From positions 7,662,043-7,726,042 of the forward strand of contig CM082593.2 of the NCBI GenBank assembly GCA_040954595.2: 64,000 nucleotides of DNA. Direction: 5' to 3'. The DNA is from Balanoglossus misakiensis (taxonomy: Eukaryota > Animalia > Hemichordata). Position 1 is the first letter of the stretch. The number at the start of each line of letters is the position of its first letter. The notes beneath the pieces are model-generated. The model searched no databases. It was not told where the DNA came from and was given only the letters and a program-made list of their open reading frames with translations. Both the position numbers and the translations under genes were made by a program. Below are positions 1 through 64,000 of this stretch, piece by piece.

Positions 1-3000
1 GAGGAATGCCTTCGGTGGGTAGATTGGTACGATTTATACCTTTCTTTCTCGTCTTCCCAAGCAGTTGTCGGCAAATCGTTCATATTTTTGTTCGGTTGGC
101 GTTCACTCAATGATGAATAGGCAGACGTGTTGTACTGTGGTCTACGACGCCGACTATAGTGCGGCGAAATAGCCTCGGTATCGGACATAGCGATGGATGT
201 ATCTTCGCCAATGATGGCGTCAATTTTGCCGTAATATTTGGGCATTTTCATAGCTTTCTTGGTCGGCTGGAATTGTGGTTTTCTGACGACTTCACCCGTT
301 GCGCGCGCTGGTGCCGGTACACCTTCGTTGCTGTAGTAACGATTGTTCTTGGGTGAATGTTTACGTCTGGTTTGATATCCCTCGGTATCACTATAGTAAC
401 TGGTGTTGGCGTGACCGTTGTAATAATGGCAGCTATCCACATCACTGTAATACTCGTTCCCGCGTGTGCTGTGAGGAGCGTACGTAACATTCCAGTTATC
501 CGTACCGACGCCCTTGTAGTTAGTAGGAGATACAAATTGTCGCTTGCTGCCATGGCGACCAGAATGGCCTCCAGTGCCGTTGAAATGGGGTGAGCTGCCG
601 TGGGGGCTTGTACGGCTAATATACCGCCGACATGGTTCTTCTGTGTCCGTGAAATACTTCTCTCCCTCAAAATTCTTCGAACCTGCCGTGCCGTTATATT
701 GCTGTATATTTGCCAGGCTAACTCTGTTATTTGGTGAAGTAATAATCGGCTGGTCTTCAGCGTCGCCGTAATATTGGTAGTCAGATCCGACGTGTCCTGA
801 AATGAGCACTGACTGTGGTAGCTCATCTCTTCGAGTGCGGCTCCTTGCGTGTGTGTTGAGCGGCAAACTGCCGTGCTGCCCCGACGAATTCAGGGCACTC
901 TTTCTAGATTTCGCCGGCGACCGCGAAAATCTCTGCCGCGTGTAATTCTGTGTGAACACTTCGCCATCGCTGAAATAAGCGGAGGTGTCGCCTCTAGATC
1001 GATGAGAACCAGTGCGAGATTTCATGTCCCTGCTTTTGGCGTCATATTCGAGGCGACCGTAGTACCCGGGCACTCGCGTCGGGCTTTTCATCGGCTGAAA
1101 CTGGGGCTCCCGAACGACATCCGCTTTTCGCACCGTCGATGTCGTTCGGGAGCTCTCGGTTGACGCGATCGACTCGACATCGCCCTCTTCCGGATTGCAA
1201 GAAAACAGATGAGCTTTGGTGAGCGGGTTGCGAATAACGACCGCTTTATGCACAGGTGACGTTTGCTTTGAAAATGGCCGCGGCGGGCGAGTGTAAGGAT
1301 CTGAGAACGCGCTCGTCGGTCTTCGCTGTTCTCGAGATTCTGATTCTTCGGATAATTTTCCATATACGTCTTCATATGTTGCACTTGGAAAGGGCGTCAC
1401 CGATTTTGTTTCAAACCCTTTATTCTTGTTACTGCTCACATGGTTTCTCCTCACACCGTACAAGTTTGGTTCGGACGGTTTCTGCTGACTCAGGTAAGAT
1501 GTAAAAGAGCTGGCTTTTGAGTCACTGTCGATGACGTCACTGGCGTCTGCTTCGTTCCGTTTGGTTTCCCCAAATACGAGCGAACTGACGTGCCTGACAA
1601 TATTATCGTTGTGGTCTGTCTTGTCCGGGGAACCGTCCCTGCCCGGTTCTGCTTCGATGTAAAACGAAGACAAGTCGTCGAATTTTTGTTGGATAGCTGC
1701 AATCTGTTCTTCGGTCATCACGTTTGTCGGTGCGCCGCCGCCATTTTCTTCTCTGGTTGGATCTTGCAGTTGGAACGTGAACGACGAACTGTGCTGGGGC
1801 CAGGCGGTTTTCTCTCCTTGTCCACTTCGCTCGTTTCGATTGAGAGTAATCATGACAGACGAGGTCGACCGCAGTGTTGATGACGATGACTGTATCTGTT
1901 GACCGGGAGAAGATTCTACGCGTTTGCTCTTTGTGACATCGGACCGAAAGTAATCTGTTCCCCTGCCCCTGGAAACAAATAAAAGGATAGACATGTTTTG
2001 TTTTGTTTTTCAGTTTTATCGAGGGTAGTATAATAATCTGGAACGTAAGTCCAGGAAAAGTAAGTATAACAGCGCCACCAAACAGGCTTTGGTCAAAATT
2101 CTAACTGCGGGATCGAATTCAAGGTAACGTTATCCGTCGTTTTATGGCAACTAATGGTGCATAATTTATGAAAGTACATGTATAATATATAAACATTAAA
2201 AAAGCTAATTTAGGCTATCTAAAGTAGTATTTAGCTTATTTTTTGCACAGCTTCGTAGCATTATTTTGCCGATGGTCCGTAACGTCCAAAAACCAAAACA
2301 CTGGTACATTATACAAGTAACGTGTTTAGTGTATGCATTTCACCTAGGTGTCGGATTTTTCTGTTTGACAAAGCATCTTGTGGGGCAAGTTGCCATTAGA
2401 AGACTTCAAACTGCGCATATGTACTTCGAATCAGAGGCTATTCATTCCTGTTGACTGTGAGACCAGCAATTCGACTACGCGACTGACAGTTGTCTTTGCT
2501 AATCTAATCTGAAAGGTCGAATTCTTCCTCGTGATGGAATAAACACATGGCGAACTGAAGGCTATCAACAGACCCTGTATATCTTGCCTTGCCTGGGTCG
2601 TTAAGTAGACTGAAAGATAATCCCGAGAGAGCAGTTTCATGTATCTTCGCCGGGCAAGGGATATTTATTCGGACAAGGTGACAATCCTCGTTCCTGGTTG
2701 GCACTCTTTGGGCGAGTTTGTGAAATGGTCTTGCAAAGACTTATTATTCACGATTTAATCACAGACAATGTGTTGAAACCCTTTCACGTCTGTCAACTCA
2801 ATTTTACTGGGTGGACCTATGTTTAGATGAAGTTAGAGAAAACGTATTTGGAAAAGTGAATTAAATTTTAAAGGGACAAAGTCGCCTACTGTTGACAAAG
2901 CTTTGGTACCGTTAAAAAAATTATCGACCTGTTCCTTTAAAACTAAATATATATTAGCATAAAATTAAAATCTTATTACCTCGTCAGAGTTAAACCCAGA

Positions 3001-5717
3001 TCAGTTGCATTTCGTATGAGGTTGCTGGCGTCATTCAAGGTCATGTCCACAGTTGACTGCCCGTTGATTTGAGTGATGACGTCATTCTCCTTGACGTCTG
3101 CTTCGGCGGCTTTGCCTGTTGATATCAACTGAAACGACCAAGTTAACGAGTAAAATTAGCGACAAACTTTATCTACAAGGAGCAAAGTTAGATGAGTTCT
3201 GAGGACGGCACTCTTGCACGGTAACCATGGTAACTGGCACAGTCTGCAACATCAGCTGCAGAATTTTGCAGATCTTATAACATAGCCTATCATTGAACAG
3301 AAGAGTAATTTACTTTTAAGAATACTGGTCAAGTTTACTTCCGATTTCAAACTTTATCTCAAACACTTTTAACGTTAAATGCTGAATTATGGCTTCCATA
3401 TAACAAGACGACGAAAAATCCCGTGGACTCTCGAAGAATATCTTTGACATTTGCAGAGTGGGGGATAATTCATAATGACATCACAAAAAACTGAACAATA
3501 TCTTGATTATATCGCATGTTTGACTACCGTTCTTTTCCCACGACCCACTTACTAGCCTTTGTTGTTTCTCAGTTTAAACTCTGTTGTATGACAAAAACAG
3601 TAAGCAATCTAACGTATACATTCTCTGTAAAATCTAAACTTTGCCACAGGGAATATCGATCTCTATTTGTCTCTTGTTTCTGTGGCAAATTTCTCATCTC
3701 ACTGGTTCTGCATGTCTCTGTGTTTCCCCTGTGCCTCAGCAAACTGTGGCCAGCCACAAGAACTGGATACACGACAACAACAGGGATGGGTGTGACTCCG
3801 AAAGTTTACAAGACAACAAACACTCCACCCCAAATGACCTCATGTCATAAATCGAAGAGATGAGGAGCCATCATTTGGTCGACAAGGAATTCTGTCCCCC
3901 AAAAAGCATTCTGCAGTGTCACTGACACTCTGATCTGGTTTAGTCAACTTACATATCGTATGATGCAGACAAATGTCATATTTCGTCTTGTAACAACAGG
4001 CTACACGAAATATGTGATCCCTTGTAAAATAGATGTCTCAGATGTCTACTCAAATTCGACTGGAAACTGTTATTAGTCGAGCAGATGGAATATCAAGACC
4101 TTATATCTGACTTCATACAGCTGTCAGTTGTCAAACTCATGGCAACTGCTTTAATTTTGTTATCAGCCACATAGCCCCCCCCCCCACTCGACAGTCAGTA
4201 ATCTCATAACACAGCTATACGTTCTTACGCGTCGGGTATTGCAAACTTTTTACGGCCGTTGGAAATTTGCTGAAAGGGGGGGGTAAGTTTGGGGTTACTG
4301 TGGTACACAGAAGGGCCGTATCTTTGGGTCTAACCGATAAATCTTCGAATTAACAATTAGTGTTATCATTGGAAACTGAATCAGGAAATCAGGAATGATC
4401 GGTTTGGTTCATGAGTTTCACTAGTCTGACAAACAATCTTGATCAATATTGAAGCAAGACACGAGTCAGTTGTTGTGTTGTTGTTGCTCTTGTTGTTGTT
4501 GTTGTTGTTGTTGTTGTTGGGAATTTGTCTATAATTCTCTACTGGTGGAGTTATCAGGCGACCCAAAGCCGTAAAAATACTCGACGTAAAAACGTCGAGT
4601 CATAAAATTGGCCTTATCGACGGACAAATCCGATGGACGTGTTAAATGTAACTGAATGACATGCCTAGGTTAGTGTAAGTATATCCAGTTACTAGCATAC
4701 TGACCACACATATGGGGTCATTGGGGTCAAGATGGCCAGCATGACAAATTTTGACAGGGAACACCTAATTGGGTGTGGGTCCAAAAGCCTGTATCGCCCC
4801 CTGCATTTGCCCAATGTTTCCCCGTGTTTCATGCAGAAAGCATATAATGATAATACAAGGCCTGGAGAATGTAAATTGTGAAACACTAATCTTTAAGAAT
4901 TTAGACGTATCGACTCTGTTAAACGATTCATTTGGGCGTCCACTATAAAGTAAGAGCTATTACAGTGATTTGTCAGATGTTTCCAATCTGGCCCATGTTG
5001 TCATAAAACGATCATTATTCTCTCGTTACCATGGTGAAATCGTGCCATGCGATTGTGATAAACATTGCAGTAAGAACGTGAAGTTAGGCTGATCAGAGAA
5101 GAAACGTGTTGTGGAACGGCAAGTGGCGTTTGATGAATGATCAACACGTAAATTAAAACAAGATTGCACTGGACTCCCGGCGAGAGAAAGTTTGTGTTTT
5201 AAACGACCTTGTTGGATCTCCTATCGAACTTTTAAAGGCACGAGACGTTTGTTAGTATGTTGCATTGTTTTCCAAATCGCGTTCACATAACCCCGTGCGG
5301 TATACATGTAATATCAACCAGCGTGGGTTTCCATTGTTCGGACATTGGGGTTCGAATTGATGTAATCCATGCCCGAGTGTAGTCGTTGACTGCACTCACT
5401 GGTCGGCCGCTATAAAATCCATTTTTAAGACGAAAGAACATGAAAGCTGATACAACAAACAAAAATCTTGTTTTTGTGCAAGTTTTCGTTAACTTATATT
5501 ATACTTCAAGTGTTGAATCTTAACTTTCTTTGACTCTGACGCAGGGGAGTACTTCCATCTTTTGGACACTTTCTCGAAAGCTGAAGACGCGTTTGCGCAA
5601 ATGATCAAAATAGACCCTTACCCTACAGACGCTGAGAGGCGCTCCCTGGTCGACGCCGCCGGTTACACGAAACCCCCACGGCCCTGGACCTGTCAGTTTC
5701 ACCCGCAACTCCATCAT
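1..5717 (-). CDS. PDZ protein of the ALP/Enigma (Zasp/PDLIM) family, paralog A; 3' end lies beyond the left window edge
   Basis: Exon 5717-5622 (MMELRVKLTGPGPWGFRVTGGVDQGAPLSVCR, donor GTAAGG). Exon 3128-2980 (LISTGKAAEADVKENDVITQINGQSTVDMTLNDASNLIRNATDLGLTLTR, tttcag acceptor, GTAATA donor). Exon 1968-<1 (ttccag acceptor, frame open to the edge, low-complexity S/R/Y/G-rich). PWGFR-x-x-GG and the phase-0/phase-2 split of the PDZ are typical of PDLIM genes. Confidence 0.85.
4468..4519. repeat. (GTT)n microsatellite
   Basis: Read directly. Confidence 0.9.
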
Positions 5718-6663
5718 GGTATCCTCTGTGATCTTTGTCGTGGCACACAGGTGAGCGACAGAGGGGACAGTCGGCGATTTTGCGAGCGAAAGCCTGTAGA
5801 GGGAGATGGGAGGGAGATTAACGCGTGAATAACAGACGGGCGTAAACACGCATGCGCACCTCATACTGATATACTAGTTACTTCTTCTGTGGCAACTGTT
5901 TCAAACGTCAGGAATAAAGATTCCTGGTCATGATCATTGTACGTTTAAATCTCTTCGTTGTTGCGGTCGTTGGGATTTTGGCGACCAGTCCATTGTGACA
6001 ATTTCAAAGTCACTAATCGACCGTGCTAATTGGACATGTCCACAGCTTTTAAAAAGACTATTGCTTCTAACGCTTCTGTAACAGTTCTGTCGCCTTTAAC
6101 ACAGTATAGCAGCCCTATTTTAGGACATGTACTCAAACTTCACACATTGCTGTACTAAACATTACCTCTCAGACTCAGCTTTTATGAAATATGTGTAATG
6201 ACCCCAGGCTAATACTCCTAAGGGCTGTAACAGCTGGCTATATGCACACCCAAAACCGAAATACAACCCCAGCTGAAGTTTTAGCCAGTTGAAGGGCAGA
6301 CGATACAAATTGTAATTTTACACCAGATTAGAGAATACCGCATATCGGTAAATAAATATCACATGACGTTCAATCAACACGATTGATTGTCATCTGTATA
6401 TAATCATTCATAATATTTATTGTTCAGATGACGTCCCTTTTCAGCCAAATTGTTAATATGAGACCGTTCTCTACGTTCTGTATTCTCCAATCCCATTTCA
6501 GTATGCAAGCCAGCTATGGATGACTGTGTTTTGTTTGTGTAGTTCGTCACAAGATATAAAAAGGGAGAAAAATAAAAGAGTCATCGAAACGGCAAATTAA
6601 ATCACGCAGCTTTGTAGTTACAATTAGTTTACATTTGGACATTAAACATTCAATCGTGCCTTG

Positions 6664-6789
6664 TTAAAGGGACAAAGTCTCTCTCTCGCTGCCCTTTTCC
6701 CATTAATTATGTTTGACACAAGACACTGTTTATGTTAATGTACATGTGGATATATAGTGGGCAGCGAGAGAGAGACTTTGTCCCTTTAA
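6664..6789. mobile_element. TTAA-flanked MITE family A (Kolobok-like), internally deleted copy
   Basis: TTAA-AGGGACAAAGTCTCTCTCTCGCTGCCC ... GGGCAGCGAGAGAGAGACTTTGTCCCT-TTAA. Confidence 0.85.
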
Positions 6790-9709
6790 ACCCCTCTCTG
6801 TGAACTACAGAGCTGGCGTAATTTGGGGATGTGAAGTGAAAATGTGCGACATGTCTTGTTTGTGAACCTGTCGCCAGCGTTGTCTCCAAAGTTGAGGAAG
6901 ACCGCGCCAACTAATACCTTTATATCACCATAACACTGCAGTCTGCAGTGTGAGAGAAAGCAATTAAGAACACTATTGTTTGCGATGTTGTATGGCCTGC
7001 CCTGTAACAGTTATACCCGTCGCACCTGCTTTGACTTGCATTACTAGCAACAGCCGTGTCAGTCTTGTAACAGAGACTCTGTGCGGCGCAGTCGCAGACG
7101 GGACTATCGCCCAACTGGTAAGAATTCGCGCTCGTATCAAATTTGACCATGCAGAGAGAGTGGGATTTGGACAGAAACATTTAAAAGCATCATTTTCTTT
7201 TCAAACATATGCGGTTTTGGACCAAGGGACAGAGAGAAACGTCTTACAACCAGCTGTTGAGGCGGCCAGTCTGTTCTGAATCCAGTGACGTCTGCGTCAG
7301 GTGCACTGTATTTCTTCAGTCTTTTGTGGGTGACTGGACCCATGAGTTAAACATTATAGCCACACGTGTTCATTTTATTGGCATTATTGATAACCATGTT
7401 ACCATTGCACTTGTTAATATTACATTTGACCCACATCAGTCTCGTAATATTGTGTCTGATTACCGTCATGGGTTGGCATATTTCTTTGTTAGACCCATGG
7501 AGGTACTAGTACCTCCATGGTTAGACCGCTCTGCAAATCTTTGCAACAAGTGCTTAGGGGCATAAGGAATATGATAATATCATACAGTCAGTTTGAATAT
7601 ATTACATGGACTCTCAAAATCTGGTGGCGCTATATATTTCTGCTTGAGCCACATTTGTTATCATAAATGTTCTGCAGACTTGCATTTCAACATTTTAGCT
7701 CAAATACGGATCCTAAAATACGTCTTGTTATCATATTGACTGATTTTCAAGAAATAGCGCGGATTTGCGCACGACAATCGAAATAAAGCTTCCTGCCCCC
7801 CACGGAGGACTCGGAATTTCATCAATCAATATTCGTATGTGTGATCGTCCTGTCTCCTGATCGAAATATCTTTACCTTTTCAAGGAATGCAAATAATCAA
7901 GTACATAAAACGAACGAGGTTTTTTATGAGAGAGGCCACGTGTATGAACTCGACACCGTCACACTTGGAGTGTATCTGAGCATGGGTGCACGTGCCGTGT
8001 TATGGTCCATCTATAATCTGAGTGACTACAACAGCTCCTTCGTCATCTAAACCCCCGGTGATGGCACTGGGTCTAAAACACACCCGTCACGTCACCGTGG
8101 GCTAAGAAGACCTACATGCACTCTGTGACGTACAGTAGCCGCGGCCAACGCGTTACGCCACAATTCGGAGGAAACAGTGGCCATGCCCAAATGCTTGAAC
8201 GTCTCAGTCCGGCTATAGTTCACGTCTGTGTGGATATAACAGGTGCCTCTGCTTGAAATCCCTGGAGAGCACAATACGTAACTCGAAGGGAATACAATGA
8301 ATGGGTAAATAGGTCTTAACTCTTTTAGTATTATGCGCAGGCCTTGAATTTCCGTGCAAATATAAAACAACGAAGCTAATCGGGAGTAAAGGAGTTTGTT
8401 CAGCTTATTGCCAAACTGAATATAGCGCCACACCTATCTTTATTTGAAATGTAATAAAACCGCAATGCCACAGGTCCTTCACAACTTAGAAAGTAACTGT
8501 TTGTCCATTATCACCTTAGAAGCGCGCCGTTCTGAAATGGAACGGTTTCTGTGATGAGGTTAGCTGCACGGAGATAGAAATAACATTACACGTCACGCAG
8601 TCCATGAAGTAGAGTGCTTCAGCTCCAAAGGTCAGAATTCCGTAAGCTTCACTCAGTGATTAACGGCGTGCATCCGTCTTTGGTTCTTACCGTAATCTCT
8701 ATTGTGTGCTTGGACAGTTTAATGAATTCAAATGCAAATCTCTAAGTCTGACACCTGTAACTGGTGACTACCTCTATACACGGTGCATTCTATCGCAGTC
8801 CCTCTACTAAGAATGAAAAACACTTCTGAATGTTTTTCGCTGAATTTGAAATCACGGGAACTCTTGAAATCAGTTCTCCGTCTTGTTAGGGAGAAACTCG
8901 TGTGTTTGGTCCGTGTTTAGCCGCGAGTCAAATACAGTGTAAACATATATACATGTACACACGGCTTGCTGGCGTGTTGATAAAACCCCACGAGTGACTA
9001 CGTAATTCAGAGACGTGTGTGCTTACCTCCAGGCAGATTTCGGTCGCTTGTTCGTCTCCTTCGCCTATAATGAAGATAATATATACGAATCGTGGAGCTG
9101 AGCAGTGAAGCTAAGATTGGATGCGCGTAGACTGTGACAACAGTTGGTTTCTGTGGCGTCGGTCAGCTGCCGATTTCTCGGACAACCTCCAGCAGTGCCG
9201 CCATGAGACGGTTCTTGATGGACACCACTATCGATTAGACGATAAAGACACTTGTAAACGCGCTGTCTTTCTTGCCGCGTAACCACCTGTCGCGCTCTAG
9301 GAATAGCGCCACCACTGTTGGCCATTTTAGTGACTTAAAGGTATACGGTCACCCATGGCAAATTGAGATCCAGCCAATCACAGATTTTCAGTGGGTGGCA
9401 CACGAGAAAAAAGAGCACCACATATCTTCTATAGAACTCTCAGATACACGATTTTTGCCATTTATGGACACATGGAAATGGGAGGTGACCTTGTGATTTT
9501 AATAGGCCTACGCAAACACACGGTCGTTCACTCGAAACCTACTTCTGGTATAAACTCGAATTATGCAGGTCCAGATCTAGAAAAAGTGGTGAGATCGACA
9601 TTTCCCGGCGGAGTGACCGTGTTTCAACTGGTGCTCACGGTACTAGTAACGGCTGGGTCACCAGTGGGGTTACCAGAGAGCATGTCTCCCCACAGGGAAT
9701 AGAGGAATC

Positions 9710-9777
9710 GTGTTGTTGTGTTGTTTTTGTTGTTGTTGTTGTTGATGATGATGATGATGATGATGATGATAATAATA
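9710..9777. repeat. Compound (GTT)n(GAT)n(AAT)n microsatellite
   Basis: Read directly. Confidence 0.9.
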
Positions 9778-9918
9778 AAAACGTTTTAAAAAAAAATCAA
9801 TGTGTCATTTCCTGCTATTGTTTGTCGATGTTGTAGATAACTGTAAAAGAACACCGTAATCGTGGAAAACACGACCTAGGTCGCAAAACGTCACTACCGT
9901 CTTATATACAGGCTGTAG

Positions 9919-11467
9919 TTTGGAAGGATTTTCTTAACTGTGGCTAATTTATAAATTTAGAACGATATTTAGAAAGTGATAATTATCGTAAATATCCGAT
10001 ATATCGTCGGTAGAAAAATCTAATTTGGAAGGACTTTCTTAACTGTAGCTAATTTATAAATTTAGAACGATATTTAGAAAGTGATAATTATCGTAAATAT
10101 CCGATATATCGTCGGTAGAAATTTTAGTTTGGAAGGACTTTCTTAACTGTAGCTAATTTATAAATTTAGAACGATATTTAGAAAGTGATAATTATCGTAA
10201 ATATCCGATATATCGTCGGTAGAAATTTTAGTTTGGAAGGACTTTCTTAACTGTAGCTAATTTATAAATTTAGAACGATATTTAGAAAGTGATAATTATC
10301 GTAAATATCCGATATATCGTCGGTAGAAATTTTAGTTTGGAAGGACTTTCTTAACTGTAGCTAATTTATAAATTTAGAACGATATTTAGAAAGTGATAAT
10401 TATCGTAAATATCCGATATATCGCCGGTAGAAAAATCTAATTTGGAAGGACTTTCTTAACTGTAGCTAATTTATAAATTTAGAACGATTTTTAGAAAGTG
10501 ATAATTATCGTAAATATCCGATATATCGTCGGTAGAAAAATTTAATTTGGAAGGACTTTCTTAACTGTAGCTAATTTATAAATTTAGAACGATATTTAGA
10601 AAGTGATAATTATCGTAAATATCCGATATATCGCCGGTAGAAAAATCTAATTTGGAAGGACTTTCTTAACTGTAGCTAATTTATAAATTTAGAACGATAT
10701 TTAGAAAGTGATAATTATCGTAAATATCCGATATATCGTCGGTAGAAAAATTTAATTTGGAAGGACTTTCTTAACTGTAGCTAATTTATAAATTTAGAAC
10801 GATTTTTAGAAAGTGATAATTATCGTAAATATCCGATATATCGTCGGTAGAAATTTTAGTTTGGAAGGACTTTCTTAACTGTAGCTAATTTATAAATTTA
10901 GAACGATATTTAGAAAGTGATAATTATCGTAAATATCCGATATATCGTCGGTAGAAATTTTAGTTTGGAAGGACTTTCTTAACTGTAGCTAATTTATAAA
11001 TTTAGAACGATATTTAGAAAGTGATAATTATCGTAAATATCCGATATATCGTCGGTAGAAAATTTTAATTTGGAAGGACTTTCTTAACTGTAGCTAATTT
11101 ATAAATTTAGAACGATTTTTAGAAAGTGATAATTATCGTAAATATCCGATATATCGTCGGTAGAAATTTTAGTTTGGAAGGACTTTCTTAACTGTAGCTA
11201 ATTTATAAATTTAGAACGATATTTAGAAAGTGATAATTATCGTAAATATCCGATATATCGTCGGTAGAAATTTTAGTTTGGAAGGACTTTCTTAACTGTA
11301 GCTAATTTATGAATTTAGAACGATATTTAGAAAGTGATAATTATCGTAAATATCCGATATATCGTCGGTAGAAAATTTTAATTTGGAAGGACTTTCTTAA
11401 CTGTAGCTAATTTCTAAATTTAGAACGATTTTTAGAAAACAATAATTATCGTAAATATCCGATATAT
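9919..11467. repeat. Tandem satellite/minisatellite, 15 copies of a 104/105-bp AT-rich unit
   Basis: Unit TTTGGAAGGACTTTCTTAACTGTAGCTAATTTATAAATTTAGAACGATATTTAGAAAGTGATAATTATCGTAAATATCCGATATATCGTCGGTAGAAATTTTAG starts at 9919, 10024, 10128 ... 11382. Copies are near-identical and the last one is degenerate. Confidence 0.97.
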
Positions 11468-13918
11468 GTTGGTAATGTGTAGAGTATGATATTAAAACAA
11501 TGTTTCCATTGCACATCTGACTTTCATGTAGCCTTGGGAATAGTAATAGGCTACCGACCAGCAGTACTACCAACAGAACATAAAATCAACTTCTATTTGA
11601 TGGGATTCCAACTCACACTTATCTTTTTTAACCCAGTAAATTTCTTACCTGGAATGATAATCACAAAGTTTGTTTATTGATAAATGGGATTTGTTTTATT
11701 ACATGTTACCTTTGAAAACCCCTTACACTGACTGATAAAATAATATCACCTATACAATTGTGATATTTAATTGGAATGTACTTATGCACAACACTACACG
11801 TTGTTGTACTTACCTAGAACATATTCAGAAACAAACAATATTGCCTGGTAATAGTATGTTCACGAAAAGAATAGTCACAGCTTAGCACTGTATGGTATAA
11901 TACAGACAATGTAATAGTCACAGAAGGTTCCAAAATATAACAAAATGACATGAAACCCTACCTTTGACAATATTAAACTACTAGGATCTAAATATAAACA
12001 AAACTGATACTGCCGGCACAAGGAACACATTTTTCTCTTGATAGTTCTGTTTGGATCATGTGTACAGCTAAATGTCCATATTTTTGAAATTTACTTTATA
12101 AAATTAACTTGTACAGTAAAATGTTTATAAACAACTATGCATTTCCACACTAAAGAGACAGTAAACATCTGACTTACAAGTCGTTCATCTGTCATAAAGT
12201 CTGTGGGTATTTAAAAGGTTACATACAACACATTTGCTAGCAAGTCAAAGTACAAGGCGCAAAGTGTAAATGCTACAATGTACATCATTGGAAACTACAT
12301 GTATGATTATGGTTGTTTCTTTGTATTACATTACATCATAGGCAACAATACATTATTACTTTTTGTCACATTTCCAATTTACTTTGATATGACAAGTATC
12401 TGTAGGTAGGCTCTCCCTGAACAATGGGACTAATACCAATGGATTGTTTGTAAACAGAAAAGTTGCATGTGTGCAGTTTAGATGACCTTCCCTTTGTAAG
12501 TACAGCATCTTTTTTTATCAACTACACACTTAAGTCCTCAAAAATAATGACATATTTAATCATATGATTATTAACTCAAAGCCGGAAAGAACTTGTAAAA
12601 GGCAAAACCAAATTATGTGAATAAACTTTAAAAATGGAAAAAGTCAGATATAGTTGACTTAACTTTTCAACTGTTGCAGCAAATTGGCATACATTTATTC
12701 GCTACAAGAAAAGTGATATAGAATTCAGTATAGATTTTTGTACCCTCATAACTTATTGAACACTCGTACATAGTTGATAGCATTGTCGTTCACTTGGCTT
12801 AAGAACAAGACTGAATTTTTATAAAATAATTACAAAAATGTGTCAACTTTTTGAATTGAACATTAAGCCATAACCTGTACAAAAATTTGAAAATGACATA
12901 TAATATTATATTTGACAACTTGTGCAGATGTATTCACATATTTAAAAAGTGAAACAAATGAACACGAAATGGCTATGAAACACTTTGTGGTTTTCCTGGT
13001 ATCAGACCCATTGCAAGCAGTGTTATCCCGAGAATTACTAAAGAGTATCTGCTGACACCGTTTAATTTGGGGAAAAGATAATGATAAACTATATTGTTGT
13101 GCAAATTAGCCGATAACATATTAGAAATTCCTGGGGAGAACACTGCACTGTAAGTCATCTGAAATTTATATGATACATATATATTGAATATGACACTAAA
13201 CGTGAATTCTCTCAATTTGCTTTCACAGAGATGTAAAATAAGTTCTAAATAACCATCCATGGTAGTGAGTTTTCAGCTTGAAGGTTGTGATATGGCCAGT
13301 TACATACTCTGAATTGAAAAACACTAAAGTTACTTGCAATAAATTATCACAAGCTAGCCAACAGCTGCTGTGATACCCACTTCACAAATCTTGGAAATTG
13401 TTTGTAAACTGTTTATAGGCAATTGTTCATAAGTCAAACAAGATAAAATATCCTAAAATACACAATTTCCAATTTTGTCAATTTAAACAAACCAGCATAA
13501 GTATATCACAGGCATTGTTTGATTGACAGATGACAACAATTGCCTATCTGCTAAACTCTGCATCATTGACAGCAGAGCTAATCAAACTGGGTGGTGGGGG
13601 GGGGGGGGGGGAGATAATCATATAATTGGTAGCAATGGCAGCCTCCACTTCTTGTAGCTGTTATATTTTTATGTACTTTTGTCAGCTAATAACAATCCAC
13701 TCAGTGTTGGCCTACTCAAAATGTTTGAGTTATATGTTACTGCATGAGCACATCATCTTAGACATGATTCGAGATATGTAAAAAGTTGCACCAATGACAA
13801 AAGCATGGTTATCCTATTTGAACAAAATTGATTCTGCAGATGATGAGTCCTTCTGACATATGAGTGCAGTGTTACCTCAACAAAAATGGAGTATCAATAC
13901 AATTTCTACTTCATTAAC

Positions 13919-16900
13919 TCAAAAACTCGATGTAGAAATTTGTCTTCTGACTGGATGACCACACTTGCAGTAGACAACAGGGCTTCCAAGTGATGAAATT
14001 TCTGTTTTTAGGGGGCAGTTACCGCACTGATACTTTTTCAACTCTGTTACATCAAAAGCATTGCAGCCATTTTGAAAGTTGAAACCAACAAAGAATTCCA
14101 CACGTGTGTGTTCAAATCTCCTTCCATGAAGACTGCCTGCTCTTGGAACAAAGAAGCATTTGATGGTTTCAACGCCCTTCAACTTGCCAATGTCCATGTC
14201 AATTTCACCTGATGTACTTGTCTGACTTTTTCTTATTGTACCAGTCTGTCTGGAAAGAAGGGAGCGCACTTTATCACTCTCTTTCCAAGATCGGGAATCA
14301 TAGTTCCATTCGCCCAGTTCAAATTTATGAACAAGACGACGAATACCACTTCTTGATTCCACACCAAGCCATTCATTAGTACGACGTGGTTTGCTAACAA
14401 ACCGTTTTGCCCTTTCTAAAAGGTCCTTAAATCTCAAAGATTCAGCAAAACATTCTCTGGAACCTGACTGACCTTTGCTACCTAGTGCAAGCACAGTTAG
14501 CAATACATAACAGTAGTAGATTGCATAGGGTGAGTTAAACCTATCATGCCACAGCCGAACTCTCCTCAGTACTTCTTCTATTGCATAGACTTTTGACACC
14601 AGTTTGTGTCTTACAGCATGAAGCCATTCTTTCATATCTTCATCAATTGTTTTGACTGGTATACCTCTATCAAACACATCCTCCATATTTTCCTCATACA
14701 AAGAAATGATGTCTTCTAAATCACCCAGTTCGCTTACATTATCCATGTGGAGTTGAGCTCTTGTCTGCACATTCCTGTTGTATTTTATCCTGTATGCTGC
14801 AATTTTGCCCCTCCTCCCATTAATGGAACTTGTGTCATACCATGAACATAATGCTAGATTAACATCCTCGAACAAGACGTAATACCAATCTCGACATTTG
14901 AAAAATTGTTCGCTTACAGGTAATCCATCATAGCATTCTCGCAGAAGCATATCAATAGCTGAGAGTGATTCCTCAACAAACGAATCTACACAAGCTCCTT
15001 TCACAAAAGTGTGATATCCACCTTCAAAATTCTTCTCAATGAACTCAAGCAATTGGAGCCTTACTTCCATTTCATGAACATATGAGACTTCATCTTCGAA
15101 ACCCTCTTTGGTGTACTCTCTACACTTCTGAAATGCATCGCACGCTATCTTTGTCAAGTGAATGGACTCACTAACCAATCCTTCCAAGTCACTGTCTTTC
15201 TGAAAATTACTGGTTGTCCCCAATCTGCCAATTAACTTTGACAGCTCTCGCACAAAGACCAGGCCAAGCATGTCATATATACGTGTTAACTGAACATCCT
15301 TTAAGCCTTCATCTGAGCATGCAGAGCTCTCACTTGAATCCAGACCAGATGCCCCGCGGTGGCTTGCATGCTTACTACATTCCTCCAGCCTGATTTTAAT
15401 GGCTTCATACATAAGCTCCTTTGCTTTTTGAAAGTCCTCTCTCTCATTGGCATAGAACCTGCCAAGATGAGCAAGTGAACTGGGATCTTTCGGAAAGTTT
15501 TGTGACAAGAGGCTGAGTACATGTAGTCTTTCAGTGAACGGGGGTTTGGAGACAATATCCATAATAATTCGTGAATAAGTCGAACGCTTGAAGTGACTTA
15601 TTTGCCCACTGTAGTGAGTTTCTCTGTTGTTGCGGAAGAAGAAAGTGGCTCTCATTATGTTCATTATTTCAGGAGATATTGCCTGAATTTTGTCATGCCT
15701 ACATCCTGCTTCTTCAATAAACTGACATGCAAAGTTCTCAAGACCCTTCCTAGCATCCAATGAAAGTGATACTGAACTTTCTCTTTTATGCTCACTTGGG
15801 CAAAGAATTTGTTCTAATATTTCTTTAGCCACAGCATGCAGATTAATTCTCCAACCATTCTCAGTTTCACATACAAACTTCTTGGCCTTAAACGGAAGCT
15901 TTACCACAGACTTTTCACTGACTTCCAGTATTCTACAGAAAAACTGCCCTGGAATATGCATTTGGCCATAGTAATACACAAATGCCAGATATCCTATGAC
16001 CCGTTGCCATGCTGTCAATTCTTTGGATGGGTCAATATTCAGGTACCCTGCAACATACGACTGTGTGCCTCTAAATTCATAGTCATATGCAGTCAATCCA
16101 AATTCATACACGCAATGGGGATTTCTTCCCTGTGTCACATCAGTCAAGAGCTCCTTCAACCCTAGTTTTGCTTTCCGTGGACAATTTCCAGAAAATACTT
16201 TCTCAAGACATATTGCTTCGTTGCCACTAACTTCATCTTTAAGCCATACCTTATTACCCTGGACTGCCTTTGTAATGGGACCAACATATCGTTGGACATA
16301 GAGAATGACAACTGGTACTTCTCTTGAGCATACATTCAACAACCGTGTCACGCCAGAGATATCCTTGTAAATAAGGCTGTCTATGAGGACAAGCACTGGT
16401 AAGTAGGTTTTATCGTGGAGCCAACTGATTCTTTGAGCAACCTCAGCCATCATAACTTCTGAGGATTCAGTAGTAACACAGACACATGGGCAGATTCTTT
16501 CTAAATGTATGTCCCATAGCAACCTTCTTCCAACAGTGGTACCCCCAGACCCTGGAGCATGGTATAGTGAGCTAACAAGTGACCTGCCTTTCCTGATATT
16601 GTCTTGAACAAGGTATTTCAGCTTGGAATATATCTCTCTTTCTATATCAAAAAGATGTAGTTTGACCTCATACCACGGTAAAAAACCTCCCCTGAGGAAT
16701 TCTTTCCCCAAATCTTCCTCATTTACGCTTGCGGACTTGTGATCATAGTCCAAGTATAAGACATCAAAGAATTCTTTCAGCCAGGCAGCATCTTTGGGGG
16801 CAATCTGTGTCTCAATCATCTGCTCTTCCATGAGTGCGGGTAGTTTAAACAGGCCCCCCTGCTTTTCATCTTTCAGTTCTTCCCACAATCTTAGACAGAG

Positions 16901-19900
16901 ATACTCAAATGGAATGTCATGTACGGATTCCTGTGGAACCTCTAGGTATTCAAAGTTGCGTTGTAGCATAGGTAATGCTTTACTAGACAATGAATCCTTA
17001 CTGTAACAAAACACCGACTTCAGAGCTGACATCCTCTCATCCAATTTCTCCAAAATGATTTTTAGACATGGCAGTAACATTTCAGATGAATACCACAATA
17101 CAACCACTGTCACAGGCTTTCTCCTGTGGGTAAATTCTGCTAACTTCTGACAATGTTGTTCAATCAATATGCCAATGGCTTTTCGCCATTCTCGCTCGCT
17201 AGTAGGGTTTCCTTCACGTGTATTGGAACCATTGACAAAGCACCACTCAGTTGCTTTATCAGATAACTCTTTCGGGTGATCATTACAATTTGAAATGTAA
17301 AGACTTCTTTTGTTCCTAAGTGGTTCTTCACAAACGGAAAACAATCCACTCTCACGACTTTCAGGGTCTAAGTCAAACACCTTTACCCATGGTATATTAC
17401 TAAGGGCAGCAACATATGGTGTCTCAATAGAACACGGGCCTGTTATCAAACAATATGCCCTGCCATCTTCAAAGTTATCTACACTTTCCATAAATTTTCC
17501 CCAAATATCAGATTTTATGCCAACATCTAAAGCAAACCCTGATGGACAGCCCTTTGTAAACCATGAATACACTTTCTGATTCTCCTCGGGGGATTTGGCA
17601 ACTTTGATCCCCGATCTAGAATCTCTGTAGAATACATCATTCAGTTCCCACAATCTATTACGATGACATTTTGTGGAATAAATCGGTGCTGTTGATGTAT
17701 GCGAGTTTGAAATTATGATCACCCCTACAGTCTTGCCATCTACCTGCTTTTCAATGTATTTGAAGGTTGGCCTTTCATTGAAAAAGCTGTCATTGAACAA
17801 GCTTTGGTAATATTCATCATCTGTAGACTGACTTAGACCAAGCATATCATGTGGTGGATGGGACTTTTCAACAACACCAAGAATAATGTAACTTATAGCA
17901 TGATTTGGAGTGTTCCAAAAGCTAACAAGATCTCTCATGAATTCCCCATCTTCATCCGTACGGTAACTGCCAGCTTTGTACTGTATATAGCTATTTTCAC
18001 AGTGTCTAAGCAAATGAGAAAATGTTTCCTCACATGTCAGATTGTAGTCTTCCAGTATGTTAATTACATCCTCATTTGATTCATCTTTCAATAACTGGCT
18101 TTCATCAACCCTTTGTGGCACATTTAAGGAGACATTATGTGCTCTTATACAAATCGGGCCTTGTTGTTGAACAGATATGCCCATACATGCCTGTTGCTCT
18201 GTGCTAGTTGTAGGAACATATGCAAATTGTTCAACCACACTTTGACCCTTCATGCCATACTGGTTTTTAATCTTAACTGCTGATGATGGTGCTTTTGCCA
18301 GTTTTTGCTTTCTCGTATATCTCTTCCAAGCATATTTGGGTTTACCATTGCTACCAATATTTGATTTTGACTTTTTACTATACATCCCCTTTCCCGTCCC
18401 GCCCCTGCCTTTTCTATATGAAGGAATTTTACTTTGCATCACTTTCCCTTCCAATTTGTGACTTTTAGGAATGCCAGATTTATGAGGTTTCTGTTTTCGC
18501 ACAACCTCCCATTCACAAGAGTCTTTATCAGAATCAGAATCATCTTCAAATTTGGAACTATCAACACTTATACTACAGTTATCCTCAGATTCCTCATCTC
18601 TGTAATCTGTATCATCAGAATCATTCTCTTCAATGGAAAAATCTTCCGTTTCACTATACACATGAGATGTATTTTGGGATTCTATTGCAGGCATTTTCTT
18701 TTTTTGACGTCGGTATAATGCATGAACTACAACGCTTTGCCCTCTTTGAGCCAAAGTAAACCACTTTGGATGTTTTTCAAGAAAAGACTTCATACCCCCA
18801 TATCCGTGATCTTTAAACTTCTGTTTGTCTTTACCACTGCACTCTTTGTCAAAACTTGTTGCAAGTTCATTCAGGGTCATTGGTTTTGCATCTGGACGAT
18901 TTTCTGGGTTAACCAAGGAGTGAAGCAGCAGTAACAAATCTCCTTCTGTCATACCCGAAGATTTCCTCTGTCGAGCATCTGGAAATCCCACAACAATAGC
19001 TGAATTTTAGATTACACAGTCTCATTGAAACTCGGCCACAAATGGTGGACAATAGCATATTGCAATTGAAAGAGTATACGTGATGTACATATATATATAT
19101 TCATCCACCCTGAAGTAATTATTGTTACTCCTACGTAACGATTGCCCCTTTCATATTTTTTTTATGTTTGTAGTCACAAATTTAAAAAATATTTGGGAGC
19201 TGTTCTTAAAGAGTATTGACTTCAAAGAAATGTTTCAGTTTTACCATCATTTTGTTTTTTTTATGTTATTTTAAAGGAGTATGACTCACCCTATAGTCAG
19301 TTAGTTATAAAACATATTCAATGAAGAATGTGCAACAAAATCAATTTTCCTGAACATTTGTACAGCTAGCAAACAAGCTCTGTTTTCAAGAGAGCTTAAG
19401 TTGCCTTCTGAAAGAGGCACTTGGGATTACAATTGTGGCTTATGAATCTACTTGAAAACAAAATTCATCTTACCTGATTGATGACTAGCAGCTGCATCAG
19501 CTTGTCCAGCACTTTGTACAATGGTATTGTGGTCACCAACTTGAACATTTTCACAGTCTTGTATGACAAACATGGGTAGTTTTAACTGAGCACTTACTGC
19601 AAGACAAATTTAAAGTGCATCATGTAGAAGATAAATTGTTTCCATCTTGGGAATATCCTTCCAATATTACAGTTAAAGGTATATGGTCACGTATGGAAAT
19701 TTAGCTACAGACAGTTATCATGGCAAATTGAGATCTAGACAATTCTAGATTTTCATTGGGTGGCACACACGAATAAAAGAGAGCCATCATATGTTCTTTA
19801 GAAAACTTAAATACGCCATTTTGCCATTTATGGACATATTTAAATTGGAGGTGACTATGTACCTTTAACACATCCTTTATTCATTCAGCAATGTCACCAA

Positions 19901-22574
19901 TTACCAAGGACTTCTGCAATATGCAACAACAATCTACTGAATTAAACTTTTTACCAAAGTGTAAACAGCAATAATATGTTGCGATTACATTCTTCAAGTT
20001 GACGTAAACAGATACCAGACCAACTAAGTAGACCTTAGGGGTACTACACAGAGAAAGTTACATCAGTAAAGCAGTAAATACCTGTGGGCAAACTTGAACC
20101 GGTAGTCTCTTGATATCTTTCTCCATCTGCAGCGTCTAAAAAAATAAACAATAAACATTCCTTTCAATGAAAATCTATGAAAAACATTCCTTTCATACTT
20201 TAAATACCATGAACGCCATAAAATCAATGAATTTATAAATTAAACCACTTGTATTTACTGCTTTGTAACACCTATCGAAATCGACCACACCAAAATTTTA
20301 AGACAATGACAGTTACCTGCTACTTGTAGGTTATAGATTCCAAAGTTTTTAAAATTTGATTACATTAAAACAATTCCCCACTTATTAAATATCAACAACA
20401 GTTTATGATTCAGACTATAAAGCTTCAAAATTCAAGAGTGTTTAAATTTACAAATTACCTTTATCTGCACCACCTTTTAATCCGATATGATACCACACAT
20501 TGCTTTCAGCAATGACTTGTTGCTCTTTCAGTGTCAGTCCATCAACCAGCTGTGACAATCAAAACACAGGAAATATAGTTTTTTTCTTTATTGTGAAACT
20601 TTGCACATCAGAAAGATGACAAAATTGTTTTTAGAAATAATTCATAGGGAAAATACTATAATTATATTAATTGCTGTTATTGAGATTCACTGACCTTTTT
20701 GCCATTGCCAAGGAAAAAACTTCCACTCACAGAAACCTGTCGCTCATATTTCACAAGTTTCCGCAGACAGCTGGCAGAATCTTGTGGTTTTACAGAAACT
20801 GGAAAAATTCCACCTGGTAAGCCATGCAAATACAGTGTAAATGTCCTGCAAGGAGAAAAATCATCTTGCTGTGAGGAACGTTTCCCATACTGTTGCAAGT
20901 GAAGATAAGTCTTGGTAATTCTTACATTTTGATGATATACATGTATTATGAAGTAAAAGAAAGTATGCGTTAGATACAGCCCACATGAACTAATTATTCC
21001 CAACAACTGCTAGAAAATACTCAGTTTACTGTAAAAGTGCTGTCATTTTCTCCTAAAATAGGACAAGGATATCTAAAGAAAATTTCCTAATGAACAGACT
21101 TTGTTATATTGCTATAACACATTAAGAGTTATCTTACCTACAATTGACACTGCTGTCATGGTGATTATTCTCAACCATACACATAATACAAATTTCTCCT
21201 TTGGATTTAATAATCACAATTATTCATGCAGGCATTACTAAAATATAAATAAAAACAAACAACAATGAAATCAATGACACATATAACCATTTTATGAAGT
21301 GTACATGCTCTTGAATTTGAGTGGTAACCCTGTGGTATTCACATATGAAATGTTTAAGTACACTTCTGTAATTTGGAAATTACAATCTGGAAAATGCAGT
21401 ATTTATAAATTCTGCAAGTCTTATGTGTGATTAGGAGGGTCAATATAAATCAATTACCACGCCCCCTCAGGTTGTAAAGCTCTGGCAAACCGCACATAAT
21501 CCCCTACATTAACGCTCTCTGGGGTTACACTGACTCACGGTCACTCCACGCAGTGATTGACCACAGGGGGTGCTCCCTCCATGCTTTTATTGTGTGTTTG
21601 TTTGTTTTGTTGTCGTAATTGATTGGCATAATAAACAAATACATATTTGCCCGGAGAGGTTTCCCCAGACCCTCTTTCTGGAGTGCCCAACGGAAGAAGC
21701 AGAGGGCTCTGGGTAACCGAGACTATATCCCAAACATAATTTGCATTTGTGACCTCAGTAACCGCTCAATGACCTTACAAGAACAAGCCAATTATTAACA
21801 TAAAACTGATTTGAACACACATACATTATTCGGCCAACTGAACACACACAATTCGAGAATCTAGTAAAGTTAATTTCAGACTACATTAAGTTAATTCTAA
21901 CACATTAAAATTATTATAACATAGTTTTGACGAGAGCGGGCCTTTCAATTTAAATGTTACTATGTTGATTTGAAAAAAATGACGCAATGGCTTATGACGC
22001 AGCTCGCAGCCATGCAATAGTTGTGGAGTTGGGGTAGGATTTAGGCTAAGGATCGGCTTAAATTACCCTGACCCCGACCCTAACCATTCTATCCGACCCT
22101 AACCTTATTATTAGAACTGATTTGATGCCTGATTATACCCTTGCCTAACGTACCTAATAAACCCTGGGTATAAATCCCACGGACCGCGCCACAATTGCTA
22201 GCTAGGGACAAACCGAAAGTAAAAAAAAAGTGTTTGAAACACTTCTACGTAACATAATGCACCAAGATTCTGATCTATGTCGTTTGCATATAATCGTTGG
22301 CAACGAGCACATCCATTTTATCTCTGTATCAACATGAAACATCGGAAATCATTTTTTATGGTTGACCAAGGCAACTTGTGTGAGTAATATGGTATAAATT
22401 GGAAAGCAGACATGCGCACAAATAAAGGGCCCGCTATCCGGGATACGTCACGTACAATGTCGAGTACACTGCAATTGGACCTTTTTGTGTGCCATGGGCA
22501 CAGTCAAAAGCTCCAGACACATAAAAGACTGAGACTTACCTCCGCAAGCACACGGACGCCACTATTTCCGCCAT
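13919..22574 (-). CDS. SAMD9-family STAND NTPase with N-terminal ubiquitin-like, RHIM-like and LOTUS-like modules (~1844 aa)
   Basis: Exons 22574-22540, 20845-20695, 20549-20459, 20135-20082, 19596-19474 and 18999-13919. All introns are GT-AG with compatible phases (2,0,1,1,1); total 5535 nt. SAMD9-type motifs in the last exon: ENSYIQYK...SFWNT...YIILGV (AlbA_2/Schlafen-like), IPWVKVFDLDPES (SIR2-like), LYHAPGSGGTTVGRRLLWDI (Lys-less Walker A, cf. SAMD9 LYHHPGCGGTT), LPVLVLID (Walker B), AHLGRFY (TPR region), VEFFVGFNFQNGCNAFDV (OB-fold end). The last exon is secure; the first exon is less certain. Confidence 0.85.
19673..19868. mobile_element. TTAA-flanked MITE family B (AGGTATA..GTCAC termini), in an intron of the SAMD9-like gene
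   Basis: TTAAAGGTATATGGTCAC ... GTGACTATGTACCTTTAA. Homologous copies at 57183-57375 (inverted) and ~9335-9500; degenerate copy at ~44510-44630. Confidence 0.8.
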
Positions 22575-22660
22575 CGCGCCATCTTTGTCAGGTTTTCTCG
22601 GTATTTAGTACCGTAACCTCGTTTTCGATTTGCGTTTTGTGCCAGGTACAACAGTCTCTA
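22575..22660 (-). promoter_or_regulatory. Probable promoter / 5' region of the SAMD9-like gene
   Basis: CpG-richer patch with AAGATGGCG (YY1-type motif), directly upstream of a short exon that ends in a consensus GAG|GTAAGT donor at 22540/22539. Confidence 0.45.
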
Positions 22661-22825
22661 TGACTCCACACTCCTACGTGCCTTGAAAATCAGTCTGAGA
22701 CCTTTCCTCATATTTTGCTCGATTGTGACCTTGCAAAATTGTGAATGAAAGGGCGAAAATGTCTAAAATGTGACATTCCAAATGGCCGCCAATCCATATG
22801 TGTTAACTCTATACAGTTGAATTAA

Positions 22826-25800
22826 CACTTTCACTGCGTAGTTAATATATGCTAATGTATTCCTGTGTGTAGTTTCCTATGGTAAATTTAACTAATAAAC
22901 AATGTTTTACTTTACCCTCTCTATCTCTTGTAATATGAAAGTATATGCAACGATATTTCCAGCAAGTATATTTTATAAGACAACCAACATAATAAAACTG
23001 AAAAATGGTCACATGACCATTAATTGGTCATGTGACACTGGCAGCCATAATGGATTTCTGTCGAAATATGGTAAAAACAACAGATATTGTAATATAAGTG
23101 ACTGAAATACTGTATTTAATTCATTGTATCACAGCTGACAGACAAACATAGTCAAAAACAACTTCCCCCTGTATAAAAGGGAATAACAAGTGACTTTTGA
23201 GCAAGAAATTTGATCAAATTTATTAATGGACCATAAAAACAATTATCAAATTAAAGCTGCAAGCAGCATTGTCGGGCCCAAGCGCTGATCTTGAATTATA
23301 TATGCACAGTATGAATGAGAAGAAACATAATTTTCTATCGGGTGTATTATCTCATGACATAACAAGGGTGTATGTATTTTTGCTGCTGAAATAGGGTAAA
23401 GTAGGTCAAAGGTCACCTGAGGTCATCCAACATTTGGGCAAAAATTTTTGACCCATGCTGGGCCATGTCCAACAAAAACCAAAACTCTAGCTCTATTGGT
23501 TCGCGTGTAATTAGGTATGTGCATATTTAATGAGGTCAGCAGGTGTCACAGGTGAGCCAAAAATTTGGCTTTACATTTAGGTCCCATCCTGCCAAATGCC
23601 AAGGCTGTATCTGCTCTGGATGTTGAGATATGCGAAAGTAGGTCAAAGGTCACCAGAGGTCACCCAACATTTGGGCAAAAAATTTTGATCCCATACAGGT
23701 CCATGTCCAACAAAAACCAAACCTCTAGCTCTATTGGTTCGCCTGTAATTAGCTATGCACATAATTAATGAGGTAAGCAGAGGTCAAAGGGGTCATGGAA
23801 AGTAGCAAAATATTTTGATCACACACTTATCCACATGCATCAAAAACCAAACATCTAGCCCTATAGGTTAGCCTGGAATTAGATATGCAGAAATAATAAC
23901 ATGTGAAAAGTAGGTCAAAGGTCATGTGAAAAATCGCCAAAAATTTGTAACATATTTTAGTCACATGACGATTGATATCCATACAAAGAATTTCTATGCT
24001 ATCAATGTTTAGAGTAGAAAAAGGAATTTCAATTTTTCAATGCTTTTTACAAAATCCAATATGGCCGCCATAATCTTCCACCAATCACAATGTTCTTTGC
24101 AAACTTGATAGACAGCAGTGTAGTGACCATACTCGCCGAATCTTGTGACTCAGTTATCGCCCGTTCTGGAGAAGAAGATTTGGGGAGTTTTACTATGGTT
24201 TTTCGAAAATCCAATATGGCCGCCATAATCTTCGACCAATCAAAATGATCTTCGCAAACTTGATAGACCTCAGTTAGGTGACCCCATACCCCAAACCGCG
24301 TGACTCTGTTATCGCCGGTTCTGGAGAAGAAGATTTTTGAAATTTTGACCAGATTTCAGAAAAACAACTGTAGCAAAAAAACTGCAACATTGACAGCAAA
24401 ATATCCAATTACAAAAATGATGGGCAGAAGGTACACTACCAGCACGCCAAATCTGAAGTAAATCTGACTTGTAGTTTCTGAGATCTGAGATTTGCATTTT
24501 TTCAGAAAATCCAATATGGCCGCCATGTCACGTGACTAATTAAAAATTCATGGGTTCAATGCACGACTACTCATTGACCTTGACCACTGTAGCAAGTTTG
24601 AGAACTGTACCTGCAGCGGTGTCTGAGATCTAGAGCGATAAAAAATGGACAGGAGAATAAAGAAAGAAAGAAAGAAAGAATTAAAGCTGCGAGCAGCATT
24701 GTCGGGCCCAAGCGCTGATCTTGAATTATATATGCACAGTATGAATGAGAAGAAACAGAATTTTCTATCGGATGTATTATCTCATGACATAACAAGGATG
24801 TGTGTATTTTTGCTGCTGAATTAGGGTGAAGCAGGTCAAAGGTCATCTGAGGTCACCCAGCATTTGGGCAATTTTTTTTATCCATACTGGTCCATGTCCA
24901 ACAAAAACCAAAACTCTAGCTCTATTGGTTCGCCTGTAATTAGGTATGTACATATTTAATGAGGTCAGCAGGTGTTACAGGTGACCCAAAAATGTGGCTT
25001 TACATTTTGGTCCCATCCTACCAAATGCCATGGCTGTATCTGCTCTGGATGCTGAGATATGCGAAAGTAGGTCAAAGGTCACCAGAGGTTACCCAACATT
25101 TGGGCAAAAAATTTTGATCCCATACTGGTCCATGTCCAACAAAAACAAAACCTCTAGCTCTATTGGTTCGCCTGTAATTAGTTATGCACATAATTAATGA
25201 GGTCAGCAGAGGTCAAAGGGGTCATGAAAAGTAGCAAAATATTTTGAGCACACACTAATCCACATGCATCAAAAACCAAACGTCTAGCCCTATAGGTTAG
25301 CCTGGAATTAGATATGCAGAAATAATAACGCGTGATAAGTAGGTCAAAGGTCATGTGAAAAATCGCCAAAAAATTGTAACATATTTTAGTCACCTGACGA
25401 TTGATATCCATAAAAAGAATTTGTATGCTATGAATTTTTAGACTAGAAAAAGGAATTTCAATTTGTCACTGCTTTTTACAAAATCCAATATGGCCGCCAT
25501 AATCTTCGACCAATCACAATGCTCTTTGCGAACTTGATAGACATCAGTGTAGTGACCATACTCCCCGAATCTTGCGACTCAGTCATCACCCGTTCTGGAG
25601 AAGAAGATTTTTGCAGTTTTACTATGGTTTTTCGAAAATCCAATATGGCCGCCATAATCTTCGACCAATCACAATGATCTTCGCAAACTTGATAGATATC
25701 AGTTAGGTGACCACATACCCCAAACCCCGTTACTCGGTTATCACTGGTTCTGAAGAAGAAGATTTTTGAAATTTAAGCCAGATTTCAGAAAAAAAATTGT

Positions 25801-28800
25801 AGCAAAAAAACTGCAACTTTTACAGCATAATTTCCGATTACAAAAATGATGGGCAGAAGGTAGTCTACCGGCATGCCAAATTTGAAGTCGATCTGACTTG
25901 TAGTTTCTGAGATCTGAGATTTGCATTTTTTTCAGAAAATCCAATATGGCCGCCAGGTCACGTGACTAATTAAGTATTCACAAGTCACTGCACATCTACT
26001 CATTGACCTTGACCACTGTAGCAAGTTTGAGCAGTGTACCTGCAGTAGTTTCAGAGATCTCGTTGGCCGAAGAATTGACAGGAGAATAAAGAAAGAAAGA
26101 AAGAAAGAAAGAATTAAAGCTGCAAGCAGCATTGTCCGGGCCCAAGCTCTATTATCTGATCTGATATTAGATATGCACATAATTAATGAGTAGAAACATA
26201 ATGCTCTGTTTTATCCCATGAAATATCAAGGTTATATCTATGTTTGGTGTTGATATAGTGTAAAGTAGGTCAAAGGTCTCCCAGGGGTCACCCACAATTT
26301 GGGCAGAAAATTTTGACCCATAGTGGTCCATGTCCAACAAAAACCAGACCTCTAGCCCTTTTGGTTAGCCTGGAATTAGGTATGCACATAAATAATGAGT
26401 TAAGCAGGTGTCACAGGTGATCCAAAACTTTGGCTTTTCATTATGGCCCCATACCTCCAAACGCCAAGGCTGTATCTGCTGTGGATGTCGAGATATGCAA
26501 AAGTAGGTCAAAGGTCACCCAAGGTCACCCAACATTTGGGCAAAATATTTTGACCCCATACTGGTTCATGTATAACAAAAACAAAACCTCAAGGTCTATT
26601 GGTTCATCATTAATTAGGTATGTACATATTTAATGAGGTCAGCAGAGGTCAAAGGGGTCATGAGAAGTAGCAAAATTTTTTGATCACATACAAATCCACA
26701 TACATCAAAAACCAAACTTATAGCCCTATTGGTTAGCCTGGAATTAGATATGCAGAAAAATGATGCGTCAAAAGTAGGTCAAAGGTCATTGCCAAAATTA
26801 CCAAAATATTTATAGCTTATTCTTGTCATATGATGATTCATATCCATAAAAAGAATATCTGTGCTATCAATTATTAGGCTAGAAAGGGAATTTTTACTTT
26901 TTAATCATTTTTCACAAAATCCAATATGGCCGCCATAATCTTCGACCAATCACATTCATCTTCGCAAACTTGATAGACATCTGTTTAATGACCATACACA
27001 CCAAATCTTGTGACTCGGTTATCGCCGGTTCTTGAGTAGAAGATTTTTCAAATTTTACTAGGGTTTTTCGAAAATCCAATATGGCCGCCATAATCTTGGA
27101 CCAATCACTATGATCTTCGCAAACTTGATAGACATCAGTTAGGTGACCACATACCCCAAACCCCGTGTCTCGGTTATCACCGGTTCTGGAGAAGAAGATT
27201 TTTGAAATTTAGGCCAGATTTCAGAAAAAAAATTGTAGCAAAAAAACGGCAACTTTGTCAGCATAATTTCCAATTACAAAAATGATGGGCAGAAGGTAGT
27301 CTACCAGCATGCCAAATTTGAAGTCGATCTGACTTGTAGTTTCTGAGATCTGAGATTTGCATTTTTTCAGAAAATCCAAGATGGCCGCCATGTCACGTGA
27401 CTAATTAAGTATTCACAAGTCACTGCACATCTACTCATTGACCTTGACCACTGTAGCAAGTTTGAGAACTGTACCTGCAGCGGTGTTTGAGATCTAGAGC
27501 GATAAAGAATGGAACCAAGAATAAAGAAAGAAAGAAAGACAGATTAAAGCTGCAAGCAGCATTGTCCGGGCCCAAGCTCTATTATCTGATCTGATGCTGA
27601 TATAGTGTTAAGTAGGTCAAAGGTCACCCGAGGTCACCCAACATTTGGGCAAAATATTTTGACCCGATACTGGTCCATGTATAACAAAAACAAAACCTCT
27701 AGGTCTATTGGTTCATCTGTAATTAGGTATGTGCATATTTAATGAGGTCAGCAGAGGTCAAAGGGGTCATGAAAAGTAGCAAAAATTTTTGATCACATAC
27801 AAATCCACATACATCAAAAACCAAAATGATAGCCTTAAAGGTTAGCCTGAAATTAGATATGCAGAAAAATGATGCGTCAAAAGTAGGTCAAAGGTCATTG
27901 CCAAAATTACCAAAATATTTATAGCTTATTCTTGGCATATGATGATTCATATCCATAAAAAGAATTTCTGTGCTATCAATTTTTAGGCTAGAAAGGGAAT
28001 TTTTACTTTTTAATTGTTTTTCACAAAATCCAATATGGCCGCCATATTCTTCGACCAATCACATTCCTCTTCGCAAACTTGATAGACATCTGTTTAATGA
28101 CCACACACACCAAATCTTGTGACTCAGTTATCGCCGGTTCTTGAGAAGAAGATTTTTGAAATTTTACTAGGTTTTTCGAAAATCCAATATGGCCGCCATA
28201 ATCTTCGACCAATCACAATGATCTTCGCAAACATGATAGACCTCAGTTTGGTGACCACATACCCCAAACCGCGTGACTCGGTTATCGCCGGTTCTGGAGA
28301 AGAAGATTTTTGAAATTTTGACCAGATTTCAGAAAAACAACTGTAGCAAAAAAACTGCAACATTGACAGCATAATTTCCAATTACAAAAATGATGGGCAG
28401 AAGATAGTCTACCTGCACGCCAAATTTGAAGTCGATCTGACTTGTAGTTTCTGAGATCTGAGATTTGCATTTTTTCAGAAAATCCAAGATGGCCGCCAGG
28501 TCACGTGACTAATTAAAAATTCAAGGGTTCAATGCACGACTACTCATTGACCTTGACCACTGTAGCAAGTTTGAGAAGTGTACCTGCAGCAGTGTCTGAG
28601 ATCTAGAGCGACAAAGAATTGACATAAGAATAAAGAAAGAAAGACTGAAAAATTCCAACGAAACCAATAGGGCCCAAGCCTGGCTTGGCTTGGGCCCTAA
28701 TCATGCCCACCATTTACATGTATACATGTTTAAAATCTGAGAAAGAAATATAGATTATTAGTGAAAAGGTGAATGATTGAACTTGTGAATAAATAATAAT

Positions 28801-29772
28801 AATAAAATAAATTAATTAAGTAATTTATTAAATACTCTACGTTTTAATGAATTGCAAGTTGAAGAAATCAAGGTTGGTAAATATGAATATACACACATTT
28901 AAAAAAAATTCATTAGCATAGTACTGTTTTGGCAATTCATTTCAAATGGATATAATACTCTGACAACATAGACTTCTGGCAAAGTCCCATCAAGATTTGC
29001 AAAGAAACCTACGCCTTCATTTAATTCAGTGAAGTAGGCATCTAGCGAAATCTTGACCGGAAGGGCAACTCATCAATTGTAGGGTTGTCAAAAAATTGTG
29101 CGGTGTACATATCAGTTTGCTCTGACAATGACATCAACTCAAACACATCACCAGGAAAGAACAGCTGAAAAAAGTCAACCGGTGCAAAGTCATCAGTGTC
29201 AACTAATAAACCTTAGCGACGATCGTATACAGACAACCAGTCCGGTGTGTAATTGTCATTTACGTCATACAAAACCCACCGCGTGTCACCATCAACGTTA
29301 CGACGTCCGAGAACATGACAAAAACCCTCCCTCTCTCTCTGTCTCTACTCTGTTGTCTCCGTGTCTGGCTTCTATTTCTGGTTCTATGATGTTGTTGTCC
29401 GTAATTTGGCTTCCGCTATCGCTATGATCGCTGTCACTATCCTGAAAGACTTGTTCAAGAACTTCGTCGGCATCAAACTTTGCCCATGTCGCCATTTTTA
29501 AATACCAAGTGAATGAAAAATATGATCGGAGCGACCTAAAATCAGCTGTATAAGGAAACCCTTTGATGACAAAATCGACTTGATTGTTTACAATACATAT
29601 GCGCATGCTCAATTAGAGTTGACCCCTGTCATATATATAGCCATACAAAATGAGTAAATAAGCAACGAACATAAAATAGAACAGACCAAGTAACGGACGC
29701 GATCTTGGCGCATTTATGCGCCTCCCGCATTCTGACTGCCGGCGCAGAAAATGCCCTCCCGCAGCGAAAGTG
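22826..29772 (-). mobile_element. Decayed piggyBac-type DNA transposon carrying a nested insertion
   Basis: TTAA at 22822-25 and 29773-76 flanks 13-bp TIRs CACTTTCACTGCG / CGCAGCGAAAGTG (1 mismatch). Minus-strand remnants include an acidic N-terminus MATWAKFDADEVLEQVFQDSDSD (~29495-29430) and a stop-interrupted segment SRFR*MPTSLN*MKA*VSLQILMGLCQK (~28970-29060) resembling the piggyBac EMK.F.GL.ILMG block. Confidence 0.8.
23250..28700. mobile_element. Four head-to-tail ~1.43-kb units of a non-autonomous Helentron/HINE-like element
   Basis: Units start ATTAAAGCTGC(A/G)AGCAGCATTGTC(C)GGGCCCAAGC at 23250, 24680, 26113 and 27543; unit 4 is internally deleted. Each ends in (AAGA)n and contains internal sub-repeats (AAAATCCAATATGGCCGCC; AGGTCAAAGGTCA). 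There is one terminal hairpin, TAGGGCCCAAGCC-TGGCTT-GGCTTGGGCCCTA, at 28668-28699. The repeat is certain; the class is inferred. Confidence 0.75.
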
Positions 29773-32700
29773 TTAAATTAAGTAGGGCCTAATGATAATT
29801 CGTGAAAAGGATGGTGAGCGCTCCCTTTTCTTCTTTGTCAAAATTAACAATCTCCTCACATAGAAACGAAAATTATGGATGATAAGTAGACCTAACAGAC
29901 AAACATAACTTGAATGTGATGTCCTGATTCCACTAGACTAAGACATTTCAAAGAGAAATTAAAACATACACGTATATGGATTGCGTCAAACGTTCAATGC
30001 ATGATAAAAAAAATGCAATTCCTCTAGAATGGGGCGTGGCTGGCATCTCGTGGCTGGCCCTCAAAGCTTCTATTCAGAGGAATTATAATGGGAAAATACA
30101 GTAGATAGGCGGTAGACATTCATCACAAGACAATCGAGATGGCAGCGGTTCAAGGCGAGGTAGGTCCAAATATTTCTACGCCATTTTAAATGTATAAAAA
30201 CGAAAAGGGGGCATTCCATTGATAACACCCGGGCCGAAAGACGAAATGAAAAGGGACAATGTCAGTAATAATAATTTAATAAACTTAAATATTTCAACAA
30301 GTTTCTCCTGTTAACCTAAGAGAAGTAGTATGGCCCGTTCTGCGTTCCGGCTCAACATGACTGACGTGCGTTTGAGACGTATGTGACAATATAACCCCAA
30401 GCCAAATTTGTAGATATTTGATTTGGTGCGATCTGATCTTTCGTGTGCATGTGAGTTATTCTGGTCATAGCTTCCCCAGTGTCAAATCTGACAACGTAGA
30501 ATATTTATCCTTGTAAATTTATTCAGATTTTCGCTGTATTTAGATATTTGACCCTCCAATAGTAGTCGAGAAAGCATGATATCTCGGGATTGATCCGCCT
30601 TTTCTATTTCGCAGACTGTGTAATTCAGGTCATGCTGAAGGCGGACACATTTTTTTCTTTAATTTACCCACTCGTCGATTTGAGCTTACACCAGTACAGA
30701 AATATTAAGGCTTTCAACGAACAAACCTATATACGAGAATTCACAATAATTGAGAATAGCTATGAGTACGTCAGATTCTGAACCATTCCAAAAAAATCGT
30801 AAATTTGTGTAAGCTATTGATTTAAGCATTAAATAATTGTTTTATTGGTAAGTCTTGTGGTCTCCTCTTTCCGTTAATAATTGTCTGTGTAGAATTTCAA
30901 AAATCGGCGAATTAAAATGGTCCGTGAGATGACGTTTATGTCGACAACAGGACTGAACATGCTATGACGTCGACAGCCCATTGAGCTCTGCGCTTTGTCT
31001 CAGAAGAATATTTTCAAGAATGGTGGGATGTGTCCTTTGCTGTATTTTCACCAGGGCGGCATATGACCGTATGGTGGGCATAAAGAGCATTGGAAACCAC
31101 AACATATACGGAACCAATCCAGGCGCTAGCAAAGCCAGTCGGACCTCAGAATCACGTTAGCATCCTTAACAGTTTCACCCCAGTTCCATCTATAGAGGTC
31201 CAACCTTGCCATAGAAAACAGTGGGTTTGGATTGAACCATGGTGGTGAGTGGGTTATTTAAGAGAGATGCGCACAGCACACTTGTTTCTGGGCGTGAGTT
31301 CCGATCATTTACTATAATCCCATAAAAGCACGCCATCAAACATCCACCCGGACACACACAACTAATAAGCACAGAAAGAATATTCGAACGTTCTATATTC
31401 ATTTACAGAAACACGTCGTAAAACTGCAGGGGGAACCACTCTTCTTATGAAATGTGTCGCTGCATTAAAGGGACAAAGCCACTCATTTTAAACATTTTGG
31501 TTGTCACTTTAGTTTCGTTTGATGGATTATAGATATTGACGTGCTCACTGAAATATTCCCAATCACCAGTTGATACAAATCAAATCACGCCCTGTATATG
31601 GGTATTGCCAATCAATGTTACCACTACCATGCAATTTTTGGTATGGACCTAAAAAGATTGAGTCAGGGAAATATCCATGCGCTATGTTCTTACACAGGAT
31701 ATGAGTTTAACTGTGAACAACTGGCGATTTAGCATATTTCAGATAGAACATAAATAATCTATCAAGAGACACTGACCAAATGAATACGTCAAAATTAAGC
31801 GGCTTTGCCCCTTTAACGTTTTATTGCTTCCAAATCTAACAACAATCCACATATTAAAAATACTAGTCAAACATCATTGAAGCAACCCTCATCACTCTAC
31901 TTTGGTCCAATCCTACCATGTTAAAGTTTCAGTGGCTACGCCTTTATGTTCACGATTTTAGTCTCGAACTAACGTTCAGTCACGTGACTGATCCTTATTG
32001 CTCTTGTACAGAGCAGAGAACGTATGATGTGCGGGTAATTTGTGTCCATTCGCAGCGACTATTAAAACTGTAAACTAAAATATCATTACTGTAATGAGCA
32101 CTAGTGTAGCAATTACGCGGTAGTTTTGGCATATTAGGGGATAGATGCTTGGGTGATAACTTTGTGGGGCAGTACAAAAAGGCGCAACCACCGGGCTTCA
32201 ACAATCGGTTGGACCTATCACATAGTCTATTTTCGAATTTTCAGATAATATGCAAATTTTCACGTAATATGCAAATTTTCAAAGGACAGGAAAAAGGAGT
32301 CTAATAACACATCATACCGTAAAACATCGGAAATGAAAACTACGCTGAAATGTGTAATTGGAATAAAATATTTCTAATAAAACAAAAACCTAATTCTCTT
32401 GATGTTTTTGGTGACGGTTTGTGACGGTGCGGCAGCTGCAAGGGTGTTGATTTTAATACAGATATCTGATACGGTTTGATTCCTGAATTTATTATACACA
32501 AGATATACGTGTTTGAAAAGCACAAATAATTGAACTTAATGATTGAAAATAATCTTTCTTTGGCAAATTCTATTTTTATGCATGGACAGGATAATGAAAA
32601 CATCTATCATATAAACAATCACAAAATAATATTCTATTTTCCTACAGAAACCAATCTTCAAATAATCAGAAATATTTCTGCATTGGCAGTAAGCAATATT

Positions 32701-33839
32701 TCCTACAATTCTCACAAAGCATATAAATGAGATATTTGAATAATGATTGTCACAAAGTTGTTCATTTGAATAAACAAAACCGATTTTACTAAAGAGATCT
32801 TTGACACAGGTTTTAAACCCTCAGAACCATGCAAATTGGTTATTTGTGAACGTTTAATCAAAATATAGCGGAACAAAGTCGTGGAAATCTAAGCTTTGTC
32901 TAAATTATTTAAAATGCCGCACAGGAAATTCTTACGCTGTTCACCAATCGTTATCGGCCTTTCAGATAAACGTAAGCCAATCAAAATCTGCTCTACGTTT
33001 GTATCTTGGCGTGAATATTGCGGTGGCTTAAATTTGCTGCAAACGTTATACTATGAACACAGTCGAGTGAAATGTTTCTTTTAGGTTGAGAATCTTTTAC
33101 CGATGTCAACTGAGTTAAACATCGGATGCCGTTGTATATAGTCTGGCAAAATTTGGTGAAACCTTCGGAGTCGGAAAGTTGACAAAACTGATGTCCCTTC
33201 TTCTCCAAAATGCCACCAAGGGTAACGTCACGATAATTTCTGGAAAGTCCAAACCCATGCACACTGACAAGTTTGGCTCTGTTTACTCCATAGAAGTTTA
33301 AAGACGAACAACTTTATAGTTTTTCATTTTAGATGTTTCGTGTTTTTAGATTTACAGCCAAATGTTTCTCTGGGTGCAGTTTGTTCTTGATCATACCAAG
33401 GTCTCATCTGGTAACAGGGATTACAAAGTCAACTCAAAATCACAAATTGTTCCCATCCACTGCCACTACAGGTTAAGACTACGATAAAGAGCCAATGCTA
33501 CAACATTTATTAGCTGTATTGCTTCTGTAAGATCATGGTTGAATTTTCCGTTTTTCTTGTCCCATGAAGCAGTGCAAATAATTCATGAACTAACGCATCA
33601 TAAACTGAATTCGGAACCGACTACTATTTTCAAAGGGATGTCTACCGCGTGACAGGGGACTACGCCTTGCATGTAACTGAGTTGGGACGGAAATGATCTG
33701 GGATTGGCGACAAGGTTGACAAATGAACGACTATTTTTTGGTCCTAGGCGATGTCACGCGCACGCTCGGTTCACTTGCAATGGCCGTTTGTGTGATTCTT
33801 GTTGAAAACTTGGAGGGGGAACTATAGGCGACTGCATGT

Positions 33840-34741
33840 CTAAAGTTCTTGACCATACTGGTCGTCGTCTTGCATGTACATCTGCAGAACCCTGAAGGAT
33901 CTCGACTGAGAACCGGGATTGGAGTAGCCATGGTAATGCATTTCACCGCCTGGTTGCTGACCAATGTATCGGGAGCTCGCTTCGCCGGGGCGGGGTGTTG
34001 GCCTCTTGTCGTGGACGGTCTGGTACACAGATGATCCGTGGTCCACGAAACCTCGGTTACCCCTGAAAGTGTTCAGATGTTTGCCCTGAATGCATATCTT
34101 AGAAAACAAAACAAATAAACAAGCAAGAAAACAAACAAACAAACAAACAAACAAACACTCAGACAGACAGACAGACAGACAGGTAATCGAACTTAGCGCT
34201 AAAGCTTCACAACATTCTTGAAAACGTAATCCGGTAATATGGTAGATTAAACTTAAGAAATAACACAGGTCATTCGAAAAAGACTATAAAGAAGGATTAT
34301 TTGGTAATATGGCAGATGTCAATGCGCTCCCGTGATTTTCATGTTTAATTAATGAAACTATGTGAAAACAGCGCAGCTAGCTCACCCTCCAATAACGCCT
34401 GCCTGCCCAGGCTCAACCATATCAGACGTCTGTTCCTGGAACGCGTCGGCAACATTGCCAGCTGAATATAAACTCACTGGAGAGTTATACTGCAGATGGA
34501 CAACTTGAGCTGTGGGACTGAGATGTTCCTAGTGAAGGAAATAAGAAAATGACAACATAGATTCTGTGTTCCCATTGGATCAACGCTCAATCAGACGGTG
34601 AACCTCAAGCACAAGATGTATGCAATTCACGCCTAAGAGACAATAAACTATATGAAGTTGTGTTGTAATTAGAATACATCTGATGGAGATCAGTCCGTAT
34701 GTGATGTCTGTATGGAAGACAGACAGACAGACAGCGGACAA

Positions 34742-34772
<31 letters not shown>

Positions 34773-37700
34773 ACACATGATTGTCATTTTCTATTCCATC
34801 ACTCACATGAGTAACTGTAAAAACATCTTTTTTGTTTAGCTATAGCATATTAGAATAGCTAATTTAGCTGTAATTTAAGATGCCGCTAATTCAAAATTTG
34901 CTTACCATGGTTGACTGAGATGTCTTCATAGCTAAATTAAAAACCCACCAATGTACTGAGAATCCAAATTCGCCAAGAAAGCATGCAATTAATTCAAAGT
35001 GTTTTTACATTATTTTGTCTTTGTTGATTTATCACCTCCGAACCCTCACCTTTTCAGGGGTAACTTCTTCAGCGCCGTGTGTTGGATCAATGCGACGATA
35101 ATAACTGGGCATCTTCGATGGCTGGTGGTGTGGGTGATACTGCGGTTCTTTGGTGATCTCCACTCTCGGGGAATTGTCTCTGGATGTGGATCCGGCTGGT
35201 CGGAACTGGGGCGATCTGGCCGACGTTGGGTCGTATCCATAGGTGAAGGGTTTCTTGTCCTTTTGCTGGTTCGGACTGGTGACCGGTCTGAAGGGTGGAG
35301 TCGTTGCTGGCAATACTTGGCGTGGTTTGGGCTGTCCGAACGGCGTTGGTGGCGAGTAGTTGTCCGCGTAGGAGGGAGAGTGACCAGTCGGGCGAACTGG
35401 TTGGTACGTTTTAGGGGTGTAGTGTTGTTGGGGTGGTGGGGGTGGTGGAGGTGGTGGTGGAACGTATTGCTGTTGTTGCTGGTATTGGGGTTGTGGCGCC
35501 ACCTCTGGTGAAGCTGTCGGAGACTGGCCCTTTTTGTCGTCTGTCCCGATTCTGCAAAATTTCAAATAAAAGTGACGTTGACTCGTCTCGCGGCCTCAAG
35601 TCGGACCCAAACTTCGAGATAAAGTTTCAACTCTGACCGGGCAATTGTTCTGGTCAGTAAATGTTCTCGCCTCATTTCAGTCAAAGGGTTCAAGAGAGCT
35701 GTTTCAGAATATAATGTACATATTTAAATCTGAATGAGTTAAATAATAAACGGATGCGGCACCCGTTAATTATTTAACATATTCAGATAGGTACATCCAC
35801 AATCAGAGGTTGATAATATGTTTGTTTATACATGGACCGTTCTAATTCAGTCAGTAAAATCACTAAAATAATCTTAAAAATTGGCAAAACAATTGCGCCA
35901 ATCTCATGACCAACAAGAATACTTGCCTCATCAGTGAAAGAAAGAGATCGCCTTTGATTTGACGAATTCTCTCTTGAGCTTGACTCAGTGTCATATCAAA
36001 AGTAGGTGTTCCATTGATTGCTGTTAGGAGGTCGTCTTTCTTAATATCAGCTTTGGCAGCTTTGCCACCGGCTGTGGTCTGTCGGGAGAATAAATAGAAA
36101 TGTTTGTTTTGAGAACATTTACTGTGTACGGTTAGCCTGATGATACCACACCCACAACGACCATGGATAAAAGGGCAGCGAGAGAAAGACTTTGTCCCTT
36201 TAAACCACAGCTGGACACTTTTCTTTATATGCCACCGTGACATCCGTACATTTTTTCACAGTGGTGTCTGCCAATAGCGCCATCAAGTCAAACATTGCCG
36301 GAATGTTACATAGATCGATGGTCGCTGGGCCCGCCGGTGGCGCCTGCGCAGCACCAGCAGACTCTTTTTGGGAGAGAGAGAGAGCGAAGGACCATAATGC
36401 ATTTCCCCAAGGTTTAAAATTTAAAATTTCCTTTCGTGCGTGCGTGCGTGTGCGTGTGTGTCTGTATGTATTTGTCTATCCTCCGTCTTGCATGCAGTGT
36501 ATGACGTTAAACCACACTCCACATTCTTACAGTTTAATAAATGCCAAACTCATTTAAGTAATAGGAAGGAATGTTGTCTTACTAGTATTTGCTGATAAGT
36601 GAGTGTCTCATACGTCACGTCGTGTTTTCTGTTCTCAAGACATCATATGCAGAATTATATTACTGGTTTATACTGGAATTTTATTTCATTTTGCACTTAA
36701 TTATTAAGATCACAGAACGGAATATTTGAAGCATAATACTGTGGTTTAATTTCAGTCGAGAAGACTTCGCCGATGATAAGAGCTAAATAGTGAAAGTAGG
36801 GAGTTTGTGTAGTAGCTCAATGGGGTAATCCAATGGATGTGTGTGTATCTCTTAGCTAAATGTTTTATAAATATTTGTGTAAGTTTTATTACAAGTCGAA
36901 ACTACTTCTATTAAAAAACAAAATCAACTGTTATCCATTTCAAGGATATTCACATACCACGAATAAATATATATTCCAAATCAACACAACCGCTTGTTCA
37001 ATCATCCGGGTCTTATACTAGAATATTTTTAACATGGTCAGGGATGTAGACGCATAATTCGTAAGTGACTTTGCAGTTGTTGTAATGTCGGAGAATTTCA
37101 AAAGATTTATTGACAGATGGAGAACTGGATATGACAGGTGCTTGGGACAACAGCTGTTCAGTACAGATAATTCCGGTCTTACTTGCATTTTGGAGATTTT
37201 CCAGCAAATTAAGAGACTTCACTTACTGTAGAGACATGCATTGTCGGCTTAATAATTAAAGAAAGTAGCATTTTTGACAATCTACTTAGCAGCGTTATAC
37301 CAAGATCTACCTCGTGACCTTCACGTTGCCAATAGGGCACACTGTCCTAACAGTGAGCCAGATAATCGCGTCACTGACTGATACGTTTATACATCAATGC
37401 TTGGCAGGGCCTCATTTCTGGTGGCCTTTACAAAACATGACGCCGCTGGCGAATATTTTACGGCCTACACCCACAAACGGGTATTAAAAAGCAACACGCC
37501 GTTGGGTATTTTCTGCTTTGATACGAAGGATCGCTGCTATGTCATGCGTCATGACGTAAAGATCGTGACTGACCGCAACATTCTTGCATTAAAACACTCG
37601 TCTTTCAGTCAACAGACAAGTGCGTGCGAGGGGCGACGGATATCGCCTTATGACAAGAACACAGCCATAGAATTGTGAATCTGAGACCGGCAAATCGTTG

Positions 37701-40700
37701 TGAAACTCTTTAACTTTAAGCGATTTGAAGAGATTCACGACGCAGCATTCCTCGACTTAAGCCTCGACTTGGACAGGCGGCAGATTGCGTTTAAATAAGT
37801 ACTACCGGTAGTAGTTTCTCGAATGTGGAGGTTTGATAATTAAAAAAAAACTGACTTTCAAGCAAGTCTGAGTGAACTGTCTAGATCAATGAGAAAACTT
37901 CGTATTGCAGAAATATGATTATACCAATTTACATACATAATGTATATATCCGTATGTGGCCGCCAAATGGGCGTGTCTGAGTCTTCTATACTGAGTGGTG
38001 GCATACGTTTTCTGTGTGACTGCTCAATAAAATCACAGTTGCTGGATCTCAATCATCAATGTTAACTGTATACCTTTAAACGTGAATACAATATTTTAAA
38101 GCATTTTAGAAGTATGACCACGTTTTTGATGAAAGGGTTTTCGTGGAGTCCAAGTCCAAAGTACAGAACTGATATATGTGACTAGTGTTGGAAAGCTAAT
38201 CTAACTGACAACATATTTCGAAAGTTTCAATGAACACCAGTAAATCTGCCCATAAATTAAACCATGATGAATTAAACCATGATGAAGTTAGCAGAGACTT
38301 CCTTCATGATGAAGTTAATTCACTGCAGAACCAGGGGCGTCTCGCCACGGTATTCGTCAGAAACTTGAACTGAGAATGATTTAAAATAATGTGAGCATAT
38401 AAATAGGGGCCTATACCACTTGAAATTGAAATAAGAGACGGTGTTGTTGTTATTGATATCACTGTGAACTCAAAATTGACTCGTTGGGCATAAAAATAGA
38501 ACGAGCCGTGGCCGAGATGACGTCAATAAGATTTCTCAGGGCAGCATGAAAGTATTGAATGGTTACTCAATTACGACTTACGGTAACTGAACGAAAACGC
38601 GATCGGTGTTCTGTTGTCGTTTCGTTTTTTTGTTATACACTAATGAATGAATTTACGTAACGGAGATAACATTGGATGGTTTGACGTAATGGAGACGGTA
38701 CAATGTCACTGAAGGTAACAATAACATAGCACGGTTTGAGTTTGTCTTTGACAACTTGTTACCAAAGGATTGTGAATATTGTAGAAACGGGAGGAATAAA
38801 TTTCTCGTCTTATTTGGTTTTCAATGCAGCATTTTTTGTTCACAAATTCTCGTCTGGCTGAAGGGGTCCTTTCTATTGCACGTAGATGTATGTTATACCA
38901 CTTCCCATCCTGTAAGCTAAATTTGCAATCAACCTATACATTTACACATATGGATGGAATCGTTACGAATGACATATAGGCGAACTACTAGTTTATCTTC
39001 GGGCCTGTAACCGGTGAAATATTAAAAATCAAATTACATGTCGATTGGGAGTTTTATCACGCTTTAAATGTCAACTTCGGCATAATCTGAAGCCTTGAAA
39101 AAATTTCCCTACAGACCAAACTTTAACCGCCTCACTTCTGGACGAATTGATGCAACCATACGACCACAGCAAAGCATTTCAATGATTTCTATGCGAAACA
39201 TGAGACGCACAGTTGGTCACTGAGCCGGGCCAAGAAGACGTCAATATAAGAATAATCAGCCCTCGAATGATGGCTTGATAAGAGGCCGATTGAAAGAAAC
39301 CACGGAAAGTCATGCCTTTCCCATCACCATGTTCTACACAATCAGTGAACTACGATAAAATCTACCCAGTGATTGGCACGGCAATGATTTCCAAGATCTG
39401 ACGGCAACCAAGTTTACCCGGTTGATTGCCAAGATAAAATAACCGAATACCATTTTTTTCTAAACCCGAGGTTCAGGTTAACGACAAGGATTAATTTTAA
39501 AGTAGGTCAAATGGAAGTAACACCATTCCTGGAACAGTTTTCATCAAATTATTTTGAAAATATCCGATATTATGAATTTAGCCTAATTCTTCGTGAAACG
39601 TTTGGAACGTGACGACTAGACTAATCGTCGCCAGGAAATGCGCCTGCGCGAATACAGAACAACTCAAGAGAGTTGTAAAATATTGTTGCTCACATTATAC
39701 ATCGGCATTTACACTTGTTACCATGGTTACATGTACTGCCCCGCATGGATCTCACAGTGCCGTCGATGACCTTGATCCTGTTAGGTCATTACAATAAAGT
39801 TACTGCACTGAAGGAACACGGACGCAGGTTGCGTTGGAGGTGGTGTAGCGAAGGCAGAAAATTAAGTCATTGAAGATGGGTTCAACACTTTGGACCGCCC
39901 CCGTTCGCTACACCGAAATCTGCCGCGTTGTAACTACATGTATGTCTCCCGAACACTGCAGTCAAACGACGTGAGTTGTCAGGTTGCCAAGGGGATATTT
40001 GGTGCCAGCTTGTCTACCGAAACTGGTTTCGAAGTTGTAGCAAACGATGACAGAGTCTAACACGGGAGATATGTTTTCTACTAACTCGGTATCAGTTGCT
40101 GGTTGTGAAATAGTAGTGTTGCAGCAACTACACACCGTCAAAAGCAGAGAGAGTTTATGACTAATAATAATGTTAAATTTAATAACATCTTCAAAATCGT
40201 TAAATTCGGCCTAACTGACTGTCTGACTGAATGATTGACTGATTGATTGATTGATCGATTGCAAAGGAAAATGGTACACCTCATGTATATATCAATGTTC
40301 ATGCAAATCCCCGTCTGAATAGATGTCCATTTACAGCCAGCTGCCTGGAGTAAAGAGTTTGTTGGCAAAATGCTATCCGAATTTGTTGTTGTTTTTGGAT
40401 ATGATATCAACATTAAAACCTAACCCAGTATCTACCAATAAAATATTACCCTAAAACACGAACACCACTACAGTGCTATTCATAAACGGACACTTGACTA
40501 GTGTAGGCACTTCAGGCCATCAAAGGAAATGTAAGATCAGGAGACAACTCCCAGTGTCTGAATATATTCCGCTGTAAAAGCCACACCAGTGTGTGAAAGG
40601 AAACGCCACAAATTTCGGGTCGCCATGGTGTGCCAGAAACCACATGGATATAAAATCTGAGCGGGGTTGGGCAAAGGTCTCGTGGGAATCTGGCCGTCGC

Positions 40701-42103
40701 AAATCACCTTCAATTGTACTGAGGTCGTTCCTGTTGGTTTCTGCTCGGACAATTGTTTCATCGTACTGGGACATTTTGATAGCTTCCCGTTAAACTCGTA
40801 AAAAGTATTCCGTGAAGTCAGCACGCTGCACTGGCAATACTCAATATAGACATTAAAATACTAAATTTGCAAACTTCAGTGTTATAATGCGTGTAATCAA
40901 CGTGTATTTGGCATTACATTAGGTACGGTATGTCCACTGTCCGTGATGTATAGTAAAATGCAATCTGATTAAAATCAGATGTAGGGAACGGCGACGTGTT
41001 TTTTTATGCTGTGAGGCGACAGCATCAAAAAACCACGTCGCCGTTCCCTACATCTGATTTTAATCAGATTGAGTAAAATGAACACCTCATTTTCTGTATT
41101 ATCGACTGACTCCAGTCTTAGAAATATTTACATGATAGGATAAACATCTCTGCAGAGTACGGTACTGACCAAAGGCAGGCAGGTCCCAAGCACGAAATAT
41201 GTTTGCGCATTATTCAAATAGTAATTAAATTGTGGGAGATATTTGATGTAATATAACCAGGGCTTCACTGCCTTTTCTTCCTTCGTGTGACCCGGTTGTG
41301 TGTACGCTAACCTCTGGTCAAATTGATATTGAGACGAGTGGAGTGTTTTGTTTGTACGATTCATATGTAACACGACTTGACCTCCATGACCGTATCAGTT
41401 CAGATGTTACATGACGGTATGCAGTCGAACGGGCGGGGGGGGGGGGGGGGTGAAATTTGGACGCAAGTTGCTCTTCAATGCTTATATTTAAAACAGGATC
41501 CACCAGTAAAGTTCGTCGCCAGGGTCACTATTTACGAAAATAGCGTACCATGAGAGCAATTTATAACTTTGTTATTGACGCTTCGGCTGAGACTAGTTGC
41601 TATGCATAGTTTCGACTATATATATCCGGACACGTCCGCCATGTTGGAATGCTGAAGGAATTTTCTTATTTGCGTCTGCGCAATTGTTTCGTAATTGGCA
41701 CATTTTCAACACTTCATCGGCTTTATTCACGCAATTGTGACCTATATTTGAATTTTCTTTTCTGCGCAGTGAAAGGTAGAAACTTCATGTAGAAACATGC
41801 GTGATATACTATTGGCTTATAGTTTTTACCTGGGTATCGGGACGTGCGCAAAAAATGACAAGCATCGGTGCAGGTATATGCAAATATAGGCGTCATCGAG
41901 TGGAAGGACCTCTATTCTATTGTGCACAGGCTACTCAATGTAAATACATCAACGTTTAAAGAGCAAAAAAATTTAAAGGCGACTTCACACAAATACTGTC
42001 AACGACCTACCCGCGAAATGGTGAGAGGCTGGTTCTGTTCTTTTCCTCCGGTCAGACGGAAGCCCCACGGGCCAGGACTGACAAGACGCGCTTTAAATTG
42101 CAT
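33840..42103 (-). CDS. LIM-less PDZ-ZM protein of the ALP/Zasp family, paralog B (~370 aa)
   Basis: Exons 42103-42011 ([31 protein letters not shown]), 36078-35927 (rest of PDZ; GC donor), 35551-35050 (P/Q-rich), 34528-34386 (ZM motif [17 protein letters not shown]) and 34062-33840 ([15 protein letters not shown], then TAG). Total 1113 nt, in frame. Confidence 0.85.
40961..41071. mobile_element. Fold-back MITE with 9-bp TSD (Mutator-like)
   Basis: CAATCTGATTAAAATCAGATGTAGGGAACGGCGACGTG ... CACGTCGCCGTTCCCTACATCTGATTTTAATCAGATTG, flanked on both sides by AGTAAAATG. Confidence 0.9.
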
Positions 42104-43932
42104 TTCTTCGACGCTGACTCTCCGGTCCTGGCGTTCAGTATCACAGCTGACGCACTCTCAGTAACGGACCCTTTAGAAATGTCCGTACTGGCGAGCAATT
42201 TAGTCAAATCGGTTTACTTCCTCGACTCGACCGGTCGCCGAGATAAACCGTTGAACTCTCACTATGCACATGCGCGATTGGACCACAATAAGGTATTTTC
42301 AGAAATGTCTCAAGTAGCCATAACTCAAACAACGATTCAGACGACAGATGATGAGGTCTAAGTTCATTACGCATAAAAAAACAACCCAATGTTTGTGTCT
42401 GCTTTTATTGACATCAATTTCATTTCCGTGACATATCCGCTTTTCGTGAACTTTGAAAAAAAAAACTACAGAGATATAAATAGTGATGAATGCTATCACC
42501 AGATGACCCCGGAGTTACCCTTGTGTTCAAGGGTTTCCAGTGACGAATCCACTCCAGCTGTGTTATTTATTAGTACCCGTATGGCGGTAACATCAAACTG
42601 GCCGGCTTCATTCTAATATGCGCATCTGCAGACTCGTGCATGAAATATCTATGAATTAAGTCATGATAATAGCTAGTTAGATTTCATACGTTACCAGTCA
42701 CTTGGAATGTATAATATTTCAGTATTTGCTTAAGCTTCTGTGTTAGGATAATTGAAAGACATGTTTTACGTATTCTGTGAAGAGAGACAGAAAAAAACTC
42801 CAGAGAAATAAATACAGAGCAATGTTTGAGTGGCCCGTGTGTGTAAGTTAATTATGTAATCTCAGACAAGGATGACCTAAAGCAGGAGTTTCGAATTCAA
42901 AGCCAATACAACCAATCGTTTCAGCAATAAATACAATGAATATATCATATTTGATAATTGTGTTCTCTACAATTAATACAACTTTGACATCGCCTAATTC
43001 CAATAATCCATTATTTCGGCAAAAGAGTATAAGATACCGTCAACTTTTGATACTAAACTCGGACTCTGGATCAACACTTCTATAACGCGGGCGCATGTGC
43101 GCTCTTCATTCATGATGCCCACATTTTGATGTTTGAAATCTGTCTTCAAATAAACGATGATTCGTGTAACCACATGATAACTTTATCAGCCACTTTACAT
43201 GTGGTATCTTTGCGCATTGGTGATTGCATGTTTGTTTTTGCGGGCAAATGACCACAGTCAAAATCGAGTACTAGTATACTACATTTTGTATATGCGCATC
43301 TCAGCAAACGTTGTAAGTCTACAAAAATGCCATAATTAGCATACGATCAATTATTACGTTGATTGTGTTGTCAGCAAAATTCTTTTCCAGTGTCAGGTTG
43401 TTTTATTAACGTTGCTAAAATCATTACAATTTCAAGACATTGCAATATAGTAGGCCCCCTATAGGCAGTAATTATACATGTATATTGCAAAGACCAGCCC
43501 GTTGTTTGACTCTGATGTCAACAGGTGTATAGTAGGCGCTTTGCAATAAGAGTGAACTAAAGTTAATTTGGACCAAACAAAATTTCGGTGTAGAATGAAC
43601 TCAAAACATTGGCGTCCGAAGTTCACAACACGACGCTAGTGGTGGCCGGACGAACGACCGCTTGGAAAGGCTAATCCCTGTAAAAAAAATGCTGCAAGAG
43701 CCCGTGCCCTTCATAGAAAATGAAAAAATGAAAAAATGAAAAAATAAATAAATGAAAGTATTTTCTACATTAACACATGATCAGTTTAGATTAACAAATA
43801 TTTTTGTTATCCTTTCACCGGCCAAGATTTACAAAAAGTTGCGTTTCCCCCTTGTTTTCACGGACCGTGATGTTGGGAACAATTTTTCCGTGTTGTTGGG
43901 ACGGAACAAGCATGGTAACCGGGTACCCAGGG

Positions 43933-44039
43933 CAATCTGATTAAAATCAGATGTAGGGAACGGCGACGTAGTTTTTTATGCGAGGCGACAGCATAAAAAA
44001 CTACGTCGCCGTTCCCTACATATGATTTTAATCAGATTG
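43933..44039. mobile_element. Second copy of the fold-back MITE
   Basis: Same long inverted arms as 40961-41071; no clean TSD. Confidence 0.85.
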
Positions 44040-45086
44040 GTACAAATGGCTTCTTCCTCGGGAGCGCCACTGGCACCACCGGGGGTTTGCAAAGCAAAAT
44101 TATGCGATTAACTTCTCGCTTTCTGAAACTTTCAGAAAGCGAGCGGTTCGGTTCTGAGATTGCTATCTGTAGGGATCATTTCATCAACTTTGGTGCAGTA
44201 AATATCTGTATATGACAATGCTGTGCTGTTGACTTCTGAATAGACAACCATGTAACAGAAAAATTAAAACCCTGTGTAACTTCATGTAAATTATTTGAAT
44301 GAAAAAGTGAAATAAAAAAAAAAACAATGCCTTGATGTACGAAATAACGAATTGAGAACATAATTTAATGATAAAAGAATCGCTTGTTTAAAAATTCCAC
44401 TTACAGAAAATAATTGAAATAATGAAAAAATGAAATAATGCCTTAGGCCTAATGGGCGAAAAAAAAAAACAATTGAGAAAATAATTTAATGATAAAAGAA
44501 TGACCTGTTCCTGTCACCTCTAATTTACGTATGCCTATATATGGTGAAAAGGGTATGTATTGTTCGAATGACCATGTGGTGGCGCACTTTTTTCGTGTGT
44601 GCCACCCACTGGAAAACGGTGATTGGCTGTGTTTGAATTTTTTCAGTGTAAAAGTGGTTAAATTTGCCGCTAAGATAATTGTCAAAAATAAATTAAGCAA
44701 TTGGCTCTATGATTTGTGGGGAAAGCTGAATAGTGATATAAATTCTCGTTGAACGTGTGTTTCCTTTTGTTTAATAGGGATGACTGAAAAGATTTGGATT
44801 AACGTGAATCAGACAACACCTGCCCCAATGAAGAAAGTTTTAGAGCATGACTATCCCAGTCGTAACTCCAACCCAATCCACGCACTTGTCCAAATATAGT
44901 TGTGTTGTTATTCCGCCAATTTTGTGCCGTGCGCAAAAACTTTTTCACTGTGTGTGAAAATTCCACCAGTCTGGGGGTACCACTATCTATGTAAATTTAC
45001 ACACGGAATTCCTCTGTATATCGTCCGGTTTTGCCACAATTTGTCGATTCCGTGGATTGTGGGGCTAAAAGTTGCCAGCGTCAAAG

Positions 45087-48000
45087 ATGACGGAACAACT
45101 CTTCGCCGTAACCCTTGAGTGTCCACCGCCGTGGGGATTTCGATTGGCCGGTGGCATTGATTTCAACCTGCCGCTGACTATCTCTCGGGTGAGTGCATCA
45201 AGTATTGTATATTTATATTGGGTATCGAATTGTGCCATGCTTTAGTTTTCTGCCTGTTTTAATAGAAATAAGACAGTCGCCGATCGTCGTATACTAAATC
45301 TGTAATATATCGACGTCCCGTGATGAGTCGATCGCACAAACGGCGAATTACTGGGTCATCGGGGGTTGGGAAGGGGTGGTTGCGGAAGCGATGATCATCT
45401 CCGCGTCGTCTGGTTGCACACAAAGTGGGAGTGGTCCCCTAAAATGCAAATTATTACAGAACTTGTCAACAGCTGAAGTCATACAAGTAACCCATTGTTT
45501 TCGGGTAAACTCACTGAACAGTCCACAAAGAGACTCACTGTGAGTTTCGTTTGGACTTTTCTCGACTTTCTGACTCGACTATCCAGTCAGTACTAAGTTT
45601 GGTGGACTTTTTTTAACCAACTGTGGCTGGAGATGATGACCCAGCCTGTTGTTAAACTTGCTATCAGCTGTTTGACGGTGATCCATTCCCCATCACTGGG
45701 CCTCCCCAGCTCCAATGCCCTTCGAGCTCACATGAATTGTCACTCTCCCAAGTCTACTTTTTTCCCGTCTAGACCACATACACTTTAAACGCGAACAGGT
45801 GGATTTTTAATATACGGAATGCACGAAAACTAGCATGTATGTTCCACATTTTAATTAAACGGAAAGGGTATGGCCTATAGTCTATGAGGATTGTCATGTC
45901 GCCCACATACTTCCCATTCTTGAGTGCATTCTTCAAGACTTTGTGTTCTTGAAGACTGTATGCATGAAAACCAGCACGTATGAAAGAAGTGGCCCTCTCA
46001 TGATTAAATCTCTTGGATAAACTACTAAGAAATGTGAAGGAAAAAACGTTCAATAAGTAGCAGGGAAGAGATTAGGGAATTATGTCGTCTGCTAGGGTAA
46101 CAGTTGTAATTAATCCTCTTTATTTAGAGCTGATTAGCACTCCAAAATAAGCACTACAACCTTTTCCTTGACCAACCATATGCAGCTTTAGTCATCTCAG
46201 AGTCCGGATAACCTAAAATTTTAGTAGTATTTTTTTTACTTATGTTACTTTTGGCCAAAAAAAATAATTGTGGGATTCTATAAATAACCAGACCTACCCT
46301 ATTTTAAACCTGCCAGTCGACCCTAACCTTTTCATAGGTATCATGGTATGTCAATGTGGAATTTAAAAAAACATAATTTCTACAATACAAATACTACAAT
46401 GAAATGCCATTGATAATTGCACGCATGTTTTGATAAATAAAAAAATATATAAATAAATAAATAAATAGACAAAAAATGACCCCCAAAAATTATTATCCTA
46501 CAGTACTGACCTATTGTATTTCTCAAAAGCATATTGTTGGAGCAACAGAATTATTTGTTTAGTTTTATTTTTGGGGGTAATTGTGTGTGATATTCCTGCA
46601 CTCTTACCCAAATATGTAACTATTATATACATATGGCAAAAAAGAGAGAATTAAAAAAAAGAACATTTTCATGTGCATAACTCATTTTTACCAGGGTGTG
46701 GGTCTGGAATAAAAATAATTGATTTGGTTTGTGTTCATCCTTAATTATAAGTATCTGACTGGAGGCTGGTGACACAGACAGTCGCTTAGTGTTTTTACAA
46801 AGCCTTGCATTGTCTGTGCCAAAACTCTCAACTGTGAGAGTGTCAGCTGGGATCAGGTTAGCTCAACAGGTCCACATATTGACTGTAATCCTACACAATC
46901 TTTCTATGGTTCGTAGCTGTCGTCATTCACTAAACTCAGACTGTGCCAAAATAAACTGTTCTCAGCCTGAACCAATCACACTGAAGATATAGTGAAACTG
47001 AAAAGCTTATCAAAAGGACCTTGAGAAAAATTCCTTGCCACCACATTATACAGTATACAGAATTAATTTTCACTGGCATTTAATTTCACAATTTTGAACA
47101 CAACATTATATAGATCTACATGTACATATTGACGAGCTATGACATCAGGTTGTTTCCTGAATATGGCCAGTCAATATGTGATTTATAATAACACACCTTT
47201 TGGAATTTATGTTCAGAAGGTGGATGACATGGTACCATGTCATCCACCTTCTATGGTACCACTCAAGAAGTTTGAGTACAAGCAAACTTTGCTGCCCAGA
47301 CATTATTTAAGTCGTGCCATGGGAGCTTATTTGTTTATATCAGAAACTATGCCTGTACTGGAATTTTAAACTAATCCTGAATAGACCTGGGGAATTGATT
47401 TTGCCTTCACATGGATTTTTAACTTTGATTAGTGAGGATTATTGTGGTAAATATGTCTCCTGGCATTTTTGACCTCAAATGTCAGGGCTGGAAAAAAAAA
47501 TAGTTCTGGGGTGCTTCCAAATGTTTCTTACTTGATCAAGTGCGGACTGTGTCATTGACAATGACACAATTTTTTTCTCTCTTCTGCAGGTAACACCAGG
47601 TGGTAAGGCATCTTTGTCTCATATTCTACCGAATGATGTGGTGCTGCGTATTGATGGAGAAGACACAAGTCACATGACACATCTAGATGCACAGAACAAA
47701 ATAAAGAATTGCATGGGAGAATTAAGTCTTACTCTGTCAAGGTTGGTTATTCTCTGTTCAACTTCTGTCTGTGCTGGTGTTTATGCTTTAACCCTTTCAC
47801 CCCCATGGTTTGGTCCAAATCCATTGTTTTCTATGGTAAAGTTGGGACCTCTATTAATCTATAGAGGGAACTGGGGGTGAAAGGTTTAATGTACTAATTT
47901 CTACAGAGTTTATCCAATAGCTCTTTTCTCAGTGGTGCAGAGCTTTGAATGGAAGAATTGTTTGATGAGAATAGATGCATGGATTATGCATATTCATATT

Positions 48001-51000
48001 TGTCAGACTGGGAATAATAGAATCTCACACTCCCAAGGACCTGGGATCGTATTTCTCACACGAGTTGGGGATTTTTTGTCCCACAAGAGCTGCATGTAAA
48101 TATGCATGCATATTTACATACGGTATAAATACTGACAGACAAACAGACAGACATACAGAACTGCAGCTCTGCATTCACAGATACACACTTACTGACTGGT
48201 CCCAGTAAAGGTCCCAGCCTGCTTGCAGCAAATGATATCTAAAATGTCTGTTGCTATGCAAGGCAAAATGATACTTTTGCACAGTCTGTACATTATATGA
48301 CTGCTCAGCAGGTCAAAGGTGTATAGGTTACTGACATGTACCACCAAGCAGCTCTGATCAACATTCGCCAGTAAAAGAGATCACCAATCAAATTTTCATG
48401 GGAGTTTCAGTGGGAGGGTCGACACACAGAAATACGACACAGAAATAATCTGATATTTTTGCAATTGAAACTGGGCTGTGAAAATGCTGATGTTAACATT
48501 TAATATAACTTACTTGCGCTTTGACTTCTGTTAGTTTCAAGTCGTGCCAAGAAGCTGACATTGTCTTTTGTCACCAACTGCGCAAAATTTGAGAAAAAAA
48601 TTGGAAAAAGCTCTGGGGTTTATTTTTTGAAAGGAAACGACAAGTTGACTGTGGCATTGAACGAAACAAGTATCACTCATCTGTTCATAGCGTGCATCGA
48701 CGATGAAAATAATTTTTTTTAAACAACTGTAAGTTTGATCTATATCTGTTTAAAGATACAGGTATACAGACATTATTTCATTTTGTAGCTATGTACTGGA
48801 ATTTATGTAGTTTAAATGCTGCTTTTATTGTCTTGAAGTTCTTCAGTTGAGACTATCCAGCTGTTTGGTGCCACACCCATTGATGTCATTGACACTTGTA
48901 CACTTAATACCCACCAAGATGGGTGGGCTCGTCTGTTCTGGTACAGTAGGGTATCTGACAGAAATACTGTACAGTACTTAGTAGTCTTTTACTAATGAGT
49001 GTCTACATCATGACACGATTTGGAAATCAAGTTACACCTCTCCTGGTTTTCTAGCCAGCAGTCAAAAACTGTGCCAGTTTATACATAGTGTGCTGTTCAA
49101 GCATTCTAGATTTTCTTGTCTGTACACCTCGTGTCTATAATGATTTGGCTTTTTCTCATCTCAGTTCCCTGTTCAAGAATGTTGACTGCTCTATGTCTTA
49201 AATTTATGCGATATCCCCAGTGAGAAAATCTACAAATTCCTTTGAACGATGTCTTCAATTTTGCTCTAAAATTTTCATTTTAATGTGCATAACTAATGTT
49301 GACTAGTTTTGGAGCAGAATGGCAAATAGAAGTTGACTCTGTTGGGTTAAAGGTCATGGTGTCAACTAAAACTCTGGTTGGCTGGGTGCCATGGGGTCAA
49401 CTGTCTGTAATTGTTTGACTTTTCCAAAATAGCATTTGTCATTTTGTATTTGGACTATTTTGTCAATTTTTGGTGCGAATCAGCTGAATTTCTTGTTTAC
49501 TCCCTAAATCATGTTGAAACTCCAGTATTCATCTTGACAAGCAAAGCCTGCAGGTGTACGAGTATAATCTGTAATGCACTGGTCTGTGAGCTATAAATGA
49601 TTTAATGAAAGACAATGGATATCACAGCTAGTGTCATTGGTCTAGGGAGTTCCCATCTATGCACATCACACAGGGGCCTTATGAACTGGGCTGTCTGTCC
49701 ATCTTTCCATCAGATTGATTCTGTCTCACAGCCCAGTCCATAAGACCCCCTCTGTGATGTTCATTGATGGGAACCCTGGATTCAATGACACATCCATTGT
49801 CTTTTCATTATTTATAGACAGAGGCCAGTGTCTTGTGTCATGACACAATGCACAATACAGATTAATCAACAAGGTAATGTTATAGATATAATTCACTACA
49901 TATCCACATGTAGAATAACATAAATAGTATCTTGTATCAAACATAATTAATGAGAAAAGGGCAGCAAGAGAGAGACTTTGTCCCTTTAAGCAGATGATAA
50001 AGTTCTTCAAGTTTCTCTTTATCCTTGGCCAACAGACAACCATTTTGAATTAATAATTTAATACATATGTGCACATATGTGCTCTTGCATCCAGAGGCTG
50101 AATAAAAGGGTGCATCACCCATTTTTTATTTTGATAACTAGTTCACAGCCACAATGATAGGTTTATAATACATTTGTGTATACCCATCAGTAAGATTAAT
50201 CAATCAAAGTTTGATGTAAATTGTGAAAATAAAGCACAACATGGCAGGTATTGATTGGAGCTTTTAAGGAAAAATCCCAAGTTACTGTCATCGCAGTACT
50301 TGACTTACAATGTAAATAATGTCTGCGGTTCATCCAATATAAGTGATGTAATTTTTAGCTGCTACCTTAACTTTTCTACTGGTATGCTTTGATCATCTAC
50401 AGTGCATCACATTGGTGCGTTTCTGCTCCCTTATTTGGACAGTGGGCTAAATTTAGAACCTTGCCCTGAGAGCAGTGACGTGGAATTCTTTTTGCAGCCT
50501 GTGAACAGATGACTCATTAAACACCAGGTCACTAGGGCTTCTCATGTCAATATACATGTACAGTATACTGTAAAACGGGTTATTTTCGCGAGCAGGAAAT
50601 TTTCGCGAAATACGCGAGATCCAAAACAACGTGAAAATAAAAAGTTGCGTAAAATGTTTTTCAGAGATAACGATGCAGTGAAATATGAGATCGCGAAAAT
50701 TAATCCTCGCGTAACAGTTGCCTCTTTTGATATCGCGAAAATTTCCTGTCGCGAAAATTACCCGTTTTACAGTATTACTGCTTTAACTCTGCATAGTCTC
50801 ACTATGTTTGAAGGTCACAGGCTTCAAAGTAAACCTATCCTTCCATTACATGCTATTTAATTTCTAAATGACATGCTTCTTACTCCTGAAATGCATGAAA
50901 TACCATCTGGGTGAATGCAGTGTCAAGCAGCCCTGATATACGTTTTCGACAAGATACAGATTGTATACAGACTTTTCATGTCATTTTTGCCTTCCATTTG

Positions 51001-54000
51001 GTATGTGTATAGAATGTTGGTATGTTTGTATATGTTTGTATGTACTGGCAAGAAGAAAGATAAATTCAGACCTTTGAAGAAATCTTAACTTACTTAAGCT
51101 TTATTAATACAATACAATACAAAGTCTATAATTACATGTAGCTATTACTAAGAATAAAATTTGATTGTATTTTCAGCTAATCTTGATACATAAGTTGTAC
51201 ACAGCAATCTCAGAAATATTCCTCATAGTGTCATATATAGTTCATGCCATGATGATGTGTTCATATCTATGTAAATGCCTAATAAGCATTTGGCATGGCA
51301 ATGGATTTGCTGCCTCTTAGCCCATGTTTTCATATTAAAGGGACAAAGTCTCTCTCGCTGCCCCTTTTCCATTAATTATGTTTGATACAAGATACCGTTT
51401 ATGTTATTCTACATGTGGATATATAGTGAATCAAGGTTTGACCACACACAACTTCCATCCCGCTTGTAGACCCGAGAGTGAAAAAACTCGCCTAAACGAA
51501 TAATCGGTCTCTACCATTTATTCATTTTGATCGAGTTTTTACTCTCATATCATACAAGCGGGATGGAAGTTGTGTGTGGATGAACGTTCATTCACTACAT
51601 ATACAGTAAGTACCTTAACATAAACGGTGTCTTCAAACATACTTAATGAAACAAGGGCAGCGAGAGAGAGACTTTGTCCCTTTAAAGTGACTTGTTTTGG
51701 TTCTTCCCAGCATCTCATACAAGGATGTTATACATGACATTTACTCATAATAAATATTTTTGTGTCAACTTTGTTATTTCAGAGGAGAAGCCAAGATCTG
51801 GAAACCTAAAGTGACACCAATGAGTGCAGCTGAAGCAGGCCATCACAACACACCTCCCTATAAAGTCTCTTTGAAAGCTGATCAACAGGTAAATTCTACT
51901 CAGTGTCATTGGAATCTGATGTGTACGAGTCAGAGTCCATTAGAAGGCAGTGTGGTTAGAGCAAAGAATCATGGGTTCGAAACCATGGCATGTCAGAGTG
52001 TGGTGTTGATTCATTGAGAAGGACAATTTACCAGTCATTGCCCCTCCAAACCCAAGAGTAATGGGTACTGCCAGTAGACTCTGTCACAGTCCCTTAGTCT
52101 TTCACACTGGTCTGGTTCACTGTTGTACGGTAGGATGATGCCCCTTAGTGCAGTGAGGACAGACGATTTTGTTGAGCGAAACTCTGCTCTGCTCGGGGGC
52201 ATCCATCGTACAGACCAGTGGATCAAACTTTGGGGTTGTGAGAGAGTCTACATGGGTACCTTTTAGACACAGCTTAAAGTGAAGGGGTCGTCGCACCGCG
52301 TTTGTTTGTTTATAAACATTACAATTCATCCACCAATCCCTGAAATTAGATAATTCTTAGAATGAACGAAGTAGCCAACCGTAGCGTAGACTGGGCATGA
52401 CAGCAACTGAAGATCCTAGTAGGTCGTGGCGACTGCAGTGGGGTTTGTGCTGGTATGGGAGGACATATTCTCATCAAGGGGGACGACCCCTTCCCTTTAA
52501 TCAAGTTATAGTGCCGTACAAGATGTTTTAGCACCCATAATTTCATGTAGATATCTGTGATAGACTTGTACTTGAATTGTGACGGTGTTCTCAAATTCTC
52601 ATAATTTATTCACGATGTTATCCGCTTTCCAGGATGACTATTCTGGTATTGGGAGTTCTCACAATGTAACAGCCAAACCTTTCCCGGGATCAGGAACAGC
52701 CAAGGTTGTACATCTGCAGTACAATTCCCCAGTCGGAATTTACTCTGCTCAGAATATTGCGGAAACATTCAAAGGACAAACAGAGGGATTGATAACCGGA
52801 GTTGCAGGAGGGTGAGTATATCAGGAATACTGTAAAACACTTTATTTTCACGAGTTAAAATTTTTGCGATATCGCGTTCTCTTATTTCATTCACTGCATC
52901 GTTATCTTCAGAAAAAATTTACGCGACTTTTTATTTTCACGCTATTTTGGCTCTCGCGTATTTCACGAAAATTTATTGCTCGCGAAAATAGAAGTGTTTT
53001 ACAGGATTCCAAGACACAGAAATGAAGTCAGTCTTTTTTGATGTACATGTAATTTTATTTGAAGTCAGAAGTTATATATTCACTATATATCCACATATAG
53101 AATAACATAAACAGTGCCTTGTATTAAACATAATTAATAAAAAAGGGCAGCGAGAGAGAGACTTTGTCCTTTTAACACTCGAAGATATAAATTTTTATCC
53201 CACATTTAACTTTCTTTGACAGTGAGGAACCTGCCCCAGTTGACCCTGGTTCTGGATCATACCAAGCGGTTCACGGGGGTGGGCCCTATCAGGGCTACCA
53301 GAACCCAGCCAGCCAATCAAGATCTTTCAAGATGCTTCAGGATATGACAGATCAAGACTACCCAGGTGGTGGTGCCCCTCCAACTGGTATGTGTCGTTTA
53401 AGTCATCAGTTTTTCTATCTGGACTCTGATGTTGCTAAAATGTCTTCTGTTTCAGCTTTTACACTCTCTGATAATTAATGTCTGTATTGTGACACACATT
53501 GATATACTATAGGCTTTACTCACACAATTATGTACATGTACAATGAACATATGAGGATTTTGTGAGTGAAGTTGGCAAGTTACGTGTACCATTATATGTC
53601 AGTGTTTCATACATGGAACTTTTGTACATACAACTTACAAAACAGTATTTTGTGCATACACATACATATACATCTGTGATTGTCTATTTTAGGTCTACTT
53701 CCAGGCATTTTCATACATGTAATTCAAAGTGATTTCAATCTTATTATTGGAATTTTTTGTATTTTTTAAGGGTGTTTGTGAGGGAAATACGTAGTAGAGA
53801 CATTTTAGCCCTTTCACCCCCATTTCCTTGTGTAAAGGTCCAGCATAGCTGTTGAAAACAATGGAGTTGGACCCAAACCATGGTGGTGAAAGGGTTAAAT
53901 CATATACATGTAGACTAACTGCATGATTGTAATTCACAACAAACTTGGGTGTGTTTATAATACTAATGCATGTGTTGTGTTCTATCCTGGAGTAAGACAG

Positions 54001-57000
54001 TTACCCTAGCACTGCGGTCTCGCCTTACGATGTGGACGAGCGAACAGTGTCTAGCGCGGTCACTGACAGACCGGCCGAGGAGTTTGAAGACGACCTCACA
54101 CCCGCCACCAGTCACGGTGTGGCTAAACACGCACAATACAGTAGGGCCACCGGACATTTTGGCTCGGGGGTCGAGCCCTCGTCCCCGGAATCGGGCGTGG
54201 ACAGGCGAGAACAGTTTGATACGTCGGCCATGTACACGTCGGGAAATCCGGGCGCCCAGTCCAAGTCTTTCAAAATGTTGCAGCAAATGCTAGCCGAGGA
54301 AGGTGCTGATATTGAAGGGGTCGGCAGAGGTAAACGAAAAATCATTTCAAAGAAGGGTAAAACAATTGTATAAGAGACCAGTAAAGTGTGGTCATTGCAG
54401 TAATTACCACTGGATGTTTTTAGCATTTTTGTATCAGAAACTTTTTCGACTCTTAGGCCAAATAAAATAATATGTGCTGTTCCAATTACCCGACCTACCC
54501 TAGTTTTAGCCTGCCAACCCTAAATTTAGAATTTATACTAAAATTGCAATTAGAACCACAGCTACCTTGATTAAAATTGTAAGTTAACTCCATCATGCAA
54601 CAATCAGCTTACTTTTAAAGAACTTCTCTGTGTGCCTGATCACATTAACATTTCTAATTTGCAAGAAAAGTCAGAAACTTTGCACTCTGGTTGCTATGGC
54701 ATTTATTATTATAATGATATTTTAATGTTGTGGATGTTCATCAAGATTCTGCAAAATTAGAAAAGGGAAAAAATGGAGCTTTATGAAGCTTTATCATGTA
54801 TACCAATAACCATACACAGATTGCTGTTCATTTTCTCATTGCTTACCAAACTTAAAAAAGTTTTGAACCGAGACATAAAGCCTGAGATTTGTCCATCCAT
54901 ATGTCTGTCCATAAAATCACAAGCATACCTGATCAACTTTATTTGTAGCTTTTCTGCATTGGCATATATACCAATAAGATACTACAGTAATTTAAGATGG
55001 GGCACTCGTATCTTTTTGCTAGTTGCTATGGGCCTTTATAGGACAGTATAGACTCAGTTTTGAACGAAACCGCTATGAACGTCGGAACCAAATCCTTCAC
55101 AGTCTTCCTTGGTTCGTGCAACTAACGAAAATGTATCAAGTTTGGTAGAGAGTGTTTTGAATTTTGACCTAGCTAATTTGCATATCAATGTCGACATCGG
55201 ATGCGTGCTCCTTGAAGCAACCAGGTTTTCAATCAACTAGATACCAACTCCTTGTTAGACTCTAGGATGTCATTTCCCAAAACGACTCATAGCAACGGGC
55301 AAAAAAGACACGGGTTCCCCAATTGAAGCAAACTTTTTTTGCGCAACAGCTTTTACTCAGTAATGTAAACTTTAAAGTGAAGGGGTCGTCGCGGCGCGTT
55401 TGTTTGTTTATAAACATTACAATTCATCCACAAATCCCTGAAATTAGATTATTCTTAGAATGAACGAAGCAGCAAACCGTAGCGTAGACTGAGCATGACA
55501 GCAACCAAAGATCCTAGTAGGTCGTGGCGACTGCAGTGAGGTTTGTGCTGGTATGGGAGGACATATTCTCAACAAGGGGGGACACCCACGCGGCGCGACA
55601 ACCCCTTCCCTTTAATGAATCTTTTTCTGAAAGGAAGAATGCATTATGATTCACATATTTTACCCTCATTTCAATTCTATTATTATTTTCAATATCGACC
55701 ATGTTACCCTAATTTATCAGCTTGTTACCAGAATTTATCAGCTTTGCTTATATTGGTGGCTTTATATGGGTGGCCAGGTGCACATTGGAAATAAATGCAA
55801 ACTAGGAGATGCCTAGCTTCACAAGTGATCATTATGATAGCACACACATATACATATATACACACACCACTTCATTAACACAGCAGTACACTTTTCTGAT
55901 GATAACCACTTTTCTCATTGGTGGCTTTGTGCAGGGTGGCCAGGTGCACACTGCAAGAATATGCATTCAAGATGCTTATGGTTTCACAAATAACCACCAT
56001 TGATTTTTTTACAGCACAGCACAAACCATGCACACACATACATTATGTTCAGAAAGCAGTTCACTGTTCTCATGCATTTCAATGCAGTGTGCATTTTGCA
56101 ACAAATTATCTTCAACTTTCTCAAGTATGCAGTATCAGGAATTCATAGATCTCTTCACCTTGTCTATCTCATTTCAATTGATAACCATAGATTGACGTAC
56201 ACATGTATGAATTTTCTGTTTTAATCAAACCATATTCATCCACAAAGCAGCAAGTCATAATAGCTGTGACATGCAACTATTGTTAGAATGTTGCATTGTA
56301 CCTCAGATCACATACAAACCTTCCAACATTGTCACAAAAGCCAGATTCGTCTACCTGTAGCCCCGACACACAGGGACTAAAATTTCCTTGTGAATTTTAT
56401 TGATGCATAATAAGTCAGGTATTATTCAACTAATATTACGGTAATTCCTCATCATCAACTCTGTGGGGCTTTTGTAGTAATGCTGTGAGGCAAGTATATG
56501 ACTGTATAAATTACATTTAAAATGATTTTCAGGGTTTTTTTTAGCATCCATTTATATGCCTTGCATTATTAAAGCCTCTAGAGCTGCCACTTTTTGCATT
56601 ATTATCATTTTATTTTCCAACTTAAATTGGTCCATCTGAATAAAAGCTTACTGATAGGTACATTATTGATGCCCGATTGTGGCTGTATGTAGAGATTTGA
56701 AAATGCTATGTATTAAACCGGTGCCACAACGATTTAATCAGCCTCCATACAAACAGTACACAGCTGTCGTGGTATGCATCGCCAAGAGATGACAAACTGA
56801 TGCAAATGCATGTATGGCTTAACGGTGAAGATTTTAGAGGATAGGGAATATATTTGAAGTATTTTATTGTGGAAAAAAATATGTGAAATTTGGCAGCTAT
56901 AGGGGCTTTAAGACTACTCGTTGAATGTTATGATTTACACAGAATACATCTGGGAAATTCATGTTCAACTATAACATTGTTTTTTGTAGCTCCAGTTTCT

Positions 57001-60000
57001 GCGCCATCTGCCGCACAGACTCCTCCTCCCGGTGGATTCCGGAGTGTGAGACCACCAACTGGTGGTTCCGGAATAAGCAGCAAACCTCCTGTGACAACAC
57101 CTATGTGTGAAGGTTGTGACCGCGGAATTGTGTAAGTCATTTTTTTTAGCTTGTAGGGCCTGAATAGTCTAGAGCGAGCTTATTAAAGGTATACAGTCAC
57201 CTCCCATTTAAATACGCCCATATATGGCTGAAATGGCGTATTTGAGCGTTCTTAAGAACATATGGTGGCGCCATTTTTTTCGCGTGTGCCACCCACTGAA
57301 AATCTGTGATTGGCTAGATCCCAGTTTGCCATGGTAACTGTAGCTATATTTGCATAGGTGACCGTATACCTTTAAAGTTCCATACTTGGCACTTTGGTAT
57401 GTTTAGTGTGTAGAACGAGAAACTATTGTTGAATAGAGCAATTTAAATAGTGAAATAATCATCAAAAGTTACAGCTACTGTCCCTTTAAGGATGTACGTG
57501 CAGCACATAAACTGATAATCAGTGCACATGTATCTTTTTCGTATAGGATTACATTGATAATTGATAGAAAACAAACTTCTGCTATTGTCATTTTCATGAA
57601 ATTTTACACATAGCTCAGTCCAGTAAATATATATTCATTGGTCAAATAAAATTGTGTGGTCACCGTGCTCTATTTTGAGATAAATTTCGTTAAAATATTT
57701 GCCCATAGACAAACCATTGGTGAAAAATGCTGAGTAAGCAGTTTTCTTCTATTATCGACTGAATTCATGGCTCTGTATTTCAAAAACAAGCACGGTGACC
57801 CCTATATTTTATCACAGATTTTCATTATACATACAAAGGAGAATCCAAAAATGGACAATTAAAAAAATTGCTGAGTCAGCAGTTTTCTTCTATTATCGAC
57901 TGAATTCATGGCTCTGTATATCAAAATATCACAGTTGATGTATTTACTGGTCTTTCTTTCAGTGGGCCATTTGTAAGAGTCAAGGGGAAGAGCTACCATC
58001 CCGAGTGCTTTGTTTGTACTGCCTGCCACATGAATCTGAAAAATCAAGGTAAAACAATCTTACTACTTATCTTTCAGTTAAAGGCCGATGATCGTCTTAT
58101 GTGCATGTGCGTCATTTTGTGCGCACAACATTCCGTCAAATCCAAATATTCCACAAATAGTGGACTGCCTTCGCTTCCTTCCATATTTCATATGCACCGT
58201 ATAAGTAGACTTGTCCCTTCTTTTTACCCAGTTTGCTGTCTGTTCCCAATGTCCGAGGCAGACTATGGTCGCCGCCATCTTATCTGTTGTTAGGACAGCA
58301 CACTGCCTTATGGCATTGACTGTAGCCAGAGTCTTTGGTTTGGCACATGCGCATAAGATGATCATTGCCCTTTAAAACCAAATTTTATTGCTCTAGTTAG
58401 GGGTTGTCACTGAAATCTGTAAATGTTTCAAATCTAGCACAATTAATGCCAATGACACTATACAATGTAGTCTTGTTCATAATACTGGTGTATTTGGTTA
58501 CACTGTAAGGCCTGTAAAGCATTGATGTACAAATGATATGGCCAATCTGATATCATATTACATGTACCTTCACAAATTATTCCTTTTTGAATGACTCAGA
58601 AATTATGATAGCCTCTGATAGTCATACTCTTTGAAGTCAGATGACTATGATGTAAATAAATAATATTTGACAAACATTTATTATAAACATTAAAATGAAA
58701 GTCGTAGAGTTACAGCAAATGGTCTCTCCTGATGTTGAAAATATTTGAATTCTTTGTAGGATACTTTGATATTGGTGGCAAGTTGTACTGTGAAAAGGAC
58801 GCTCGCAGCCGTGTGCAGCCACCAGAGGGCGCTGTAGAAGTTGGCTTGCCTGGTCGGTAAGTGATATGACATTTTATATCATGTCACAGTTCATGAAAGG
58901 AATGTATGGGGACTTGTCACTGTCACCTACATGTACGTATTATCCTTCACACTTGTACAACTATTTCACATTTTCTAGTCCTTGCGAATGTCGTTCAGTG
59001 GTGGGGGAGGTCATTTATGGATTAGCTTTTTGGGTCAGTAAGTCTTACTGTCTGTACAGCCATTTAATACATGTACTCAGAAATATATCATCAGTGGGGA
59101 GACAATTACAGAAGGAAGGGCTAGATTTTTGTTTTCATAGATTTGAAATATTTAGACCGCTCTCTGGGTGTCATTTGGGATGGACATTTGTGTGAATGCA
59201 AGTAGAACCCCCAACTGTGAAGTATGACATCAAGGTTTTATCACTGCAGTTTGGCCAGAAGTTGATACAAATAGGGCTACAGTTTTGTAATACGGATTGC
59301 ATACTTTTTGTCAGCAACAGATTATTGTTGTCCTGTTGTCAACACATGGAAATTAATGTTGGGTTGCCAGCCACCTGAAAGTTTATGTCAAACAGATACT
59401 GCTATACAGTGTATGCATGATTATAGGGTTGTTCACAGAATATGGTTGTGTATGGATAAGGACTTCATGTACAATGTAGCCTACTTTGTGTGTGACCTTT
59501 TTATTACACACCTTCCTGAAAGCGGGATGAAAGTTATGTGTGGTTGAACGTTCATTCACTACATATACCGGTACACATGTACATTAACATAAATGGTGTC
59601 TTGTATGAAACATATTGGAAAAAGGGCAGCACGAGAGAGACTTTGTCCCTTTAAGTTAAAATGGCTCTATGTAAGTTGTAGCACTGACAGTGTGTATATA
59701 AAGTACAAAGAGTTACGTTGTGTTCCAACCTGAAATGTTGAGTCTTAAAATGTCAAATTATGCACACACAGCAGTTTTTCATTTTAATCTGAAGGAAGAT
59801 ATTTTTCATGTTAATAGGCAGTGTTGAGGTGACATGGGTGTTGACCATCGATTAGACTCCAGTGATAGTTTGTACATAATTTAATTTCTCATAAACTCGA
59901 TCGCAGGTTGAAATATGCAGAAAAAGAGCTGGAATGGCCAATTTTAATCTTTCATAAATACCAGTAAATTTGTCCATATTGGCAGAGACTCTCTTAATGT

Positions 60001-62428
60001 GGTATGAACATATTTTAAATATACATTATGAACTTAATTTTGCCATAACACAGTTGGTAGTTAGTAAATTTACAAAATGTATTCGACAAAAAAGTCATTT
60101 TAGCAAGCAAACTAAGTTCTCTCAGTTTGGTTTCTGTCTGATTGCTATCTTTCTCACTGGTTTTTGTAGGTAAACTCCACAACCTTAGGACATACAGAAA
60201 AGTACAGTGAGAAAAAGAGAATTGAACAACCAGTGAGTTTCAAACCACCATCAAATGGACAAGTTTATCAAATTCTTCCAAGTAATCAAATAATAATACT
60301 AGTGGATAGTTCTTGCGTGCGTAAACAGCTCTAGTCTCAGAACATATTAAGTATTTCACTTTTCAAATCATTGTATTTTGTCTGGGTTGTTATGAGACCC
60401 TGGAACCATAGACTATCATTGTTTATATTGTCCATCATACTATTACCCATAGTATCACATTAACAAAAATAAAGAATTAATTTAATTATATTAAACATAA
60501 ATAATCTTATATCAAAACTATTGGCTAACTAGACTAGTTAGTATAAACTGCCATATTTTTGCACAGAGAAACTATTTGGACTGAAATTAAAATTTCCTAT
60601 TTATATGATTTTCCTGTTTTTCTGTTTTCTGTGATCTTAGGAAAGTGTTTGAAGAGTTGTTTAGTCATGTATACATATACTACTCACAGTACTTGTATTT
60701 AATACTTCTGATAAATTGTGTCTAATCTCAAAGAGGCCTTCCAATGCTGGCAAATTGCTATTCTTTGTTGACTTCACCAGACTTCGGAAACACTTGTGTG
60801 ATTCCAAAATCAAAGAGGCTCTCCTGTTTTAATGGGGCTTGACATGTTTCAGAGCAAGACACCATTTAACAGTCCTGCAGTCAAGAATCTGATCAGATAT
60901 GAGACACATATAAGACAAAATTAAAAGTCTTGGCTTTTAGTTTTATGCAGGGTTGTGCACAGACACTGACGGGTCTGCATGTTTAGCAATCAATCAACTT
61001 TTACAGATTCAACTTTCTTTGAAACCACAGAATCTTTCTTTTGAGTCAGTTAATTCAGATAAAGTTGTTGATAATTACACCAAACCCTTGGCTAACTTTT
61101 ATGAAGCTGGATGTTTTGATCTTCTTGCCAGACATTTGGTAAACTCACAACACATTCCTTACACTGACCTTTCCTATTTTTCTTGGTTTTACTCATTTTG
61201 ATTAAAAATTTATTTTTAATTTCAATGTAATTTTTGAATTGTAATGTCTTTAGTTTCTTTGTCCTTTCAAGTTCGTGAAAATTTCCCCTATTTGCAGTAT
61301 ATATGTTGCTAAAATTTTCTATCAGTTACACACATACATGATATAGAGATTTACCAGTGACTATATTTACAGCAAAAAATACAAAATAAATGTTTATAAT
61401 TTTATTTTATTACTGCTTCAATAAATAAATATAAATAGCTGCAGTATTTATTTTATGTTCCATTAAAAATGGATTGATTTATTCAGCGGTACACTGTGAC
61501 CGATGTTCTTTTATATGATGCAACCCAAAATAGATGTAATGTACAATGCAGTATTTGTTTGCAGTGTATCAGACAGTTTGATTTTTCATCGTGATTTGTC
61601 ATTATTTGTAATAATCATCATGAATCCTCTTTCACCTTCACATACAAATACATTTCAATATCATTTCATAAACCCTCCATATCAAATGTCTTTATTTTTT
61701 TTCCATCTTTTTCTCTGTCATCTCTGCACATTCTTAAATAATTTTCGACTTCAAGCAGTATTCTTGGAATGTTATACCAGTAGTTTTGAGTTGGGAATGA
61801 CCTTATGACCTCAAAGTTTGAGACCCATCATTACTCAGCTTTATGTGTGGAGCAAGTATTTACTGTAGGTGCTATTTTGAAATAAAAATGAGTGAAATTT
61901 ATTGAATGCGTACATGTGTCTGCGTGTGATAAAAAATCTGGCCATTGTAATTTCCCACTGTATTGTTGTTGTTTTTTCTGCCAACTTTGGTTGGAAAAAG
62001 CCCCTTTCAAATTAATTGTATTCTGATTGCGTGTGCAAACCCTCTATTTTCAGAAACTTGAAATGCTACAGAATACAATATACCCCTATGTTTTATCACA
62101 GATTTTCATTATATACACACAGGATAATAAAAAAATCAACAATTAAAAGAAATGACAATTTCAATTTTGACGAACGTACATCCTTAATATTTGCTTTCAG
62201 TGGTGGTTCTTCTCCAGCCTCTCGTGGTGCACCTGGTCACGGCCAGTACGGTGGTTCCCCCTCTCCAAGCCAAGGCCAGTATGGTGGTTCCCCCTCTCCA
62301 AGCCAAGGCCAATACGGTGGTACCCCCTCTCCAAGCCATGGCCAGTATGGAGGTACCCCCTCATCTGCAGGACGTCCAGCTTACCAGCAACCCGCCTACA
62401 AGCCAACCTCACCTCCGGCTGGGCAGCA
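45087..62428 (+). CDS. PDZ-ZM-LIM protein of the Zasp/ALP-Enigma family, paralog C; the long isoform probably continues past the right edge
   Basis: Exons 45087-45188 ([34 protein letters not shown]), 47590-47741, 51783-51888, 52633-52811 ([17 protein letters not shown]), then 53223-53386 or 54010-54329. These are followed by 56990-57131, 57963-58048 and 58760-58856, which encode a LIM domain ([18 protein letters not shown]). The last exon is 60170-60173 (stop) or 62201-62428. All introns are GT-AG with matching phases. Confidence 0.9.
47788..47889. mobile_element. Short piggyBac-type MITE (TTAACCCTTTCACCCC termini)
   Basis: TTAACCCTTTCACCCCCA ... TGGGGGTGAAAGGTTTAA. An inverted copy lies at ~53806-53898. 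Confidence 0.75.
50568..50772. mobile_element. TA-flanked MITE (Tc1/mariner-like, CTGTAAAA termini)
   Basis: TA-CTGTAAAACGGGTTATTTTCGCGA ... TCGCGAAAATTACCCGTTTTACAG-TA. A related inverted copy lies at 52830-53003. Confidence 0.8.
51335..51685. mobile_element. MITE family A, full copy
   Basis: Same TIRs and TTAA flanks as 6664-6789. One-ended copies also occur at ~36170-36203, ~49890-49989, ~53075-53175 and ~59485-59654; related termini occur at 2869-2940 and 31465-31816. Confidence 0.85.
51944..52260 (+). mobile_element. Degenerate tRNA-derived SINE-like sequence
   Basis: A-box-like AGTGTGGTTAG and B-box-like GGTTCGAAACC, followed by a CORE-like segment (TTCATTGAGAAGGACAATTTAC...AATGGGTAC). 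Boundaries are approximate. Confidence 0.45.
52274..52500. mobile_element. MITE family E copy
   Basis: Aligns end to end with 55372-55615; TTAA at both ends. Confidence 0.85.
55372..55615. mobile_element. TTAA-flanked MITE family E
   Basis: TTAAAGTGAAGGGGTCGTCGCG ... CGCGACAACCCCTTCCCTTTAA. A near-identical copy lies at 52274-52500 and a partial copy at ~62510-62616. Confidence 0.85.
57183..57375. mobile_element. MITE family B copy
   Basis: TTAAAGGTATACAGTCACCT ... AGGTGACCGTATACCTTTAA. Confidence 0.85.
62238..62369 (+). repeat. Coding 33-bp repeat x4 encoding [HQ]GQYGG[ST]PSPS
   Basis: Four in-frame units inside exon 62201-62428; differences are mostly synonymous or conservative. Confidence 0.9.
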
Positions 62429-63870
62429 GTAAGTTCTATTAATTTTTGTTTCTACTGAAACACAACAACATGGCAGTACCACATAAAGAGAGAGTGAAAG
62501 TGCTCATCTACAAATCACTGAAATTAGATAATTCTTAGAAAGAACGAAGCAGCCAACTATAGCGTAGACTGGGCATGACAGCAACTGAAGATCCTAGTAG
62601 GTCATGGCGACTGCAGTCATGGCCCTGAGCAATACTTTCTCTTTTGATGAAATGTAAGAATGTAAACATGTACATTGTTCTTTCATTTACTAAAATAATG
62701 TATACGTTGTGTCTTCATGTTTCATGTCTTGTCACGTAAACCTTGCTTCATTGTGTCGTTCTAACTTGTCCATGTGTGATATGTTTCTCCATATTTGTAC
62801 TGCAGAGTTTTGTGTCTGATGTCTTCACGTTGAGAATGGCAACACCATCTGTCTGCACCTGTCTTTAAGCACAGTACACGTCTCTCTTGCACTGGAGATA
62901 GCACCTGACATTTATCCACTAATGCATGACTTTCATTTTGTGTCTCAGAAGTCTCATTTATTTGTCTTGTACAAAAGGTTGATTCGAGAGTGTTTAGAAA
63001 TCAAGTCCACCCTTCTGATACATGACTATAATTCTGTTTCAAAATAACAATCTTATTCAAACGTCTTCTGAAAGTTTGAGGTGGGGGGTGGGGTGGGGTA
63101 AAATAATGATATACGCTCCATTTGTCTGTCTGTCCAGTCTGGAACAATTTCTCAGATACGCTTAAATGCTAACTGGTCAAATGATAATGTACTAAAGTGT
63201 AAATATGTGTAACAATTTATTTCACGATATGAATCCAACACGGCCGACGGGTGGTCATTTTGTAACACTTTTTCATTACCCGAGCTATTATGCAGATATT
63301 TCATTCAAATTTGGAATCACCAATGCAAAGTACTCTAGTATAATGATGTACATATAGAGTCATGTCCATTGTATTGTAATATGATCCAGTATGGCTGTTG
63401 AATACCTGAGCACATTTTATTCAAACTTGGTATATACAGACTGTGTATTGTGATGTACTGTTACATATTCATCAATGTAAGTCATTGTGTGATCTAATAT
63501 GCCACCTGAGAGTCTTTTTATTATGATTTTATTATGCCAAGAAAATTTTCTTTGATTAATTTCATTCCAACTTACTATTAGTACAGTGTACTATGATGCA
63601 CATGTGCACGTTAGAGCCATTTTGCAGATATGCCTTAACTGATTTTATTCCACCGGTACAATGATTTCATTCTTTATCTTCCTAATCTATTGATCCAGTG
63701 GGGACTATGTCATTGACAGTTGCATTTTCATTGTTTTACACTAAAAATAAAAAAAATGTAACTGACCAATTTTGTGAAGTCCTGACCAAGATTAAAAATT
63801 ATGTGTTCTTAATGTCATAGGCTAACATTCCATACATTGTACAAACTGATGGAGGTATTGTAAGATAAGC

Positions 63871-63938
63871 TGAATGAATGAATGAATGAATGAATGAATG
63901 AATGAATGAATGAATGAATGAATGAATGAATGAATGAA
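63871..63938. repeat. (TGAA)n microsatellite
   Basis: About 17 perfect units. Confidence 0.95.
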
Positions 63939-64000
63939 TTTAAGTAAAGACTTCATGATTTTAGAATGACAGTGACAGGCAATTAAAAATGAAATGTTTA

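What the first reader, a model, noticed from the sequence alone, without database searches (positions are those of the whole stretch)
13919..22574. SAMD9-like STAND protein with a ubiquitin-GG + RHIM + LOTUS N-terminus: a candidate invertebrate immune sensor coupled to amyloid signalling
Seen: the 5-kb ORF starts just after a splice acceptor (ttcag|CT at 18999). Five small upstream exons splice in frame to give MAEIVASVCLRRT-[76-aa UBL ending LKGG]-linker-[RHIM-like]-[LOTUS-like]-acidic/basic linker-AlbA_2-SIR2-like-P-loop-TPR-OB-Zn ribbon. Established: vertebrate SAMD9/9L are antiviral translation-arresting proteins with an N-terminal SAM domain, and non-vertebrate homologues vary at the N-terminus. 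RHIMs mediate amyloid signalling (RIPK1/RIPK3/ZBP1/TRIF), and fungal and bacterial NLR-type STANDs use N-terminal amyloid motifs. Inference: NTPase oligomerisation could cluster RHIMs to nucleate a death or NF-kB amyloid, with the UBL acting as a removable cap. I do not recall this domain combination being described, but I cannot search.
Basis: partly seen in the sequence, partly recalled or inferred. Interest (0 to 1): 0.92.

Follow-up and report, generated by a model that had tools for sequence, protein, structure and literature searches.

The report
RHIM-tipped, nuclease-dead SAMD9-like sensors
This gene, likely from an acorn worm, encodes a relative of the human antiviral protein SAMD9 that carries a ubiquitin-like cap and a RHIM amyloid-type motif while its RNA-cutting site is probably dead, so it likely signals through RHIM partners, and relatives with the same motif occur in molluscs and lamprey.

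Summary
Observation confirmed. Six GT-AG exons give a 1844-aa frame. A Ptychodera flava RefSeq protein has the same UBL-RHIM-LOTUS start and maps to exons 2, 3, 5 and 6 in order. Exons 1 and 4 lack homology support; no spliced reads were available.

The core is SAMD9-family (E 1.6e-40 to human SAMD9). RHIM-bearing relatives occur in molluscs and lamprey; echinoderms, a tunicate and Lingula carry Death or CARD instead. The AlbA_2 catalytic triad is intact in 64 of 65 prokaryote-like relatives and 0 of 40 animal-clade ones. The UBL was found only here and in Ptychodera.

Best reading (0.6): a STAND switch whose output moved from tRNA cleavage to RHIM clustering, likely towards RIPK1-like/NF-kB signalling. 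Ligand, partner, amyloid and UBL cleavage are untested. RHIM-STAND fusions (amphioxus) and Death-fold SAMD9s are published; my searches found no RHIM, LOTUS or UBL described in this family. The scan earlier noted an untested RHIM-like motif on a sea-urchin SAMD9-like gene; no sequence look-alike. New variant; interest 0.7.

The parts
22540..22574 (-). Candidate coding exon 1 (ATG, 11 codons, phase 2 donor)
   Evidence: Best donor score (7.7) of the two ATG-donor candidates found in 20900-33000, in a CpG-rich stretch; no homology to Ptychodera
21138..21178 (-). Alternative candidate first exon, same phase
   Evidence: Donor score 5.0; untested
20695..20845 (-). Exon 2: first part of the ubiquitin-like domain (residues 12-62)
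   Evidence: tblastn to P0001, 49% identity, E 2.6e-12; orthologous domain hits ubiquitin
20459..20549 (-). Exon 3: second part of the UBL, ending L-K-G-G at residue 89
   Evidence: 70% to P0001; ungapped to ubiquitin 51-76
20082..20135 (-). Exon 4: linker
   Evidence: AG/GT ends and phase fit; weak donor 1.2; no homology support
19474..19596 (-). Exon 5: RHIM, tetrad VQVG at residues 128-131 (first base 19546)
   Evidence: Pfam PF12721 E 7e-4, 19.5 bits; only PDB hit is RIPK3, E 0.59; 68% to P0001
13919..18999 (-). Exon 6: 5081 nt, LOTUS-like domain to stop
   Evidence: ORF; acceptor and phase
18731..18928 (-). LOTUS/OST-HTH-like winged helix
   Evidence: Pfam WH_Egal E 4e-4, OST-HTH E 0.058, both under cut-off; homologous region of Amphiura P0003 passes the OST-HTH cut-off
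17615..17998 (-). AlbA_2/Schlafen domain; triad reads E486-Q491-K493 (Q codon 17981-17983)
   Evidence: Pfam PF04326 E 7e-7, above cut-off; profile hit to CbCash, whose triad is E17-D22-K24; positions
16877..17464 (-). SIR2-like domain (approximate limits)
   Evidence: Aligns to this region of human SAMD9; conserved motifs
15797..16705 (-). STAND NOD (approximate): Walker A HxPGxGGT at 16535-16561, Walker B D1025, sensor R1055, WHD H1206
   Evidence: phmmer to SAMD9 E 2e-6; motifs compared with PMC13600222 section 7
14387..15559 (-). Helical/TPR region (approximate)
   Evidence: By alignment to homologues with TPR hits and to SAMD9; no Pfam TPR hit in the window itself
14042..14374 (-). OB-fold (approximate)
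   Evidence: Second profile stretch matches the SAMD9 C-terminus; weak CSD hit in P0128
13961..14026 (-). C-terminal four-cysteine Zn ribbon
   Evidence: Sequence; pattern in 51 of 82 animal-clade and 0 of 74 prokaryote-like rows

Best explanation
The gene encodes a SAMD9-family STAND protein with a ubiquitin-like cap, a RHIM and a LOTUS-like domain, and it likely works as an immune switch whose output is RHIM clustering, because its AlbA_2 nuclease is predicted dead. Shown: architecture, family, canonical RHIM tetrad, loss of the second catalytic acid, intact HxPGxGGT Walker A. Inferred from human SAMD9: it rests closed and ATP-bound, then opens and self-associates when an infection cue is sensed. 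Inferred: the cue is nucleic acid or a viral product read by the LOTUS, pseudo-AlbA_2, OB and Zn-ribbon surfaces. Inferred from RHIM biology: clustered RHIMs seed an amyloid with a RIPK1-like protein, giving NF-kB activation or cell death. Inferred, about even odds: the UBL is cut after GG by a deubiquitinase, leaving a RHIM-first protein like the lamprey one.
For: (1) Triad intact in 64 of 65 prokaryote-like rows with an ungapped site, in 0 of 40 animal-clade rows; second acid kept in 1 of 40 (clades). D22N at that position abolishes CbCash cleavage (PMC13462974 passages); E196 is strictly conserved in about 370 mammalian SAMD9/9L (PMC12331169 passages). (2) AlbA_2 was not detected in 38 of 82 animal rows (some are fragments); Haliotis P0067 keeps RHIM and LOTUS without it. 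(3) The N-terminal slot holds RHIM (window, Ptychodera, Petromyzon, Sinanodonta, Potamilus, Solemya, Haliotis, Liolophura), Death (Amphiura, Asterias, Antedon, Styela) or CARD (Lingula, Gigantopelta). (4) A RHIM profile scores 8 bits or more in 8 of 80 N-terminal regions (6 are training rows), 0 of 159 core regions and 0 of 1600 shuffles. (5) Lamprey and zebra-mussel RIPK1 need their RHIM for NF-kB activation, and these animals lack ZBP1 (PMC12119088). (6) The UBL keeps L-x-G-G in both species although far from ubiquitin, beside a linker only 24% identical.
Against: No ligand, partner or amyloid is shown, and no genome was held to look for RHIM partners; the neighbours found are PDZ- and LIM-domain exons. 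All Pfam RHIM hits are under the cut-off of 20 bits. The window's AlbA_2 keeps E486, K493, D508 and E529, so only one catalytic residue differs; 2 of 44 animal rows match an alignment-free triad pattern, and rabbit SAMD9 tolerates a charge reversal at a basic site. Higher SAMD9 oligomers are proposed, not observed. The second Walker B acid is serine here. The UBL has glycine at ubiquitin's R72 and changes at H68 and V70, which may hinder deubiquitinase binding (R72's role is recalled). One paper reports no predicted RHIM domain in lamprey RIPK1/3, though it notes an IQIG site (PMC7179693 passages). Ptychodera models are truncated (P0001 ends after the P-loop; P0021 is 176 aa), a sign of decay or assembly error.
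Confidence: 0.6

Rival explanations
1. RHIM is the input: the protein is recruited onto an upstream RHIM amyloid, as HET-S is, and then acts through a still-active or rewired AlbA_2 or SIR2-like domain.
For: Three acids and the lysine remain in the window's AlbA_2; AlbA_2 is still 60% identical to Ptychodera; SAMD9's output is tRNA cleavage.
Against: 0 of 40 animal rows have the full triad, lamprey and echinoderms lose more of it, and AlbA_2 is undetected in some RHIM-bearing members. Fungal STANDs carry the amyloid motif at the effector end.
Confidence: 0.15
2. It is a negative regulator or decoy that caps RHIM amyloids, with the UBL linking it to proteasomal turnover.
For: Short RHIM-region forms exist: Dreissena isoform X3 of 169 aa and Ptychodera P0021. 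RHIM-bearing inhibitors such as Pirk are known.
Against: A full switch core of about 1200 aa is conserved across phyla, more than a decoy needs; the short forms may be annotation artefacts.
Confidence: 0.1
3. It acts in RNA granules or the germ line (transposon surveillance) through the LOTUS-like domain, with RHIM as a condensation motif and no link to RIPK signalling.
For: A LOTUS-like domain is widespread in the clade; LOTUS proteins organise germ granules (search listing).
Against: RHIM swaps with Death and CARD, which are immune adaptors; LOTUS scores are under the cut-off in the window.
Confidence: 0.1
4. The small exons are not spliced to the big ORF in this species and the protein starts inside exon 6.
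For: No spliced read was seen, since only DNA contigs were laid; exon 4 has a weak donor.
Against: Ptychodera RefSeq isoforms join the same modules in the same order; lamprey and molluscs join RHIM to LOTUS.
Confidence: 0.05

Closest known systems
SAMD9 family in the broad sense of Mekhedov, Makarova and Koonin 2017 (PMC5445408), e.g. Lingula XP_013415988.1
   Same: AlbA_2, SIR2-like, GGT-type STAND, TPR, OB core. Lingula XP_013415988.1, listed in their Table S1 with a CARD, is hit P0018 here and falls in the same animal clade. They already predicted adaptor-based death signalling.
   Different: RHIM, ubiquitin, LOTUS and OST-HTH have 0 occurrences in their three readable supplements and are not named in parts 1-2 of the text. 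Loss of the nuclease triad is not discussed there.
Human SAMD9/SAMD9L (tRNA-Phe nuclease; PDB 9zjr, 37id)
   Same: Core homology E 1.6e-40; Walker A with upstream His, sensor Arg and WHD His kept.
   Different: No SAM domain; E196-equivalent is Gln; RHIM, LOTUS-like, UBL and Zn ribbon added. Human SAMD9 scores far lower (28.8 bits) than prokaryotic relatives (up to about 207 bits with query P0001), which hints at a separate branch; untested.
Bacterial Avs9-like AlbA_2-STAND proteins (PMC12680541)
   Same: Same core; the nearest non-animal relatives here have this layout and an intact triad.
   Different: They start with an active-looking AlbA_2 and have no adaptor or Zn ribbon. Whether my rows are the named Avs9 clade was not tested.
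Amyloid-motif STAND receptors: fungal NWD2/HET-S and amphioxus BF82280 (PMC4262963)
   Same: Short amyloid motif at the effector end of a STAND protein. This is what it likely works like.
   Different: Those have NACHT-type cores with repeats; this one has a SAMD9-type core with RNA-binding modules.
ZBP1
   Same: Nucleic-acid-binding domains plus RHIM upstream of RIPK1/3 (functional analogy only).
   Different: No Z-alpha domain or homology was found; ZBP1 arose in tetrapods.

Membership tests
SAMD9 family (broad) | Core order AlbA_2, SIR2-like, STAND, TPR, OB | tested here: met
   TPR and OB through homologues and profile alignment
SAMD9 family (broad) | Walker A GGT/S with upstream His | tested here: met
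   H965 to T973
SAMD9 family (broad) | Groups with a published member | tested here: met
   Animal clade (SH 99) contains Lingula XP_013415988.1
Vertebrate SAMD9/9L | N-terminal SAM domain | tested here: not met
   No SAM hit in the window or in homologues scanned
Vertebrate SAMD9/9L | Catalytic acids of the tRNase | tested here: not met
   Second acid is Q491; mapped through CbCash and Pfam, not by direct alignment to SAMD9 E196
Vertebrate SAMD9/9L | Orthology | not tested
   No vertebrate SAMD9 sequence was available for the trees
RHIM | V/I-Q-V/I-G tetrad with flanking hydrophobic and Asn pattern in a linker | tested here: met
   VQVG here, VQIG in Ptychodera and lamprey; conserved above linkers
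RHIM | Pfam PF12721 gathering score | tested here: not met
   19.5 against 20 bits, E 7e-4
RHIM | Amyloid formation and homotypic binding | not testable with these tools
   Needs fibril and binding assays
Ubiquitin-like domain | Sequence likeness to ubiquitin over the fold, ending di-Gly | tested here: met
   single-copy E-values weak; Pfam ubiquitin E 0.076 in P0021
Ubiquitin-like domain | Beta-grasp structure | tested here: inconclusive
   Single-sequence model had pLDDT near 25 there
Conjugatable ubiquitin-like modifier | R72 and hydrophobic patch for E1 binding (recalled) | tested here: not met
   R72 to G, V70 to H, H68 to W
LOTUS/OST-HTH | Pfam PF12872 match | tested here: inconclusive
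   13.7 bits in the window; 27.5 against 23.8 in Amphiura P0003; no LOTUS structure among PDB hits

The most novel reading that the evidence does not exclude
An old bilaterian branch of SAMD9-like proteins, in molluscs, hemichordates and lamprey, turned a bacterial-type tRNA-nuclease sensor into the nucleic-acid receptor that feeds RHIM-dependent RIPK1 signalling in animals without ZBP1. In hemichordates the added ubiquitin mimic is a tripwire: a pathogen deubiquitinase cuts after L-x-G-G and unleashes the RHIM. The first half is about 0.35 likely, the tripwire about 0.12.
Probability: 0.12. Interest if true: 0.93.

Novelty: new variant of a known kind. Interest (0 to 1): 0.7.

Why it matters
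RIPK1 of lamprey and zebra mussel needs its RHIM to activate NF-kB, yet these animals lack ZBP1 (PMC12119088). This clade supplies named, testable candidates for an upstream RHIM receptor in both lineages (XP_032834721 in lamprey; weaker motifs in Dreissena). It also gives a clean case of effector switching in one STAND family: a nuclease triad intact in prokaryotes, lost in animals, with RHIM, Death or CARD in front instead. That links SAMD9 biology to amyloid signalling. If the UBL is a cleavable switch, it would be an unusual ubiquitin-mimic gate on an animal immune receptor.

Tried and rejected
No RNA holder listed among 3 runs; the DNA contigs laid show no intron-skipping joint. Neither bears on expression. 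The four-copy RHIM complex job gave no answer (score 0.01). The single-sequence model of P0001 was unusable (pLDDT 34). The AlbA_2 model (pLDDT 50) gave no Foldseek match at E 0.001 or better. The ESM Atlas gave no usable hit for P0001 1-260. A search for longer proteins with the UBL-RHIM-LOTUS region returned only P0001 among 599 candidates (weak evidence). Window exon 2 alone and the AlbA_2 region alone hit nothing in the PDB. A profile including the LOTUS region hit no LOTUS structure. PADLOC matched only the AlbA_2 region, to PDC-S50. No second RHIM-like motif or paralogue lies in the window. Rejected: a conjugatable ubiquitin (R72 lost); an IAP-binding motif after GG (no Pro at position 3; motif recalled); an immune gene cluster (3 PDZ, 1 LIM or ZASP-like matches in 4 of 42 ORFs, none immune). 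No exon-1 homologue of the Ptychodera start was found.
Full report
Observation. The window holds a 1695-codon ORF at 19006-13919 on the minus strand. No RNA run was listed and no genome is held, so I tested the model by homology. Ptychodera flava RefSeq XP_070545015.1 (P0001) maps to exons 2, 3, 5 and 6 in order. Identity to isoform P0004 is 60% (UBL), 63% (RHIM), 65% (LOTUS-like), 60% (AlbA_2), 75% (SIR2-like) and 72% (P-loop), against 24-39% in linkers. Exons 1 and 4 have no such support, and a second first-exon candidate exists. That the source is a hemichordate is my inference from this closeness.

The modules. The RHIM exon hits Pfam PF12721 at E 7e-4, 0.5 bit under the cut-off, and RIPK3 is its only PDB hit (E 0.59). 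A bare motif is expected 0.39 times per window, so conservation carries the claim. The UBL was missed by Pfam in the window exons. The Ptychodera domain hits ubiquitin-family chains in 59 of 60 rows shown, in register to the GG, and window exon 3 aligns without gaps to ubiquitin 51-76 (6 of 6 hits); polyubiquitin inflates the best E-values. R72 is Gly, so conjugation is unlikely (role of R72 recalled). The LOTUS-like domain is under the cut-off in the window and above it in Amphiura.

Family. A 13-row profile hits human SAMD9 at E 1.6e-40 from AlbA_2 to OB. The Walker A with upstream His, the sensor Arg and the WHD His described in PMC13600222 section 7 are present; the second Walker B acid is Ser. 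A full-library search with P0001 gave 772 hits at E 0.001 or better, of which the best 150 were listed. Of 159 non-redundant rows, 156 had enough core for a FastTree. It splits into 82 rows I call animal and 74 I call prokaryote-like (SH 99). Organisms are known for 21 animal rows besides the window and 2 prokaryotic rows, so the labels for the rest are inferred. The animal clade includes Lingula XP_013415988.1, a member in Table S1 of PMC5445408. A 13-row IQ-TREE groups the window, Ptychodera and lamprey (94/97).

The nuclease site. The AlbA_2 profile's best PDB hit is CbCash (E 2e-4), whose E17-D22-K24 triad is needed for cleavage (PMC13462974 passages). The window reads E486-Q491-K493. AlbA_2 was detected in 69 of 74 prokaryote-like and 44 of 82 animal rows; 4 rows in each were dropped for gaps. 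The full triad is in 64 of 65 and 0 of 40; the second acid is kept in 1 of 40 (Lingula). An alignment-free pattern matched 64 of 69 and 2 of 44. So the animal clade most likely carries a pseudo-nuclease. Against this, the window keeps the other acids, and I mapped the site through CbCash and Pfam, not through SAMD9 E196.

The adaptor slot. Pfam lists RHIM, always under the cut-off, in the window, Ptychodera, Petromyzon, Sinanodonta (2 proteins), Solemya, Potamilus and Haliotis. A local profile adds Liolophura, with weaker motifs in Dreissena and Mya. It scores 8 bits or more in 8 of 80 N-terminal regions (6 are training rows), 0 of 159 core regions and 0 of 1600 shuffles. Death domains take this place in Amphiura, Asterias, Antedon and Styela, and CARD in Lingula and Gigantopelta. 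Many database models start at the LOTUS-like domain, so the RHIM count is probably low. The UBL profile matched only the window and Ptychodera.

Mechanism. I commit, at 0.6, to a STAND switch with RHIM output. The resting state and opening are inferred from human SAMD9, where only monomers and dimers were seen and oligomers are proposed. The ligand is unknown; nucleic acid is inferred from the LOTUS-like, AlbA_2, OB and Zn-ribbon domains. The target is inferred to be a RIPK1-like RHIM, since lamprey and zebra-mussel RIPK1 need RHIM for NF-kB and lack ZBP1 (PMC12119088, passages and section 8); PMC7179693 (passages) found no predicted RHIM domain in lamprey RIPK1/3 but noted an IQIG site. L-x-G-G is kept in both hemichordate sequences, and its removal would leave a RHIM about 30 residues from the new end, much as in lamprey. 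Cleavage is about even odds; a pathogen-deubiquitinase tripwire is about 0.12.

Literature. Ten searches of the held library. SAMD9 plus RHIM gave 7 papers, none on this by title and abstract start. PMC5445408: text parts 1-2 of 4, part 1 of supplement 1, and a term search of 3 supplements (0 for RHIM, ubiquitin, LOTUS, OST-HTH); one pptx could not be read and figures are not held. PMC4262963: parts 1-3 of 4; it describes many amphioxus RHIM proteins and a RHIM-STAND, but its Figure 1 architectures and supplement were not seen and may bear on novelty. PMC12680541: sections 6-8 and a term search (0 for RHIM and ubiquitin). PMC8195603: term search (0 for SAMD9 and RHIM). PMC13600222: abstract, sections 7 and 12. 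PMC12331169: passages. Subscription journals are not covered.

Verdict. Real and well conserved; a new variant of a known kind. The pieces of logic are published, but a RHIM- and LOTUS-bearing, triad-less SAMD9 branch across molluscs, hemichordates and lamprey, with a hemichordate UBL cap, was not found in print.

Noticed in passing
window 33843-36255 (-), 47536-47880 (+), 57904-58293 (+): DUF4749, PDZ, PDZ and LIM exon matches suggest two divergent PDZ-LIM-type genes upstream.
   Followed up: partly
window 3-2009 (-): A 669-aa open, Ser/Arg-rich frame running off the window, with no credible Pfam hit.
   Followed up: partly
window 19670-19870 and 21560-21730: High-copy repeats inside introns, with contig depth about 1000 times the flanks.
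   Followed up: no
window 16111-17906: One contig joint skips 1794 bases inside the ORF (one contig, side 37); meaning unclear.
   Followed up: no
window about 18160-18220 (-), just before AlbA_2: A second beta-rich, Asn/Val/Ile-rich stretch sits before AlbA_2 in the window, Ptychodera and lamprey; it did not score as RHIM.
   Followed up: no
P0001, P0003, P0021: Ptychodera and Amphiura models both end just after the P-loop, and Ptychodera has a 176-aa UBL paralogue cut inside the RHIM; frameshifts, assembly errors or real short forms.
   Followed up: partly
P0002 residues about 220-700: The lamprey protein has a long tandemly repeated linker between LOTUS-like and AlbA_2.
   Followed up: no
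P0143, P0166, P0167: Dreissena locus with a 169-aa isoform ending just after a VQIG motif; possible short RHIM-only regulator.
   Followed up: no
P0013, P0014, P0145: Prokaryote-like relatives replace AlbA_2 with CHAT, TCAD9 or metallophosphoesterase domains.
   Followed up: no
tree: Hemichordate and lamprey rows group together apart from echinoderms, against the species tree; old paralogues or a tree artefact.
   Followed up: partly

Follow-up and report, generated by a model that had tools for sequence, protein, structure and literature searches.

A 123-nt exon on the minus strand (19596-19474) of a 64,000-nt stretch of the Balanoglossus misakiensis genome, referred to here as the window, encodes a RHIM-like motif, identified from its translation, a Pfam match and profile evidence; in mammals, motifs of this kind drive signaling for cell death. 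Judged from sequence conservation the motif is real and old, and it lies in the head of a predicted STAND protein of the SAMD9 family. Our preferred reading, which we regard as probable though well short of certain, is that this protein is an amyloid-signalling, likely nuclease-dead variant of SAMD9 in which the RHIM-like motif provides the output in place of the Schlafen nuclease, and that the symmetric 1-1 phase of the exon reflects a modular head joined to a large exon through an old phase-1 intron.

The exon and its predicted host gene

The splice sites of the exon are canonical (acceptor ...gtcttgcag/TA, donor CAG/gtaaga), the flanking introns are phase 1 on both sides and the translation is SAQLKLPMFVIQDCENVQVGDHNTIVQSAGQADAAASHQS. 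A sequence-only reading of this DNA had described an exon of this length, with these splice sites and this phase, had placed the tetrad VQVG at 19546-19535 of the minus strand and had called the neighboring 54-nt exon phase 1-1; the sequence and its translation bear out each of these points, and the neighbor (20082-20135, minus strand) is a poorly conserved linker. VQVG is a form of the RHIM core tetrad, defined as (V/I)Q(V/I)G in the available text of PMC12119088. The RHIM-like core that contains it (19517-19576, minus strand, residues 122-141) is 68% identical to the core of Ptychodera flava over 22 residues, while the flanks of the core are unconserved and have a low pLDDT in the Ptychodera model, where the alignment is shallow.

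The earlier reading, supported as to the motif, gave no name to the gene that carries it, and the interest lies in that gene. The host is a predicted 1,841-residue SAMD9-family STAND protein encoded by six predicted coding exons on the minus strand (21184-13919), with the predicted domain order ubiquitin-like, RHIM-like, LOTUS, Schlafen/AlbA_2, SIR2-like, NTPase, TPR and OB. The exon boundaries of this gene are predicted from splice-site consensus and because the product is colinear with its Ptychodera counterpart. The predicted first coding stretch (21138-21184, minus strand) has an ATG at 21184 and a phase-2 donor and aligns weakly to the N-terminus of the Ptychodera protein. A candidate upstream exon end (22540-22574, minus strand, donor at 22540) may belong to the 5′ UTR or may close another possible first coding exon, of phase 2. 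The putative ubiquitin-like domain starts in an exon at 20695-20845 (minus strand, 49% identical to Ptychodera) and ends with LKGG in an exon at 20459-20549 (minus strand, 70% identical to Ptychodera) that has a phase-1 donor. For this domain the window protein gave no direct match in Pfam or the PDB, and the label comes via the amphioxus relative P0159, which matches ubiquitin at E 6e-5 (under the cut-off), with further hints from an atlas lead of 0.90 and the LKGG ending. AlphaFold did not model the ubiquitin-like and RHIM-like head with confidence.

The last coding exon (13919-18978, minus strand, 5,060 nt) encodes LOTUS, a linker, AlbA_2, SIR2-like, STAND NTPase, predicted TPR and OB regions and a Cys-rich tail. 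The LOTUS/OST-HTH winged helix (18716-18952, minus strand, residues 165-243) has a predicted model with a pLDDT of 83, and in a fold search with this model the top three matches and five of the top six were LOTUS-type domains, the best being TDRD5 (Z 9.7, rmsd 3.0, 76 aligned), Tejas (8.9) and TDRD7 (8.7). A Z-alpha identity was considered and rejected because LOTUS fits better (Z 9.7 vs 6.7). The Pfam LOTUS match is weak in the window protein and reaches E 8e-5 in relative P0164. The Schlafen/AlbA_2 domain (17615-17998, minus strand) scores 30.2 bits in Pfam against a cut-off of 25.3, and the sole match in PADLOC is a partial PDC-S50 match over this domain. Profile alignments place a SIR2-like signature stretch common to human SAMD9 at 17363-17395 (minus strand), and the STAND NTPase runs from Walker A to Walker B at 16376-16564 (minus strand), with an upstream His and with GGT replacing GKT. 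A predicted OB fold with a CxxC...CxC C-terminal tail (13955-14245, minus strand) is suggested by its position and by weak Pfam CSD and zinc-ribbon matches in relatives. Neither TPR nor OB has a Pfam match in the window protein, and of 32 relatives 3 have a CSD match, with E of at least 0.025; the alignment of the family profile to SAMD9 extends across the TPR region and is weak at the C-terminus. No match to a SAM domain was found in the scanned exons or in the Ptychodera protein.

The signature of the SAMD9 family, as given in the available text of PMC5445408, is a Walker A motif with an upstream His and GGT/S. By broad SAMD9 criteria the window protein belongs to the family, having an AlbA_2 domain and a SIR2-like domain followed by a STAND P-loop with His and GGT. 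Searches with family profiles reach human SAMD9 structures at E-values of 2e-51 and 2e-32, and the first match of the Ptychodera protein model is SAMD9 (E 2e-21). A homologue search with the last exon gave 141 relatives, with Ptychodera flava the best (68% identical), followed by lamprey, amphioxus, starfish and many molluscs. Rows P0002-P0079 are termed animal and rows P0080-P0121 bacterial, labels that derive from named neighbors, length and tree position. The presumed bacterial relatives have approximately 1,220 residues and are 24-27% identical over about 95% of the core. The window protein is probably a separate branch from vertebrate SAMD9, because in single-sequence scores it is far closer to the presumed bacterial proteins (E-values to 2e-96) than to human SAMD9 (28.8 bits). 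In a FastTree phylogeny of 95 rows (79 animal and 16 of 42 bacterial, none of them vertebrate SAMD9) a branch with a support of 100 set the animal rows apart, and the window protein stood beside Ptychodera, with long-branch warnings; the RHIM-bearing rows lie in the deuterostome and mollusc parts of the tree. Members of this clade are already included in the available alignment of PMC5445408, namely Lingula XP_013415988, Crassostrea XP_011440496 and Branchiostoma EEN55742.

The motif in relatives and the modular head

The RHIM-like assignment made in the sequence-only reading is supported by a Pfam score near the cut-off, by PDB matches, by positional conservation and by a mollusc profile. The Pfam RHIM model (PF12721), proposed there as a check, does match the exon at E 7e-4, although the score of 19.5 bits is below the curated cut-off of 20 bits and the exon is therefore classed as RHIM-like rather than as a proven RHIM. 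The sole PDB match of the exon is the RHIM of RIPK3 (E 0.59), and the RIPK3 segment that the reading had quoted is present in the PDB alignment. With a profile of RHIM and LOTUS together the first 6 of 15 PDB matches are RHIMs of RIPK3 and RIPK1 (best E 0.016); all these matches are individually weak. Pfam RHIM is found at E≤1 in just 4 of 30 and 2 of 32 relatives in two sets and is absent from the 25 families listed for a third set of 39. A search for longer RHIM proteins with the 40-residue exon peptide gave none at E≤10, which is weak evidence as there was one candidate, and a search with the Ptychodera head matched itself alone among 632 candidates.

The motif recurs just upstream of LOTUS in Ptychodera, lamprey, amphioxus, Lingula and many molluscs, and conservation in relatives, set beforehand as a test of the motif, is thereby seen across deuterostomes and molluscs. 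LOTUS is present in 52 of the 79 animal rows, and in 26 it is preceded by 35 residues or more; the others start at or after LOTUS, as expected if genes were called on the large exon alone. Within 90 residues upstream of LOTUS the strict tetrad [VI]Q[VI]G occurs in 9 of these 26 rows (the window counted), whereas it turns up in 1 of 404 segments taken downstream and in 1 of 540 bacterial segments. Q[IV]G occurs in 15 of 26, as against 5 of 404 downstream and 3 of 540 bacterial segments of 90 residues. A relaxed pattern, picked post hoc after the sequences had been seen, occurs in 20 of 26. Because the rows are related, p-values for this enrichment are inflated. Several tetrads in the family are degenerate (SQIG, VMIG, VIVG, QHG).

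A cross-phylum test used a profile built from 19 mollusc upstream regions that had been selected by position alone. Among 2,153 ORF pieces from the window the exon was the sole significant match of this profile (E 4.4e-7, next 0.35), and the motifs of Ptychodera and lamprey were also picked up, with the amphioxus motifs barely scoring. A library-wide search with the RHIM and LOTUS profile gave 46 matches that include more mollusc members as well as amphioxus P0159, in which the order is ubiquitin-like, RHIM-like, LOTUS and SAM. Lamprey P0003 and zebra-mussel P0032 are RHIM-bearing members of the SAMD9-like family, and the available alignment of PMC5445408 contains a CARD, a RHIM-like stretch and LOTUS in Lingula XP_013415988 that are unannotated there.

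The bare tetrad is common by chance, with five in the six frames of the window and 2.9 expected per simulated 64 kb. The full RHIM pattern given in the sequence-only reading occurred in 0 of 60 simulated windows, and the VQVG of the exon is the only one of the five tetrads in the window that is followed by N. The shortness of the motif, its Pfam score and the weak PDB E-values would suit a chance look-alike, that is, a short hydrophobic linker that plays no part in amyloid formation, but we give this almost no credence in view of the position-specific conservation in deuterostomes and molluscs and the result of the cross-phylum profile test.

It had also been proposed that the exon is a shuffled or skippable module, and removal of the exon in silico does leave a single open frame, of 1,800 residues. 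If the exon were a regulated cassette giving isoforms with and without the RHIM, its length of 123 nt and 1-1 phase would keep the skipped form in frame, and Crassostrea virginica does have a model without the motif. This model, X2, is the sole motif-less one; it lacks the entire head and starts at the LOTUS Met, and hence does not represent skipping of an exon. The motif is kept in all nine isoform models from four genes (Ptychodera X1 and X2, Branchiostoma floridae X1 and X2, an amphioxus hybrid X1-X3 and Argopecten X1 and X2), so that the proposal stands as regards the reading frame and not as regards isoforms in relatives. The two Ptychodera models use different acceptors at the LOTUS exon, where in the window the junction after the RHIM lies. 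Among the 15 listed members of an oyster-like cluster of 28, the RHIM head is joined to LOTUS in 10, intron read-through accounts for 2 and the other 3 have internal starts, with no head that lacks the motif. The splice sites of the exon match the consensus as well as those of the neighboring exons, and no further in-frame 1-1 candidate exons were found in either flanking intron. The symmetry of the exon also follows from three successive phase-1 introns, which render both small exons symmetric together. Recent shuffling is unsupported because RHIM and LOTUS are common to deuterostomes and molluscs. We therefore consider a regulated or recently shuffled exon to be highly improbable, and the exon is most likely constitutive.

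Together RHIM and LOTUS make up an old pairing, and it is the entire head that looks modular. Comparison of the proteins in three of three relative pairs points to a phase-1 intron ahead of the LOTUS exon, and in relatives ubiquitin-like, Death, CARD or HEPN domains have been added to the head or substituted for the RHIM. Two starfish rows have a Death-like domain, on a by-eye reading, and no RHIM, and in the available alignment of PMC5445408 the ubiquitin-like ending seen here is also found on a SAM-type Saccoglossus SAMD9.

The Schlafen domain and the proposed amyloid output

The catalytic motif of the Schlafen nuclease is given as Ex4(E/D)xK in the available text of PMC13056530. In the window AlbA_2 domain the corresponding residues are E483-x4-Q488-x-K490 (17998-17975, minus strand), with Q as the second acid, and the active tRNase motif is absent there, while three of four acidic positions are kept (E483, D505 and E526). 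The motif was scored in rows with an aligned segment, comprising 49 of 79 animal and 37 of 42 bacterial rows. Among the presumed bacterial rows 37 of 37 have the second acid and also the full motif, whereas the animal rows have the second acid in 1 of 49 and the full motif in 0 of 49. Seven more animal rows with a located AlbA_2 segment also lack the motif and four others were unscorable. We rejected the statement that every animal member has lost the catalytic acid, since Lingula (EFK) and P0008 keep the second acid. SAMD9 needs E184, E196, E218 and D241, and E196A abolishes cleavage (PMC10246899, available text); residue spacing suggests that Q488 corresponds to E196. The Schlafen domain of the window protein is thus likely to be nuclease-dead, a loss that may not hold family-wide given the Lingula EFK and the first two acids of SAMD9, which are 12 apart.

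An alternative is that the motif is a self-polymerising aid that replaces SAM, with the output still being RNA binding by AlbA_2 and LOTUS or residual cleavage and with no RHIM partner needed. The three retained acidic residues, the EFK of Lingula and the position of the RHIM-like motif in place of the SAM of vertebrate SAMD9 (PMC5445408, available text) are consistent with this, as is the fact that a candidate RHIM partner has not been identified. Set against it are Haliotis P0033 and P0036, which keep the RHIM although much of AlbA_2 is missing, and amphioxus P0159, which has the RHIM-like motif and SAM together. The second acid is also non-acidic in 48 of 49 animal rows, at a position that, if the mapping from spacing is correct, is the one at which SAMD9 E196A abolishes cleavage. 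We judge the self-polymerising aid to be unlikely, though deserving of some weight.

In the preferred reading, with the RHIM-like motif as the output, the SIR2-NTPase-TPR-OB core would rest autoinhibited and a pathogen cue would lead to opening and oligomerisation, as deduced from human SAMD9, with LOTUS, OB and the degenerate AlbA_2 possibly binding RNA. By analogy with RIPK1/3, ZBP1 and fungal NWD2/HET-S, the oligomerised protein would cluster RHIMs and so nucleate a cross-beta fibril. The fibril would then recruit a RHIM-bearing partner, either a RIPK1-like kinase or another adaptor, and this recruitment would lead to NF-kB activation or cell death. We know of no RHIM-bearing partner in hemichordates.

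For human SAMD9 the activation intermediates are dimers, with higher oligomers being a model (PMC13600222, available text), and RHIM or amyloid nucleation has been proposed for NWD2/HET-S and RIPK1/3 (PMC4262963). Lamprey and zebra-mussel RIPK1 activate NF-kB in a RHIM-dependent manner, and both animals are without ZBP1 according to the available text of PMC12119088; the SAMD9-like family would supply a candidate upstream sensor for this activity. The same text finds no RHIM-bearing RIPK1 in echinoderms. Absence of the RHIM from the starfish rows together with the Death-like domain matches this echinoderm pattern, which is suggestive and amounts to one event. The available text of PMC11507063 gives both starfish and amphioxus RIPK1 as without a RHIM, in conflict with PMC12119088 for lancelets. 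Invertebrate RHIMs occupy the usual positions of CARD-type domains (PMC4262963), a remark that the Death and CARD additions in relatives match.

The RHIM could instead be an input or a decoy, so that the protein would be drawn to fibrils formed by other RHIM proteins of host or virus, or would guard or dampen them, and would not start any itself. Inhibitory RHIMs are known in viruses and insects (PMC4262963), tetrads in the family are often degenerate, and the annotation includes short RHIM-LOTUS products that lack the NTPase (P0159, P0182). We find this quite improbable, as the motif is at the effector end of the STAND protein, like those of NWD2 and the amphioxus RHIM-NACHT protein, and the tetrad of the window is a canonical VQVG.

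More tentatively, and at slightly below an even chance, the protein could represent an ancient bilaterian SAMD9-like branch, still present in lamprey, in which an Avs-like bacterial tRNase sensor had its nuclease decay and was rewired to a RHIM amyloid output and a LOTUS RNA-binding domain. If true, this would give animals an equivalent of the NLR amyloid signalosomes of fungi and bacteria, and RIPK signaling a ZBP1-like route of entry older than ZBP1.

Comparison with known systems

The family, including the clade, and the amphioxus RHIM-NACHT protein are known; what appears to be new is a conserved RHIM-like motif, with LOTUS, that marks a variant of the SAMD9 family. Our literature search, which covered few subscription papers, found no link between SAMD9 and RHIM, and the papers retrieved for the two terms together had neither term in the title or abstract. 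Nor did it find a report of RHIM or LOTUS in SAMD9-family proteins, a result that for PMC8195603 applies to passages of its text. The available supplements of PMC5445408 gave 0 matches for RHIM, LOTUS, OST-HTH or ubiquitin. Characterized animal RHIM proteins are few, and amyloid-motif STAND signaling, which is established in fungi, is a prediction for bacteria and has a single predicted case in amphioxus. The family described here spans molluscs, a brachiopod, hemichordates, amphioxus and lamprey, and would offer a natural test case of effector swapping in the SAMD9 family, between a nuclease and a polymerising adaptor.

Human SAMD9 and SAMD9L, as described by Mekhedov, Makarova and Koonin in 2017 in the available text of PMC5445408, have AlbA_2, SIR2-like, a STAND P-loop bearing His and GGT, TPR and OB in an order identical to that predicted for the window protein. 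Unlike human SAMD9 the window protein is without SAM, has a putative ubiquitin-like domain, the RHIM-like motif and LOTUS and has Q as the second catalytic acid. Compared with RIPK1, RIPK3, ZBP1 and TRIF, the VQVG tetrad, the hydrophobic strand before it and the Asn after it are alike, and ZBP1 likewise pairs RHIMs with a nucleic acid-binding domain (PMC4262963). The window protein differs from the mammalian RHIM proteins in that its host is a STAND NTPase, its winged helix is LOTUS rather than Z-alpha and its amyloid role is predicted.

The NLR amyloid signalosomes comprise NWD2/HET-S, bacterial NLR-BASS and the amphioxus RHIM-NACHT-repeat protein BF82280 (PMC4262963; PMC7889193, available text), and one amphioxus ORF of PMC4262963 may belong to the SAMD9-like family. 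They share with the predicted architecture of the window protein an N-terminal amyloid-type motif, a STAND domain and C-terminal repeats. An adjacent effector gene with a matching motif was not found in the window, where no other tetrad is followed by N. In contrast to the signalosomes the NTPase here is of the SAMD9 type and not NACHT, and after the motif come LOTUS and a degenerate nuclease. The bacterial Avs9 and Schlafen anti-phage proteins, as described in the available texts of PMC12680541 and PMC13056530, have a similar AlbA_2-SIR2-STAND-TPR-OB layout; the presumed bacterial rows differ from the window protein in keeping Ex4DxK (37 of 37) and in being without LOTUS (0 of 42).

Ubl cassette and amphioxus forms

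The putative Ubl of the window gene is encoded at 20459-20845 on the minus strand and ends in GLKGGAD. In the alignment in supplement 3 of the SAMD9-family survey (Mekhedov, Makarova and Koonin 2017; PMC5445408), the N-terminal stretch of a SAM-type hemichordate SAMD9, Saccoglossus XP_006825609.1, ends in the same way, and this shared ending hints that the Ubl cassette has moved between two SAMD9 branches.

In an amphioxus hybrid, P0159, P0190 and P0191 represent a 525-residue protein that carries Ubl, RHIM-like, LOTUS and SAM parts without an NTPase. In B. floridae, the older model EEN48978.1 opens with this head and runs on into an NTPase of the SAMD9-like family to which the window gene belongs, and the N-truncated P0004 adjoins the hemichordate pair (the window gene and its Ptychodera homologue) in the FastTree tree of 95 rows. 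Because EEN48978.1 joins head to NTPase, and given the position of P0004, the P0159-type proteins and P0004 may be two halves of a single gene, or the P0159 type may be a short adaptor form.

Linker and mollusc variants

The linker between LOTUS and AlbA_2 (18700-18000, minus strand) contains an acidic run and, in common with many relatives, a 'W-x-x-V-x-R/K' motif with basic residues after it. By eye, the part of this linker preceding AlbA_2 includes a beta-rich stretch with a faint likeness to a second RHIM-like repeat.

A mollusc subgroup (P0033, P0036, P0046, P0055, P0065 and others) keeps the RHIM-like head, but little of AlbA_2 apparently survives in it, and two members seem to have lost LOTUS as well. 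The oyster members P0050, P0056, P0131 and P0153 carry a variant RHIM-like motif, in which QHG or QYG replaces the QIG of the tetrad.

Surroundings of the gene

Directly upstream of the presumed promoter lie four or so long, diverged repeat copies (about 23270-28700) with internal units of 130 and 155 bases. PDLIM/ZASP-like genes contribute PDZ, DUF4749 and LIM exons on both strands (33843-36255, minus; 47536-58290, plus), and a PDZ-like start was recognized by eye only at about 5520-5873 on the minus strand.

Presumed bacterial relatives

A separate bacterial transfer is a possible origin of the animal clade that includes the window gene. The presumed bacterial AlbA_2-SIR2-STAND-TPR-OB proteins P0080-P0121, in which the AlbA_2 catalytic motif is intact, resemble this clade far more closely than human SAMD9 does.

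Follow-up and report, generated by a model that had tools for sequence, protein, structure and literature searches.

Cleavable ubiquitin-like domains (UBLs) with known proteases are few, namely those of SDE2, FUBI and the ribosomal fusions. SDE2, which is <20% identical to ubiquitin, is cut by USP5, and the enzymes in S. pombe are Ubp5 and Ubp15; the R73A substitution, at the equivalent of ubiquitin Arg72, abolishes the cleavage of SDE2 by USP5, and the residues past the cut site are irrelevant to this cleavage (PMC13572447). FUBI, which is 36% identical to ubiquitin, is cut by USP36 (PMC8354635). The tail of the avian OASL UBL is cut by some viral OTU and PLpro enzymes (PMC8764230). Among STAND proteins, the criterion for the SAMD9 family is a P-loop with GGT/S and an upstream His, and the survey of this family lists DEATH-superfamily, SAM and kinase N-termini (PMC5445408).

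Here we describe a UBL that ends in Gly-Gly and precedes, as a putative cap, a RHIM-bearing protein of the SAMD9 family in hemichordates and amphioxus. The arrangement is real, conserved and apparently undescribed. Ubiquitin, RHIM and LOTUS are absent from the main text and three supplements of the SAMD9 survey, which gives only Death, AAA and TPR for the B. floridae protein whose coordinates match the model P0008 treated below (PMC5445408). Ubiquitin and RHIM are absent from the main text of PMC12680541, 'ubiquitin' is absent from the main text of PMC4262963, and SAMD9 and RHIM are absent from the text of PMC8195603, whose source-data architecture tables could bear on this point. A literature search on combinations of SAMD9, RHIM, UBL and tripwire revealed no such sensor by title or abstract start, subscription papers being mostly outside its scope.

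The window, that is, the whole stretch of B. misakiensis DNA that was analysed, is 64 kb long. Six exons on its minus strand join into an open, predicted model of 1837 residues with the domain order leader, UBL, linker, RHIM-like motif, LOTUS-like domain, AlbA_2 and STAND core (Table 1). Within the window, the gene model matched its own exons only. Among the copies compared this one alone is intact, and the database orthologs are all truncated or split models. Splice sites were ranked by a crude score over positions 22700-18900. The donor of the probable first coding exon was the top one of 271 donors, and this exon splices in frame into the open model. The alternative leader exon had an acceptor ranked 3 of 207 and a donor ranked 4 of 271. 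The leader ahead of the UBL would comprise ~13-16 residues, and the UBL itself is unchanged whichever of the two leader exons is used.

Table 1. Features of the gene model on the minus strand of the window.
Feature	Position	Strand	Remarks
Probable first coding exon (predicted)	22540..22574	-	ATG 22574-22572; 35 nt; phase-2 donor; 12-residue leader
Possible alternative leader exon (candidate)	21138..21237	-	In-phase ATG, giving a 14-16-residue leader
UBL exon 1	20695..20845	-	151 nt; ubiquitin positions ~1-49
Intron splitting the UBL after position 49	20550..20694	-	145 nt; GT-AG; phase 0
UBL exon 2	20459..20549	-	91 nt; positions 50-76 and three residues past GG
LKGG tail (predicted cut site)	20469..20480	-	Next residue Ala at 20468-20466
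Exon 3, linker	20082..20135	-	Poorly conserved; best-scoring acceptor
Exon 4, RHIM-like motif	19474..19596	-	Core VQVG at 19546-19535
Last exon	13919..18978	-	5 kb; open frame of 1695 residues
LOTUS-like winged helix	~18892-18746	-	Last exon; Pfam WH_Egal E 0.036, weak
AlbA_2/Schlafen	~17998-17615	-	Last exon; Pfam SLFN_AlbA_2 E 7e-7
STAND NTPase, GGT P-loop	16561-16535	-	Last exon; P-loop invariant in 9/9 aligned relatives
Other parts of the last exon			Disordered region, SIR2-like region, helical repeats, C-terminal OB-like region, CxxC pair

The UBL is split by an intron, and an earlier note made from the sequence alone had joined its halves at 20695/20549. The splice sites at this junction are canonical AG/GT (donor 6 of 271, acceptor 10 of 207 by the same score), and read-through of the intron runs into a stop after five codons. 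By tblastn, UBL exon 1 matched residues 19-71 of the Ptychodera flava (P. flava) protein P0002 (53% identity, E 2.5e-14) and UBL exon 2 matched its residues 70-100 (68% identity, E 3.4e-10). The P. flava RefSeq protein XP_070545015 is continuous across the junction and ends in LRGG followed by ADND, and a second P. flava record has the same continuity, LRGG and ADND. Since no break occurs here in the P. flava RefSeq protein, and since an older amphioxus model is interrupted at just this residue, the junction is strongly supported by homology, and the exon join of the earlier note can be retained.

In the joined frame the UBL begins with Phe at 20841, ends with Gly at 20469 and is 76 residues long. 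Without gaps it shares 16 identities with the commonest ubiquitin unit among the matches collected and 17 when the human Pro19 is used, which reproduces the 17 counted before; in 20,000 shuffles ungapped identity averaged 5 and peaked at 14. Its local score of 62 compares with 21.8 +/- 3.9 for shuffles, and 0 of 5,000 shuffles reached it. The gap-free alignment to ubiquitin described in the earlier note does exist, but its register is probably coincidental because the orthologs need a one-residue indel. When a two-species profile was compared with the PDB, single ubiquitin chains were matched at E 7e-5 to 1e-2. The B. floridae domain scored above the Pfam ubiquitin cut-off (27.0 vs 25.4 bits), and the hemichordate domains alone fell below it (E 0.088 for P. 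flava). An AlphaFold2 model of the P. flava domain, made with family sequences only, had a mean pLDDT of 66 and showed a strand-strand-helix-strand order with the last strand unresolved, and single-sequence folding gave a pLDDT of 39.5. Foldseek with the P. flava domain model returned nothing at E <= 0.001; its best hit was at 0.19, and all 44 matches listed were ubiquitin or NEDD8 entries. In an Atlas query, the clusters at 0.90 were unnamed and those at 0.88-0.89 were ubiquitin or SUMO-like, which we take as a lead only. The sequence gives the proposed ubiquitin fold good support, and the model gives it weak support.

The domain has diverged considerably from ubiquitin. Its body retains 14 of 72 identities in the window and in P. 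flava and 28 and 25 in the two amphioxus proteins, and the hemichordate UBL is ~21-22% identical to ubiquitin. In the four members the Ile44 patch is remodelled (44 L/W, 68 W/A/M, 70 H), and the set of residues for E1 recognition, Arg42, Arg72 and Arg74, is not kept (42 F/T, 72 G/S, 74 K/R/Q/L). The earlier note had argued from the loss of R42 and R72 against canonical E1 charging, and both are absent in all four members. A proteasome-shuttle role of the Rad23 type was considered and dropped, the Ile44 patch being remodelled.

The nearest relative of the window protein is that of P. flava (57% over 1,110 columns), and the two are sisters in the core tree with support of 100/100. The core divergence from the window to amphioxus is 1.3 substitutions per site. 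Of the 172 matches at E <= 0.001 that a profile found among 1.84 billion representatives, 150 were listed. Among these listed matches, the highest per-domain scores after P. flava belonged to two amphioxus proteins (46 and 45 bits), followed by the best ubiquitin-type match at 39 and the next at 26. The first amphioxus protein, XP_035693897 of B. floridae, has the UBL, LQGG, SDKD and a Death domain. The second, XP_078612583 of a Branchiostoma hybrid, has the UBL, LLGG, SDKD, a RHIM-like motif, a LOTUS-like domain and SAM, and aligns to the first 337 residues of the window model at E 3e-33. In the older B. floridae model P0008, the first half of the UBL is joined to a Death domain plus SAMD9's C-terminal half, and the break point is the exact residue of the UBL intron in the window. 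This model connects the amphioxus UBL with the SAMD9-like locus and suggests that the intron is shared. In amphioxus the UBL is internal, the annotated start lying 65-157 residues ahead of it, and that upstream sequence matched nothing in the window (best E 0.18). When a word index was queried with the P. flava N-terminus, P. flava alone was retrieved, among 167 and 526 candidates; the amphioxus members, missed by that search, were found by the full profile scan. A metagenome scan yielded 80 loci of 23-30% identity with prokaryote-like SAMD9 cores, and the UBL-RHIM region was matched by none of these 80 loci (best E 0.46).

The tail reads LKGG in the window, LRGG in P. flava, and LQGG and LLGG in amphioxus, so that L-x-G-G followed by [AS]-D-[KN]-D is kept in all four members, two hemichordates and two amphioxus. 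The residue after GG is Ala or Ser in each of them and never Pro. The last residue of [AS]-D-[KN]-D straddles an intron, and splice consensus may add to its conservation. Between the phyla, 24-29 of ~75 UBL residues are identical. Nineteen of the 76 positions are invariant among the window, P. flava and the two amphioxus proteins; nine of these, including L73, G75 and G76, equal ubiquitin and ten differ from it. Position 74 is variable (K, R, Q, L), and position 72 is G, G, S and G, Arg72 being absent in all. Between the window and P. flava, the last 16 UBL residues are identical at 12 positions, as compared with 4 of 25 in the linker. The chance that the three named sites are all invariant is ~0.25 cubed, or 1.6%, by a hand calculation that treats sites as equal, although glycines are kept above average in this UBL (8 of 10 between the window and P. 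flava).

For comparison, we used a control set of 146 of the matches listed, leaving out the P. flava and amphioxus members, which provided 711 complete domains, 413 of them distinct. GG was present in 73 of 84 near-ubiquitin domains. It was present in 4 of the 83 distinct domains with <=29/72 body identities, three of the four being in one shark OAS-ubiquitin protein; this set, drawn by the profile of the UBL family itself, does not amount to a full survey of integral UBLs. The comparably diverged family members (14, 14, 28 and 25 identities) have GG in 4/4, which represents two lineages and not four independent trials. Since all four keep GG as against 4/83 equally diverged control domains, the L-x-G-G tail is very probably under selection, as judged from these sequences. 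The di-glycine that the earlier note had singled out is a conserved feature, with L73, G75 and G76 invariant, and the conservation in orthologues that the note proposed to check was found in P. flava and both amphioxus proteins. Among LxGG tails in the control matches listed, Arg was at position 72 in 397 of 409, a count that is not deduplicated and consists mostly of true polyubiquitin. The tail residues of ubiquitin lie outside the fold and serve in enzyme recognition.

Downstream of the UBL, the RHIM motif VQVG was detected by Pfam at E 7.2e-4 with 19.5 bits, against a cut-off of 20, and 14 of 22 residues of the region are identical in P. flava. A RHIM-like motif is also found in the amphioxus, lamprey and scallop relatives. 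Its core lies 38 residues after GG in the window protein rather than the ~30 given in the earlier note, and the distances in the UBL-bearing members are 38, 34 and 61 residues. In their annotated form, the relatives in lamprey and scallop lack a UBL, and 26, 26 and 44 residues precede the RHIM core, although these models may miss upstream exons. AlbA_2 scored 30.2 bits in Pfam against a cut-off of 25.3. The STAND P-loop of the SAMD9 type, in which GGT/S replaces GKT/S and a His lies upstream, is present with H816-T824 of P0001 as its invariant core, and the core matches the human SAMD9 structure at E 2.1e-6. The labels SIR2, TPR and OB were taken for the window protein from the family description (PMC5445408), and Pfam gave no match to SIR2-like, TPR or OB domains in it; TPR and S1 matches were weak in relatives, and the protein aligned over its full length to proteins named SAMD9-like. 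By these comparisons the predicted gene is a SAMD9-family gene with an N-terminal UBL, RHIM, LOTUS-like domain, AlbA_2 and STAND core. A comparison by eye with bacterial relatives shows three of the four acidic AlbA positions kept and Gln at the second one in the window and in P. flava; the mapping of these positions to published residues is inferred (PMC12680541). Nuclease activity of AlbA_2 would be uncertain because of the Gln at one of the four acidic positions.

We propose that the UBL may be a removable cap, which would be cut after the second glycine by a host ubiquitin-like protease that does not need Arg72. Cleavage of some kind at GG is probable, and our tentative preference is for removal of the cap by host processing, as maturation, by a protease tolerant of the missing Arg72. 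The product would begin with the conserved, acidic [AS]-D-[KN]-D, 34-61 residues before the RHIM, and its layout would be that of the UBL-less relatives from their start codon. Because the UBL-less lamprey and scallop relatives resemble the cut product, the comparison favours uncapping as maturation rather than as an activating trigger. The trigger is probably something other than RHIM exposure alone, because the annotated UBL-less relatives have a RHIM equally near the N-terminus. The matured protein would act as a STAND sensor whose activation leads to oligomerisation, upon which the RHIM would nucleate an amyloid signal. For these last steps we argue by analogy: STAND oligomerisation is modelled on SAMD9 activation (PMC13245274), and RHIM amyloid signalling on the fungal and amphioxus architecture that serves as a model for RHIM/STAND signalling (PMC4262963). 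The sequences show the domain, the architecture and the pattern of conservation; from these we infer the cleavage, the enzyme class, the maturation purpose, the RHIM signalling and an antiviral role.

The tail has the pattern that proteases reading GG need: L73, G75 and G76 are fixed, position 74 is free and the residue following GG is small. A small residue at position 72 is NEDD8-like. Because Arg72 is absent in 4/4, ordinary ubiquitin-specific processing or E1 charging is argued against, and if the tail is cut, the enzyme is probably not of the USP5 type, so that the best-known host route would probably not apply. The statement of the earlier note that host USPs cut LxGG ends is accordingly weakened here, all four members having Gly or Ser at position 72, where SDE2 requires Arg (PMC13572447). 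Its inference of processing from the retained GG is a fair one from conservation, but the cleavage is a prediction. Two candidate functions of the new N-terminus were rejected. An IAP-binding motif has a hydrophobic fourth residue, and A-D-K-D has none. We also discarded a conserved caspase site four residues past GG, since Pro follows it in P. flava.

Several other explanations have to be weighed against maturation by a host protease. It is rather unlikely that the UBL is integral and uncut, with the tail and the acidic residues forming a binding motif or a tight turn and a family-specific surface (Y4, P14, V15, K18, K49, L54, Q59, N66, H70) binding a partner or the core of the same protein. 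The ten invariant positions unlike ubiquitin would suit such a private binding surface, as would the loss of Arg72 and the remodelled Ile44 patch, and a linear motif left uncut would also agree with conservation that passes across the site as far as [AS]-D-[KN]-D. This has to be set against the rarity of GG in integral domains this diverged (4/83) and against the tail pattern, in which L73, G75 and G76 are fixed and 74 is free, just as a GG-reading protease requires. The idea that the exon join is a prediction artefact, or that GG has survived neutrally from a recent capture of ubiquitin, is hardly credible and for the most part already refuted. The truncated or split state of all database orthologs would agree with an artefact, but annotated proteins from two phyla cross the junction, the body has drifted to 14/72 identities with the tail intact, and amphioxus, distant by 1.3 substitutions per site in the core, has this domain and tail too.

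It is also unlikely that the protease is a pathogen's and that the cap forms an ancient deuterostome deubiquitinase tripwire, a ubiquitin mimic tuned past host USPs, which would ignore a tail without Arg72; only in infection would promiscuous viral or bacterial LxGG deconjugases then strip off the cap and so enable the RHIM-STAND protein to signal through RHIM amyloid. A fixed LxGG combined with the absence of Arg72 in 4/4, in a host gene of an antiviral family, is in line with this, and a pathogen enzyme that recognises LXGG, or one that cleaves NEDD8 as well as ubiquitin, would fit. The papain-like proteases of coronaviruses recognise LXGG, and herpesvirus enzymes cleave ubiquitin and NEDD8 alike (PMC7464072). 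A standard substrate peptide has LKGG then Ala, with Thr at the position-72 equivalent, and the window protein likewise has LKGG then Ala (PMC9086436). The annotated UBL-less relatives, however, have the RHIM equally exposed, so that uncapping need not activate, and the bait site is conserved and not variable in 4/4, with no Pfam match to FIIND in the exons scanned. The known tripwires CARD8 and NLRP1 are fast-evolving and use FIIND-based functional degradation. A new N-terminal Ala or Ser is not an Arg/N-degron. Very unlikely, finally, is the release, raised as a possibility in the earlier note, of a ubiquitin-like modifier, which would be conjugated in the manner of ISG15. The cut would expose a C-terminal GG, and FAT10 is charged by UBA6 without the tail arginines of ubiquitin. 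The proposal is nevertheless weak, because the members lack Arg42 and Arg72, and because amphioxus has Q or L at position 74 and carries its UBL behind 65-157 residues of other sequence. Avian OASL conjugates via such a tail but retains the full LRLRGG (PMC8764230).

If the window UBL is cut, it would add one more to the small group of cleavable UBLs, on an innate-immune STAND protein, and its unusual tail without Arg72 would point to a different protease. The architecture would also link the SAMD9 family to RHIM amyloid signalling, an effector route absent from the family papers searched; the subfamily concerned extends to molluscs and lampreys. Were the protease a pathogen's, the animal would sense deubiquitinase activity itself, and escape would be hard for pathogens because their enzymes must keep reading the ubiquitin tail.

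On the side of the STAND core, SAMD9/SAMD9L and bacterial Avs9 share AlbA_2, the GGT P-loop STAND NTPase and the core order with the window protein (PMC5445408). Unlike SAMD9, the window protein has no detected SAM domain, and its N-terminus is UBL(GG)-RHIM-LOTUS-like. In fungal NWD2 and the amphioxus RHIM-NACHT protein BF82280, a STAND NTPase and repeats follow an N-terminal RHIM or prion-forming motif (PMC4262963), but these proteins are of the NACHT type, whereas the window protein has a SAMD9-type core and a GG cap before the motif. Avian OASL resembles it in having a GG-ending UBL within an antiviral protein, which some viral deconjugases cut (PMC8764230). Its UBLs are tandem, C-terminal and conjugating with a full LRLRGG tail, whereas the window UBL is single, N-terminal, without Arg72 and placed before a signalling motif. 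FUBI-eS30 (FAU) and the ubiquitin-ribosomal fusions have an N-terminal, GG-ending part whose removal matures the partner (PMC8354635). FUBI, at 36% identity, starts at Met1, whereas the window UBL, at ~21-22%, has a leader and a partner of ~1,750 residues. SDE2 is like the window protein in placing a diverged ubiquitin fold with a conserved L-x-G-G before the working protein, and its conservation also runs past the cut site, where it has GGKGG (PMC13572447). SDE2, however, has retained the Arg72 equivalent, on which its cleavage depends, and it exposes Lys as an N-degron, whereas the window family has Gly or Ser at 72 and would have Ala or Ser as the new N-terminus; SDE2 is a splicing and replication factor, and the window protein is of an immune STAND type. 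The window UBL would thus work like those of SDE2 and FUBI if it is cut, yet it lacks Arg72 and is a member of neither family.

In the SAMD9 subfamily to which the window protein belongs, an RHIM-like motif followed by a LOTUS-like winged helix occurs in members from hemichordates, amphioxus, lamprey and scallop. This order was found in the window protein (13919-19596, minus strand), in its Ptychodera flava ortholog P0002, and in P0096, P0004, P0017 and P0021. No link between SAMD9 and RHIM turned up in the papers covered by the literature search.

What follows the ubiquitin-like domain with its terminal di-glycine (UBL-GG) differs among the amphioxus relatives P0090, P0096 and P0008. The same UBL-GG precedes a Death domain in one protein, and an RHIM-like motif, a LOTUS-like domain and a SAM domain in another; the adaptor downstream of this putatively removable cap is exchangeable. 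In P. flava, the UBL-GG region is present in two near-identical copies (P0002/P0014 and P0016); one model stops within the STAND region, and the other is out of frame in the RHIM. Either errors in the assembly or the decay of duplicates may account for this.

The AlbA_2 domain of the window protein could be aligned well with its bacterial relatives. In this alignment, the second acidic position of the site is occupied by Gln in the window and P. flava proteins and by Lys in the lamprey protein. It is thus uncertain whether the AlbA_2 domain of the window protein would act as a nuclease, and its principal output may be through the RHIM.

The features located in the window are listed in the table. 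The six-codon upstream ORF could dampen translation. The PDZ, DUF4749 and LIM exons, detected in a domain scan that covered 20 of the 45 long ORFs, lie on both strands, which suggests two neighbouring PDZ-LIM genes.

Features located in the window
Feature	Position	Strand	Remark
Tandem array, 104-bp unit	9916-11474		about 15 copies, 97% matches
AlbA_2 domain	about 17998-17615	-	good alignment with bacterial relatives
Out-of-frame ATG, six-codon ORF	22582-22562	-	8 bases upstream of probable start, which the ORF overlaps
154-155-bp repeat	24033-28319		four dispersed two-copy blocks upstream of SAMD9-family gene
PDZ, DUF4749, LIM exons	33840-36255, 47536-47880, 57904-58293	-, +, +	domain scan of ORFs

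A Carcharodon carcharias model of 2277 residues (P0151) is an OAS-ubiquitin repeat protein whose diverged internal UBLs retain RLRGG, and it represents a second antiviral case with retained UBL tails. The metagenome-scan loci (L001-L080) encode many prokaryote-like AlbA-SIR2-STAND proteins with 23-30% identity to the window protein across most of its core, and the N-terminus of these proteins lies directly at the AlbA domain.
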